Shown here in pieces: positions 1 to 64,000 of a stretch of 64,000 bases of DNA (positions are counted from its first letter, which is position 1; every line of letters begins with the position of its first letter). The position numbers and the translations under genes were made by a program. The DNA is from Paragordius varius (Eukaryota > Animalia > Nematomorpha): positions 6,448,001-6,512,000 of the forward strand of contig OZ176055.1 of the NCBI GenBank assembly GCA_964247055.1. Direction: 5' to 3'. The notes below the pieces were generated by a model. That model saw only the letters and a list, made by a program, of their open reading frames with translations, did not search any database and had not been told where the DNA came from.

Positions 1-44
1 TTTGCTCATACGTTTTTTATTAAATTTAATAATATATAAAATAG

Positions 45-189
45 GGGAAAAACTGATTGGAAAAATGCTACATACTCGGGTTTCATTACTGGAGGAATAT
101 TAGGAATGAGAGCTGGATACAAAGCAGCAGCGTTGGGTGCTTTCGGATTTGGAGCATTTTCAACCCTTATCGAATATTTCATGCGATAA
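45..189 (+). CDS. TIMM22: Terminal exon of mitochondrial inner membrane translocase subunit Tim22 (gene starts upstream of the window)
   Basis: Acceptor AG at 43-44, then [47 protein letters not shown] (TAA 187-189). This matches the characteristic Tim22 C-terminus (RGKxDWKN..GCITGG.IGFRAG.KA...G..GFAAFS..IDYY.R). Confidence 0.88.
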
Positions 190-902
190 TTAAGTTTGAT
201 AGTCAAGTTTGGACCGTATTGCCATGCTACAGATTTTGGAGCAATACCGATATATAACACATTTTTAATACAAATAGCCAAATCAAACTATTATTATTGT
301 AAAAATTTGTTAAAGTGCCAAAAATGTGATAATCTTTTAATCAAATATATCTTTTGGCAATAAATACATTAATATTGTTAATTTATGGTAACCAGTCCAT
401 ATGTATCCATCTTACATTTAAAAAAAATTATTGAAACGTTTTTCCCAATTAAATTCTTACTCATGGTACTCTGTCTGTTGGTTCACCAATTGTGCGAAGG
501 GGTTTACCCCGTGTTGTTGTCATTGTCATGTAGATAAACTTAATTACACGATGTAGATTTGATTGGAGGATGTTGATAAATATAAACCAAAAGTTATACA
601 TTTACACTCATTAAGTTTTTAAGACCCAAAAATCTCGTGGAACCCTAAAATTAAACAAATAATAACTAGTTGCCCTACTGAAGCATGTTTAAGTTTCGTA
701 ATGGCGGACTAAAAGATGGTGTGTTTGGATTATTCACATCCGCAGTTGATCCAAATATGAAAACCCTAATTACCACAATCAAACTGGATTAGATGTTACC
801 ACTTAAGAAGCTTTAAAAGACACGTACACACGAAGCAAATCTTATGCAAAAATTGTCATTTGGGGGCAATGTTTTCCATTTAATGCTCAAAGAGTCATAG
901 AT

Positions 903-975
903 TTTGCTTATACATTTTTATTAAATTTAATAAAATAGGGGGAAAACTGATTGGAAAATGCTACATACTCGGGTT
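903..975 (+). pseudogene. Truncated duplicate of the TIMM22 intron end and last-exon start
   Basis: ttttgcttatacatttttattaaatttaataaaataggggggaaaactgattggaaaatgctacatactcgggtt repeats positions ~1-83 with 1-nt indels, and similarity then stops. Confidence 0.75.
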
Positions 976-2455
976 CTATTAACCGGAAACCTTCCAAATC
1001 AAATATATATCAAGGAATTAAGTTAAATATAACAGTGACAACAACACTGGGTGCACTCTTTCGGATTGGTTAACCTATTGTGAAAGTCCGTGTACTGTAT
1101 AAGTATTGGAAAAAACCTCTTAAAAGCATTTTCTATTATTATTTAAGATCATATCTTTAGTATACAAATATATCTTATATGTTAATGGTATAATTTTATA
1201 AAATTTTAAGTGCGCTTTGATGTAAGTATATTTTTATTAATTTGATTTTTTGTTTGTGTAAGGAATCCAATAGCTTGAATGTTTTTTGTAGAGTATGTTT
1301 TTCTACGCAGATTTATCCATTAATTGTATGGTTGGAAATCTCTAGAAATGGATTTGAATGCTTTTATGATTTTGGAAAGCCAGTATGTTCTTTTAGGTTA
1401 ATATATTATATCTTAGTACTTTTGTTATTTATCTTTGGGAAATTTTCGATCGATCATTTCACTGTGAAAGTTGTTGGGATGGCGTTCAATGTGTCTTAAT
1501 AACTCAATCCGTCTTTTATGATGACAAGATTGGTAAAATTTTAGCTAATTTTTAAGATTTGTTTGGATATTTTTCTTCTACTGTAGGACATCTTTACAAC
1601 ATTTACAAGTCGTCTCGGATTTCGTATCAATCTAGAAAAATCAAAAACTATCTTACTGTATCAAATAAATGAAAACAAATACTTGTACCATATCACGGAC
1701 TAAACACTTTAGAAAACTTTATTAAAAATAAAAAGATTTGGGCGTCGAAGGGAATTTTTCAATTACAACCTAACTGCAGCTCTTCAACGCCCTTGTCTTT
1801 TTATCCATTATTTATTACTTAGTAATCTGGGATGACATTAAATATATTGTCAACTCATTTCAAGTTCTTGGTCAAACTGCCTTGAAGAGTAAGCTGAAGA
1901 AAAGAAAGGAAATATTCAATAACAATAATATATATAAATTAACTAAAATTCCACCAATTTTGTCGCATATTTATAAAGACGGATTGAATTATTAGGTAAA
2001 CGTTACACCAACAACTTAATCAGTGAAACAATCGATCAAAAATCTCTCAAAGAGAAATAGCAAAAGTACTAAGATGCAATATAGCCTAAAAAACTTACCT
2101 GCCTTTCCAACCATAAACGCAATCACATACATTTCTAGAGACCTCAAGACAATACAATTACCGGATATATCTGCATTAAAAAACATACCATACAGAACGC
2201 TTCCAAGCGATTGGATCCCTCACAGAAGCAAAAAAATTAAATCACATAAAAAAATATATACTTTACTTAAAGCGCAGGTAATACACGATATTTTTTACGT
2301 TTTCTTATTGTTTAATAATCAAATCCAAACACTAATTAATATAAAATAAAATCATTTACCCGTAACATATATACGTTCACTAAAGAATGTTCAGAAAAAA
2401 AATAATAAAAAAATTTTTTTAAACAAATTTACCCTAACGTTTTTATTAGGTCTAA

Positions 2456-2790
2456 TATATCAATAGGGGACAGACTGATTACAAAAATTATGAGGGTTGC
2501 TGGATAAAGGCAGAAGCGCTAAGTTTGTTCGGATTTGGAATATTTCCTTATCAAATATTTTATGCGATAATTTAGTTTGCCAGATATCAATATTTAGGCA
2601 CCGATGTATTACAAACGTTGGCACAATAATGAAATATTGCACATTTAATTAGGAAATAGCCAATTATCAAAATATTATCATTGTAATTTTTTTATATCGC
2701 CAAGAATGTGATAATCTCCCAATAAAATAAATCTATTGGCAATAAATACATAAATAATGTTAATTTATCGTAATCGGTCCATATTTTAAT
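2456..2790 (+). pseudogene. Degenerate second duplicate of the TIMM22 last exon and 3' flank
   Basis: caataggggacagactgatt...ttcggatttggaatatttccttatcaaatattttatgcgataa aligns to 40-189 with deletions. The downstream 2570-2790 aligns to the 3' flank at 190-410. Confidence 0.7.
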
Positions 2791-2874
2791 ACCAGCTGCC
2801 TAATTAATATATATATATATATATATATTCCAAATTAAAAAAATTATTCATTTATAATTATTTTTTTGTCAAAC

Positions 2875-4654
2875 ATGTTCATCGGGTGTCTTTTTTTCTT
2901 GTTAAAGGGATTGAGTTTGTCTCAAGGTATGTTTGCCATAATAAATATCTAGCTATCGTCATGGCTTTCTCACCCAACTTGACTCTTTACGAATGGACTG
3001 ACATCAAAAACTCTAATTTGTCGTATCTGGATTATTTAATTTACCCAGGAAGTGAGTCAATCAATATCAAAAGTGACGCTACTCTGAAATTGGATACAAT
3101 AAGTAATATAATAGTACAAATATAAAATTTGTAATAATAAGTTTATGCGCCAAAAAATAATATTCCACCCCAGGCCTGTCCAACACAAATGACGTCGCGG
3201 GTCGCATTTTTGAATCAAAAAATCCGGCTGGCCGCATTTGGAAATATATGGGCATGAAACAGAATTTTTATTACCTTTTAGACTGGAAAAACAACCATTT
3301 ATTTTAACATTATTTGCCAGATTATTGCCAAAATTCGGAAAGATTTATCAAAAATTTTGTTAAAAAAATATTTTTTTTAGATTATAGAATTTCGATTTGA
3401 AATATTTCGGAGGGCCGCATGTTGGACACCCCTGTTCTATCCGAATTAAACAAATTATACCGAATTTCAATTTTTTTCTAGTAATTTACATGATAATGCT
3501 TAATGTAAACTTTAAGATTTTAGAGTTCGAATTTGGGACTGAAAATTGTTGTACAATAAAATTCATTTATTAATATCCCATTTTTATGCATGAAAATTTA
3601 TAAAGGCAAATAAACATGCTCATGACCACCATAATTTTTTTAAATAATATTGAATCGTCCAACCAACAATATTTTTAAATTAATTCTTTGTCTTACATTG
3701 GAAAATATATTTCTTGAACAACATATTTTTTATAGCACCAGAGGAATTGAGCAAGTTACGAGTATTAAAAAAGAAAAATGCTAACTTGAAAGTCCTACTA
3801 AACATTGTACAAAGTGAAACGTCAAATTTTACGTATATTTTTATAAATTTTCGAAATTACATCATATGTGCTTAATTAAATATTCCTATTTAAAGTTTTA
3901 GCCAATTAAATTCAGACGTTTTGGCTCAACGCTTTGCATTTAGCGTTCGGTCGACCATAATTCGTATATCTCAGTTTGATGGAGTTAACATAGAATGGGA
4001 TAGCCCGGATGCATCTCAGCGTTGTGATTTTTTCCGATTATTTAAAGTAAAAACTTGTTAGATAATAATATCATATATCTATACAAAAAAAGCTATAATT
4101 AATTATTCAATTATTTGCCGCAGTTGTGCCAAAAACTGGAATTTCTCCAGTTTATATAATATAATTTGATCTTAAAAATCAATTCTCGATGCACCATAAT
4201 ATAAGTTATATAGATTAAACAAATTACAAAAACAAATTAAGAAGTATTTGAATTAAACTATACGAAATAACTCATTTCGGAATCAAAGGTAAAAAATTTG
4301 GGCACTGCTTGATAATTTTTGATAATCATTTTCACATTTATTTTTTGGCTAATATATAAAAAGATTATATAAAATGCCTCCTATTAGATATTGAGAAATA
4401 CTACAAGAAATTATACTATAAGTTCAACTGTACCTGAAAATACAACATCATTGGCAGGATACGATATAAACGCTCTAAATCTGTATGTAATACATTTTTT
4501 CCTATACTAATACAATTTTATCACACATAATTTTGTCTCTATTAGGTATGCCGATTTTCTTATTGTAAAAACCGAAGGTTTTGATAATCCAGCAGACAAG
4601 CTATTTTTGGCCCCAACAATACCATTGCTTAATTGTACCTCTATACGGGAAATA
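2875..4654 (+). CDS. Secreted GH18 chitinase-like protein lacking the catalytic motif (5' six exons; 3' end unresolved)
   Basis: Phase-consistent GT-AG exons at 2875-2926 (MFIGCLFFLLKGLSLSQ, signal-like), 2953-3102, 3736-3832 (LKKKNANLKVLLNI), 3902-4046 (FDGVNIEWDSP, equivalent to FDGLDLDWEYP), 4388-4482 (SLAGYDINAL) and 4546-4654 (YADFLIVKT, equivalent to YLDFINLMT). Confidence 0.7.
3171..3434. mobile_element. hAT-type MITE with CAGGGGTGTCCAAC-like terminal inverted repeats
   Basis: Starts caggcctgtccaacac and ends gttggacacccctg; the internal sequence is shared with other copies in the window. Confidence 0.7.
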
Positions 4655-7061
4655 GTATACTTACACATTATTTATGAGTAGAAGTGTCAAGAGATATTGA
4701 ACGATTTTATAATATGTTACAAATTTTTCTAACTAATTAATATCTTTTTTAATCCTGACGATCGAGTATACATCAAAGAGTATGTCGTTTTCAAAGTACC
4801 ATTTGTGGGAAACTAAAATTAAATCAGGATCCACAACAGAAATGGCTTTGTGTGCGGGCCCATTTGAAAAATATATGGGCGTTAATGAATATTTTAATAA
4901 ATTTCAAACTTATAAAATATAAAAATACTGCAGACATAATATAACTGCGATTATTTAATCAAAAGGTAATAAATAGTTCGTTTTGATTCGCCAAGACTTA
5001 CTCAGAAAATGTATTTAAAAATATGAATTTTACTAAGATTTTGTGGATATCTTTTTTGCAATTTACACAATTTCATATATTTTGAATAATTTCCCAAGGG
5101 TTTGTCCATAATATACCCAAAAAAGATTTTGGGTCAGCTATTTTTAAAGAGTTTTTGGAACAAAGTTTAAAATTTTGCTAAAAGAATTTGCAATTAATAT
5201 ACAAAATTGTATAAATATATTTCTAAAACCTAGCTTCGATATTTAAAAGTAAGGCGTCCACAATGCAAATCAATTTATCTAAATTTTCTGATGGTGGGGA
5301 ATCCTGTAGGTCCTTTGTTAGGTAAAATGTGAAACAAACCACTCTTATAATATACAATTCTCAAATTGAACTTTATATTAAAAAATATATTTTTTTTACA
5401 GGTACCGCATTTAAACATACGCTTTTATTACAAAATATAGATTAAGAAAGTGTTTCAGGCTCTTGCACAAAAATTATTTAATTTAAACAGCCCTACGACA
5501 ATAACTAAACTAATCTTCGCATTTTAGACCAAAATCATGTGTTTTATCCAAAAATTTGCAATTTAGCTGATTCATAAAAATTAAGTAATGTAAAAAAGTT
5601 GATTGATAAAAATTGATTTTTCGGTTTATCTTAAGATGTATAGCAGGTACCTATTTTTTCTATCAAAAAATTAATAAAACATTTTCGGCCCAAAATTTGA
5701 CATACTATGTTTGTAAATGGGATGTTAACTTCCGTCATTGTTTTCGAAATTTTTTTATATCCTAATAATGGATTTGTGTCATTCATTATTTACGAGCATT
5801 TCATCTAATCCAGCTCTGTTTACCTATATAATAATGACCGCATTTTAATCGACAAAATTAATTTTCTTTTGATGATCAACTTTTAAAGAAAAAATGGGAG
5901 ATTTGAAGAATAGTTTATTCAATTATTAATATTGTCCTCATATTAAGATTATTTGTTCTACTTAATAAACCATTGCCAATAATTAATTTGGACAGAAAAT
6001 TAAATGGAGAATGTAATTTAACGATATATTTTTATAATAATTTTAAGTACCACTAAAGTCAGGTTTAATATTCTATTATTATATGAGTAGGGCATATTTT
6101 TGATAAATCGTAACCTTTTTTTCCACACATATCACATTATATTTGCAATTATTCAATTTTTACTTTGTTTGTAAAGAACGATACCATCACAGCTTGGACA
6201 AACAGGGATTTAACGTTGAATAATTCCCAAATTTTGATTGGTATGGGTATGTTTGCTTATAGTTGGGATTTGCTTACATGCACCTATGATAGCAACCAAA
6301 TGCAAGATGTGCCGGAAACCACTTCATAGCTGAACACACAAGTGTGGTCCTATCCATTTTTTTCTTTATTTCTTTGAATAAAAAGTCTCCTCATTTATGA
6401 CCGTTAAAATCAATCAACCATTCATTTATTTTTTATTCAATTGTAACTAAATTTATTTATTTCATATATAATAATAATATATTGCAATGTTATTAACCAA
6501 AACAAATTATTGATAATAATGTAATAATAAATAGTGCAAGGTTTTAGATTATAAATTAAATTTGTACATTAAAGTGTAATGGAAATGGATTTGAAAAATT
6601 TTCCCCGAACTTTGTTGTTGGACCAAATAAGGATACTAGGCATTAATATTCTATATATATTTGCACAAAGTATAACGGGGGTTTTAAAAAACTTATGTTG
6701 AAATGAGAAAAGAGCGACATTAGCTCTAAATAATTTCCCAATCCCTTTAACTAAAAACAAGGATTTATAACAAAATAGTCTCTAATTAATTTTCAAAAAC
6801 ATTGGTACTATCTATAAATTTTAAATAAATTATGATTCCAGGAAATTTGAAATACTGACATACAATACAAATTAATAATTCACATATAATATATTAATCT
6901 TGGGATCGGGATATTAAAGAATAATATGTGATATAAATGAGGGTTAAATGTAAATTAAATACAATGAATGATATGAAATACTGTGTTATAATACTGATGG
7001 GATAAAATGCTAAAACTATAAAAATTTGATAATGACAAATTAATTATTTGATAATCCGCGT

Positions 7062-10000
7062 TCAAGTGTCAGATTTAAATAATTGGCCACTTAGGTAGGG
7101 ATAGACTAGGGCAAAATCTTTTTGGGATGATTTAGCATGGGCATTCAGCAACTTGTAAATTTGATGAGCTAAACTTCCCAGCGGTGTATCTATGCAATTA
7201 TCGTTGGCCAGATTTTGACCAATTTTTAAATCCTATGAAGTGAAGGAACATACATCATTTAATTAATGATTTATATCTCGCTAAAAACTTTTATAAACAA
7301 AAATTAATTGAACTAAAAAAACTAATTAAAAAGTAAGCAAGCAAAGGCAAAAATTAAAAATTGTAAATCTTAATTCATTTAAACGCATTTTATCTTTAAA
7401 ATGGTTAATATTATCTGTGTAGAGCAGGGGGTGTCTAACAGGTGGCCAAACAAGACATTATGTGCGGCCCGCAAAAAATTTGTAAATTCATCATAATATG
7501 GAAAAATTAGTTCACAAAATCTTAGCTAAATTCATATTTGTTAAACAAATTTTCAGAATACGTCCATCCAATTAATCAAATAAGAAAAAAATGTTGTATT
7601 GTGTTTGCATTTTTACATGGGCTTATGTTTGATATATAATAATAAATTATTTATTAATGCCCATATATATTTCAAATGCATCCCGCGAAAGTATTTGTTA
7701 TGTTAGACACTCGTGGTGTGGAGGCTAAAAAAATAAAATTTTTACTTTGCACATTAAAGAAACGCGAAATCCATCCTTGTAATCATTGTTACTTGGTAAT
7801 TGAGACAGTTTTCCTTCAGTTAAAACGCCAGGCACTGGATTATAGTTAGATGAGCACCAATTCTGACCCGTACTGGCATTTAAAATGTTTGTCAAAACTT
7901 TGGCATCCAATCCAAGTCTAACATATGGATAAATAGTTAAATCATTTTTTATTCAACAAAATGACACTTTGAATTTGGGTAGTTAAATACCAGACCATCT
8001 TTAAATAAGGTGACAATAAAATTCGACATCGGGCAGCTTTAAGATTTGGCAATAAATATTTTAATATAAAACTTTCCCCGTCGAATTTTTTATTAAAAAA
8101 TGCATTTTTTTAATATACTTTATCAATTCTACCTTCAAAAATTTTAAAAATGCCTATAACTTTACGACCAAATTTTCGTATCCAGGATCCATAAAACAAT
8201 TTTAATTATTGTTTATTTTGATTTAATCAATGTTATTTAAGTTATTAGCTTAAATATAATTTCCATATAATCCCTTTTTACAATATTTAATTTAAATTGC
8301 CCTAGGTGGAGCTAGCCTTTTTAATTTATATCGAAGGATATGAATGGATAACAATGTTTTTGAGAATTATTTATTATATTGTATGGTAATTTTTATCAAA
8401 TATGTCACCAGTGAATATTTCGTTATATAAAATCCACAACCTACCGAGTTAAATAAACAGTGCCCATATATCAGCTCATAATAAGCCTTGTTTAGTTTAA
8501 AAAAAAACTCATTATGGGAACTATAACGCAATATGCGCAATAGACTTACAGTAAATAATGCTAAAAATGGCAAAAACTCGTAAGATATATAATTCCGCTT
8601 TCAGTACTAAAATTCAAATTTTCGGTTATTTATAATCAAATTAAACTAAACAAGACTAACTTTTGGCCCATGTGAAGGGATTCACTTGTACCAATCATAC
8701 AAATGGCAAGTAACATATTATTGCATAATTTAGCTATAAGACCACTGCCCACGTCATGGCCACAATGGAATAGTTTACGCCCCATTGCGGGTATTATGTA
8801 GGGTTCAATGCGTTTCACCACTTCAGCTGGTCCACCAACCATAAAGCATAGAGTTGCGTCACGTGCTCCGGGGACTCCTATAATATATATGTTGGTTTTT
8901 AATAAAACATGTATTTTTTAAATTAATTTTATTCAGCGTCTGTTGGATTAAATTTAATCGTAATAAGCGGAAATTTGCATGCGAACAAATAAATTTGGTT
9001 ATTGTGGAATTTAGAGATATTCAATTAGAAATTATATTTAATATTAAAATGTGAGTGTATTTTACATATGCATTTTTTACATGATGGGCTAAATTTTTTT
9101 TATTGAATACCTTAAATTTGAATGAAATTAAAATAAAGTTATAATTATTGGGTTAAAACAACTATAGTTTGATTTTCTATCGATAGATGCATTTAAAATT
9201 ATAAAGAAGATGAGATAAAATTGGGAATCCATTTATGAATCATAAAACATACCAGAAGAACTTTCAATCAAATATATATTAACTATATAAAATTAAAAAT
9301 AAAATGAATTTAAAAGTTTCAAGTTTTTTAGGATTCTGAAAGCTGATGAGTTTCGCTATCCGAAAACCCTATTAGAATAATATTTTTTACTTTAACCGTA
9401 TATGGTATAAGGTCATTTTAAAATAGCCTAAACAAATTATTTGGATTGACTTAAAATTGGTTAACTTTCACAAGTGATATCTTTGAAATATTTTTTGAAC
9501 TTATCCAATTTTTTGGATTGGTAAAAAAGTCAAGAGTTAAAAAATTATAAATTGAAATTAAAGATTCAAGGAAACATGTGTTTTAATTATTATAATTTAA
9601 ATATTAATACTGAAGAAAGGTTTGTAATATCGTTTTCTGATCTAAAGAAAAATGCATGTTAAGCTAAAATAGACATTTTTAAAGAGAATGTAAGCATTTG
9701 AATTTTAGTGATTGGTTTAATTCCGACACATAAATAATATAAAAAATTATACTTTATAACAGTGGTAGTAAAGCCGCGACCCACGGGTCGCATGCGGCTG
9801 TGGTTTTTGTGGCCCAAAATTATTTTTTAAATTTTTAACGTACTTATTTGTAAAAATATATGCAAATGTGTCCCACAAGTATAGGTATTACATTGTGCAC
9901 TGTTCAAGAGACAAAAATATTATTTCGGACCTCTTAAACTTTTTTTACTATTATTTTAGAAGGATAAAAACGCTTGCTTTAACATATTTTGTTATGCTAT

Positions 10001-10649
10001 GATTCACTTTATATTTTACTTGATACCAATTTTATTACATCCATGGGAAACAAAACTAAAGTCATGGAGTACTATTCATTAAATTCTTAAGTAGTCCAAA
10101 GTTAAACGGAAAAAATTAGCTCGAACTTGACTAAAACAATTCTAAAACGATAAAAAAGCATGCAAAAAAGTGTAATGACAAATTATGCATACCGCCTGAA
10201 ACAGGTGCATCTATAAAAGTCGATCCCTTTTCAGCCAAAGCTTTTGCTATCGTTTGAGATGTTTGTGGAGATATTGTGCTGCTGTCTATACAAATATGGT
10301 TGGAACTTAAATTTCTACATTTTTAAGATATGATAATATACTTGATCAAACCGTCGTGACCAAGATAAACATGTTTCACTATTTCATCGTGAGGTAACAT
10401 GGTAAAAATAACATGTGCTTGCGAGGCAACATCCATTGGTAATTTAGCAAACGAACAACGTTTGCTATCCACCGTTTTCTTCATATTATCAACAGTTACG
10501 GCATCATTATCGCACAAAGTAAATTTAGATGAAGCCAATTTTTCAGATTTCATTAAATTTCTGGACATGTGTGATCCCATTAAACCGACTCCGATGAATC
10601 CGAAATCGTGATTTATATGGGTAGAAAAACTACGGATTATTTGAAGCAT
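7062..10649 (-). CDS. HIBADH: 3-hydroxyisobutyrate dehydrogenase, mitochondrial (5 exons, 329 aa)
   Basis: Exons 10649-10342, 10314-10193, 8877-8661, 7917-7746 and 7232-7062 join in frame (990 nt). Motifs: GFIGVGLMG (Rossmann), IDSSTISP, FIDAPVSGG, MVGG, AKLCNNMLLAI, ILNASTG, YKDGFRVSLMCKDL, LGSLAHQIY. Confidence 0.95.
7425..7715. mobile_element. hAT (Buster/Charlie-like) MITE in HIBADH intron 4 with 8-bp target-site duplication
   Basis: TIRs cagggggtgtctaaca ... tgttagacactcgtg, flanked by gtgtagag (7417-7424) and gtgtggag (7716-7723). Confidence 0.75.
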
Positions 10650-10693
10650 TTTTAAATTGCCACACCCATATATATGTATGAAACAAATTTTAT
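10650..10693. promoter_or_regulatory. 44-bp interval between the divergent start codons of HIBADH and SLC38A9 (shared bidirectional promoter or overlapping 5' ends)
   Basis: ATG at 10649 (minus) and ATG at 10694 (plus); both ORFs show family homology close to their N-termini. Confidence 0.6.
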
Positions 10694-12406
10694 ATGATAA
10701 TGAGTGAAAAGGGGAGGAGACCTTTTCATGTCGATCCTACCACTTTAGTCACCGGGGATGCACAAATTAACCATGATATATATTTAAGATATCGATATTA
10801 TCAAAAGTTAGAACAAATGCATAAATATTTTGCGAAGAACAATGAAGCCAATGTCAATTTTACTATACCCGATCACATTTTACCATCAGAATTGTTTTTG
10901 ATTGCAAAACCAGATCCTAATAGATCATTTATTGCCACGAGATTTATTACCATATTTTCTGTATGGAACACTATGGTTGGCTCTGGCTTACTAGCTATGC
11001 CATGGGCATTTTCCCAGGCTGGCTATATAAGTATATTAAAAGTTTATGTAGCTTCTGTCTTTTTTACCCTATTTTTTAGCGTGTTGGGTTATATGACCTG
11101 CTTAATTATATTAAGAGCATCTTATCAACTGAAACAACAAACAAATTCGTCTAGTCTGCCAGACTTTCCTGAAGTGTGTGGTCATTATTTGGGCAAACGA
11201 TTTGGAAAAGATTTTGGCGCTCTGGTTTCAATATTTTTGCTAACGGCTGCAATGCTAGTATATTGGATTTTAATGAGTTCTTATTTATATGACAACATTT
11301 TGAATGTGATGAAAACAAATACTGTTCCTTTTTTGAAAGAAAACAATTATCGCAATGCGACCGAATGTCCAAAACTGCTTTCTTGCTCAAGGACAAATTC
11401 CGCCAATATTAAAACAAACTCTTCCGTTCCATATACATTTTGGATTCAATCCGGTCATATAATTTCACCTATAGCTCTTTTAATTATATTTTTACCCTTG
11501 ATATCAATTAAATCGCCTTCCTTTTTTGCCCGATTAAATTGTCTAGGAACGATCTCAATAATGATTTTATTTATATTTATATGCACTACTTGTATAAAAT
11601 GTTACCAAATTACCCGACACTTTCCCATCAACATATCTCCATCTACCTTTCAAAATTTTAATTGGTCGTTTCCAAAATTAACTGGGACTTTGGCTTTATC
11701 CTTTTTGATACACAATGCATTTATATCCATGTTAAATGTAGCTCCTGATCGAAGCTTACGTGCAATGTCCATAGATTTAGGTATGGGTTATGTTCTAGCC
11801 ACAATTTCATACCTTTTTGTCGGTTTATCCGTTTATGCTGGGTTCACGCTTATTGCTGGAGGTGGTGATCCTTCGTGCCCTTTGCGAGATAATTTTTTGC
11901 TTAATGTGCCGACAGATAATAAATTTGGTATAGCCCTAAAAGTTCTTCTTTTGTTTCAAATGGCCACCGTTTTTCCACTCATCACATACCTGGCAAGGGT
12001 ACAATGCTTTAATTTTCTTTTTCGGTTTATATCATCTGAGAGGGATTTGTCCGTAAGTAACTCTACTATCGTTTCTCCTGAAACTAAACCGCTAATTGAA
12101 TCTCAACCTAGTACTTCTAACCAAAGTTACCAATTAACTTCATCCAAATACATTTTTCTGTTACCATTTAATGTGGTTTGCGTTATTTTTTGCGTTGTTT
12201 TCGCTGAATTTTTTCCATCAATTGGATACATTTTAAGATACGCCGGTGGATTTTGTGGATTCATATACATTTTTATGTATCCCTTAAGTATATGGTATCT
12301 AAACAACAAAGCAAACAATAATTTGAACATTTGGATTGCATCAATTACCTTCCTATTATTGATATTTGGAGCCGCAAATTTTATAGCTCAATTTTTTATG
12401 CATTAA
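10694..12406 (+). CDS. SLC38A9: Lysosomal amino acid transporter / mTORC1 arginine sensor SLC38A9
   Basis: 570-aa multi-TM ORF. N-terminal RRPF...RYRYYQKL...IPDHILP, then TIFSVWNTMVGSGLLAMPW, FPKLTGTLALSFLIHNA and YAGGFCG, all characteristic of SLC38A9. It may contain one in-frame 21-nt intron (11031-11051). Confidence 0.9.
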   Translation: MIMSEKGRRPFHVDPTTLVTGDAQINHDIYLRYRYYQKLEQMHKYFAKNNEANVNFTIPDHILPSELFLIAKPDPNRSFIATRFITIFSVWNTMVGSGLLAMPWAFSQAGYISILKVYVASVFFTLFFSVLGYMTCLIILRASYQLKQQTNSSSLPDFPEVCGHYLGKRFGKDFGALVSIFLLTAAMLVYWILMSSYLYDNILNVMKTNTVPFLKENNYRNATECPKLLSCSRTNSANIKTNSSVPYTFWIQSGHIISPIALLIIFLPLISIKSPSFFARLNCLGTISIMILFIFICTTCIKCYQITRHFPINISPSTFQNFNWSFPKLTGTLALSFLIHNAFISMLNVAPDRSLRAMSIDLGMGYVLATISYLFVGLSVYAGFTLIAGGGDPSCPLRDNFLLNVPTDNKFGIALKVLLLFQMATVFPLITYLARVQCFNFLFRFISSERDLSVSNSTIVSPETKPLIESQPSTSNQSYQLTSSKYIFLLPFNVVCVIFCVVFAEFFPSIGYILRYAGGFCGFIYIFMYPLSIWYLNNKANNNLNIWIASITFLLLIFGAANFIAQFFMH

Positions 12407-14412
12407 ATTTTAATCACATCCTAAATTTTAATATATACTAATAAAAAAAATTATATAATATATTATTTTACCATATCAATAAATTTATGAGTTATTTATT
12501 TTTTCATTTGAACATATTTTTTATTTATTACTAGCTGTTACCTTGGCGCATTGTTGTAACTTATTCGACAATTTGAGTGATTTGATAATTTTTTTGCACT
12601 AAACAGAAAAAAATTATTAGTGCATAGACACCATTTTTTTGTTTAGAGTAAAGGTTATAGGTGAAGCACCAACTATGACCTAATTCAAAAAAGTGTAAAA
12701 TTTTGTATACAGGAAATATTCAAAACCATGATTGAATCCAGATGGTCTTACAGGTTTCTCGAAAAAATACTTCAAGGCCATGTTATTTTTATTTAGAGTG
12801 ACCCAGCTATTTATCTAAAAAAATGTGGTACCATAAACCATTATCGAATCCATCTAGTCTCAGATTTTCTAAAAATCAGCTCCTAAGCCACGTTATTTTT
12901 ACATGTTGGCAAGTTTTAACAGAAATCTACCAACGGATTGGGTTAGAATTCGTGTATTAATACAGGCAATACCTAATACTATAATTGCCATATTTTTATG
13001 ATGCTGAACTAAAATGTTTTTATGATATTTAGAACCCTTAGTTAATCCATATGGTCTCATGCGAAAATTAGTTTCAAGCCTGTTATTTTTATATGGTGGG
13101 GCATTTTACAGAGGGTGCCCTACCCAGCGGCTAATTGATGAAAATCGCTGAGTTCTATTGATAACTTAATACAAGGAATGCCTTAAACCACTATTAATGT
13201 TATAGTGAAATAACTTGGTCAAAAAATGGCTTAAAATCTGAGGAGTTATTTTTTTGCAAAAAATGAAAATAAAAAATTGGGCGGACTATTTTCGGCTCAT
13301 TCCTGAAGAATCGCGAAAATTTTGGAAAATTAGGTTATAAATACAAATTCGACATAAAATGCTTGCAAAATCTTAGTAAATAGATATTAACGGTTTTTAA
13401 TACGCCATTTGCAACCTATATTTGGTTTTTTAACTCTTCTGTTTAACATCTAAATTAAATTGTAATGATGACCCTATATTTCTCAAATGCGGTCCTCGAA
13501 GCCATCAGTTTGGAAACCTCTGTATTGCTAGACTAAAAAGCTGTATTTTTCTCTAAGAATTAAAGTGTAAAAGTTGGTTCCAAAAATTCGATCGAAACAA
13601 GCAGGTGGCTAATCAATAATTAATATGAAACGCAGTAATAAGAATATATAAAACTTAGATAAAATACGGCTCACTTGGTAACTCGATGCTGTACGATTCA
13701 AATACATTAAAAAAGGAATTTTTTGAATCGAGTTATGGAATTTTGCCGAATTGAATAAGATCATTAATAAATGCTTTATGGCACGAGCAGATTGTAATTA
13801 AATTAATAACAAATTATGTTGGTTTGGATATATCAAAGAAAGATGCCTAAGAACCGCACCACAATAACCAAAACTTATTACTAAATAAAACACCTGTGTA
13901 TACATTGAATAAGAATAAAATACAAATATGTAAATCACATGAATTTTTTTTATATATTTTCCTTATCACTACAGTATATTTGTTTACAGTTTAACAATAG
14001 TATAATAAAAAATAATTTACAATATCGTAGTATACATATTTATCTATTGTATGAACTTTATATTTGTAAAGGGGGAAATATTTACGATAAAATATATTGT
14101 TTACATTTTAATATATTCTATTTTTTTATATGTATATCATGTTTACATAAATATTTTATCCCTTTGAAGTATTGGCCGTTGTGTAGTTTATGAAAAAAAT
14201 TATGGTTTATGAATTTTATATTTTGTAACAATATAAACAGACACACCCTCATTCCTCATATCATAATCTATAATTCTTTTCTGTATCGTACTCTCGCTAA
14301 GTAAAATTTTTATCAATTCCAAAGAACTTAGTAACATCAATAATTATATATATGTTCCGCTTTTGAATCAATAGTACATCATATATACAACTAATGTTTT
14401 AAAATCAAAAAT

Positions 14413-16230
14413 ATGAAATCCTCAAATCTCCTAAGATACTTATATACCAGAAGATTCAAAGAAAAATTTTCCGATGCCATTGAAAGTATAATCGATTCAT
14501 TTGGATCAAGAGAACGATTAATCCCTCCACATATTTTGCAAAAGTATATTGTTTTGGCTTATGTTCTAAATTTACCCTTAACCTTGAACCACCCCTATAA
14601 AAATCATCACTATTTGTTTTGCGTTTAATCTTTTTTATTAACACGGTTATTAACTTTTATTATAAAAGTTATTTTTAGTATTCGTCCCCAAAAAACCGGG
14701 CGGTTTTATAATTCTTTTGTATTTGGTAATTATATATAATTTAGCTGACATTTTATACTTTTAAATGTAGGTTATATTAGCTTTATGAGTTGCCAAAACC
14801 CCTTTAACATTTTATTATTTAAATTTCTTTTCTCAAAATTATAAATCAATTATACTGACTAGAACAACGCCACAAAAAATCCCATACGAACATGACACAA
14901 CCCACAAGAGTTATTTTGTTAAAAGCCCCTGGCCGTCGGTTAAAATTCCTTCCTCAAATTTACTTATTTCTGATTTCATGTTTACAGCTTTTGAAAAGTA
15001 TAGAGACCGTGTCGCTCTGGTGAGCCTCTATAATTTTTTCCTATTTTTATAAAAGTTCATTTTATTTATAAAAATTTTCCCTAGTCAAAAACGAGATTAA
15101 ATTATAAATGAAATATGTCAACTTAATGTTTTACTTTTGTTTCATTCATATTTTTGGCAATCTATCATTTGTAACGAAACCATGTTAGCCTATATTTGCG
15201 TCATGCCTTTTTGCGATAAAGATGACGCAATCATAGCTCTTGAAATACATGAAAAATCGATAGATGTTTACACTAAAATACATATTGTTTTATACAATAA
15301 ATAGAATTGATTAAAGTATAAGCATTTATATGTAAAGTAAAAAAAACTTGAAAAAATGGTTGCAATATGTTTTTCTTTTTGTAGATTGATTCCCTTACGC
15401 ATGTATCTATGACGTTTGGTGATTTAATTGGGAAAAGTAAACGTATAGCTGGATCACTTTCATTGAGAGACATATCCCATGGGCACAGAGTTACAATAGT
15501 TACCCAAAATTTACCCGATTTCCTTCCAGTCTTTTTGGCCCTTAATGCTTTGGGGGCAGTTGTCTCCCTTATTAGTCCCTTGTCTACCGTCGGTAATAAA
15601 ATTTTTATTGTTTTATAAAACAGGGGTACCCACAAATGACTTCACGGGCCACAATAGAAAAATATGAACACAATTTAACCAATATTATTTAGATATTTAA
15701 ACAACGTATTTAAATTTGTTAAAAAATATTGCTAAGATTCTGTCGGCATTTTTTAATTATAAAATTTTGTTTTTTTTTTGAAGTTTTTGACGGGCAGAAG
15801 AAAAGTTTAGGGGTGCCATATGAGATCCGCAGGTCGTGTGTTGGACATACCTGTTTTAAATGCTCTTGTTCAAAATTATTTTTACCTGATTAATTTAACA
15901 ATTACGCACAGGTCAATGATTTTTTAAAAACGCTATAAAATTTAATTTAATATGATGTTTTAGAGGAACTCAAAGGCTACTTCAATGAAACGAAAGCACA
16001 AACCGTGTTTGCTCAATACAATTTGTTGCCGAATGTTCGCGCGGCTCTTTTGCACGTTCCCTCCTTCAAACAAGTAATTAAAATATATGTAGATTGCTAT
16101 TTTATAAATATTTTGTATTAATCTTACATCCCACATTTAATTTTTATTATGCGGTATATTTTTATTATTTTTACGCCGCATTAATTTTGTCAATTAAAAT
16201 GTTTTGTTGGATCTTTTATTCACTATCTCT

Positions 16231-16271
<41 letters not shown>

Positions 16272-19200
16272 GTAAATTTATGCTGGTTATTAACATTAAA
16301 GTTGGTCAAATGGCAACACAATAGTGTATGGAAAAAAACAACAAAATGTCTCAAATAAACAATTTTTTCTTGTCTTTCATTTAGGGACAAAATTTGTTTT
16401 CTAACATAAGCTACTGTACTAAAAAATCACCAACTATAATGTGAATAGCTAGTCTAAATTATAAAATATATTATATATATGCAAAATATGTTGTAGGATC
16501 ATTTATTTTGTATGGAGCCATTGCATGAACCATATCAATTTTATTTGTGTGAAACCCAAAAATCCACATATATGGCAAATGCCGCCTCAAAATATGCCAA
16601 TAAATATAGCGAGGAGTCAAACATTACCCATTTATGCCCTAAAATATTAACCGTATCAGATTTGTGTCATGAAAATGCCTTCTTCTACAAATCATCTAAT
16701 CGACTTAAGAAACCTAAAAAAATTTCACAATCCGCAAATAACGGTATTTTATTAAAAAAATATGGAAAATTGGTTTTTTAGTCCAGGGGTGTACAACAGG
16801 CCCTCCTAAATATTTATGCAGTCTGCGAGAAATTTAAAAAAGTACCAAATAACATATTTAATAATTAAAAATTGCTATTAACAGAAATCAAGAAAATTTT
16901 CCGATTATATCTTTCTACCGGCACTAAACTAGCCAAATTATAAAGATAAATAGTAATTTTTTCGCATAAAAATCTAAGAAAATCCAAAATTATATCCCTA
17001 TATTTTTACAGAGGCCCGCAACCCTGTTTTGACTGTAAACTAACTATTCTTTATTAAGAGAAAACCAAATGTGTCTATGTAGCCAATTTTTTTAAATATT
17101 TTTTTAGAAGAAGGAGTTTATGAGGATCATATCAGTACTGACACGTTAGCTGATGAAGTTGCAATCATTCCATTCAGTAGCGGAACAACGGGTAAACCCA
17201 AAGGTGTTCTCCTAACTAATCAAAATATCCTTGCCAATATCGTACAATGCGAGTAAATATTATACTTAATTTATTAAAGTGAAGTTTAATCATTGAATAC
17301 ACTAGACAACAAATTTTAACTTTTTTTAACTGCCATTCTTGTAAATTTAAAATTTATTTCATTAAAGTACATAATTAGTATATCTAAAAAGAAAATTGGT
17401 CTTACATGGAAGAATTTTTTTATATTAGAGTTTATCGATAATTTTTGGCCCCGATTTAACATTAAACTCGAAATTTCGAAAATTTAAAGTTTTAGATATG
17501 AAGCCATGTATTTTATATCATTCGAAAGAGCGCAAAAAACTGCATCTTTTAAATGGTAGTAAGTCATTTAAATCCATCGGATGTAAAAGTTATTTGGATT
17601 TAACTGGCAAAATTTTCAATCCTTAAATAAGTCAAGAATTTTCACAGACAAACTAATTTGAAAATCATATAAATTATTTTAATATAATTATTAGGGTTAT
17701 ATTAGTATTTAATTAAAAAAAATATTTGGACAAGCTTTTGGTTTGCTTTTTTAATAAAAAATTATTATCTATAATATTTTATCTAGTGGATACTAAAATG
17801 CATAGTTATAACTGTAAATTTATTACATAATGGCTATAAAAGATTAAAAATACATTAAACTTTGTTTTTATCTTTAAATTTTCGAAATTATCAGCCTTGT
17901 AGAGAAAATAAATTAATTTTGATGAGATGGTAATTTTTAAAAAACAAAAAACTTAAAAATGGCTGTTTTGAGTGACATAAAAGCAATAAAAAATATTTTT
18001 ATCAAAAAAAACTTTCCTGTGGTATCTTTTTTGGACATTCATCTCCATCTAAACAAAGTTTGAGCTATTTTCATCCATTAGTTTTAAAAATATAATAATT
18101 AAAAAAAATGTCTCGCTTCGCGCGTTTGTCGCTCTTTGTGTCCAATATTAACTGTCGATGTAATACATATTAGTATACATTTTATAGAATTTTTGATACT
18201 TTTTCGAATGATATATTACAAATGGGCATTACTTGTATATTTTCAAAGAAAAACATTTTTTAGTAAAATTTTGATAAAGAGGGCGCATAATCAAAAAAAT
18301 CAAATTATACAAAATTCTTCCAACGAGTTATAATTTTTATTTCAGATTTACTGTTAAAATGATATTTAATATCAAAAATGCAAAAAACTCGAATGGCAGA
18401 AAAATTTGTTGTCTAGTGATATGCACCAATCATTTTAAGGTCATGTTTACAGATGATATAATATATTTTTTGCACTGTATCGATTTTTGGCCTTTAGGAT
18501 TTACTGTAAGTATTTGATTTTTTGGCCTGCTGAAAATAGTAAAATTAAATGTTTGATATCACAAAAAGCTAAGCAGTTAAGTGTTAGTTTATGTTCATAG
18601 ACGGGTAAAAAATATCTTTTTTACCGCTTGAGTATTTTGATTGGCTAAAAGCGGATTTGATTTACATGTGTGTTGGTATGGATGATTTTTCATTTTATCA
18701 GTTACATATTTAATTGAAGTTGTTGTGAAACTCATACATACCACAACAGGCATCCAAATTAAATCCCCTTTTAGCCAATTAAAAACTGAAATGGTCAATA
18801 ATAGCACCCATTACTGATACAAATAATATTACATTTTTTTATCCTCCATTTTGATTAGAAAAGTCATGGATGATAAAACACCAAAAATTGTTAGCGGTCT
18901 TTTGCCATTTTATCACATTTACGGTTTCACCATCAATCTTTTAAATACTTTGGCTATGGGAAATACGGTGGTTACTTTTGCATCCCTAGAGCCCAATATA
19001 TATTTGCATGGAATCGAAAAATTTAAAGTAATTAAAAATATAACATATTTTTTTCCAATAGAAATCTTTTTTATTTAAAAACATCGATAAGCTTAATATT
19101 TTATGAATTATATTAATGTTTATTATTAGTAAATTTGAAGTCTCTTTTTTTGTTTTTAAACGAAATAACATTTGTGTTATTAAACTTAGATTATTTACAA

Positions 19201-21562
19201 ACATTTTTTAATTTCATGACTCAATGAAAACCCTCTTATAAATATTTTTTAAATCTTTAACTATAATATTTTTTCATCTTTGTCTCCTTTAGGTGTCATT
19301 TCTTTTCATTGTGCCAACAGTTGCTCAATTTTTGTTATCCTACAAACATTTACACAAATACGATTTATCGTCTGTTAAAACTATATTTAATGGGGCTTCC
19401 CGTCTCCCCCTTGCACAAGCCAAGAAAATTAGATTAAAATTTAAACAACCTTTGCAAATTGCTCAAGGTTTCAGTAGCGTTTATATTGTTTAAAATTTAC
19501 GAAAATATTGTAATTCTGCAATTCTTATAAATTATTATCTTTTGTTTTTTAGGGTACGGAATGACAGAAATGAGTCCGGTATCACATTGTATGCCGCTGC
19601 ATGAAGAATACACTGAGTCGATTGGATACGCTATACCCAACACACAATGCAAAGTTTTTACAATTTCAACAAAATATTTTCACTAAATTTATAAATTGAT
19701 AATATTTTTTGTAATTTCCGGTTGCTTTTAAAACAAATATAGGTTAATTTAATAGGTTATTTGTATAATTTTTTTTATATTTTAATTTGGGTGTAATCTA
19801 GACAATTGTTAAATTTCGTGATAGAATGTTATTTAAGAAAATAAACAAGACTAAAATGAGAGTCAATAATAATTTTCATGTTTTACTGATTTTTTATGCC
19901 AAATGATAGATTGTTGATATAAATACTCAAGAAACCTTACCGCCAAACACAAAGGGTGAATTATGCATAAAAGGTCCTCAAATTATGTTGGGTTACCTAA
20001 ATAACGCTCAAGCAACAACTGACATGATTAGAGATGGTTGGTTGCATACGGGTATTAATTTCAAATAACATTATATACGCTTTAAGATTCGATCATGATA
20101 TTTTTTATTCTTAAATAAATTATCTTAAAAGGGTGAATTAGCTTAAAATCAAAGGAGAACATTTCAAAATGGAATAAATTGAACAATCACATTTATATTT
20201 ATTTTTATTTTTGGTGCATTTATAAATAAGCTTCGTTAAAATCAGGAAATTCACATAAAATTTCTTTCATTTATTTTTGTTTGTTAGGTGATATTGGATA
20301 TTATAACACAAACGGTGCTTTCTATATAACGGACCGCTTGAAAGAACTTATAAAGTACAAAGGATTTCAGGTTTATACGATACCTTATTACAGTAAGATA
20401 AATAAATGATTATCACGAAAAAATCAATAAATACTGAAAAAAGGATTCGTACATGGTTAAAAAATGGCACAAATACACCATATACGACCCTTGATGAATC
20501 CTTTCCGTTGTCTCTACTTACACATCTAACATATTTTTTTAACCATGTGCTAATCATTTTTTTCATCTGGATATTCCTTTGTTTTTTCGACATAATCATT
20601 TATTAATCTAACTGTAAATTCAGTAACTATAAATACACGTGATAATAATAAACTCTTGTGAAATTTTTATGATTAAAAATTTTCTCTATATTTCAATGGA
20701 TTAAAGTTAATATGGAAAGTAATTGAAGAACTAAATTTTGGATACAATTTAGTATTAAAATAAATTTACAAGCCGTTTTATTATTACATAAAATCATTTT
20801 CGTGGAGAATTTTACAAATACATCACTTTGATTCTCCCATTCTTCCATATAAAAACAATTATTGGACATTATTCAATATTTATATAATTTCAAATGAATA
20901 TAGGTAGCACCCGCTGAAGTAGAAAGCTACTTACTTACAAATCGTGATATTTTGGACGTTGCTGTGATAGGGGTCCCTGATGATAAGGTTGGAGAATTGC
21001 CTACCGCCTTTATAGTTTCCAAACCTTCAGTCACAGCCAAACACATAAATGATATGATGGCCGCAAAAGTAAACTAATTTACCAAAAAGCTATATGAGAT
21101 TTTTTCGATTTTTCCATTAAAAATTGCAAACAAAACATTAAATTCAAATGTCAATTTTGTTTTTTATAGTAAAAATAAAATTATATAAACACGTGAAATT
21201 AAATGTCTTAAATTTAAAAATATTTTTGCCTTTGACAATTTCTATATAACCTAATTGCCAATTGCAAAGTAAGAAATTGGATTTACCAATCAGCTTTTCT
21301 GTTCTATTCAAAATTCAATAAGATAGGTATTTCTAAATTTATTTTCTTCCTATGAAAAAATTATTCGTTTTACATTTTTTCCTTATAATTTTAATATTTT
21401 ATATTTTAGTTAAGTAACCATAAATGGCTACGAGGAGGGATCCATTTTGTTGATAATATTCCACGGTCTGCCGCAGGCAAAATACTCAGGAATGATCTAA
21501 AACGAATAGCTTCAGATACATCTTTACACACAAAATATTTTAGATATAATGAGAATTGTTAA
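14413..21562 (+). CDS. 4-coumarate-CoA ligase-like / firefly-luciferase-like acyl-CoA synthetase (ANL superfamily), 13 exons
   Basis: Phase-consistent exons 14413-14543 (tentative), 14863-15019, 15385-15592, 15964-16073, 16497-16743, 17108-17252, 18859-19027, 19293-19467, 19553-19653, 19910-20051, 20288-20370, 20904-21068 and 21410-21562. Motifs: [59 protein letters not shown]. Confidence 0.88.
15621..15853. mobile_element. hAT-type MITE copy in an acyl-CoA synthetase intron
   Basis: caggggtacccacaaatgacttcacgggcc ... gtgttggacatacctg. Confidence 0.6.
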
Positions 21563-22506
21563 TTAATTCTCTCAGACTTATACGTATTAAATTATTATCA
21601 ATTACATATAGTATTATATATTTATATGATATCTAAGCTAACATATAATGCACCATTTATATAGCTATCAATTAAATTATATAAAAAATTACAAAGGTTA
21701 TTTTCAAAGATATCTGTAAGGTTTTAATTAGTATTTATTATGTGTTATAGCCAAATTCCAATATATATTTTCATTATTTAATAAATTATATTCTATGAGA
21801 ACTGATTAGGATTGGTTTATGCAATTTATTTCAAAATAGGGGCGTTTGCGCGTAACTGTGACGTATTTGAAATATATCGTAGCATTCCTAAAAGCCTTAT
21901 TGGTTTCAATTGTATTTAAAACGTTTTCCGGTATAGCTTGACTCACGAATTTTTGTGAACGCGCCTTTTACATAGCTGAGGATCTACCCAGTAGCTAATT
22001 TTATCAAAGGTAGTTGAGTAAAAACGACGGCTTCAAAAAATATTTAGAATCATTATTAAAGGCATATCGTCTCATACGTTTTCCAAACAGTTGCCTTGAA
22101 AAAAATTTTCCTTGTGTTTTTGCAAAACCCCCTAATTTTACAGGAGGTGATGCTGAACATATGGACTAATTTCAAAATGTTGGACCATAATGTGATAATA
22201 TTTATAAATTTAAATGGACATACCAGTTTCGAAAAAATGCATCAAAAACTCTTTGAGAACCTCGGATTTATTTGTATAACCCCCTATTATTACACGATGT
22301 CGGCACACAAGGGCATTAATGGCCCTATTATGTTCGCCGTTATCAATGAGTCAATATATAATTTTAAATTAGGGATGCTTTAAAGTTTTCCGATTGCTAT
22401 ATAAATAATATATAATATATGTATATAAAGTGATTCATTTTTTAAAATATTAGTTTTTAATCTTATTTATTGTGTAGTGGGTATTAATATTAATTGTAGA
22501 TTGAGG

Positions 22507-25492
22507 TTAAGCCATATTCATATTGTAACGGATCCAGAAAAAATAATTGCTCACATTTATAAAATAGTGTGGCATATTCCTTAAACACGGGCTTGACTTG
22601 ATCAAGAGTCCAACTAGGTAAAATTGTCCTTTAAACAACATACAAAATATTGGATATAATTCCATAATTTTAAACAGAGTTGTCTAACACAAATGGCTTC
22701 GCGGGCCCCATATAAAATATATATGGGCATTAATAAATATTTAATTAGATTTACAACATAATGCAAACACAATATAACAATTTCTAGTTGGTTGCCAATT
22801 GAATGTACTTATTCAGAAAATTTGTTCAATAAATCAGTTTTGCTTAGATTGTGTGGGCATATTTTTGTAAATTATGGATTTGTAAAAATTTTCGCAGGCC
22901 ACACATACTGTAATGAGGGCCGCATGTAAGACACCCCTGCTCTTAAACGATAAATATCCCATTTTTTGTTTGCAATTTAATTAAAATAATTTTTACCATC
23001 AATTTGACCCATCAAAACGGACCCTGGTGTGTGATGACAACCGTAGTCGTCAATAATTAAGCCACATAATCCAAAATCTTCCGATTGATAATTCAAACGG
23101 GGGCACAATGTCTGGTTGTTTTCGTAATTATTAAACAAGGAAACACTGATAGGTGCATACCTCTCTAAAGAACATACATTAAAAGTTTATTTTAAATAGA
23201 CAAAATGTAAAAACATAAAGACATATTTGAAAAGACCCCTGTTAGTTTTAACTCATTGGTTTAAACAAAGTATTAATTAGAGATGTAAATTATTAACAAA
23301 TTCATTTATATACTAGCGCAAATCTCGTGCTGCTACGCAGCCCGAGAAAGTCCTTCGGACTTCCGGGGGGAGGGGGGCTATTTTTCTATTTTTATAAATA
23401 TATAGATTACCATAAATAATGTTTTAACATCCATATATCCTTTAACATGCTATACATATGATAGATACTCCTTACTCAGCAGCTATCATCAAAGAAACGC
23501 TTGACTAAAATTTTTGCCTTTTAACAGGTAATACGAAAAAACCTCGATTTTTTACAGTCTCATACCTTGGGCAAAAAAATAAAATCAAAAAATTATTTTT
23601 GTGGACTTTGTTTTTTTTGAAAAAAAGTGGCATTTTAGGGGGGTAGCGGGTAAGAGGGCATAAATCAAAAATGTGAGTCGACTATGTTCAGCGCGATTAA
23701 AAATAAGTAAACAAAAATCATATTTGAAATTGAATGGTCCAACACCTTCTCCGGAAAATTGTCCCAACCTGTTTTTTACACGGGGTAGGCCCAAACTGGG
23801 GACCTAATTCCGAAAAAGGGCGAGGCTATTGTCGGGACATTTTTTTATGATTATATTTTTTCGATATTTGGATTTGATTGGGTTCACCGGATTTCTGGAA
23901 TCAGATCACAAGGTTACATGAGGAATCAGTTTTTAGCGGGTAGCTCCTTACCCAGCAGCTATCATCAAAGAAACGCTTGACTAAAATTTTTGTTTTTTAA
24001 CAGGGAATACGTGGAATCCATATTGAATTTTTATGGTCTCATCTAGGGCGAAAATTAGATTTAAAAAATTATTTTTGTGGACTTTTTTTTTGAAAAAAAT
24101 GTTTTACGGGGGGAGCGGGTAAAAAGAAGGCCCAAATCAAAAAAGCGAGACGACTATGTTCGGCGCAATCGATAATAAATAAACAAAAATCATATTTGAA
24201 ATCGAATGGTCAAACACGTTCTCCAGAAAATTGTCTCAAAGACACGATTTTTGTGGACTTCTGTTTTCAAAAAAAACCCGTTTTTCACACGGGGTGGGCC
24301 CGAACTGGGGGCCTATTTCAAAAAAAGGGCGAAGCTATTGTCGGGACATTCATTACTGTGATATTTTTTCGAAGTTTGGATTTGAATGGGTCTACCGGTT
24401 TTCCGGTACCAGATCACAAAGCCAGCATTTTCCATTTTTATAAATATATTGATTATACAATTGTATGTAAATAATTTATACAGAAAAAGATGTAAAAATT
24501 ATGGTTATCTTTTCAAAATATATATTTGTCTTTATATTTTACGTTTTGTCTGGAAAGTTTCAATTTTCACTGTATTAATTGAGATGTATGGTTAACTTGG
24601 TAAAAAACCTAAACCTGTGTAACTTAATCCAGCCACCACTAAATGCGATGAAAATCTTTGACTACTATGTGGTAAGCAAATTGGTAATATACTGGAATCA
24701 AAAATTATTCTGTCTGTTGGAACTAATGGGACATTTACTTTGTGTGGAATGTCCAGACGTCTTTTTATTTTAATCATAACAAGCTTTTCCATCTCCTCGA
24801 TATCAGGCGCCATACCTAAAAGAACACATTAAGTTTATATAAATACGGAAACATAAATTGTTTTTTTGGAATTATTTGATAATGCAACGTTTGTGCACAT
24901 TAATGTTGGTCAATTCACATTACTTTTGATCAATAAATGATACAATAGCCTATAGGTAAAAAACAACACATGGTTGAAATTACATTTTTGTCTTACTTTA
25001 CAACATTAAATTTACTTAACTATGGACCAAGTTTGTTTTATATGATACGCTACTTTATTACCGATTGGTCAGCAATAATTGAATCCAACATTACTGTGCA
25101 TGCAGTAAAAATAGAATATGAACCCATACAGGGGAAGTCTTGCATATAGACAAATTTAGATCATAAAAATATTCGGATTTAATAAAGATAATAAAATTGT
25201 CAGTCCCCATATAATATAAATTAAATCAATATTTAAATGTTATCAAAATATACCCTGGTAATCAATAATATGGTCTATCGAATAATGTCGTTCGCTCACA
25301 TCCCAATGATTAGATGAATAATCGCCAACAATTATGCGGCTCTGAAGATACTCTTGATTATTGGTAATACATTTTTTAACAGTTAGAACCCATTTGTGAT
25401 TGAGTAAAGCCCCTGAACACGTTTTATTATGGGGTGTTTCAATGCGGACCAACCTGTTTTTTAAAAACAATAATGTGTACAATTTACCTCTC

Positions 25493-25523
<31 letters not shown>

Positions 25524-28500
25524 GAATTTAATATGCTTTTTACATTAGATCTCACAAACAATAGTAGAATAGTTAAATTTAAATTTGTACACAATGCGTG
25601 TGTGTGGGACAAAGTTCGAAATCCTTTTCAGTTCTAAGCAGACAAGTGTTAACGTCATCATGAATCCTTAGGTCATTTTAAGTCCTTAGTTATGTGAATG
25701 CGTTGAATTAACTTTTGTGGATAGTTTACTGTCTTATGCCTTATGATGAGAAATTTCAGAGACACAATTTTTATGTGATTTATAATTTCTTGAACATTGT
25801 AAAAAAACTAGGAAGAAAATGCGGTTGTATAAAATGTATTTTTTAAAAGGGTTACGAACCGGAACCGAAACTACATTGAACCGGAACCCGGTTCCTGAAA
25901 TTTAACAAAGACATGGTTATCATAATTTTTAAATTTACTGTCAAATATTAATTCGAATAATTGATCATATCGTAACCTTTTTTTCTTTATCCGATTGAAA
26001 TGGAATTACTATAGTGACATTTTTTTTCTGAATCTTTCCCTTTGACACCTGAAGAAAACCACAAACATAATTATTAACGTCTCTAAAAAGTCTGAACAAA
26101 TTTTATTTTTTAAGTTAATATAAGATTTTGATCCATAGATGCAATAGTTAATGCAATTTCATTTATTACCTAAATTTATACTTATACATTCGAATATTGA
26201 TTTCTTCTAATAAATTATGTTTTGATTCACAATTTATGATCTTTCGGTTTATATATATTAAAAATGTTGCATGTGCATCATTTAATTAAAGTTAGGAATC
26301 AAGAATCGGTTAGGGAACCGTAAAATTTCTACACAACCAACCCGATTCCGGTCAAAATTTTAAGAACCACATCTGTTCCATTTTTACCTTAGTAACGAGG
26401 TAGGTTCCAGCTCCACCTTTTTCGCCCCGGTTTGAAGCCCTGATTATTAAGCGGCCTATTCTATGTGCAAATTATCTGCACAACGGCTTATTCATATGAC
26501 ATTATACACTAATCATATTCTTTAAATAAAAAATTTTGTTATTACGAATTCCGCAATTTTTAAACTGTTTCATCAAGACTAAATTATTGCATAGAGATTT
26601 TATGTGATTTTAAAATATAAATATACCAAGGTACAGGGAAATGTGGAGTTTTTTCAGTCCTTATTTGATCCCATGATGGTGATCCAATTTTACTATATAA
26701 ATCTTGTTTGTGAATTACTCCACAAAATTTTGCTATCATGTATAAAATATTGATATAATTTATTTTTCCAAGCGAGTCATGTAAAAGAAAATCGACAATT
26801 TAAAACCCAAAAGTTTCAATAATTAGGGTTGATAACCCGATAGAATTTGGAACGAGTTTTTCGGCTCTACCAAATTAGAACTTAATCAAATTTATGCGTG
26901 TTTAATCATCATCGAATTCACCAATTTTACGCCACGTTCACCTAAAAATAAATCCAGCTTTGGTTCTATTTTTATTTTCTACCGTTTCTTCAAAAATAAT
27001 CAATGACCCTCTTTAGTTTATTTGATAGGTTTTAATCTGTCATATATCACTTATTTTCCCATGCTTTCCGTAGTTCCGCCACCAATTGGACTTTGTAAAA
27101 AAATACACCAAAAAAATATCCTTTAGTCCTTTCTTTAAAATTTATATGGGTAATAAAAACAATTGCTCCGTCTAGGTAGCGCAAAAACCCTGTCAAAATG
27201 AGTTTTTTTATTTCATTAATTAATTAACTATTTATGAGTGATTTTCAATATGTTTAAACCCTATAGAGTTATAAAAAAAATTTTACAATCGAATTATCGT
27301 TTACAACATTAAATAAATAAAAAATATTATTTCTTGTTTGCACGGATTATTTAGAAAGTTAAACGGTGCATTATGACGTATAATTAAAATAATATTTTCC
27401 AAATCACTATATATTAGTGATATTAGCAATAGATTAAACAATTTTGTTTAGTGAGGGGAAGAAAAAAAATATTTTTTAGGCATTTTAAAATTAAATTTAT
27501 TAAAACTTGAATTGCATTCGGGTCCTGCGCGACTTATACAGTGACAATAATTAAATGAATCACATGATCCATATGAATGATTGGTACAATTGCACTCTAA
27601 AATAATTATTGTAAACGTTTAGCAATCTTTTGTAACGTTAGACAAATATAAATATGTTTATATTATTTTTTCAAATTTCGTCAAACAGATATTAAGTTTC
27701 ATCAAATTTTCGAAAACATACCTTTGTTACACGATTTTCCTGTAAATCCCGGTTTACAGCTACAATAACCAAGGTAGTCACAAACGTTATCAAAAGAATT
27801 ATTGCCACATTTGCATTCTTAAACATATCAGTTAAAATGGATTTATTGTTTAATACAAATAAACGATAAAATTATTTTATATTAATTTAGTGGTTAGCTG
27901 GTTAGACCCAACACTATCAAAAAAACATTATTTGACTTATTAGTAAGAATTTTTGAAGGTATAAATATTGTTAAAAATTGGGTATTTTAAAAGGAGATAC
28001 CATATTCACAAAACTGTCCATAATAGCCAGGATTGCATTTGCAATGACCTTTAGCATCGCACCAATTCGTATCTGAATGTATACACTGGCAAGCTAATAT
28101 TTTTATGATGAAAATCATATAATGCAAAGCCACATTATATAATAATATTTAATTAAATCTGTAAAAAAAATTCATTCGCAGTAGCTCACTATAAATCTTT
28201 ATGGTCACGCTTTAGATTAAAAAAATTATATAACCATAAATAAATACCAATAGTACATCTTAACCCACGGTATCCATCTCTACAATTACATTGGCCATCT
28301 AAATCGCGACAATCGGTCCCCAAACTTGTACAATTATGACACCTGCATTCTATATTAAATCAATTTTAAATTATTTATATTTACTCTTTAAATAAATCTA
28401 CTGCTTTTTATCAATAATTATCAAAGAATATGAATTAAAATAAACTATATATTTACATCTTCCGGATTTGATTTCAATTCAATCTTAATTTGGAACTTAA

Positions 28501-31500
28501 AAAAGAAGGTTATTTGCAGTCTAGAATCTTTATTATCGAATTTCGATTACAAAAATTTAACGCCCTTAACTTTAGGCTTCATCAAGTTGACTAATCCCTA
28601 AAAAACCTTTTTTAATATGTTGTTCACTAATGTAAATAGGAGTATAAAAAATTTTTTCGTCTGACTGGAATATTGACTAAACATTTCAAAATGTCTTTTT
28701 AAGGGATTTTAATATATTTATTGAAAAATTACTAGATTTGTCGCATTAAATCAATTATTTTGCATTCTGTTGGTCAATATCTATTATGATTTAATTAAAT
28801 TCTCAAAAATATAACATTTTAGGAATGTTATTTATATTCTGTCGTCCTGTGTTTTTTACAAAAAGTGATATGGCTGTATGATGATAAATGCTATTTCAAA
28901 AAAATCACACTTGATTTAAATCTGATTTCTGTGAACCTAATTTACCTTGTTCACAAGTTGTCCCAAAATATTTCGGAAGACAAGAACATTGACCATCAAA
29001 GGGACATTCGTTGGTGAGAGATCCGATTTGATTGCAACGACAAACTATTTATCCGTTATTTATAAAATGTTAAACATTGATTACATTACGTTTCGATTAA
29101 CGGTGTATTGGTTTTTCACGATCGAAATTTTTAATTATATCGTCCCATGGAGAATGAAAAAATTATTACCATTTAAACATTTTTATGTACTTAATATGGA
29201 TATTTTAATATGCATGTTATAATTGGATAAAAAAATACTTGGATATATTATTGGGTGTAAATATTTGCTATCTCATTTGATCTGATTTAAATTACATATA
29301 TTTAAATCAAATTATATTATATAGGAATAGATTAGCATGTTTCTTCAAATTCAGTTGTTTTACTAAAATATAAAATATTTTCCAAAATTCTATAAAACAA
29401 AAAATAATTTATTCGTCCGTAACGTTTGTCGCATTTCTTTCCTGCATAATGATTCTTACAACGACACAATCCATCCCAATCGCATTCACGGGATAGTGAG
29501 TGTTCAGAACACTGGCAGTCTAAACGTTAAATATTAAATTAGGAAATGAAAAAAATCGTAAATTTAGTTTACCCAAGGATTGTAAATATGGCAAATAACA
29601 ATTGAAAAAAAAACAGCATTGGTTGTAATCTGTCTGGTATCGGTACAACTTTATAATAAAAATTCACTGAAGGATATCCTGCAAATACATGTAATCAATA
29701 ATACAACCAAGGCTATTCTTTCTTAAGTAAGAATAAAATACCTTGGGGATATAAAAAGATTTATAGGACTTATTTCCAGGATTTACTGATAATATATCTT
29801 ATTCTTTCGAAAATGTTGTTTTAAACAATTCTTAGCAAAAAGGAATATGAAATTTTATATTAGAATGTACTTTAGCCATATTTAGAGTTGAATCCCCAAA
29901 GGGTCGAGAAATAACCGGTCTGACGGCTTAGAAATAAAGTCATTTACGGTCATTGCTACAAACGCCTATATATGTAACAATCAAATAAACAACCAATCAA
30001 ATTAGTTGTTAGTAGTTAATTGCAAAAATCTGTGTTATCGGGTTAAATGTAAATTTATATTCCATCTTTTATATAAAAGAACATATGTTTAAAAGCGGTT
30101 TTAATCACGGTTATAAATGCATACATACATAATCGTCTGACAAGATTTTAATAAAACTCTATAGAGTATTTTCAAAATTACCCAAGGGGCATGTTCTGCC
30201 ATAGTAACCCTGTTTACAATCACATTGACCATTTAAATTTAGGATATGACAGTCATTTATTGTACTTTGATTGGGATGGCAATTGCAAGCTTATAAAAGA
30301 AAATAATAAGTGGTAAATAAAGATATTAATAATTAGGGAGCTTGAAAATTTTTAAATTAGGTTCTATATATATATATATATATATACAGCGAATGGGCTT
30401 CAATAAATAAATTGGCCAAACTCTATATAGAAATTTCAAAATATATGCGTCCAATAATTGAACATGAGTGTTTTGGCCATATCTTTTTATAACATGATGT
30501 AAAAGTTTTAAAATTTGTATCTTATATAAAATACTTAGCCGCTAATTCGTTTAACTCAAAGCATTCAGATAATTGTTTTATCAATGAGTGACAGGTAGCA
30601 TAACAAATGGTAATATAAGAAACCGTTTTATAACCAAAATAAATGCTATTCATAAACTCAAAATATTAGCTGTAGAGTATAGTGATTTCGATTTGTTGCA
30701 AATTCATAAGTATATTTTGGCCAATCGGCTTGTTTAAGAGAGAGAGAAATCAACAATTGTAATGACTTTCAGATTGTCGGTACAGCTTGGTTTGCACCGA
30801 CAAAGATTTCTGAGACCCCTTACATTTTCTGTCATTAGCTGGTATTCCAAGTTGGCCCTCAGATGGCCAAAATAATAAAGTTGCATTATAAGGCATGTGC
30901 CAAACAGGATATTGTGAGTTTGAGTTTGTCAAGTTTTATGTTTTGTTTGATCTTTTCATTAATCAGAATCTTTCTTCATACTACATTTCGAAAGCATTAT
31001 TTATTTACTTTTATTGACCGACACTCTGCAGCGTAATATATGCTTAGGAAGATCAATTGATTAACTCGGTTTTGACTTTAAGTATAATGTCATGTTTATA
31101 ACTATAACTAATTAGATTTCTTAATCGCTTTGACTATTGCTATTTTTCACCTATTGTTAGTCGTATGATCTGTCATTGTATAAGAAATGTAGTACTATAA
31201 AATATAATTTTTTATGAATGTTTGGGTATTATTTTAATTTTCTGAATTTGTTGTACTTAATATATGTATTTAATTATGGTTGAGCAAAATTTTTAACATT
31301 CATTATTGAAATATATAATAAGAGAGTCTCGTTTTGGTCAAGTGAATCTGACATGGAAGAACGATATAGTAGATTTTTATGCCAACATTTTGTCTAAGTT
31401 CCATAAATCCTTGGTGAGAGGTCGCATCCTTATCACATTCCATCATTCGATGATATACAGTTGTGCCATGTGGAGTGAACATGCGAGATGGTTTTAAATA

Positions 31501-33982
31501 TATGGATTTGATTATTTAAATATACATTAAATTAGATGTCTTTAACTTGGCTTTACATTAAAAACTAAATTTTATTTGAGAGGAAATCCTTAAGGATCCC
31601 CACATAACATTTCATACAACAATTATAAAAAAAAGTTTCTACCGAATTATAGGGTTTTAGCATTTTTAGCTTTGTAAATATCAAAGTTTGCAAACTAGAT
31701 TTTTGTATTTTGAAACTATATTTTATTTTGTATCCTTTTTTTAGTTTAATTTTATTTTTATTATCATGGATTTTCTATTACAGCTCACTGCGGATAAAAC
31801 AGTTTTTTGGAATTACAAAGTGCTACATGACTCAAATTTTCGTATTCTAAACAGCTACATTTTTGAACCTATTTTACTATTTATTATGAAATTGATAAAA
31901 AAAATACCCAATGAGCAATATTTTCCATAATACCCAATTTTACATAGGCAAGTATTATTACTGTCGCAATCTAAGGATTGAAGTGCGTTACAATAGCAAG
32001 GATCTATTTGTGATTCACAAAAAATTAAAATATTTTATGTTACATAAACATATAAAACAGGAGGGGTCAACACATGGCCCGCGGGCCGCAAGTAGTTTTC
32101 CGAGACTTTATGTGAGTCCCGTGGAAAATTCGAAAATTTAGATGTTGTAAATTAACTCCAAATTTTGGAATGATATTTCTTAAAAAAATTAAATAATACC
32201 CAATCGACAAAAACTAGAAAAAATTGTCATATTTTGTCGACATTTTACAGTCTTTGGTTTTAAATCTAATTAATTATTTATGAATGCCCATACATATATT
32301 ACATATATTATATATATGTATATATATATCACTGTGTGCAAAGAGATTTTTAACAAAAGTTTTTTATGAGTAAGCTTACAGCAATTTTATTTGCCTCACA
32401 ATTTTTTATTTGTTGCCGACCTAGTTTTTGAAATATTGAGAGAAAATCATTGGCTAAAAAGTGAAAATTAAGGATAATTAAAGATAATTAAAAAAATAAT
32501 GATAAAACCTGAGGTATTATGGATAATTATCGGTTTAGCCGATATTTACAATTTATAATTAGCCTAAATCATATAGTTAGGGTTTTTTAAAACTCAGATC
32601 AAAAATCGCGTTCTTTTAGATAAAAGACAAAAAATTTTTGAGGAAACTATACTAAAATATTTTTTAAATTATTTACAAGCTAAACCCAATATTAAAATCT
32701 TAACCATATTTTCTCAGTAAAAAAATATATTAAAAACCAAAAAAATGTTGTTTTTTATTTTTTCATATATGGTTCATGAGTGTATAAAAAATTTACTGGT
32801 TTATTTTGGAGTCTTACATAGGCGGGAAATATTAAGTATACAAATTAATACAATACAGGATTTACAAGTAAGAAGATATTAACCGAAAATCAGTACTGTT
32901 ACAGGGATTTTTACGGATTGTTGTTTATTCCAGTCTTTTTAAATCCTATTTTGCATAAATTTATATACTTTATAATTCCTGCTTATGTAAGATTCCAAAA
33001 TAAAAGGGTAAGTTTTTAATACCTCATATTATATGACAAAAAAAGTTAAAAAATAAAAAACAATTTTTTTTATTTCATTTTAATATAGTTTTTTTTACCG
33101 AATAAAATATGGATGTTTAGATTTTAATAGTGATAGCTTGTAAATAATTAATTAAAATATTTAATTATAGTCTCATAAATTTTTTTTATCTAGTGTGTTA
33201 AAAGAATAACGCGATTTTTTGATCTAAGTTTTAATAAAAACCCTAAATATATCATTTAAGGCTATTTATAAATTGAAAATATCTGCGAAAATGATATTTC
33301 ACCATAATATCTCAGGTTTTATCATTATTTTTTTAATTATCCTTAATCTTTACCCATTTTTTTTCTTAATATTTCAAAAACTAGGTCGTCAAAAATTTAA
33401 ATTGTTTGCGGCAAATGAATTCGCTGGTCATTAGTTATCTCATGAAAATAATTTCTTTTGGTAAAAAAATTAACCCTCCTTTTTGCAATATATATAAATA
33501 TATTTATCAAATGCGGCTAGCCTGCTAACATTTGTGTTGGACACCCCTGATATAAACGATTTGTAATACGCTCAATACTAGTAAAATATAATAATATTTA
33601 TGTCTGTTTATATCCATATAAATAACTTTTATCCAAGCCTACCTAACAGCATGACAATTTTATTTAATTCATTTAAAATAAACAGAATCATGTTAGGTTT
33701 AGTTCATGATAGGATCAGACGCCATGACAAATAATTACAATTTAACCGATTTCACAAATTATATTTCATATGAAGTTGTGTAATTTGAAAAATTTTGAAC
33801 TTTTACTCGCTTAAATTCAAAAAATATCGTTTATTATTTTTTTATTTAGATTAGAATCAATAATTTTTTATAAATTCAGCCGATTTATGTTGTTAATATA
33901 AATATTATAATAATTTACTATATGGACTTTGTGCGATTGAAACGGATATTAATGCAAAAGTTAGGGAATAATAGATGATCAT
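22507..33982 (-). CDS. Secreted serine-protease homolog: signal peptide, 8 laminin-EGF-like 6-Cys modules and a catalytically dead trypsin domain (copy 1, 14 exons, 546 aa, intact)
   Basis: Exons 33982-33919 (MIIYYSLTFALISVSIAQSPY), 32003-31908, 30289-30182, 29519-29424, 29044-28946, 28349-28248, 28093-28001, 27817-27722, 27596-27507, 26732-26627, 25453-25254, 24815-24615, 23164-22997 and 22628-22507 join in frame (1641 nt) with GT-AG ends. Trypsin landmarks: CSGALLNHKWVLTVKKC, LPICLP, YLVGLL, INVSNYFFWI. Confidence 0.82.
22675..22939. mobile_element. hAT-type MITE copy in the last intron of the protease homolog
   Basis: cagagttgtctaacacaaatggcttcgcggg ... gggccgcatgtaagacacccctg. Confidence 0.65.
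23313..24452 (-). mobile_element. Non-autonomous Helitron-like insertion(s) with two ~480-bp internal units
   Basis: On the minus strand: hairpin ctcgggctgcgtagcagcacgag, 7 nt, then CTAG-T at 23313-23346. TC-type 5' ends lie near 23406 and 24452. Units ~23465-23935 and ~23940-24450 are homologous to each other and to 40160-40663 and 45700-46130. Confidence 0.6.
32385..33425. repeat. ~1-kb degenerate palindrome (foldback element, ~500-bp arms) inside a hAT MITE
   Basis: 32385-32870 is the reverse complement of 32935-33425 (e.g. gacctagtttttgaaatatt / aatatttcaaaaactaggtc). hAT-like ends lie at ~32060 and ~33549. Confidence 0.75.
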
Positions 33983-34243
33983 ATTTTTAAAATATTAATA
34001 ATCATATTTTTCAAAAATCATGCTAAACTATGCACAATTTCTGCAGGTCAAATAAATGTAAAAACGTTTTATACATTATTTATCAACATACATATATAAA
34101 TTGATAGGATTTTACAAGGTAAGGTTGGTAAACTGTTATTTAATAGGTTAAAACTATTACATTTATTATGGTTCGTTAAATGTAATAATTAAGTTTACAT
34201 TTGCTTCAAAACATATCTCTATTGATATTCAATTAGTATTGTA

Positions 34244-34498
34244 CAGGGGTGTCCAATACATGGCCTTTCAAAATAATTCTGCAACCCGCGAGAAATTTCA
34301 AATAAAATTTTTTTACAAAGTCTTAGAATTGATACTCTTAAATTCTGAACAAGTCTTTTGGAATTCGCAACGAACTAGCAAATAATTTTGTTTAACACTA
34401 ATAAAATATTTGTTAATTCTTTCATATTTTACGAATTCGGCCTGTCAATATTTTCGATCCGAAAATGTGGGCCAGCCATTTGTGTTGGACAGCCCTTG
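34244..34498. mobile_element. hAT-type MITE copy
   Basis: caggggtgtccaatacatggcc ... tgtgttggacagcccttg. Confidence 0.65.
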
Positions 34499-34670
34499 AC
34501 TTCATTCAGTACGGGGAAAATTTGCATGGGAGGGGGCGGTGCAAAAGGCTATTTTCGGAAAATTCGCAGTATGTAGGAGAGGAGTGCTTATTTAAGATGT
34601 TCCTCCATTAGAAAAAAATAAAAATTTAACCATGTATATCTAAATTTTAATGAATCCAATTATCCATAAG

Positions 34671-34714
<44 letters not shown>

Positions 34715-34900
34715 AAGTAGAAATATAATTATTTATAAAATTTACTCAACTTAAATTTTTTTGGGGCCGTTCAATGGAACGAAGCTCTAGGCAAAATTAT
34801 TACCTCTCAACTTATACATATTCCTTAAAATATACCATTGATTGTTTGTTTGTTTGCTATGAACTATTCATAAATTTCAATTATGTTCACAAAATCTTAG

Positions 34901-34937
<37 letters not shown>

Positions 34938-35253
34938 TATAAAATAATTTTTTTAAATAAGTCTATCTAACTGGCAAGAATCAGAAAAAAATGTTATATT
35001 GTGTTTGCATTTTAGAGTTTTATGTTTAAAAACTAATAAATTATTTGTGAATGCCTGCATAGATAAATATATATATAGACACAAATATTTTATTAGAATT
35101 TAAACATAAGATTGTAAAATCTACTATTTATTTTAACTACCTTTTGCTACTTCATTACCGGAAATAGGTTAGATTTTAGAATAAATTTTAATTGGATTTC
35201 GTAAAATTTTGAATTTAAAATTCCTCGCCGGCATTTATTATATATGAATGTAG

Positions 35254-35871
35254 ATAGCACATGCTGAACTAGAGAGCTACTTACTTGCGTGATATTTTGG
35301 ACGTTGATGTGATAGGGGACCTGATGATAAGGTTGGAGAATTGAATACCGCTTTTATACTTTCCAAACCTTCAATAACAGCTAAACACATAAATGATATG
35401 ATGGCAGCAAAAGTAAACCGATTTACCAAAGCCATATTTTAGTTTAAAATAATTTTGAGTATTTCTTGATTATCTCATAAATTGCAAACGATACATCGAA
35501 TCGGGATGTCAATTTTTCTATTTAATCGTATATTAAACATAATCATTTATTTTTACTTTTTATGAAACTACGATTAAGAAATATAATCGAATTTACCATT
35601 TTAAATGTATATATTCATTAATTTGCAATCCATTCTCTTCATAAAAATCATTCGTTTTTTAATTTTTATATATTATATTCATAATTTAATTTTCATTGAA
35701 ATATGTGTTTCAATGTTAGTTTAGTAACCATGAATGGCTACGAGGTGGGATACATTTTGTCGATAATATTCTACGGTCTGCAGCAGGCAAAATACTCGGG
35801 AATGATCTTAAACGAATTGCTTCAGATACATCTTTGCACACAAAATATTTTAGATATAATGAGAATGCTAA
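35254..35871 (+). pseudogene. Orphan duplicate of the last two exons of the acyl-CoA synthetase gene
   Basis: 35254-35412 aligns to 20904-21068 with frameshifting deletions (cttacaaatcgt vs cttgcgt; ggggtccct vs ggggacct). 35720-35871 aligns to 21410-21562. No upstream exons were copied. Confidence 0.85.
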
Positions 35872-37297
35872 TTCAATTATGATATATGTTTGATATATTT
35901 TTCAAAGACGCATAGTATTATATATTTACATGAAATCAAAGCGTAATGTACAATGCACCATTTAATAACTTATCAAAATTATATAAAAAATTATAAAAGT
36001 TAATTTAAAATATCTATAAGGTTTTCATTAGTATTTATTATGCGTGGTAGTCAAATTCCAATATATCATTTTTTAAATATAATAATCTATATACTATGTT
36101 ATATTGTGAAATTGATCCGAAATATATGCAATTATAGGCCATGTCACGCATCGCTGTGACTTAGCCAATGATTTTTTTAGGTTTTCAAAATAGTGACCCT
36201 AAGATTATAGAAAATTTAAAACAGACCTATTTGTTTCAATTGTTTATGTCACTATTACGGTAGCCAAATTCACGAATTTTTAATGAAGAAGCGTGTTTGT
36301 AGAATGAGGCTCGGACTAAGAGCCATTTTAAAAAAGGACTTGACTATAAACTGCGTCTTTGGGGGATCTAGGATGATTATTAAAGTCATATCGCCTCTCA
36401 TAATTTTTCCGAAATGCCTCGAAAAATTTGTGGCACCTGTGTTTTTCCGCAATAACGCTTATTATACAGGAGGTTATTCTGAACACATGGGCTCCAACAT
36501 AATATGTGATAATAATCTTAAATAAAAATAAATCTAACGATTTTGAAAACTTGCATTAAACACACTGGGCCCTCGAATTTATTGACAACTTCTCCTATTT
36601 GTACACTATGTAGGTTAAACACAGGGGGAATGGTTTTCGACTATGATCGGCGTTATGAATGAATCGATATTTACTTTAAAGTTGTAACTTAAAATTTTTC
36701 CAATTTCTTTTAAATATATTTATTTATGAAAGTTTTCCATTTTCCATTATTAGGTTTTAATTTCAGTCAATTTATTATAATTTAGATATAAATATTAATA
36801 GTAGGGTTAAGCCATATTCATATTGTAACGGATCCAGAAAAAGTAGTTGCTCACATTTATAAAATAGTGTGGCATATTCTTTAAACACGGGTTTGACTTG
36901 ATTAAGAGTCCAAGGAGGTAAATTTGCCCTTTAAACAACGTACAAAATATTATACATAATTGCATTACTAAAACGGTAAATATTCCATTTTTGCTTGCAC
37001 GCATAAATTAAACCATTTAATATTTACCATTAACTTGACCCATCAAAAGACTCCCAGGTGTGTAATGGCAACTGTAGTCATAAATAATTCACATAATCCA
37101 AAACCTTCCGATTGATAATTTAAACGGGGACACAGTGTTTGGTTGTTTTCGTAATTATCAAACAACGAAACACTGATAGGTGCATACTTTTCTAAAGATA
37201 TACATTAAAAATCGAACTTATACAAACAACATTAAACATAAAGACAGTTATATTTCAAAAGACCGCTATAATTTTTTGACTTTTAGTGCAAATTAAA

Positions 37298-38470
37298 TAG
37301 TGCCCACAAAGAAATAACCTGAATATACATATTCTGATAGGAAATGTATCAGGATTATCATAGTGGCTAGAGTTTAGGCTCTTACGGGTGATTTAAGAAA
37401 GTTATTTACCTTTTGTGGTAAATGCTCCATATTAAAAATTGAAATTTCCGCACATTTTTTAAATAATATTTTTTTGGTGAAAGCTAGAGGCTTCATTCTA
37501 AAAAATATTGTTAAATACATCATAAAGTACATATACAAAGCAAAACAATATTAGCAGATAATTTTTAGAAGTATGCTTCAAAAATCCCAAATTTTTTCCC
37601 TCTTCTAAAATGGGCTAGTCCTCTATAACAAACGCAATGCCGGCCGCGATAAAAATTTAAAATATATGATAGATTTTGATATCAACTAAAAATATTTTTA
37701 AAAAAATGCATACTTTATTCTTCAGCAAAATTTTGTTGTAGCGTACTTCGAACTATTTTGAGTCATGATGGAAACGGTTTAAAAAGGCTTTGAGATATAA
37801 TAAAAACACTTTTTCCATATAATTTAATGATAAACATTTCTATCACCTCAGAATTTTGATCAAATATATTCGTTTGACAAAAAAATGTATAATTATATAT
37901 TGTGTTTTTTTGCAAAAATTCACCAAAATTTTAAATCAAACAAACATTTAAATTAAAACTCTAAAGCGATAGAAATGTTCAGCATCATCGAATTATTGTT
38001 TTCAATCCGTTTCCATCATTACTCAAAATAAAGGTACGCTGCAATAAAATTTTGCTAAAAATTAATTTTTTTGAAAAGATATGCATTTTTTCAAAAAATA
38101 TTATTAGATGAATCTAAATTTACTATTTAAAATTTTTATAGCGGAATCCCAGCATTTTTGCGGTTTTCCAAAAAAACTAGCCCGTTTTGAAGAGCAAAAA
38201 AATTTGGAACTTTCAAAGCCCACATAAAATTAAATTATATATGTGGTATGATATAGTGATATTTTTTGGAATGAAGCCTCTAGCTTTCACCAAAATTTTA
38301 TTTAAAAAAATGTGCACAAATTTTACCATTTTCTGATATGGAGCACTTACCCCAAAAATATAAGTAATTTTCGCTAATCACGTACGGGCCAAAAGCCAAA
38401 TCAACCATGATAATTCTAATACATTTTCCTTCAGAATATATACTTCATTCGGTTATCTGTTTACCACTGA
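37298..38470. mobile_element. ~1.17-kb foldback / long-TIR non-autonomous DNA element (CAGTG-type ends)
   Basis: The left arm (tttttggtgaaagctagaggcttcattctaaaaaatat) is the reverse complement of the right arm (ttttggaatgaagcctctagctttcaccaaaa). Related sequence occurs at ~61590-62700 and ~63100-63720. Confidence 0.7.
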
Positions 38471-39433
38471 TTTTGGACGCAGTGTTATTGTTATAAATTG
38501 CAAAGTGTGAAGAGATATTGGCAACCACAAATTATATATTTTACAATTACTGTTAAATAATTTATATTGAAAAAATCAAGGTTGAAGAAGTATGGGTGTA
38601 TTTTGAAAAAAAAACTAAATGTTTTAACGTTTCGTCCGTATATTTTCAATTTTTACTGTATTAAAGTTTTAGATTAACTTAAAAGTAAACGCTAAATAAC
38701 ACTACCTGTGTAACTTAATCCGGCTACCATTAAATGTGATAATAATCTTTGACTACTATGTGGTAAGCAAATTGGTAATATACTAGAATCTAAAATTATT
38801 CTGTCTGTTGGAACTAATGGGACATTTACTTTGAGTGGAATGTCCAGACGTCTTTTTATTTTAATCATAACCAACCTTTCTATCTCCTCGATATCAGGCG
38901 CAATACCTTTTGTTTGAATCCAATATAATACATATATCAAATTTACAATGAAAACAGAAACCTATTTTCGGAATTTGGCAGCGTTTGTTTGCATTTAAAC
39001 ATATAATATAAACCCAATTTATTGTTTTGGAAAAGAAGTAAATATAAGTTAAAATTTCGGGTTAAAAAATAATTGAGTCCCCATAAAAATTTTCTTCTTT
39101 TTTCAGTTGCATAAATCTTAAAAAAACTCAATTTATATAATAAATCAATATTTAAATTATAATATAAATAAACCCTGATAAGCAACAATATGGTCTATAG
39201 AATAATGTCGTTCACTCACATCCCAATGATTAGCTGAATAATCACCAATTATTATACGGCTCTGAAGATATACTTGGTTTTTTCCAATGCACTTTTGAAC
39301 GGTTAGTACCCATTTGTGATTGAGCAAAGCCCCTGAACACGTTTTATTATGGGGTGTTTCGATTCGGACCAACCTGTTTCGAGAAATAATAATGAGCACA
39401 ATTAATTAACACAAATATGTCATTTTATGTTAT

Positions 39434-40663
39434 AGTAGCTGGCCCTATCACGCTTTGTTGTGACGTAGTCACCGATAATTATTCCTAATAATTTGCAATA
39501 ACTAGAGGCAACGAAGATATAAATAATAAAAAATATATTTAATAAAAAGAATGCCTTTAATTATATTTTTACGGGATTTTGTATAGGCTATCGTTAACTA
39601 ATTGACCATATTTAAACTGTCCCTTATTAAACTTAATTCAAGCATTGGGTTTATTTTAAGATTTTTACGAAATCATGGTTGAAAGTTATATTTCGAAATT
39701 GTGTTCCACAGATGGGATCAAGGGATATAAAAAGTAAGTCATTTGTGGTCCCTTTTTAAAGGAAAGAATGATATACGATTCCCCAAAAATGTGTTTAACT
39801 AAACTCGTATGGCTTCTTAAGTTTTTTGAAAATTGGCTCCAAAACCACGCCATTTTTGTATGGCATCTCAGAACCGGTAGACTCCTACCCATACAAGCTC
39901 TGAGTTAAATTCTTTGTCTTTATAGAGTTATTTGGAAGTTGCGTTGTTTTGGAGCTAATCAGAAAATTTATGAAGCCATATGAGCTCATTAAAAGAAGCT
40001 TGAAAGATTACTCGTAACTAGCTAAAAATTAAGGTCAGGCGTTTTTTTACTAGCCGTTAATTTGGTTCCCTAAAAATACACTATCATATAATAATTATTT
40101 GGTGTTGAAATATTTTTTCCATAACCCATGAGACGATGGTATCAAAGATAGCGCAGTTTATGGCGGGTAGCTCCTTACCCAGCAGCCAATATAAAAAAGC
40201 AGACTAAAATTTCTGACTTTTAACAGGAACCTGGAATCCTCATTGAATTTTTACGGTCTCATACCTTCAAAAAATAGATTCAAAAAAATATTTTTGTGGA
40301 CTTGGTTTTTTGAAAAAAATGGCATTTTACGGGGGGAGCGGGTAAAATGAGGGCTTAAATTAAAAAGCGAGCCTATGTTTGGCACAATCGAAAATAAGTA
40401 AAATAAATCACATTCGAAATCGAACGGTCCAGCACGTTTTCCGGAAAATTGTCTCAAAGACACGATTTTTGTGGACTTTTGTTTTCAAAAAAACCCGTTT
40501 TTTATGCGGGGTGGGCCCGAACTAGTGGCCTAATTTAAAAAAAGAAATTGTCGGGGCATACATTATGATTATATTTTTTTCGACATTTGGATTTAAATGG
40601 GTCTACCGATTTTCCGGAAACAGATTACAAAGCCAGCATTTTCCATTTTTATAAATATATAGA
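39434..40663 (-). mobile_element. Non-autonomous Helitron-like element, same family as 23.3-24.4 kb
   Basis: Minus-strand 5' end tctatatatttataaaaatggaaaatgctggc at 40663. The body is shared with 23465-24452 and, inverted, with 45700-46572. Confidence 0.6.
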
Positions 40664-42115
40664 TTAATTTTGTTAAAACTTCCCTCACTAACATAAATAT
40701 TTAAGGAATTCATCCAATTTTAAGATGTGCCTGTAATAGATCTATAGTGGCAGAAGTTAGTTTTTTTCGGTGAAGGATTGACAATAACTTAGGTGAATGG
40801 CGCCAACAGCATGTCTTTTGACTCTGGTAAGCTACCATTTTTATGTGGCTTATTTCTATTAATTAGAACTTATAACTAGAAAACTAGGAGGAAATGTAGT
40901 TGTATAAAATGTATATTTTGATGGCTTATTTATCTTAAACAAATTTGAGTCTGCTCGACGTCTCATTCACATGATCTTTAAAATTTGTTATAACAAATTC
41001 CCCAATTTTTAAACTGTTTCATCAAGATTAAATTATTGCATAGAGATTTTATGTATTTTAAAATATAAATATACCAAGGTACAGGGAAATGCGGAGTTTT
41101 TTCAGTCCTTATTTGTTCCCAAGCTGGTGATCCGATTTTACTATATAAATCTTGCTTGTGAATTACTCCACAAAATTTTTCTATCATGTATAAAATATGG
41201 ATATAATTTATTTTTCCAAACGAGTCAATAAGAAAATTTTCAGTTTTAAAAACTCGTAAATTGTATTGTTAGGGTTGATATTCGGTTAAAATTCGGAATC
41301 AGTTTATTAATCATTACAAATTTAAACCGAAGCTCCGTTTTTTATTTATTCTCCAACTTACCAATTTCATTTAAAATACCAGTTTCTATTACTAGTCACG
41401 GTTTCTTAAACAATAACCAATAACACCATTTAGTTTTGGTTGCGAATCTGTGATATAATCACTATATTCCCTAATCTCATAGTTCCGCCTTAATCTCTAT
41501 AAAATAGACCGTAATGGGTAATAAAATCAATTTCACATTGCTAGGTACTGTTAAAACTCTATTGAATATATTAGTTTTTTATTTCATAAGTACATTTAAA
41601 CTCTATAGGAAAATAATATTTTTTTCCAAATGAAATGATGTTTAACACAAATTTCGATTAAATCTTAATAAATTAGCTCCTTAAATGTGATCTTAGCAAT
41701 AAATTAAACAATATTGGTAAATAAAAGAACAAAATATTATATTGCCATTTTAGTTTTAAATTATAAAAACTTGAATTGCATTCCGATCCAAAGCGACTTA
41801 TACAATGGCAATAATTAAATGAGTCACATGATCCATACGAAGAATCGGTGCAATTGCACTCTAGAAAAAAATGCATAATAAAAGAAGTTCCTCAAAAAAT
41901 TTAGCGCAAATATGTAAAACACAAACTTTGAAACTGCATCTTAATTAATTTTATTAAAAAACATACCTTTATCACATGTTTTCCCGGTAAATCCTGGCTT
42001 GCAATTACAATAACCAAGGAAGTCACAAACGTTATCAAAAGAATTATTGCTACATTTGCATTCTATGATTTAATCAATTTACAATATTATTCAGCTCTAC
42101 AAGGATTCTCTAAAC

Positions 42116-42382
42116 CAGGATGTGTCCAAATGGCTTCGCGGGCCGCATAACCCAGTGTGCCGCATAAAATTATTTGGGCAATAAATATTTTATTAGATTT
42201 CTTACATAAAACTGTGAAATGTAAACAAAATATTAATTTTTTCTGGTTCGTTGCAAATTTGATACTCAATCAGAAAATTTGTATGGTATTTAATTATAGT
42301 AACAGAATATTAACATATTTTTGAGAATTATGGATTTCGAAATTTTTAACGGGTCGCACAGACCGCCTATCGGACACCCCTG
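42116..42382. mobile_element. hAT-type MITE copy
   Basis: caggatgtgtccaaatggcttcgcgggccgcat ... ggacacccctg. Confidence 0.65.
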
Positions 42383-44420
42383 CTTAAACATTTTTTTATT
42401 TAAACATTGTTAAAATTAAGAACCATATACAGCTACCATACTCACAAAACTGTCCATAATAACCAGGACTACATTTGCAATATCCTCTAGCATCGCACCA
42501 ATTCGTATCTGAGTGTATGCAGTGGCAAGCTATAATTTTAGGAGGAAAAATATTAATTAATGCAGCCACATAATATACTAATATTTTAGTTTCGTTTTTT
42601 TCCATTGCAGTAGCTCACCGTAAATCTTTATAGACTTGCTTTAGATTTAGCAAAATTTAGTTTTGTTAAGTTGCAGAATGTAATATTTATACCTAGAGTA
42701 CATCTTAATCCACGGTATCCATCTCTACAATTACATTGGCCATCTAAATCGCGACAATCGGCCCCCAAACTTGTGCAATTATGGCACCTGCATTCTATAT
42801 TAAATCAATTTTTCAATAAATAAATGAAATTTATCATTATTCTTGGAAAATAACTTTTTTGATATATGTATTAATTCATAAGGAATTTATTAAATTTTTT
42901 AGTGTATCTGGAGCATTAACCAAACAGGTTTAATTAAAATTTAGCCATTTTTAATATATATTTTATTAATTTTCGCATTCGTTCTCGCATAAAAACAGTT
43001 TTTTTGCCGCAGGCCAATTAATGTGATATTTTTGAATTGAAATAATTATTTTGTGCAGTCTGTGTTTTTCACAAAAAGTGGTTTAACTTTATAATAATTG
43101 ATAAAGGTTTAAATCTAATTTATGTGAACCTAATTTACCTTGTTCACAAGTTGTCCCAAAATATTCAGGTCGACAAGAGCATTGACCATCAAAAGGACAT
43201 TCGGTGGTGATAGATCCGATTTGGTTGCAACGGCAATCTATTTACACGTTATTATTAAAATGTTTCAATTAACGGTGTATATTGGTTTTATGTGAATATA
43301 ATTTTAAATTTTTATATCGTCTCATGAATAGTGAACAAATCTCACCATTCGAACATTTTTAATATTCACTACTGACCTTTTTATATGCATGTTACAACTG
43401 GATAAAAATATATTTATTTTGTAGTTCGCTCTCTGATCAGATTCAATTTGAATTACACATAAAAATCATATTATTATCCCTGTCATAAGCGAACTTTTTA
43501 TACAGGAAAGATAATCATGCATCCTCAAATAAAAAATATAGTTGTTCTGCTAAAATATATAACACTTTCGAAAAAAATTATTTATATGTTCCAAACGTTT
43601 GTCGCATTTCCTTCCTGCATAACGAGTCTTACAACGACACAATCCATCCGAATCGCATTCACGGGATAATGCGTTTTCAGAACACTGGCAGTCTAAACAT
43701 TAAATATTGAATTAATAAATAAAATAAATCTTATAGTAATTATTTTTACACAAGGATCATAATACTGCAAGGAATTACCAGAATTATTCATTAATATTCG
43801 GACAGTAATCTTTTTTTAAAAAACTGCATTGGTTGTATCATTTATAACGTGTATTTCCAAGATGTCTCTGATTGGTACACCTCTATAATCAAACAAAGGG
43901 CATCTTGCAAATACATGTAATCCATGATACAAACAGGCCTCATAGTCTTACAAATAAAAATACCATCCGGATATAAACAGGTTTTCTAAGACATAGTTCC
44001 ATTACTGTAAATTTGTCTAGTCTATCAAATTACTTTCTGCAAAAATGTTTTCCAAACTATTCTTACAAAGGGGGAATACATATTGTAATAATTTTTGACA
44101 GTATCCATATCTATATGCCTTTAGCCATATTTAGAATTGGATCTCTGAACAGTCAAGTAGTAATTCCTACCTTAATTCCTTATAAATGAAGTCATTCACT
44201 GTCATAACCAGTTAAATACTATCACAATCGCTAACATATTTTGTAAACAAAATAACCAATCAAATTGGTGTTTATCAATGTTAACAGACAATTTGTTTTA
44301 AACCATTAAATATAAATTTCTGTCGTATTCTTTTATATATCAGGTGATAAACATTTGTTAAATTTTTTGAAATATTTAAAAGCGGTCATAGTCGTGGTTA
44401 TAACTTAATATACCATTTGC

Positions 44421-44562
44421 ACTTCAAAAGTGTCCTTGAACACTTCGAGTTGTCCTTGAACATTTAAAGTTGGTCCTTGAACACTTCAGGTTGGCCTTGA
44501 ACATTTCAAGTTGGTCTTTGAACACTTCAAGTTGGTCCTTGAACACTTCAAGTTGGTGCTTA
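44421..44562. repeat. Minisatellite, ~7 copies of a 20-21 bp unit (acttcaagttggtccttgaac)
   Basis: Head-to-tail units with no spacers. Confidence 0.9.
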
Positions 44563-45464
44563 AAATTTTTTATTGATTTAATTATAATTTTTGCATCTAT
44601 ATTATTTTATTATTTTTTAACCTAATTTTCTTTATTTAATATATATTTATTTATTTTAAGATTTATCTTCAAAAACCACTTTTTTTGTTCCAGAATATAA
44701 TTTTTCCACCTTAACAAAATTATTTAAATGTTATTAATTACTGTAATAATAACCCAGAAAACTTATATATTTTTTAATTACGTGTTAAAATCTTAAAAAT
44801 ATCCAAAATAATTTTAAGAATAAAGATATACGATTTAGCCAAAGTTGTCTTTATAGCTATATGTATTTGAAAATTACCCAATGAGCATGTTCTACCATAG
44901 TAACCTCTTTTACAATTACATTGGCCTTTTGTTATTATGTGACAGTCATTTATTGTGCTTTGATTGGAATGACAATTGCAAGCTTAAAAAAGAATATTAC
45001 AAAAAGGGTATAAAATAAATAAAATTAAATATAGTAAATAAAACTTTGAGGTTAGTTTTTATAAGTTTTGAAATATGTTTATAGATAGAGAAAGATTTTA
45101 ATAATCCAAGATTGGCAACACCATAGTAAAACAAAAGTTTAATAAGTCAAATATCTAAATGAATGTTTTGCTAGTATTTTGTAACATGAAGTGAAACATT
45201 CATTCAATAGTAACATGTTTATCCCATATTACAACCAAGTTTTAAATACTGGAAAGGTAAAGGCATTTTAGGAAGCTGACCATACTAAAACCTAAAAATT
45301 TATTATTAAAGGTAATTTCTACATTCAATAAAATATTAATTTTGTTGTAACATGGATCGATGTCGATATAATGCTTTTTTCGTAGGTGTATATTTGTTTT
45401 TTTGTTCGGGAAATCGAAAATTATAATGATAGAATGGTTTCTTTAGTCACGTTGTTGATCTAGA

Positions 45465-46791
45465 GCAGGGCCTCTTAAACTATGGGTCGCGACCCCATTT
45501 GGGGTCGCGAGTGATCAAAATCCAATTTAACAAAAAAATGTTTTTTAACTTGTATTATTGTTATAAAGAAAAATAACAATCATCGTAGATAAATATATCT
45601 TAAATCTTCTGGTTCGGAAAGACTGTTTATACGAGCATTTCTGTTATCATTATAATCTATATATTTATAAAATTGTAAAATGTTGGCTTTGTGATCAATT
45701 AAACCGGCAGACCCATTCAAATCCAAATGTCAAAAAATATAATCATAAATAAATGTCCCGATAGCTTCGCCCTTTTTTTGAATTAGGCTCCCAGTTCGGG
45801 GTCCGTGTAAGAAACGGTTTTTTTTGAAAACAGAAGTCCAGAAAAATCGTGTCTTTGAGACAATTTTACGGAAAACGGGTTGTACCATTTGATTTCAATT
45901 ATGATTAATTTTACTTTTTTTCGATTGCGCCGAACCTATTCGGCCTAATTTTTTTAATTTTTACTCGTTCCCCCAGTAAAATGCCATTATTTTCAAAAAA
46001 ACTAAATAATTTTTTGCCCAGGGTAGGAGACCGTTAAAAATCAATTCTCTGTTAAAAGGCACAAATTTTAGTATTGCCTTTTTTTATATTGGCTGATGGG
46101 TAAACAGATAGCCGCTAAAACTGCGCCACTATATAAAAATTGCGTTGTTTTAGAGTTAATTTTTAAAAAACTTAAGGAGCCATACAAGTTCAGTTAAATT
46201 TATTTCTGGGGAATTTGTATAATATCATTCTTTCCTTTAAAAAGGGACCACAAATGATTTATTTTTTATATCTCTTGATCCCAGTTGTATGAACACTATT
46301 TTAAAATACTTTTAACCTTGATTTTATAAAAAGCTTAAAAATCCAATGATAGTTAAATATTAACTTTAATAAAGGACAGATTATATATGGTCAATTTCGT
46401 GTAAACAATATTTCAGCCTATGCAAAAACCTGTAAAAGAATAATTAAAGACATTCTTTTTATTTAATATGTTTATTATTATTTTTTTATCTCCATTAACT
46501 CTATTTATTGTAAATTATTATGAATAATTATCGGTGAGACTACGCCACACCGAAGCTAGACGGCAGCCAGTATCTTGTAGAAATTTACTATGAATCAGAC
46601 AATGTTATAGAAATTGATAAAAATGTAAATTTATTTTTGGCAATCTCTCAAAACCGAAATAATCCTGATAAATATTATCAACAAAATTTCTAAATGTTAT
46701 TTCGAAGAAACTATTATTTTATATTTATTGGGGTCGTTAAGCACGCTATCATAAATGGGGTGGGGACCTACAAAAGTTTAAGAAGCCCTGC
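45465..46791. mobile_element. hAT-like element with a nested Helitron-like insertion (~45700-46572)
   Basis: Ends cagggcctcttaaactatgggtcgcgacccc ... ttttaagaagccctg. The internal 45700-46572 segment is the reverse complement of the 39434-40663 element. Confidence 0.55.
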
Positions 46792-47518
46792 GTTTTACTG
46801 AATGCATTTTATGGAATCTCTTTTTGTGTTATCACTGGTACTCCAAGTTTTTTGCTCTGGTAGGGCCATTTACAAAGTCTAATTATAAACTTGTAGCAGG
46901 GCTATGTCAGGTTTGATTTTGTAAAGAATTTTGCTTTTGATTTTATTTTTTCAATTAATTTGCACATCTTTCTCCAACACCACATTAAATTTTTATTTTC
47001 CCTTTTTTGTTTGAGTCGCTACGGCTTAAAGCATAATTGGGAGATCAGAGATTTGATTAATATGGTTTTGACTTTAAGTTTGCTGTCATGTAATGACCAT
47101 AACCATAACTTGTTTTATTTTATCATAATCGCTTCGCCTATTTTCATTCTTCTCCTATAGATCTTTTTGATTACCAAGGTGTATGTAGTCTCGGACTAGA
47201 ACAATTTCATTTTTATGAATGTTTTGGTATTATTTGGTTTTGTATTATGGAAAAATTTGTGTGTTTCTGTTGTTGTAATTAGTGGTTTGCCGAATTTGAC
47301 ATTCGGTGGTAATTTGTATTAAAGTTTCTCGAGTTTGCCAAGTGACGATATTGAATCATCCGCTTAGTTTAGTGCCTATATAGTAATACCGGAGATTTTA
47401 TAGTATCCAATTGCTTGTGTAGTGTGGAGTTGATATGCATAATTTGTATATATCAATTTGAATATATGGAATTGATTAAGTATGTTTTTATATTTTTCAC
47501 AATACAAATAGTTTATCA

Positions 47519-47807
47519 TACCATTTACAATTCAAATTCACCCTTGAACAATTCAAATTATCCCGAACAATTCAAATTCACCCTAGAAATAAATTATGCG
47601 TTTTTGGAATAATTTAATTCATCATTAATATGAAATATATTTTTACGACATATTTTATTATTTTTTCAGAATTATATTAATTTTAACCGGAATTTTATAT
47701 TTTAAAAATGTTATAAAATAAAAGTAATTTTTAATCTTAAAAAACAAAAAATTTATTTTAGGGTGAATTTGAATTGTTCGAGGGTGAATTTGAATTGTAA
47801 ATGGTAT
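47519..47807. mobile_element. MITE with tandem subterminal repeats (aattcaaattcaccc); related copy at ~51495-51760
   Basis: taccatttacaattcaaattcaccc ... gggtgaatttgaattgtaaatggta, a perfect inverted pair. Confidence 0.75.
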
Positions 47808-50800
47808 ATTTAAATAGCGGATGCTTTATATAAAAAAATAATAATTATTTATAAAAAAATTAAGGATATTTTTTTATTTGATTTTTGTCACCTTCTAAAT
47901 TCAATATAGCAAATAAAAGCTCAAATAATGAATACATTGAAATTTTTATTTGCATCTTTGTTTTAGTTCAATTTTATATTTTATTATCACGGATTTTGTG
48001 TTTACAGCTCACTAAGGATATAACAGTTTGGAATTTAAGCATGCAACATGACTCAAATTTTATATTCTAACTCTACCTGAACCTAAATTACTATTTATTT
48101 TATGATATTGATAAAAAATAATTACCCAATGAGCAATATTTCCCATAATACCCAATTTTACATAGGCAAATATTATTACTGTCGCAATCTAAGGATCGCA
48201 ATGCATTGCAATAGCATGGACCTGTTTGTGATTAACATAAAAATAAATATTTTTATGTTTGAACATATAAACGATTTATGATCAATATAATAAATACGCT
48301 CTTCCCTATTTAAATATAATAATGTTTCCGTCTGTTAAATTAAATTAACACACCCATATAAATTATTTTCAAACAAGCCTATAGACACCAAGATAATTTT
48401 ATTTATTTCATTTAAAATTTAAGAGAAAAAAATTATCTTAAATAATTCCATGATAGAATTGAAATCAAGTAGGGAAGCCATTTCTTACGCCATGACAAAT
48501 GGCTACAATTTAACCGGTTTCACAAACTATAATTCATCTAAAGTTGTGTAATTTGGTAAATTTTGAACTTAATCTAGCTTATTTTTTAAAAGATGTCGTT
48601 TATTAAGTTTTTTATTTAGCTATGAAAAAATAAAATATTTCTACATATTCAGCCAATTTATGTTGATATAAATATTTTAATGATTTACTATATGGACTTT
48701 GTTCGATTGAGACGGATATTAATACAAAAAAGAGGAGATAATAAAAGATCATATTTATAAAATATCAATAATCATTTTTTAAAAAATTTAGTTAAGCTAT
48801 GCACAATTTATGCAGGTCAAATATACAACGTTTTTTTTACCTTATTTATCAACACGCATATCTAAATTGATAGGTTTTATGAGGTAAGGTTGGTATACTT
48901 TTATATGTAATAGCAAAAAACTAATTTATTTTACAGAGGCGTAACTTGAATTTCTACCACCAGGTGCATGAATCCGTGATGACCATTCCCTCCCCCTCCG
49001 CATTTTATAAAAATAAATGGTGGTGATTGTATTATTTAAAATAATATAACTTTTAAATACCTATTTTTTTAAATAAACTTAAATTTTTTTTAAGAATGAA
49101 CCGGCGCCCCTTCAACTATGGCACCCGGTGAATTCCCCCCCCTCCCCTTCCCCCTCTCTAGCAAATCCACTGCATTTTATCATGCTAAATTACTTGGAAT
49201 AAAAATAATTAAAGTTTTTGCTAAATTTATCTCTATTATGGATATTTAATTGGTATTACATTGTATAGAAAGTGTTTAATCATCAGATTCACGGGCTAAA
49301 GTTGTGTGGAAAGGGAGCGGTGCAAAGGAGTATTTTGAGAATTTTTTTATATTAGTAGCTTTTATGCTTTATTCTAAAGGGGACTGCTTATTAAGGGTTT
49401 TTTTCCTCCGTTGGAGACAATTCAAAATTTTACCCATGTTATCTAAATTTTAAAAAATCGAATTATCTTAAAGTTATATTCAGCCAAATAAAAAATTTTA
49501 CAGTGGAACAAAGCCCTGGGCAAAATTTTCCTCTCAACCCATACCTTTTCCCTAAAATAATACTTTGATTTTTTGATTCTTATGAGGTACTTTTAATTTA
49601 GCTCATTCTTGTAATTAAGCTTTGAATGTTTTGTCTAAAAGTTGCCTTTGTAATATGAATATTTCATTATTATTTCAATTCCATGTAGATATTATGGAAT
49701 ATCTAATTAAATTTATGTAAAAAATAGCATAACCATTTTGAATATTGAGAAGAAATTTATTCTTTACAAGAATATTATTATGATGAAAAGACCTTATATC
49801 AAATAGATTTTTAAAAACATAATTAGAACTTTCAACATTAAATGGGGAGAACTAACAGTGGAAAACGCTCATTATATTTTTTAAAAAGAATCATTTTTTG
49901 AAAACGTTAAAAATTTTGTAATAATTTTTTTTAGATTTAATTAAAAGATGTCAATATCGAACATTGAATTACAAAAATAGATGGCAACTTGCTAGAATTA
50001 GAAAACGTATAAATATACGAATAATAAGCATATAAATGCTATCCAGGTATAAAAAACCCCTAAGAGAATTTATTTTTATATCTACGAATGAGGGTAGTTT
50101 TGAATTTTTATAATTCAATCTGTTGCTTAACAGTATATCTGCCATTAAAATTATTTTTCTATATTGGTGTCAGTGACAGGAGTACTTTTTAACTCGAATT
50201 TCTAGCAAAGGCAATGATGAACTATTAACGAATTTTATCAGCAATTATTTTAAGAATTATTTTCAAATAATACTTAGCTGTAAATTATATCAAAAGGATA
50301 TAATTTTTTTTAATAAAAACCAACGCTTTTCTTACCGTTTCTATGTTTAATTGGAGCAAGAGGCAAAAAATAACATGGATCCAGAAGAACTGCCCGTTGT
50401 TTCTTTATATATATGTGTAATTTGATAATGATCTCATCCCTTTCGAGCTTGTATAAACTCTTTGATATCAATTTTAGTCATTTATTGCTGTATATATATT
50501 GTTTAAAATTTAAACTATACATTAAATATTTAAGTAACTAAATAACGTTTTTAATTTCACATAGTATTTAAATAATAATTTTTTATAAAATAAAAAGTTT
50601 ATATCTAAATATTAGGCAACATATTAAATTTTTTCATTTGATGTGGAATGTTGTCTTGTCACAAACAATGGGCCTTCCCTAGTTCACTAAAAAAGTAAAT
50701 TGATTAAAAATTAAATTAAAAAAATATGATGTTATCAAAAAATAAAAATACTTTTATATATAGGTGTCAAGCGATTTATATCATAATTTGCCAAATTAAT

Positions 50801-51068
50801 TGGTGGTCCTGTCGGGTGTTCTTCGAAATCCGTCAAAAAATTTCGGGAAACATCCCTATTATCAATGTTAAATAGTATTAAAAGTCGGTTATATTTTTTG
50901 TCTTTTTAGCAAATGTTTAATTTTTAAATAGCAACTAAAATATATTTTATGTAAAACGCCTTTTTGGAAAATTATAAAATTAGCTTTATAATAAATTAAT
51001 AAATTTCAATTCTCCTGTCAGAAAAAATGAACTGATTCGATGTTACTATTATAAATTCTAAAACGTAC

Positions 51069-53876
51069 CTTGAGATAGGGTTTATCGGAAGACCATGTGG
51101 GTCCATGTGTGTTTGTTCTTCAAAGATTTTAGCTTTGGAGAAGCGTGGGAAGGGAATAGTCTTAGCGAAGAATTTGTGAGCCACAAAGAATAGCAAGAGT
51201 AAAACCAGGGACATAATTCCATATAAACGGAATACTGCTTTTGAACCTAAAGTACCATGGTATTGTAAATTTAATGGCGGGACCTATCATTTTTATCTAA
51301 TACTTAAAACTTATATTAAATTATAACCAAAATGTATTCTCCCATTTTAGGCATATTCAAAGATTATTTGAATCCACCAAACTACCCTATTCCTAAACGA
51401 AAATATTTATCTAAACGGAAAGTTTTGCGTTTCATCGATGTAAATTACACAAGTTGACTATATCGTTATAATTTCTATAAAATTTTATAATACACATATT
51501 CACCCTTGAAAAATTCAAATTCACCCTCGAACAATTCAAATTTGCCCTCTAACAATTGAAATATACCCTAAAAATAAATTGTGTTTTCAAACTAATATAT
51601 ATATTAATATAAAATATATCTTTACGACATAGTTTATTATTCAGTATTATTTAAATTTAAAACATAATTTTATTTTTTAAAAATATATATATATAAAAAT
51701 GTAGGTATTTTTAGTCTAAAAAACATATAATTATTTGAGGGTAAATTTGAATCGTAAATAATCTATTACGAAAGTAATTATTGTTTAAGTATTTAAATTC
51801 AAATGACACATTTAAGCAATAAACCATAAGCCTGGATCAAAACACCACCCAAAATCGCACCCAGTCCTCGACCTAATCCATGATGAATGGCTTGTAAAAG
51901 ACTTTGCGAGGGTTGTTTCATCTCGATGGGGACCGTGTGTGTGACAAATGACATGCAGGCTATCCAGACTGCAGCATGTGTTAAACCTTTTTTTTCACAA
52001 TTAAAATAGTATAAATTGATATTTCAACAGACAAAACCTAAAAACATAAAGACAAAATTTTTTGTTTAAAAGCCAATCACTACACTTTTTTGAACATTAA
52101 TTTTTTCTATATAAACTATTTAATAATTAATTGATTATGTTACTATTTAACAGTTTGATACAATGAGTTATATGTATAAAAATCAAATTTAAAAAAGTAT
52201 GGTTGTCTTTTGAAAATAAATATTTATCTTTATGGTTTTACGTTTTGTTTATATAATTTTAGTTTTTACTGCAAAAGATTTTTATATTTGCATCATAGAA
52301 AATCGCAAATAATTATAATTATAAAGAATTCGCATCCAGTAAATTTTAAAATATTTCGACATAATAATATCAAAGAGACGTACCCTGAATAAATTCGAAC
52401 GGTAGTACCCACCATGGTGACTTCAACCAAGAAATGTATAAAAACCGTATCATGTTTCCCGCTAGTCCCAAATACAGGATCTAAATTCCAATAATAATAG
52501 GATATGCTATGTTATAACATTTCAGTTAAAACGTAATTTTGATTAACACAACTTGTATGGATAGTATTTGCGATTTACCAAATTTATTAATTTTATGGGG
52601 CTAAATTCCATATCCTTTTTTAATATAAACACATTTCGTTATTCAGTAAAATTTAATTTAACCTATATAAAAACTTATTTTTGGGTAAACATAGGAATCA
52701 AAAACATTTCAAAATTATTTTACTTTAATGTGTCCCAATTGATGCATCATACGTTGACTAAAGAGATACGTAACCAGTTCAGATACGTGATTTATGATAG
52801 AAGCTATACCAAATACTGTTGGAGCACCGCCGATGTCTTGTAAATGCCAAAACAAAAAACTAAATACAAATCCCATCCCAAGCCCCATAAAGAATGCAAT
52901 GAACAAAAATAATCCGTGGTAAGGCGTGTTAAAAGCTTTAAGGGCCGCGATCCAGGAGGGCAAATCTGCTCTTATATCATTTTGTCTGGCACGCCGGGCT
53001 AACTCTTTATCATCGACCGATTTTATGCCTGGAAGGGTAGTTGGACGAGGGGGAGGCGTTGAATGCAATCCTATATCCCACAAAGGGAAATTAGTGAAAT
53101 ATAGATTTTAATCTTTAATGAATAGTTTTTTGAGTATTTGGTGATAACATGGTAAAAGTATAATAAATTACAACCATATAATCAAAATTTATAGAAGTTT
53201 AATTTTGAATATAGATATTACTTTAAACATATATAATTTCACATATAACCATTCATAGGCAACATTTTACAATTGATACAATAATATTAATTAGTTGTTT
53301 ATCATTTTTTCAAAACAAGCAGTGCAGATAATAATTTAATACTATAGAGACATTTATTAACAATAAGCTGGGTAATTATTATCTATTCAAATATTGTATT
53401 ATATTTTTTTTATGTATGATACAAATCGTAGTGATGTTACCTATGCAAATATTGGTATTTATATTTTTGTATGTATGATACAAATCGTAGTGATGATAAT
53501 ATTTTTATTGTCTATACTTATAAATGTATTATGATGCAAATAACATATTTATTATAATGGTAAATGACGGATTTATTATGCTTTGTGAAAACAGTTGTAA
53601 AATCCGGATGATGATAAACGAAGTTATTAACAGAAATTTAAATGATATGTGAAACGCTTTCGTCAATAGTAATCGCAGACTAGTTTCGTGCTTGTTAGCA
53701 CTCATCAGTACGACGCAACTATTTGACTTGGGGTTTTCACATATCTTACGGATTTAACAACTGTTATTACAAAACATATCTATTAGTTTACATGTATATC
53801 TTTGTATGTATCATGCAAATACCGTAATGAATTATCTTAAATTTTTTTGATATCACGTAAATTACCTTCACAAAAA

Positions 53877-53914
<38 letters not shown>

Positions 53915-55447
53915 CCGATTTTTATAACAATTAAATTATCATCTTTTTTATATTATCGTCCAATATAACGTAACAGAATATAATCAAAGCTACTTTATGT
54001 AATAGGTTAGATTTATAATAAAAATTTACCTGTTTTTTCTGATTCGTCTTGATCAAAATTTTGATTTTCCACTGCGGAAGGCGTCGTTGCCGTTTTGAGG
54101 ATCGGATCATTGGAATAACTTTCATCAGCTGCCAATTCTTCGTCATCTAGAAGCATGGGTGCTGAGATTACAGTGCTTGGTAATTTGGCTTTTACTGTTC
54201 TTGGTAAAGAATTCTAAATATATTATTAGATTAAATTATAATCTGAGCAGTATTTTAGGTAAGCTTTTTATTTACATCCTCAAGTAAATGTGCTTAAAAA
54301 CCGTTAATAACTAATTAAAATTTTCACAGAGGCGAGACGTAGCTAGAGGGGCGTAGGGGCTGATGGCGCCTTAAATGAAGGAGCGCCGGATTTTAAAATT
54401 TTTAAATTTTATTTCAAAAAATGGGCATTTAAAAAGTTATTATTTTAAATAATACATAAAAAACCCAATTATGAGTGGCCACTACCACGGTTTGAATTTG
54501 TTTATTTTTTTAATACAAGGGGTCGCATGGAGGGACAGGCCCCATAAATGCAAGCTACGCCTCTGAATTTCCATAATCGAATTGTAATTGAATAAGAAAG
54601 TTACCCTTGTGTTAGGACTGGCCTCTAATTCTGACGGAGATGTGATCATCTCCTTCATGGCTAAAATATCTTCGGCCGTTTGATATTTGAAATAGAACTG
54701 ACTAGCGGCCAAAAAGGCAAAGCTCATAAGAACACTAAAAACGGCAAAACATATCGTGTAATTCTTTTCACCCGGGTCTTTTTGCCCACACGGGTGCATT
54801 GGAAAGGCCGTGGAATGATCCAGGGCAATACCAACGAAAAACATAGCGAGACCCCATCCCAAAGAACCAAACATACGTTGTTTACCATAACTTTGGGTTT
54901 TGTGACCTTGATTCATACATAATTAATTAGAGAATATAATGAGTAAATATGAAAACTTTACTAAATTTCTAGTCGAATTAGTATTGTTAATTAAGTCAAA
55001 AATTAATAATATTAAGATCTTTGCTGCTGTATGGTTGTTAGACCAAAGATCATGACCCTGATAAAACAACAAATGTTCATTAATTTATATTTATGTAAAC
55101 TATAACTTTGATATATTTTTTTGAAATCCAGCAAAATATCTATTATTTTACCTAATAAAAGCTATATATATATATATATATATATTTAAACAGACTGATG
55201 TATTACAGTCAATAAAAAATTAGTTTCCTTTTTACCTATAATTTTTAATTATATTTCTATCAACTTTTTAATTATGGTATGACATGATTACCATATGGTT
55301 AAAACTTCATCATAAAAATTATTAGTAAGATGTGTTTTAAAAAGAGTCAACTAGTCTGATCTTTTTAATTAGTCAATGCCCAAACTTATAAAAATGATTA
55401 AAATTGAGAATTAATCTTAAATAATTTAAATTTTTCCGAGTATATTG

Positions 55448-55488
<41 letters not shown>

Positions 55489-55884
55489 GTTAAATTCAAG
55501 CGCCTTTCTAAAAAGGATTTGACTAATTTATTTAATATTTTAAGGCTATTTTTGTGTCCGAGCAAACGACCTTGTAACAAAATTATTATCGTAAAAACAA
55601 TCAATATTCCTTTTATTTACGGCCATAAATTCTATATAATACGGGAATTTCAGCACGCCATCCCAACGATAAATTGTTTTTTTTGCTAACGTTATAAAAA
55701 TATATTTTTTGTTTCTACATACACAAAAGGCAAAAATAGTAAAAAAAGGTTCTGATATTATTGATTTTTATGTGATGACCATCAAATATTTTATAAAACA
55801 TACCACTAAATAATGTTTTTTATTATAAAAATGTTATGTAACTACTTTGTAGGACTTTTGTCATGTGAACTAAAAATTAATGAG

Positions 55885-55920
<36 letters not shown>

Positions 55921-58900
55921 ATAAAAGTATGAATATTTATAAACTAAATGTGGCAACCGAAAAATTTAATTTATTTCTTTTTCCCAAATCATTACTTGTT
56001 AAAAATATAACGAGTATCTTATTAAATCCACTTTTTTTATTATAAATATTCATGTAATATAGATATCATACCTAAATATCCCATCGTAGCTGTATCTGCC
56101 AAGGGAAGTGACGGAGAAGAAAAAAATTCACCAACAATCATGAGCATTAGATTGATTAGAAATGCCCGTTGGACTTCGGCTTCATCGTATAACACATTAC
56201 TGAACGTTGGTTTGACCAGTCGTTTGAGTGACGTTCGATTTGGATAATTGAGTAACCAGTCTCTGGGAATTACGATAGGACTTTTGCCTAGCACATACCC
56301 CTTGGGTAAACGATGCCCTTTCCGTTTAATGTCAAAGAAATCTTTCATATCAATGTCTCGTTTTAGCCGCTTTTCTTGATGTTTTTTAGGGGGTTTGACT
56401 TCTTCCATCTCTTCTTCTGGGACTTCCTCGTATTCGTATATAGGTTCAGTTTGTTCGGAAGATGGTTGGACTGTAGTTTTCATATTTGTGGTAGTAAGTT
56501 TAGTTAGTATGGGAACGATTGGAGATGTTAGCATCGGCTCCCCATAACCTATTTTGTTGTAAGTATCTTCTTCGAGTTCAGAGCCAAAGCCTATCGGATC
56601 TTCAAAAAAACGATGAGTAGTATTAAAGATGACACACCCGGCCGGTTTTGGTACGACAAAAGCCACACTAAGGGTAAAAACGATCCAACAAATCAGAGAA
56701 AATAGTAGGATATGTTTAGCTCGCTGATATCTTTCAGCTATGGCACCCCATATAGGAGCGCTGCATAATTCCACGAAAGGACGAAATCCCATAACTAACC
56801 CTGTTTGTGTCGGACTAAATCCAAGTTGTTTATAGTACAAACCAAGCATGGGATATAGAGATCCAAAACTCGAAAAGAAGAAAAAGTAAAAGGCTTTACT
56901 GATCAGTAAATCAGAATCCCAACCAGCCGCCGATGATGGAATAAGGGAATCAAAACACTCTTTGACAAAAGAGAAGCGTTGCCCGCCCTTATTATAACTA
57001 GTCCCACTGAGTGTATCAACCATGTCAACTTGTTTGTAAGGATCTGTACGTGAGAATGATCTGCGAATTGCCGCTTCAACTGCATTTACGATACTTGGGG
57101 GTCTAGGAGGAGGTGGGGGTATAGGTCTTCCGCTGACTGAAAGCGCCTGATCCCCCGAAGAAATGGCCGTTGTTGTGGGCCGGGAGTAAGGACTTGCATG
57201 GCCATTGAAATAATCTCTGCCTGAACCATTTTGTGCTGCGAGGATGTTTCCTGACGATGACATCATAAAGCGATCGCGAGCTGTCCCTTTTGAAATCGTT
57301 AAATAAATTTAATGAAGCGCAAATAAATTGACTACTTACTTAGCCTGATATTTTTTCTTAATTCCGTAGTTTAATTAATTTAGACTAGTAACACTTCAAA
57401 ACTCAAGAATTTTAAATGCGCAACACTTCTAATTTTTTAAAATTAATAAAATATCAATGTGCTTGAAGTATTGTTTCAAATGTTTCATAATCCGCCGTGA
57501 TTATAGAATAAGTACACTCTCTTATAAAATTAAAAATAAAAACTTGACACAATTTGAATTTTACTATTCAATATGGGATTAGAACCGCCAAGGTGATTAA
57601 ACAAGGCATAGTACTAATTAATCCAATAGTTATCGATATTATCATTAACACTTTATAAACTTTTGGAGGTAGTCTTATTCTCGGGGGCCATTTAAAATTT
57701 AAACATCCTAAAACATATTTTAAGCATTGGGCCAAATTCAAAAACATGCTTACTTTAGCCTTTTAGGTATCTAATAAAATTTTATTTAAAAGTGTAAAAT
57801 TGCAAAAAAATCATCATCCAAACCCATTTGTCGCCTTTTTTCCGCTTTAATTTTTTTGAATGGTGAACAACACGCAAATAACTGTATGTTATGGTTAGAA
57901 AAATATAAATAATTAATTTTGGAAAGCTTTCATTCATTTTACCAGTAAATGTGATATTATTTTAATATCAGCTGTTCGTTTCTACATCTTTTGGATCAAT
58001 AATTATGGATTTTGAAAAAATAAAAATAATTAACTTTTGAAAGCTTTCAATCAATTTACCAGTAATAGGATATTAATTTAATATCAGCTGTTCGTTTCTA
58101 CATGTTTTGGATCAATAATCATGGATTTTGTATCTTGTATAATATAAGCGGGTTTGATAATTAAATTATAACCGAAAAACTTTTTAAACAGTAATTTGTT
58201 TGCTACTTTAAGACCTGGGGTAGAAAATTACCCCAAAATGTCACATTGCACAAAAAAATGAAAATGTAATGAAGTGTTAAGAGACAAAAATTAAATAACA
58301 CTGTATTTTAAAAGTTCATTTAATATTTAAATAACATATCATTTCTATATATATATATTTATACAGTTTTAACGACAACGTTTGAAGACATAATTCAAGG
58401 TACCTAATTTAACATAAACATTTTCCATACACAATTTGGCCGTAGAAACACTACATTTTTTATAATAATAACACAAAGCATTTCATACCGTTCAAATTAT
58501 TTTGTTCGTTTGGCCCAATGTATGCTGATGATGTTTGATAATCGCCCTGATGTCCATCTTCCCCTGAATAAGTATAATGCTCATCTTCGCCTTCAGTTTC
58601 TTCTTCCTCCTCTTCTTCGTCTTCGTCATATTCTGGTTCCATGTCTTCGTTTCTGACATTAGAATAATTGTTTTGTTGGGTGGGGTGTCCTTAAAATTTA
58701 TGCATCAGTGACAATATGAATATAAGTGTGCCCACACGGCAAAATATATAAGATTAATAGCAATAATGACAGGGAAAATGTGTGCCACATCAGATTATAT
58801 GGATATAAATATCACAAAATAAAAAGAAAATCAAATAACTAGGGAACTAAAACAAATGCTACTCACATTAGAGTACAGCTTATGGTTGCTTTGGCTAAGG

Positions 58901-60181
58901 TGTCCTAAAAGTTTATGCAGACAGAATAAGAATGAATGCCTAGAAAATGTGTGCTAAATGGAGAAGACCTCATGAGATGAATGGTAAATAACCGTGATTG
59001 GAGAAGTATATTGCTTCAAATAGGCACAATTCGAACACAACTTAAATTATCTTAACACATACAATGATTACGCAGGTCTATTTCATAATTTTTTGACATT
59101 AAGAGTCATGTGAATAAGCTATCCCATTTTTATCCTATTTTACCAAATTTCCGCCATTTACACCATTTAAGCTGCTTGAACGGACTCAATATCAAAATAA
59201 TTGGCTCAATGTTCATTCTTATGGTCCCCTATATTTTATTTGCATTGAACAAGCTTAATACCAAAAATTTAATTGAATTCTGATCAGTAGTAGACCAAAT
59301 TTTAATTAGTACAAATGGCCAGTCTGCAGATGGTATTTTGTCCATTGTAGGTCCAAACCAGTAAAACTGATGAAACAATTTTAAATGTCGCAAAAAATAT
59401 TTATCTTGTCTCAAGAGCCATGCACCATATAATATCGACGCAAATTTCTGACTGTTCGACGCGCTTGTAGATATTTATACTCAAAAATATTTTTTATATA
59501 TAATTCAAGGCCATAAAACCCACCTATAGGCGCGGTTTGAAACTTACTGATCTAAACAATTTAAGTGATATACAAAGGTAACTGGCAGAGTTTCAAATGT
59601 TTTTAAAAACAGGATTCCAGTTTGTGATTTTATTAGTAAAATTAAAAAAATGGTGTCTTTGCAAAAAGGTTTTAATAAGCTTATGGTTCTGAGTTTTACA
59701 GAAAAAGGTTTCAATGGCTGGTTTTTAAATAAAGCGTTTTACCAGTATCCAACTGATATTTAACGCAAATTTTAAATAATTTTATTTATCATTAGTTTTA
59801 TATGACCCAGTAAATTTATAAGAAATATTCATAACAAATATAACATAACATTGAAATACAAAGGGAACAATAAATATCAATTGAATATTAATATTTAGTT
59901 TATCCTCTTACGGCTTATTTTGGTTAATTTTGTTATCCACAACACTTTTGATTAAATAATGAATTTTAAAATAGTAATATATATTATAACTTACCAATCG
60001 GATATGTGCTTGCGGTAGAGCGTTCACTATTAAAGTTACTATTATTATAATTGGTTGAAGGGGTTTGATTTGACCTTGGATTATAATTTCTATCTCTGAT
60101 CTCCTGAGTATTTGAGGAGTTAGACCGAGGCTCGCCCAGATCGCCAAACAATTCTTTTCGATTCAATTCACTTCTATCCAT
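51069..60181 (-). CDS. MFSD6: Major facilitator superfamily domain-containing protein 6 (final exon unresolved, probably ~50.3-50.45 kb)
   Basis: Phase-consistent exons 60181-59995, 58689-58489, 57286-56072, 54906-54605, 54213-54030, 53070-52724, 52480-52384, 51986-51825 and 51246-51069. Motifs: LLISKAFYFFFF, YYKQLGFSP, RPFVELCSAPIWG, YGKQRMFGSLGWG, FLFWHLQDIGG, QGLTHAAVW, GLGRGLGAILGG. Confidence 0.88.
54327..54565. mobile_element. MITE with CAGAGGCGTAGC-type TIRs in an MFSD6 intron; related copy at ~48933-49170
   Basis: cagaggcgagacgtagctag ... gctacgcctctg. Confidence 0.65.
57908..58132. repeat. Tandem duplication of a ~116-bp unit in an MFSD6 intron
   Basis: aatatcagctgttcgtttctacat.ttttggatcaataat.atggattttg occurs at ~57964 and ~58080. 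Confidence 0.8.
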
Positions 60182-61999
60182 TTAGGGATGCTTATTATTA
60201 AATAGGGCCATTTGTATTGTGATAAATTTGGGAATCAAATATTAGTCGAATAAAATCATTTAAGTTTTTATATAATCATTAATAAGAAAAAGGGAAGCGT
60301 AAAAGCATATCAAATATAATTATTTTAATATTGATGGATAACTAAAACAAAATAACTTTTGTTTCAAAGCAAATAAAAATAAAAAAATGGCCAATTTTCG
60401 ATATTCATACATAAAAAAGTGGACAAAACATAAATAAATATTGGAAAATTTATCTTTATATAAATTAATAAAGGATTCTAGCATAATTCTTTCGTCTCCA
60501 CTTTTATTATCATTTTTATGTAAAACGTAATATATTATAGCTTATAGATTTTATTTGCCATTTCGTGCAATGGAATCTACCATAGAGCGCCTACTATTGA
60601 CACGTTTTTTTCTATTTCATGTGTCGCTTTTTATATTCAAGAATTTTCCAATAAAAAATTATTTATAATATAGATAAATGTAAAAAGTATATTTCTAAAA
60701 CCAGTTATAATTATTTTTTTACATTAGTGCATAACGGAAAAAAATAGAAATTGCAGCAAATAATAACATTATTTTTCCGTAACAACTCCTCTAAAAAAGT
60801 AAGGGATGTCACTAAAAATTTTAGCATGCCGTGGCAAAAATAACTGCAATCATCTATTGTCGCACACATTACGTCCCATAAAATCGATATTTTGTTTTAA
60901 CACAATAAAAAATTTAATGTAAAATATATATATATATTATTTTATAAAATAGGATAGACAAATTGTTACAATAATATGTTAGAAAATATTTTCATCATGG
61001 TAATTTTGTAATCAATTGATTGTGTCTGTTTTTCGTTTAGTAGATCTGTTTTATTTCTTTTTAAATTCTAAAACGTTTTTCTTAATAGATTTTTATTGTA
61101 ATAAATATTTTTTATATAAAGTTAAATGGATAAAAAAATTAATTATCCCCATGAGACAAATTCAATTTTTGGTGCAGAATGAATGGCTAGTTATTACATA
61201 TAATAACAGATAAAAAAATATATTTTTATGTAACATACATCATTCGATAGCTATATCGTTAGATTGAGAAAAAGATGGATAAAAATGCCAGGAAAATAGT
61301 ATATTTTATATAGGCTAAACTCGAAAACTGGAATATTACGCAATTGGGTCGAATAAATATACTTATAATAGAGCAAAACTCGCCAGCCTAATTTTATTTG
61401 TAATATCAGAGTAAATGTAAAAATATTATTTCCTGAAGGATGCTATAATATGTCACTTTGGCATGGAACTAAAACCAAAGCATTTCAAGAATGCGGTATA
61501 ATATTTACACATTAGCTATAAATTGTTGCTTAATAAAAAATGAAAAGCGGAAGTAGCGTAAACTACATGTCCTGGTTTTTATATAGACAATACACAAAAT
61601 CCTGTATAAAAAACATACTTATCTATATTCTGATATATACAATACTTATATCAGGATTCTCATGATGCTTTTGGTTTTGGTCCTTGTGAATGATATAATA
61701 AAGATATTAGCACTTTTCTGGTAACTACTCCACATCAGAAAATGAAAAATTTGTGCGTATTTTAAATTTTTTTGGTGAAGCTAAATGTTTAATCCATAAT
61801 ATCACTATTATTAACTATATATAAAGATCAAAACAATTTTTATAAGTTTATATTATATAAGTGAAACCAAAAGTTTTCTTATTTTTAAACCCGTCGAAAA
61901 TGGGTATATGCTCTTAAAATAAAGGTAAAGCGATAAAAAGTTTAATACACGGTACAGAAAATCGGCCCTTATAAAAGATATCCTCATGATGTATATATG

Positions 62000-62038
<39 letters not shown>

Positions 62039-64000
62039 TGTTAGAGAAATGTATCAGCTAATGCGTTTGATTGGGTTGACTATAAAAAAATTCCAAAAAA
62101 TGGTAATTTACTTATGAATTTATTTATAGGTAAATCTTAAAACGTAATCCCGACTTTTTTGAGTCATCATGTAAACGTTATAAAATTGTGAATAACACTT
62201 ATTCTACTTCGATGATGCTGATGCAATCACTTCAGAATTTTAATTAAAGGTTGGTTCGTTTTTTAAAATCAAGGTATTCTAAAAAAACAACTTTAAGATA
62301 AATTTTAAAACCAATGAGTTTTTAAACAAAATTCTGATGTGAAAGAAATGTTCAGCACAATCGATTATGTATAAAAAATGATTTTCTAATATGTTAAGGT
62401 ATTTTATATCGTTTCAATCATGCCTAATAGTATGAAGTACGCTTTAAAACTTTTGCTACAAATTAAATTTTTAAACAAGATATCCATTTTTTCGGAATAT
62501 TGATATTTAAATTTCGCATATATATAAATTTTGCACAATCTCTTGCAAATAACATTAGAAGACTTATGTCAAGCAAGAAAACTTGATTCGGACGTGATAA
62601 AAAATCATATGATCAAGTAAAACTTTTAGATATAGCAAGTGTGGTGGAGGGCACTTGACAGATATTAAATTATTTTGGAAACTATTTACATATATTATAG
62701 GCATGAAATTAATGATATAAATAGTTTTTTGGATAAATTTTGGCTAATTAACCTATTCAAATTGGGTGGATATAAAAGAGATAATTAGAAAAAATCTGCT
62801 AATATTTAAGAACAACGCATATAAAAATATGCTATATATATCAATTCCGTGAACCCGAAGAATTGAGTTTCGAAAATTTCTTAAACAATCAAATATTAAT
62901 GTAAAATTTTAAATCTCCGTTAAATAAGCGCTTTAACTAATGTAAGATATTTATTTCATCGTAAATTCATCTCGAATGTAATGTTATAATCAATTAAAAA
63001 TAATAATATGATATATTGCATAAACATCTTCTCATTATATTTGCAAATGAACTCCAAACAAAATGAGTAGGAAGACTCCATAATAAATAAGATATGTGCT
63101 AGTGAGTTTGAAAAACTTCAATAAATGCATATTGTATTAATTGTTTATCTTTTTGTGCTTTATTTGATAAATTTGGCTGAAAATGATCAAAATTATTTCC
63201 GTAACATTTGATTTGGGTGGCAAAATGTTACATTCATAAGCAAAAGACTTGAGTTAAGTGTTTTTTATCACCGATTTTTAAGTGTACACTTGCTGCATTA
63301 AGCAAACTTGCGTAACTTGCCACGCTCTTACAGGTCAAATAACTTTTTTATCACCCATAGTTCATGATATATTTTAGGGATATTTTTTGAAAAGAAGCAT
63401 TTAGCTTTCATTAAAAAAATTTTTTAATTAATAATATGCGCAAACGCCATTTTTTGATAGGGAGAAGTTGCCAGAAAAGTATAAATAACTTTCTAATCAC
63501 TTGTAATGGCCAAAATTAAAAATATATCAAAATTCTCAACACATTTATCCATAATATATATTTTATCAGGATATTTTTGAACATGATCTGAAAACGCTAC
63601 ATTTATTCTGAAGTATGGCAGAAAAGGTATAGAGTAGTTTAAGAGACTATAATATAATTCTTTCTATGTAGTTCGATGATGCTGAACATCACTTTAATTT
63701 GATCAAAAAACTTGCTCATCATATAGAAGCTAACACTTTGAATCGAATTGGGGTATCTAAATACCCCAATTTATTTAATTTAATATTTTTTGAAACTACT
63801 GAAAAAACAGTCATTTGAATTTATGCTTCTATCCTGAAAAAAATTAAATATTAAGTTAAATCATCTAAATAAAATTTAGTTTCGACAAAAAACTTCCATA
63901 TCAAACTACTTTGACACCATTTTTTTTTACAACATTTGCAAAATATTTTGTTTTAATATTAACACTTCGATTCAAATTGGGGTATCTAAATACCCCAGAC

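Follow-up and report, generated by a model that had tools for sequence, protein, structure and literature searches.

A hairworm gene family predicted to join truncated laminin-type EGF modules to a trypsin-fold domain without its catalytic residues

Gene structure and encoded protein

The window analysed here, a stretch of 64,000 nucleotides from the hairworm Paragordius varius, contains on its minus strand a gene of 14 exons (22507..33982), designated copy 1, the open reading frame of which covers 1641 nt, i.e. 546 codons plus the stop codon TAA. The gene model rebuilt from the window reproduces exactly the 14-exon frame of 546 residues with a signal peptide given in the preliminary description, with an AG acceptor and a GT donor at every intron, and each of the motifs quoted there—TVKKC (TVQKC in a second copy), EKLVMI, CHHTPGSVL and PICLP—was found. 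The exons are as follows:

33919..33982, minus strand: exon 1, ATG and signal peptide MIIYYSLTFALISVSIA/QSPY; ends in phase 1
31908..32003, minus strand: exon 2, EGF module E1; six cysteines, phase 1-1
30182..30289, minus strand: exon 3, EGF module E2; Pfam EGF_laminin, 28 bits
29424..29519, minus strand: exon 4, EGF module E3; EGF_laminin, 23.3 bits
28946..29044, minus strand: exon 5, EGF module E4; EGF_laminin, 30.4 bits
28248..28349, minus strand: exon 6, EGF module E5; a seventh, odd cysteine (CRCHNC...)
28001..28093, minus strand: exon 7, EGF module E6
27722..27817, minus strand: exon 8, EGF module E7; EGF_laminin, 21.1 bits
27507..27596, minus strand: exon 9, EGF module E8; the most divergent, without a Pfam match; weak GTTTTA donor
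26627..26732, minus strand: exon 10 (TN), linker with the 'KFCG' cysteine, the activation-site relic SK/IGSP and FPVPW
25254..25453, minus strand: exon 11 (TA), N-terminal barrel of the trypsin fold; Cys42-Cys58 pair; TVKKC (His57 to Lys)
24615..24815, minus strand: exon 12 (TB), EKLVMIKI (Asp102 to Lys); 14-residue family-variable insertion; PICLP (Cys122)
22997..23164, minus strand: exon 13 (TC), Cys168-Cys182 pair; CHHTPGSVL, i.e. Cys191, Gly193 to His, Asp194 to Thr and Ser195 to Pro
22507..22628, minus strand: exon 14 (TD), final strands plus the C-terminal helix; Cys220, ...NVSNYFFWI...; TAA at 22507-22509

The signal peptide encoded by exon 1 exhibits a mean Kyte-Doolittle hydropathy of 1.9 over residues 1-17, and a hydropathy scan of the protein found no further transmembrane-like stretch beyond it, in agreement with the predicted secretion. 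The protein contains 57 cysteines—an odd count—and 10 sequons.

Laminin-type EGF modules

Each of the eight modules of copy 1 corresponds to a single phase 1-1 exon and follows the pattern C-x-C-x(6-10)-C-x(4-7)-C-x-C-x8-C with six cysteines. When scanned exon by exon, seven of the eight matched the Pfam family EGF_laminin (PF00053); four exceeded the gathering score (28, 23.3, 30.4 and 21.1 bits at a cut-off of 21) and three fell short of it, E8 being left without a match. It should be pointed out that these matches always cover positions 1-33 of the 49 positions of the profile, so that the modules end after the sixth cysteine and loop d with Cys7-Cys8 is absent. The full laminin-type EGF (LE) module has eight cysteines and four disulfides (loops a-d), of which only the first six cysteines are present here; judged by their cysteine pattern, the modules are therefore best classified as LE-like but shortened domains. 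Thus, of the eight laminin-EGF-like modules described previously, the number and the laminin-type cysteine pattern stand, albeit in a truncated form with six of the eight cysteines.

The same CxC...C...GxCxC...G..G..C pattern and the same EGF_laminin matches are known from laminin, netrin, perlecan and the MEGF proteins, in which tandem LE arrays form rigid rods of matrix proteins. Unlike the hairworm modules, however, those of the known rods are full LE modules continuing beyond the sixth cysteine, and none of these proteins bears a terminal protease fold.

Trypsin-fold domain and its lost catalytic residues

Concerning the C-terminal part, exon TA alone matches the Pfam family Trypsin (PF00089) with 30 bits (cut-off 20.6), and its alignment to porcine elastase places TVKKC under TAAHC; the atlas feature search with this exon returned trypsin clusters only. 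No Pfam match was obtained for exons TB, TC, TD and TN when scanned singly, and exons TB and TC gave nothing significant against the PDB sequences. A comparison of the whole protease-like domain with a 260-position profile, compiled from 167 trypsin domains, gave a match over positions 21-248 with 89.7 bits and E 9e-30. Seven cysteines fall at the positions of the pairs Cys42-Cys58, Cys168-Cys182 and Cys191-Cys220 and of Cys122, the pairing itself being deduced from these positions, and the 'KFCG' cysteine of the linker exon TN is the expected partner of Cys122. By these alignments, the domain belongs among the S1-fold (PF00089) homologues, with the structural cysteines and PICLP retained as had been proposed.

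The profile and family alignments show that the triad and the oxyanion hole have been replaced as His57 to Lys, Asp102 to Lys, Ser195 to Pro and Gly193 to His. Of the activation features, Asp194 is Thr and the S1 residue 189 is Tyr, the SK/IGSP relic being the sole trace before the Ile16 site. At position 102, the family alignment gives Lys and the alternative alignment by HMMER gives Asn; the former favours the original placement of EKLVMI over NDIALL. The earlier reading of a trypsin fold with all three triad residues lost is thus borne out by the 89.7-bit match and by Lys, Lys and Pro at positions 57, 102 and 195, and the classical triad is, as far as the alignments indicate, unusable in copy 1. 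Since His57, Asp102, Ser195, Gly193 and Asp194 are all gone, neither peptide cleavage nor classical zymogen activation would be expected.

Tandem copy and selection

Besides copy 1, the window contains a second gene with the same exon set:

36807..48752, minus strand: tandem copy 2, all 14 exons present, each with 84-94% nucleotide identity to copy 1; His57 motif replaced by TVQKC
37028..37191, minus strand: exon TC of copy 2, lacking 4 nt of copy 1 through a deletion between 37090 and 37089; premature TGA at 37043-37045

The lesion lies in the exon covering the Ser195 region, where the shifted frame runs into the TGA. The tandem copy with TVQKC had been recognised already; its 14 exons are confirmed, but it is frame-shifted and prematurely stopped, showing that the family can lose members. 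Between the two copies, dN/dS is 0.19 at a dS of 0.345 (0.16 for the EGF array and 0.18 for the protease domain) and all 57 cysteines are kept, whereas the exon identity of 84-94% contrasts with about 68-83% in most of the aligned intron blocks. Even for the part of copy 2 beyond the frameshift dN/dS amounts to 0.26, so the break should be recent. With 14 of 14 exons, 57 of 57 cysteines and a dN/dS of 0.19, the gene stands far beyond chance: copy 1 is a real gene under purifying selection.

Gene family in the hairworm genome

The arrangement is not a one-off architecture, since the EGF array followed by a trypsin-like domain recurs in the same order and on the same strand at no fewer than 13 loci on six contigs, all with dead triads. 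To count as a member, a locus had to possess a TA-type exon that lacks His57, preceded on its strand by LE-like modules, and Lys or Arg at position 102; at the 11 further loci, each trypsin-like exon is preceded by EGF modules in the same orientation. His57 is absent in 12 of 12 loci as well as in the 13th one, and the family alignment shows Lys or Arg at position 102 and no Ser195 in all seven assessable loci. The family profile sets the members scoring 68-103 bits apart both from the most divergent one (27.7 bits) and from everything else. Per-exon jackhmmer searches found none of the exons TN, TB and TC in the paralogues, where they were placed by the generic trypsin profile and by position. 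The CxCxxC module of the E5 type also recurs in the paralogues, followed by three more modules, and one paralogue retains an R-IVNG motif of the activation type. Many canonical trypsin loci are present in the same genome. Its mitochondrial DNA forms one contig of 15.7 kb and no minicircles, which speaks against the body louse as the source, and the spliced leader of the ctenophore Hormiphora was not found in it although a control pattern was; a blank search for the arthropod cuticle family PF00379, run with no positive control, is given no weight.

With at least 13 such genes in one genome, the group qualifies as a new family of pseudoproteases, predicted to be non-enzymatic. The loss of the triad appears to predate the expansion of the family, with a basic residue kept at position 102.

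Searches for relatives and earlier descriptions

At single-exon sensitivity, no relatives were found in the public protein sets. The HMMER library search with exon TA yielded 45 matches, all of them generic and mostly multi-domain trypsins, among which no LE-like modules were found by Pfam (10 matches) or by a regex scan (all 45). The closest public matches were generic trypsins with 25-40% identity; since none exceeded 50%, the gene itself is missing from the searched collection. The word-index search with a profile of 12 TA sequences, the length window of which excludes full-length relatives, gave one irrelevant bird trypsin fragment, and the JGI metagenome scan gave nothing. In the literature on insects, ctenophores and hairworms, no description of an EGF array with a dead protease was found, and a tryptome survey lists Laminin_EGF together with trypsin solely in a sea-anemone set, alongside Laminin_N; the architecture, unrecognised at the outset, thus has no described counterpart in these sources.

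Comparison with known non-catalytic proteases

Pseudoproteases as such are already known. The serine-protease homologues (SPHs) of arthropods—the clip-domain masquerade and PPAF-II, as well as Vn50 from wasp venom—are, like the hairworm protein, secreted and possess a C-terminal chymotrypsin fold without catalytic residues; they bind rather than cut, often form multigene families and have a linker cysteine paired to Cys122. They differ, however, in carrying clip or CUB domains instead of the LE-type EGF array and in usually losing Ser195 alone, whereas the hairworm protein has lost the triad together with Gly193 and Asp194. Close sequence kinship between the two is not detectable, and Pfam scans revealed no clip domain in the N-terminal exons of copy 1, every one being of the EGF type.

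Vertebrate protein Z and the factors VII, IX and X share with copy 1 the EGF modules directly before the trypsin fold and the disulfide between the pro-region cysteine and Cys122, the protease domain of protein Z being non-catalytic and acting as a cofactor. Their layout of a Gla domain plus two EGF modules is, however, replaced here by an exon 1 leading directly into module E1 and by eight modules; these are laminin-type (with a CxC start), in contrast to canonical or Ca-binding EGF, and the hairworm family appears to be lineage-specific. HGF and MSP provide a comparable layout of a dead, receptor-binding trypsin-fold head behind small disulfide-rich modules. These are PAN and kringle modules, neither of which was detected by the Pfam scans in the exons of copy 1, where EGF modules stand instead; moreover, HGF and MSP keep Asp102, replaced in the hairworm protein, and need an activation cleavage, whereas Asp194, on which activation depends, is Thr in copy 1.

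In comparison with known pseudoproteases, the novelty thus lies in the loss of all catalytic and activation residues, in a conserved basic residue in place of Asp102 and in the mounting of the domain on an eight-module laminin-type EGF rod, multiplied to at least 13 genes. By comparing its members, one could ask for which function selection retains a trypsin fold after catalysis has been lost.

Putative role and alternative explanations

Copy 1 would be a functional gene, the product of which is a secreted, N-glycosylated and disulfide-rich non-enzyme of about 60 kDa. Its eight shortened laminin-type EGF modules would form a stiff rod with a chymotrypsin-fold domain at the tip, in which the disulfides of the fold are retained, as is the link of Cys122 to the pro-region. 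The fold and the former active-site geometry are deduced from the alignments. The family would have lost the triad and then expanded, a basic residue being held at the former Asp102. By analogy with other serine-protease homologues, the dead protease domain may serve as a protein-binding head and the EGF array as a spacer, while the unpaired E5 cysteine, conserved family-wide, could allow covalent dimerisation or cross-linking. We therefore consider it probable that the protein of copy 1 binds through its non-catalytic head, carried by a rigid EGF rod, and acts as an extracellular adaptor or scaffold, a role drawn from the analogy above; the scaffold, decoy or matrix mimic suggested at the outset are likewise putative. 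Candidate partners would be either components of the worm's matrix or cuticle or proteins of the host haemolymph. Few animal phyla have been studied as little as the hairworms, and their persistence in insect hosts and the manipulation of these are almost uncharted. Predicted secreted non-enzymatic binders are concrete candidates for the host interaction or for the unusual cuticle and matrix of the worm.

If the partners were host proteins, the secreted dead proteases might act as decoys binding clip-protease, prophenoloxidase or serpin components and thereby blunting melanisation and encapsulation. The source organism is an insect parasitoid growing in the host haemocoel, secretion and a lack of catalysis are predicted for the protein, the family has grown to at least 13 members, and the wasp venom SPH Vn50, a secreted inhibitor of host melanisation as summarised in PMC5408209, sets a precedent. 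We nevertheless regard this as unlikely, because a dN/dS of 0.19 between recent duplicates reflects purifying selection and not the diversifying one common in host-interaction genes, and because the clip domain and any close likeness to the insect SPHs are lacking, the matches being generic trypsins with 25-40% identity. A bolder version, similarly doubtful, sees in the 13-gene family a hairworm invention, EGF-stalked dead-protease effectors that enter the haemolymph of the insect and there bind and disarm the host clip-protease/prophenoloxidase (or Toll) cascades; if true, it would provide a molecular basis for the weeks-long unencapsulated survival of hairworms in the host body cavity. A regulator of the worm's own extracellular protease cascades, i.e. 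a non-catalytic cofactor or competitor like the arthropod SPHs and vertebrate protein Z, would find possible partners in the many canonical trypsin loci, one paralogue retains the activation-type R-IVNG, and the linker Cys-Cys122 arrangement is one typical of cascade proteases. With Asp194 replaced by Thr and residue 189 by Tyr, however, the usual conformational switch could not be triggered by cleavage, and we know of no protease cascade in hairworms; this role seems quite improbable.

A gene-model artefact, in which two adjoining genes for the EGF array and the trypsin-like domain could merely be joined in frame, might be suspected from the weak GTTTTA donor of exon E8, but this is very hard to reconcile with adjacency, order and strand repeating at 13 loci on six contigs. 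Moreover, the intron phases agree at the junction (1 into 1), and the trypsin part has neither a start codon nor a signal peptide of its own, its first exon providing the expected partner of Cys122. It is just as remote that copy 1 is a decaying relic being lost like the frame-shifted copy 2, given its intact frame of 546 codons in 14 exons with all splice sites, the dN/dS of 0.19 (0.26 in copy 2 past the frameshift) and the higher identity of exons than of most intron blocks between the copies.

Gene structure and predicted product of copy 1

The window is strongly AT-rich (24-36% G+C), and stop-free segments on its minus strand reveal eight modules rich in Cys and four pieces resembling trypsin. 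Rebuilding the splice sites, by eye and with a script, reproduced exactly the gene model of the preliminary description (14 exons, 546 amino acids, 22507-33982). The gene, designated here copy 1, reads from 33982 to 22507, with an AG acceptor and a GT donor at each exon, and comprises 1641 nt, i.e. 546 codons and the stop TAA, arranged as follows:

Exon 1 (minus strand): hydrophobic N-terminus, MIIYYSLTFALISVSIA/QSPY
Exons 2-9 (minus strand), modules E1-E8: a single six-Cys EGF module per exon, all eight of phase 1-1
Exons 10-14 (minus strand), pieces TN, TA, TB, TC and TD: protease-like domain

An exon of phase 1-1 is the classic shufflable module. The predicted mature protein has a mass of about 60 kDa, a pI of 6.9, ten N-x-S/T sequons and 57 Cys, the total being odd because module E5 carries a seventh Cys. 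A composition scan of the joined model revealed no second hydrophobic segment besides the N-terminus, and the product is predicted to be secreted.

EGF array

The Pfam model EGF_laminin is matched by seven of the eight EGF exons, four of which exceed the gathering score, module E8 being the one with no Pfam match; every match runs from the first position of the 49-position profile to about the 33rd. An alignment of the 16 modules from copy 1 and its tandem duplicate, copy 2, exhibits the invariant positions C2, C4, C12, C18, C20, G26 and C29. Given this alignment and the partial coverage of the profile, the modules are best read as laminin-type EGF (LE) modules shortened after the sixth Cys, with loop d missing. 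The seventh Cys of module E5 (window 28248-28349) forms a CxCxxC motif that recurs in the paralogous loci L024, L027, L028, L031 and L034; with the Cys count being odd, this residue could form an intermolecular disulfide.

Protease-like domain and the catalytic positions

When searched singly, exon TA matches Pfam Trypsin at 30 bits, the remaining protease exons being too divergent in sequence to be recognised. The joined copy 1 model was aligned locally to a profile of 167 trypsin domains, taken from proteins fetched for the analysis, and the entire protease-like domain scored 89.7 bits (E 9e-30) over positions 21-248 of 260. All the Cys pairs of the fold (42-58, 168-182 and 191-220) are retained, as are Cys122 (within PICLP) and the linker Cys (within KFCG).

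The catalytic positions are substituted throughout. The alignment of exon TA with porcine elastase, KTCSGALLNHKWVLTVKKC over HTCGGTLIRQNWVMTAAHC, reads His57 as Lys, and in the profile alignment CQGDSGGPL stands over CHHTPGSVL, which corresponds to Gly193 replaced by His, Asp194 by Thr and Ser195 by Pro. At position 102, the register given by HMMER (an 18-residue insertion, with Asn aligned) was overruled by the alignment of paralogues, one of which is without the insertion. In that alignment (K/R)-L-A-L-x-K-I lies over D-I-A-L-L-K-L, so that the residue in copy 1 is Lys, and the register at Asp102 proposed previously turned out to be correct. Judged from these residues, the copy 1 protein is non-catalytic.

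Tandem copy 2 and selection

Copy 2 (36807-48752, minus strand as copy 1) retains all 14 exons, the identity between the copies being 84-94% in exons and about 68-83% in most of the aligned intron blocks. The dN/dS ratio (Nei-Gojobori) is 0.19 at a dS of 0.345; taken separately, the EGF array gives 0.16 and the dead protease domain 0.18. All of the Cys codons (57/57) are kept. Copy 1 is a real gene, maintained by purifying selection. In copy 2, exon TC (window 37028-37191) lacks 4 nt that are present in copy 1, the gap falling between 37090 and 37089; the resulting frameshift leads to a premature TGA at 37043-37045. Since the codons past the break still look constrained in the old frame (dN/dS 0.26), the frameshift arose recently, is polymorphic or reflects an error in the assembly.

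The introns also harbour a repeat of about 450-530 nt, present as a tandem pair between TB and TC of copy 1 (23468-23911 and 23927-24455) and again, at 72-83% identity, between TN and TA of copy 2 (40154-40666). The repeat probably represents a small non-autonomous mobile element.

Gene family in the genome

Searches of the window's own assembly (110,561,105 b in 44 contigs, the largest of 15.2 Mb) found matches to exon TA in 12 places and to the EGF profile in 91. The two sets coincide in that LE-like modules lie upstream, on the same strand, at every TA-like exon: the paralogous loci have from one to nine modules, as defined by a regular expression, ahead of each TA exon, and exons for the remainder of the domain downstream. 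A profile built from the 12 TA exons recovers those 12 at 68-103 bits and, at 27.7 bits, one further locus, the 13th, which is more divergent and also has EGF modules upstream. Local pairs of members are found on contig 1 at 3.72/3.76 Mb and at 5.02-5.60 Mb, and on contig 4 at 12.18/12.26 Mb. Canonical trypsin loci are numerous in the genome, and the Pfam model barely picks out the EGF-array family among them.

Residues at the catalytic positions in the family
Position; loci; residues
His57; 13/13 assessed; K, K, L, D, R, R, S, T, D, D, E, T, S (His in none)
Asp102; 7/7 assessable; Lys or Arg
Ser195; 7/7 assessable; P, D, L, Y, L, V, K

The triad being missing family-wide, its loss predates the radiation of the family, a basic residue at position 102 having been retained ever since. 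In several paralogues the CxCxxC module is followed by three more modules, the same as in copy 1, and this placement suggests that the eight-module order is ancestral. One paralogue retains an activation-type motif, R-IVNG.

It should be mentioned that more LE-like EGF clusters, with no TA-type exon detected nearby, occur on contigs 2 (4.55 Mb), 3 (11.65 Mb), 4 (1.47 Mb), 8 (1.32-1.36 Mb) and 10 (2.76 Mb). They represent either other EGF-repeat genes or members with a protease part too divergent or lost.

Relatives and proposed role

Outside this genome, a HMMER search of the whole library with exon TA returned generic trypsins only, none with more than 50% identity and none with LE modules; neither a word search with the family profile nor a metagenome scan yielded a relative. 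These were single-exon searches, and with paralogues in the genome itself reaching only 27-44 bits when compared with copy 1, orthologues from other hairworms may have gone undetected. No description of an EGF array joined to a dead trypsin was found in the searchable literature, the hairworm genome papers make no mention of proteases or EGF, and a survey of trypsin architectures recorded Laminin_EGF and trypsin together solely in the transcriptome of a sea anemone, alongside Laminin_N. Serine-protease homologues (SPHs) are already known as a kind of protein; new are the architecture and its expansion into a multigene family, found here in a poorly known parasite phylum.

The interpretation in the preliminary description is partly supported, and now extends to a family of at least 13 loci without His57. 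With moderate confidence, the protein is regarded as a non-enzymatic extracellular binder on a rod: by analogy with other SPHs, the dead protease domain would serve as the binding head and the EGF array as a rigid spacer, while the conserved unpaired Cys may permit covalent pairing or cross-linking. A decoy acting on a host cascade would suit the parasitoid lifestyle and has a precedent in Vn50, the wasp venom SPH that inhibits host melanisation; selection is, however, purifying rather than diversifying, and this role appears rather improbable. For the binder, the worm's own matrix or cuticle is a slightly more likely partner than host haemolymph proteins, both because LE rods are typical of matrix and because of the same mode of selection.

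Genomic background and hairworm features

Two other features were observed in the window:

10694-12406 (plus strand): single-exon ORF of a 570-aa amino-acid transporter, with Pfam Aa_trans in its homologues and SLC38A9-like by the names of its matches
52715-57266 (minus strand): long open segments of 408, 144 and 122 aa, resembling exons of a multi-pass membrane protein

Among public sequences, the best homologue of the transporter ORF belongs to Gordionus, a hairworm (41% identity), and Ascaris comes next at 30%; the exact sequence of the ORF is absent from a collection of 15 billion proteins. The Gordionus genome, with 26.9% G+C and an mtDNA of 15,085 bp, is near the present one in both values.

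The mtDNA is a single contig of 15,693 bp (contig 44; L039 and L040), not a set of minicircles, which speaks against a louse, and it contains abundant perfect palindromes within coding regions, the arms being 100% identical and as long as 208 nt and identical peptides being encoded on both strands. Palindromes of this kind are the feature described for the mtDNA of Nematomorpha (PMC6649704). The transporter homologue, the palindromes and the Gordionus values all point to a hairworm, whereas the spliced leader of the ctenophore Hormiphora is absent from the assembly, in which a control pattern was recovered. A 72-nt tandem array is located at about 6745-7451, upstream of cox1, and cox1 itself has six TGA codons in frame. 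On nuclear contig 1 of the assembly (10612280-10612597), a cox1-like fragment with six stop codons is likely to be mitochondrial DNA copied into the nucleus.
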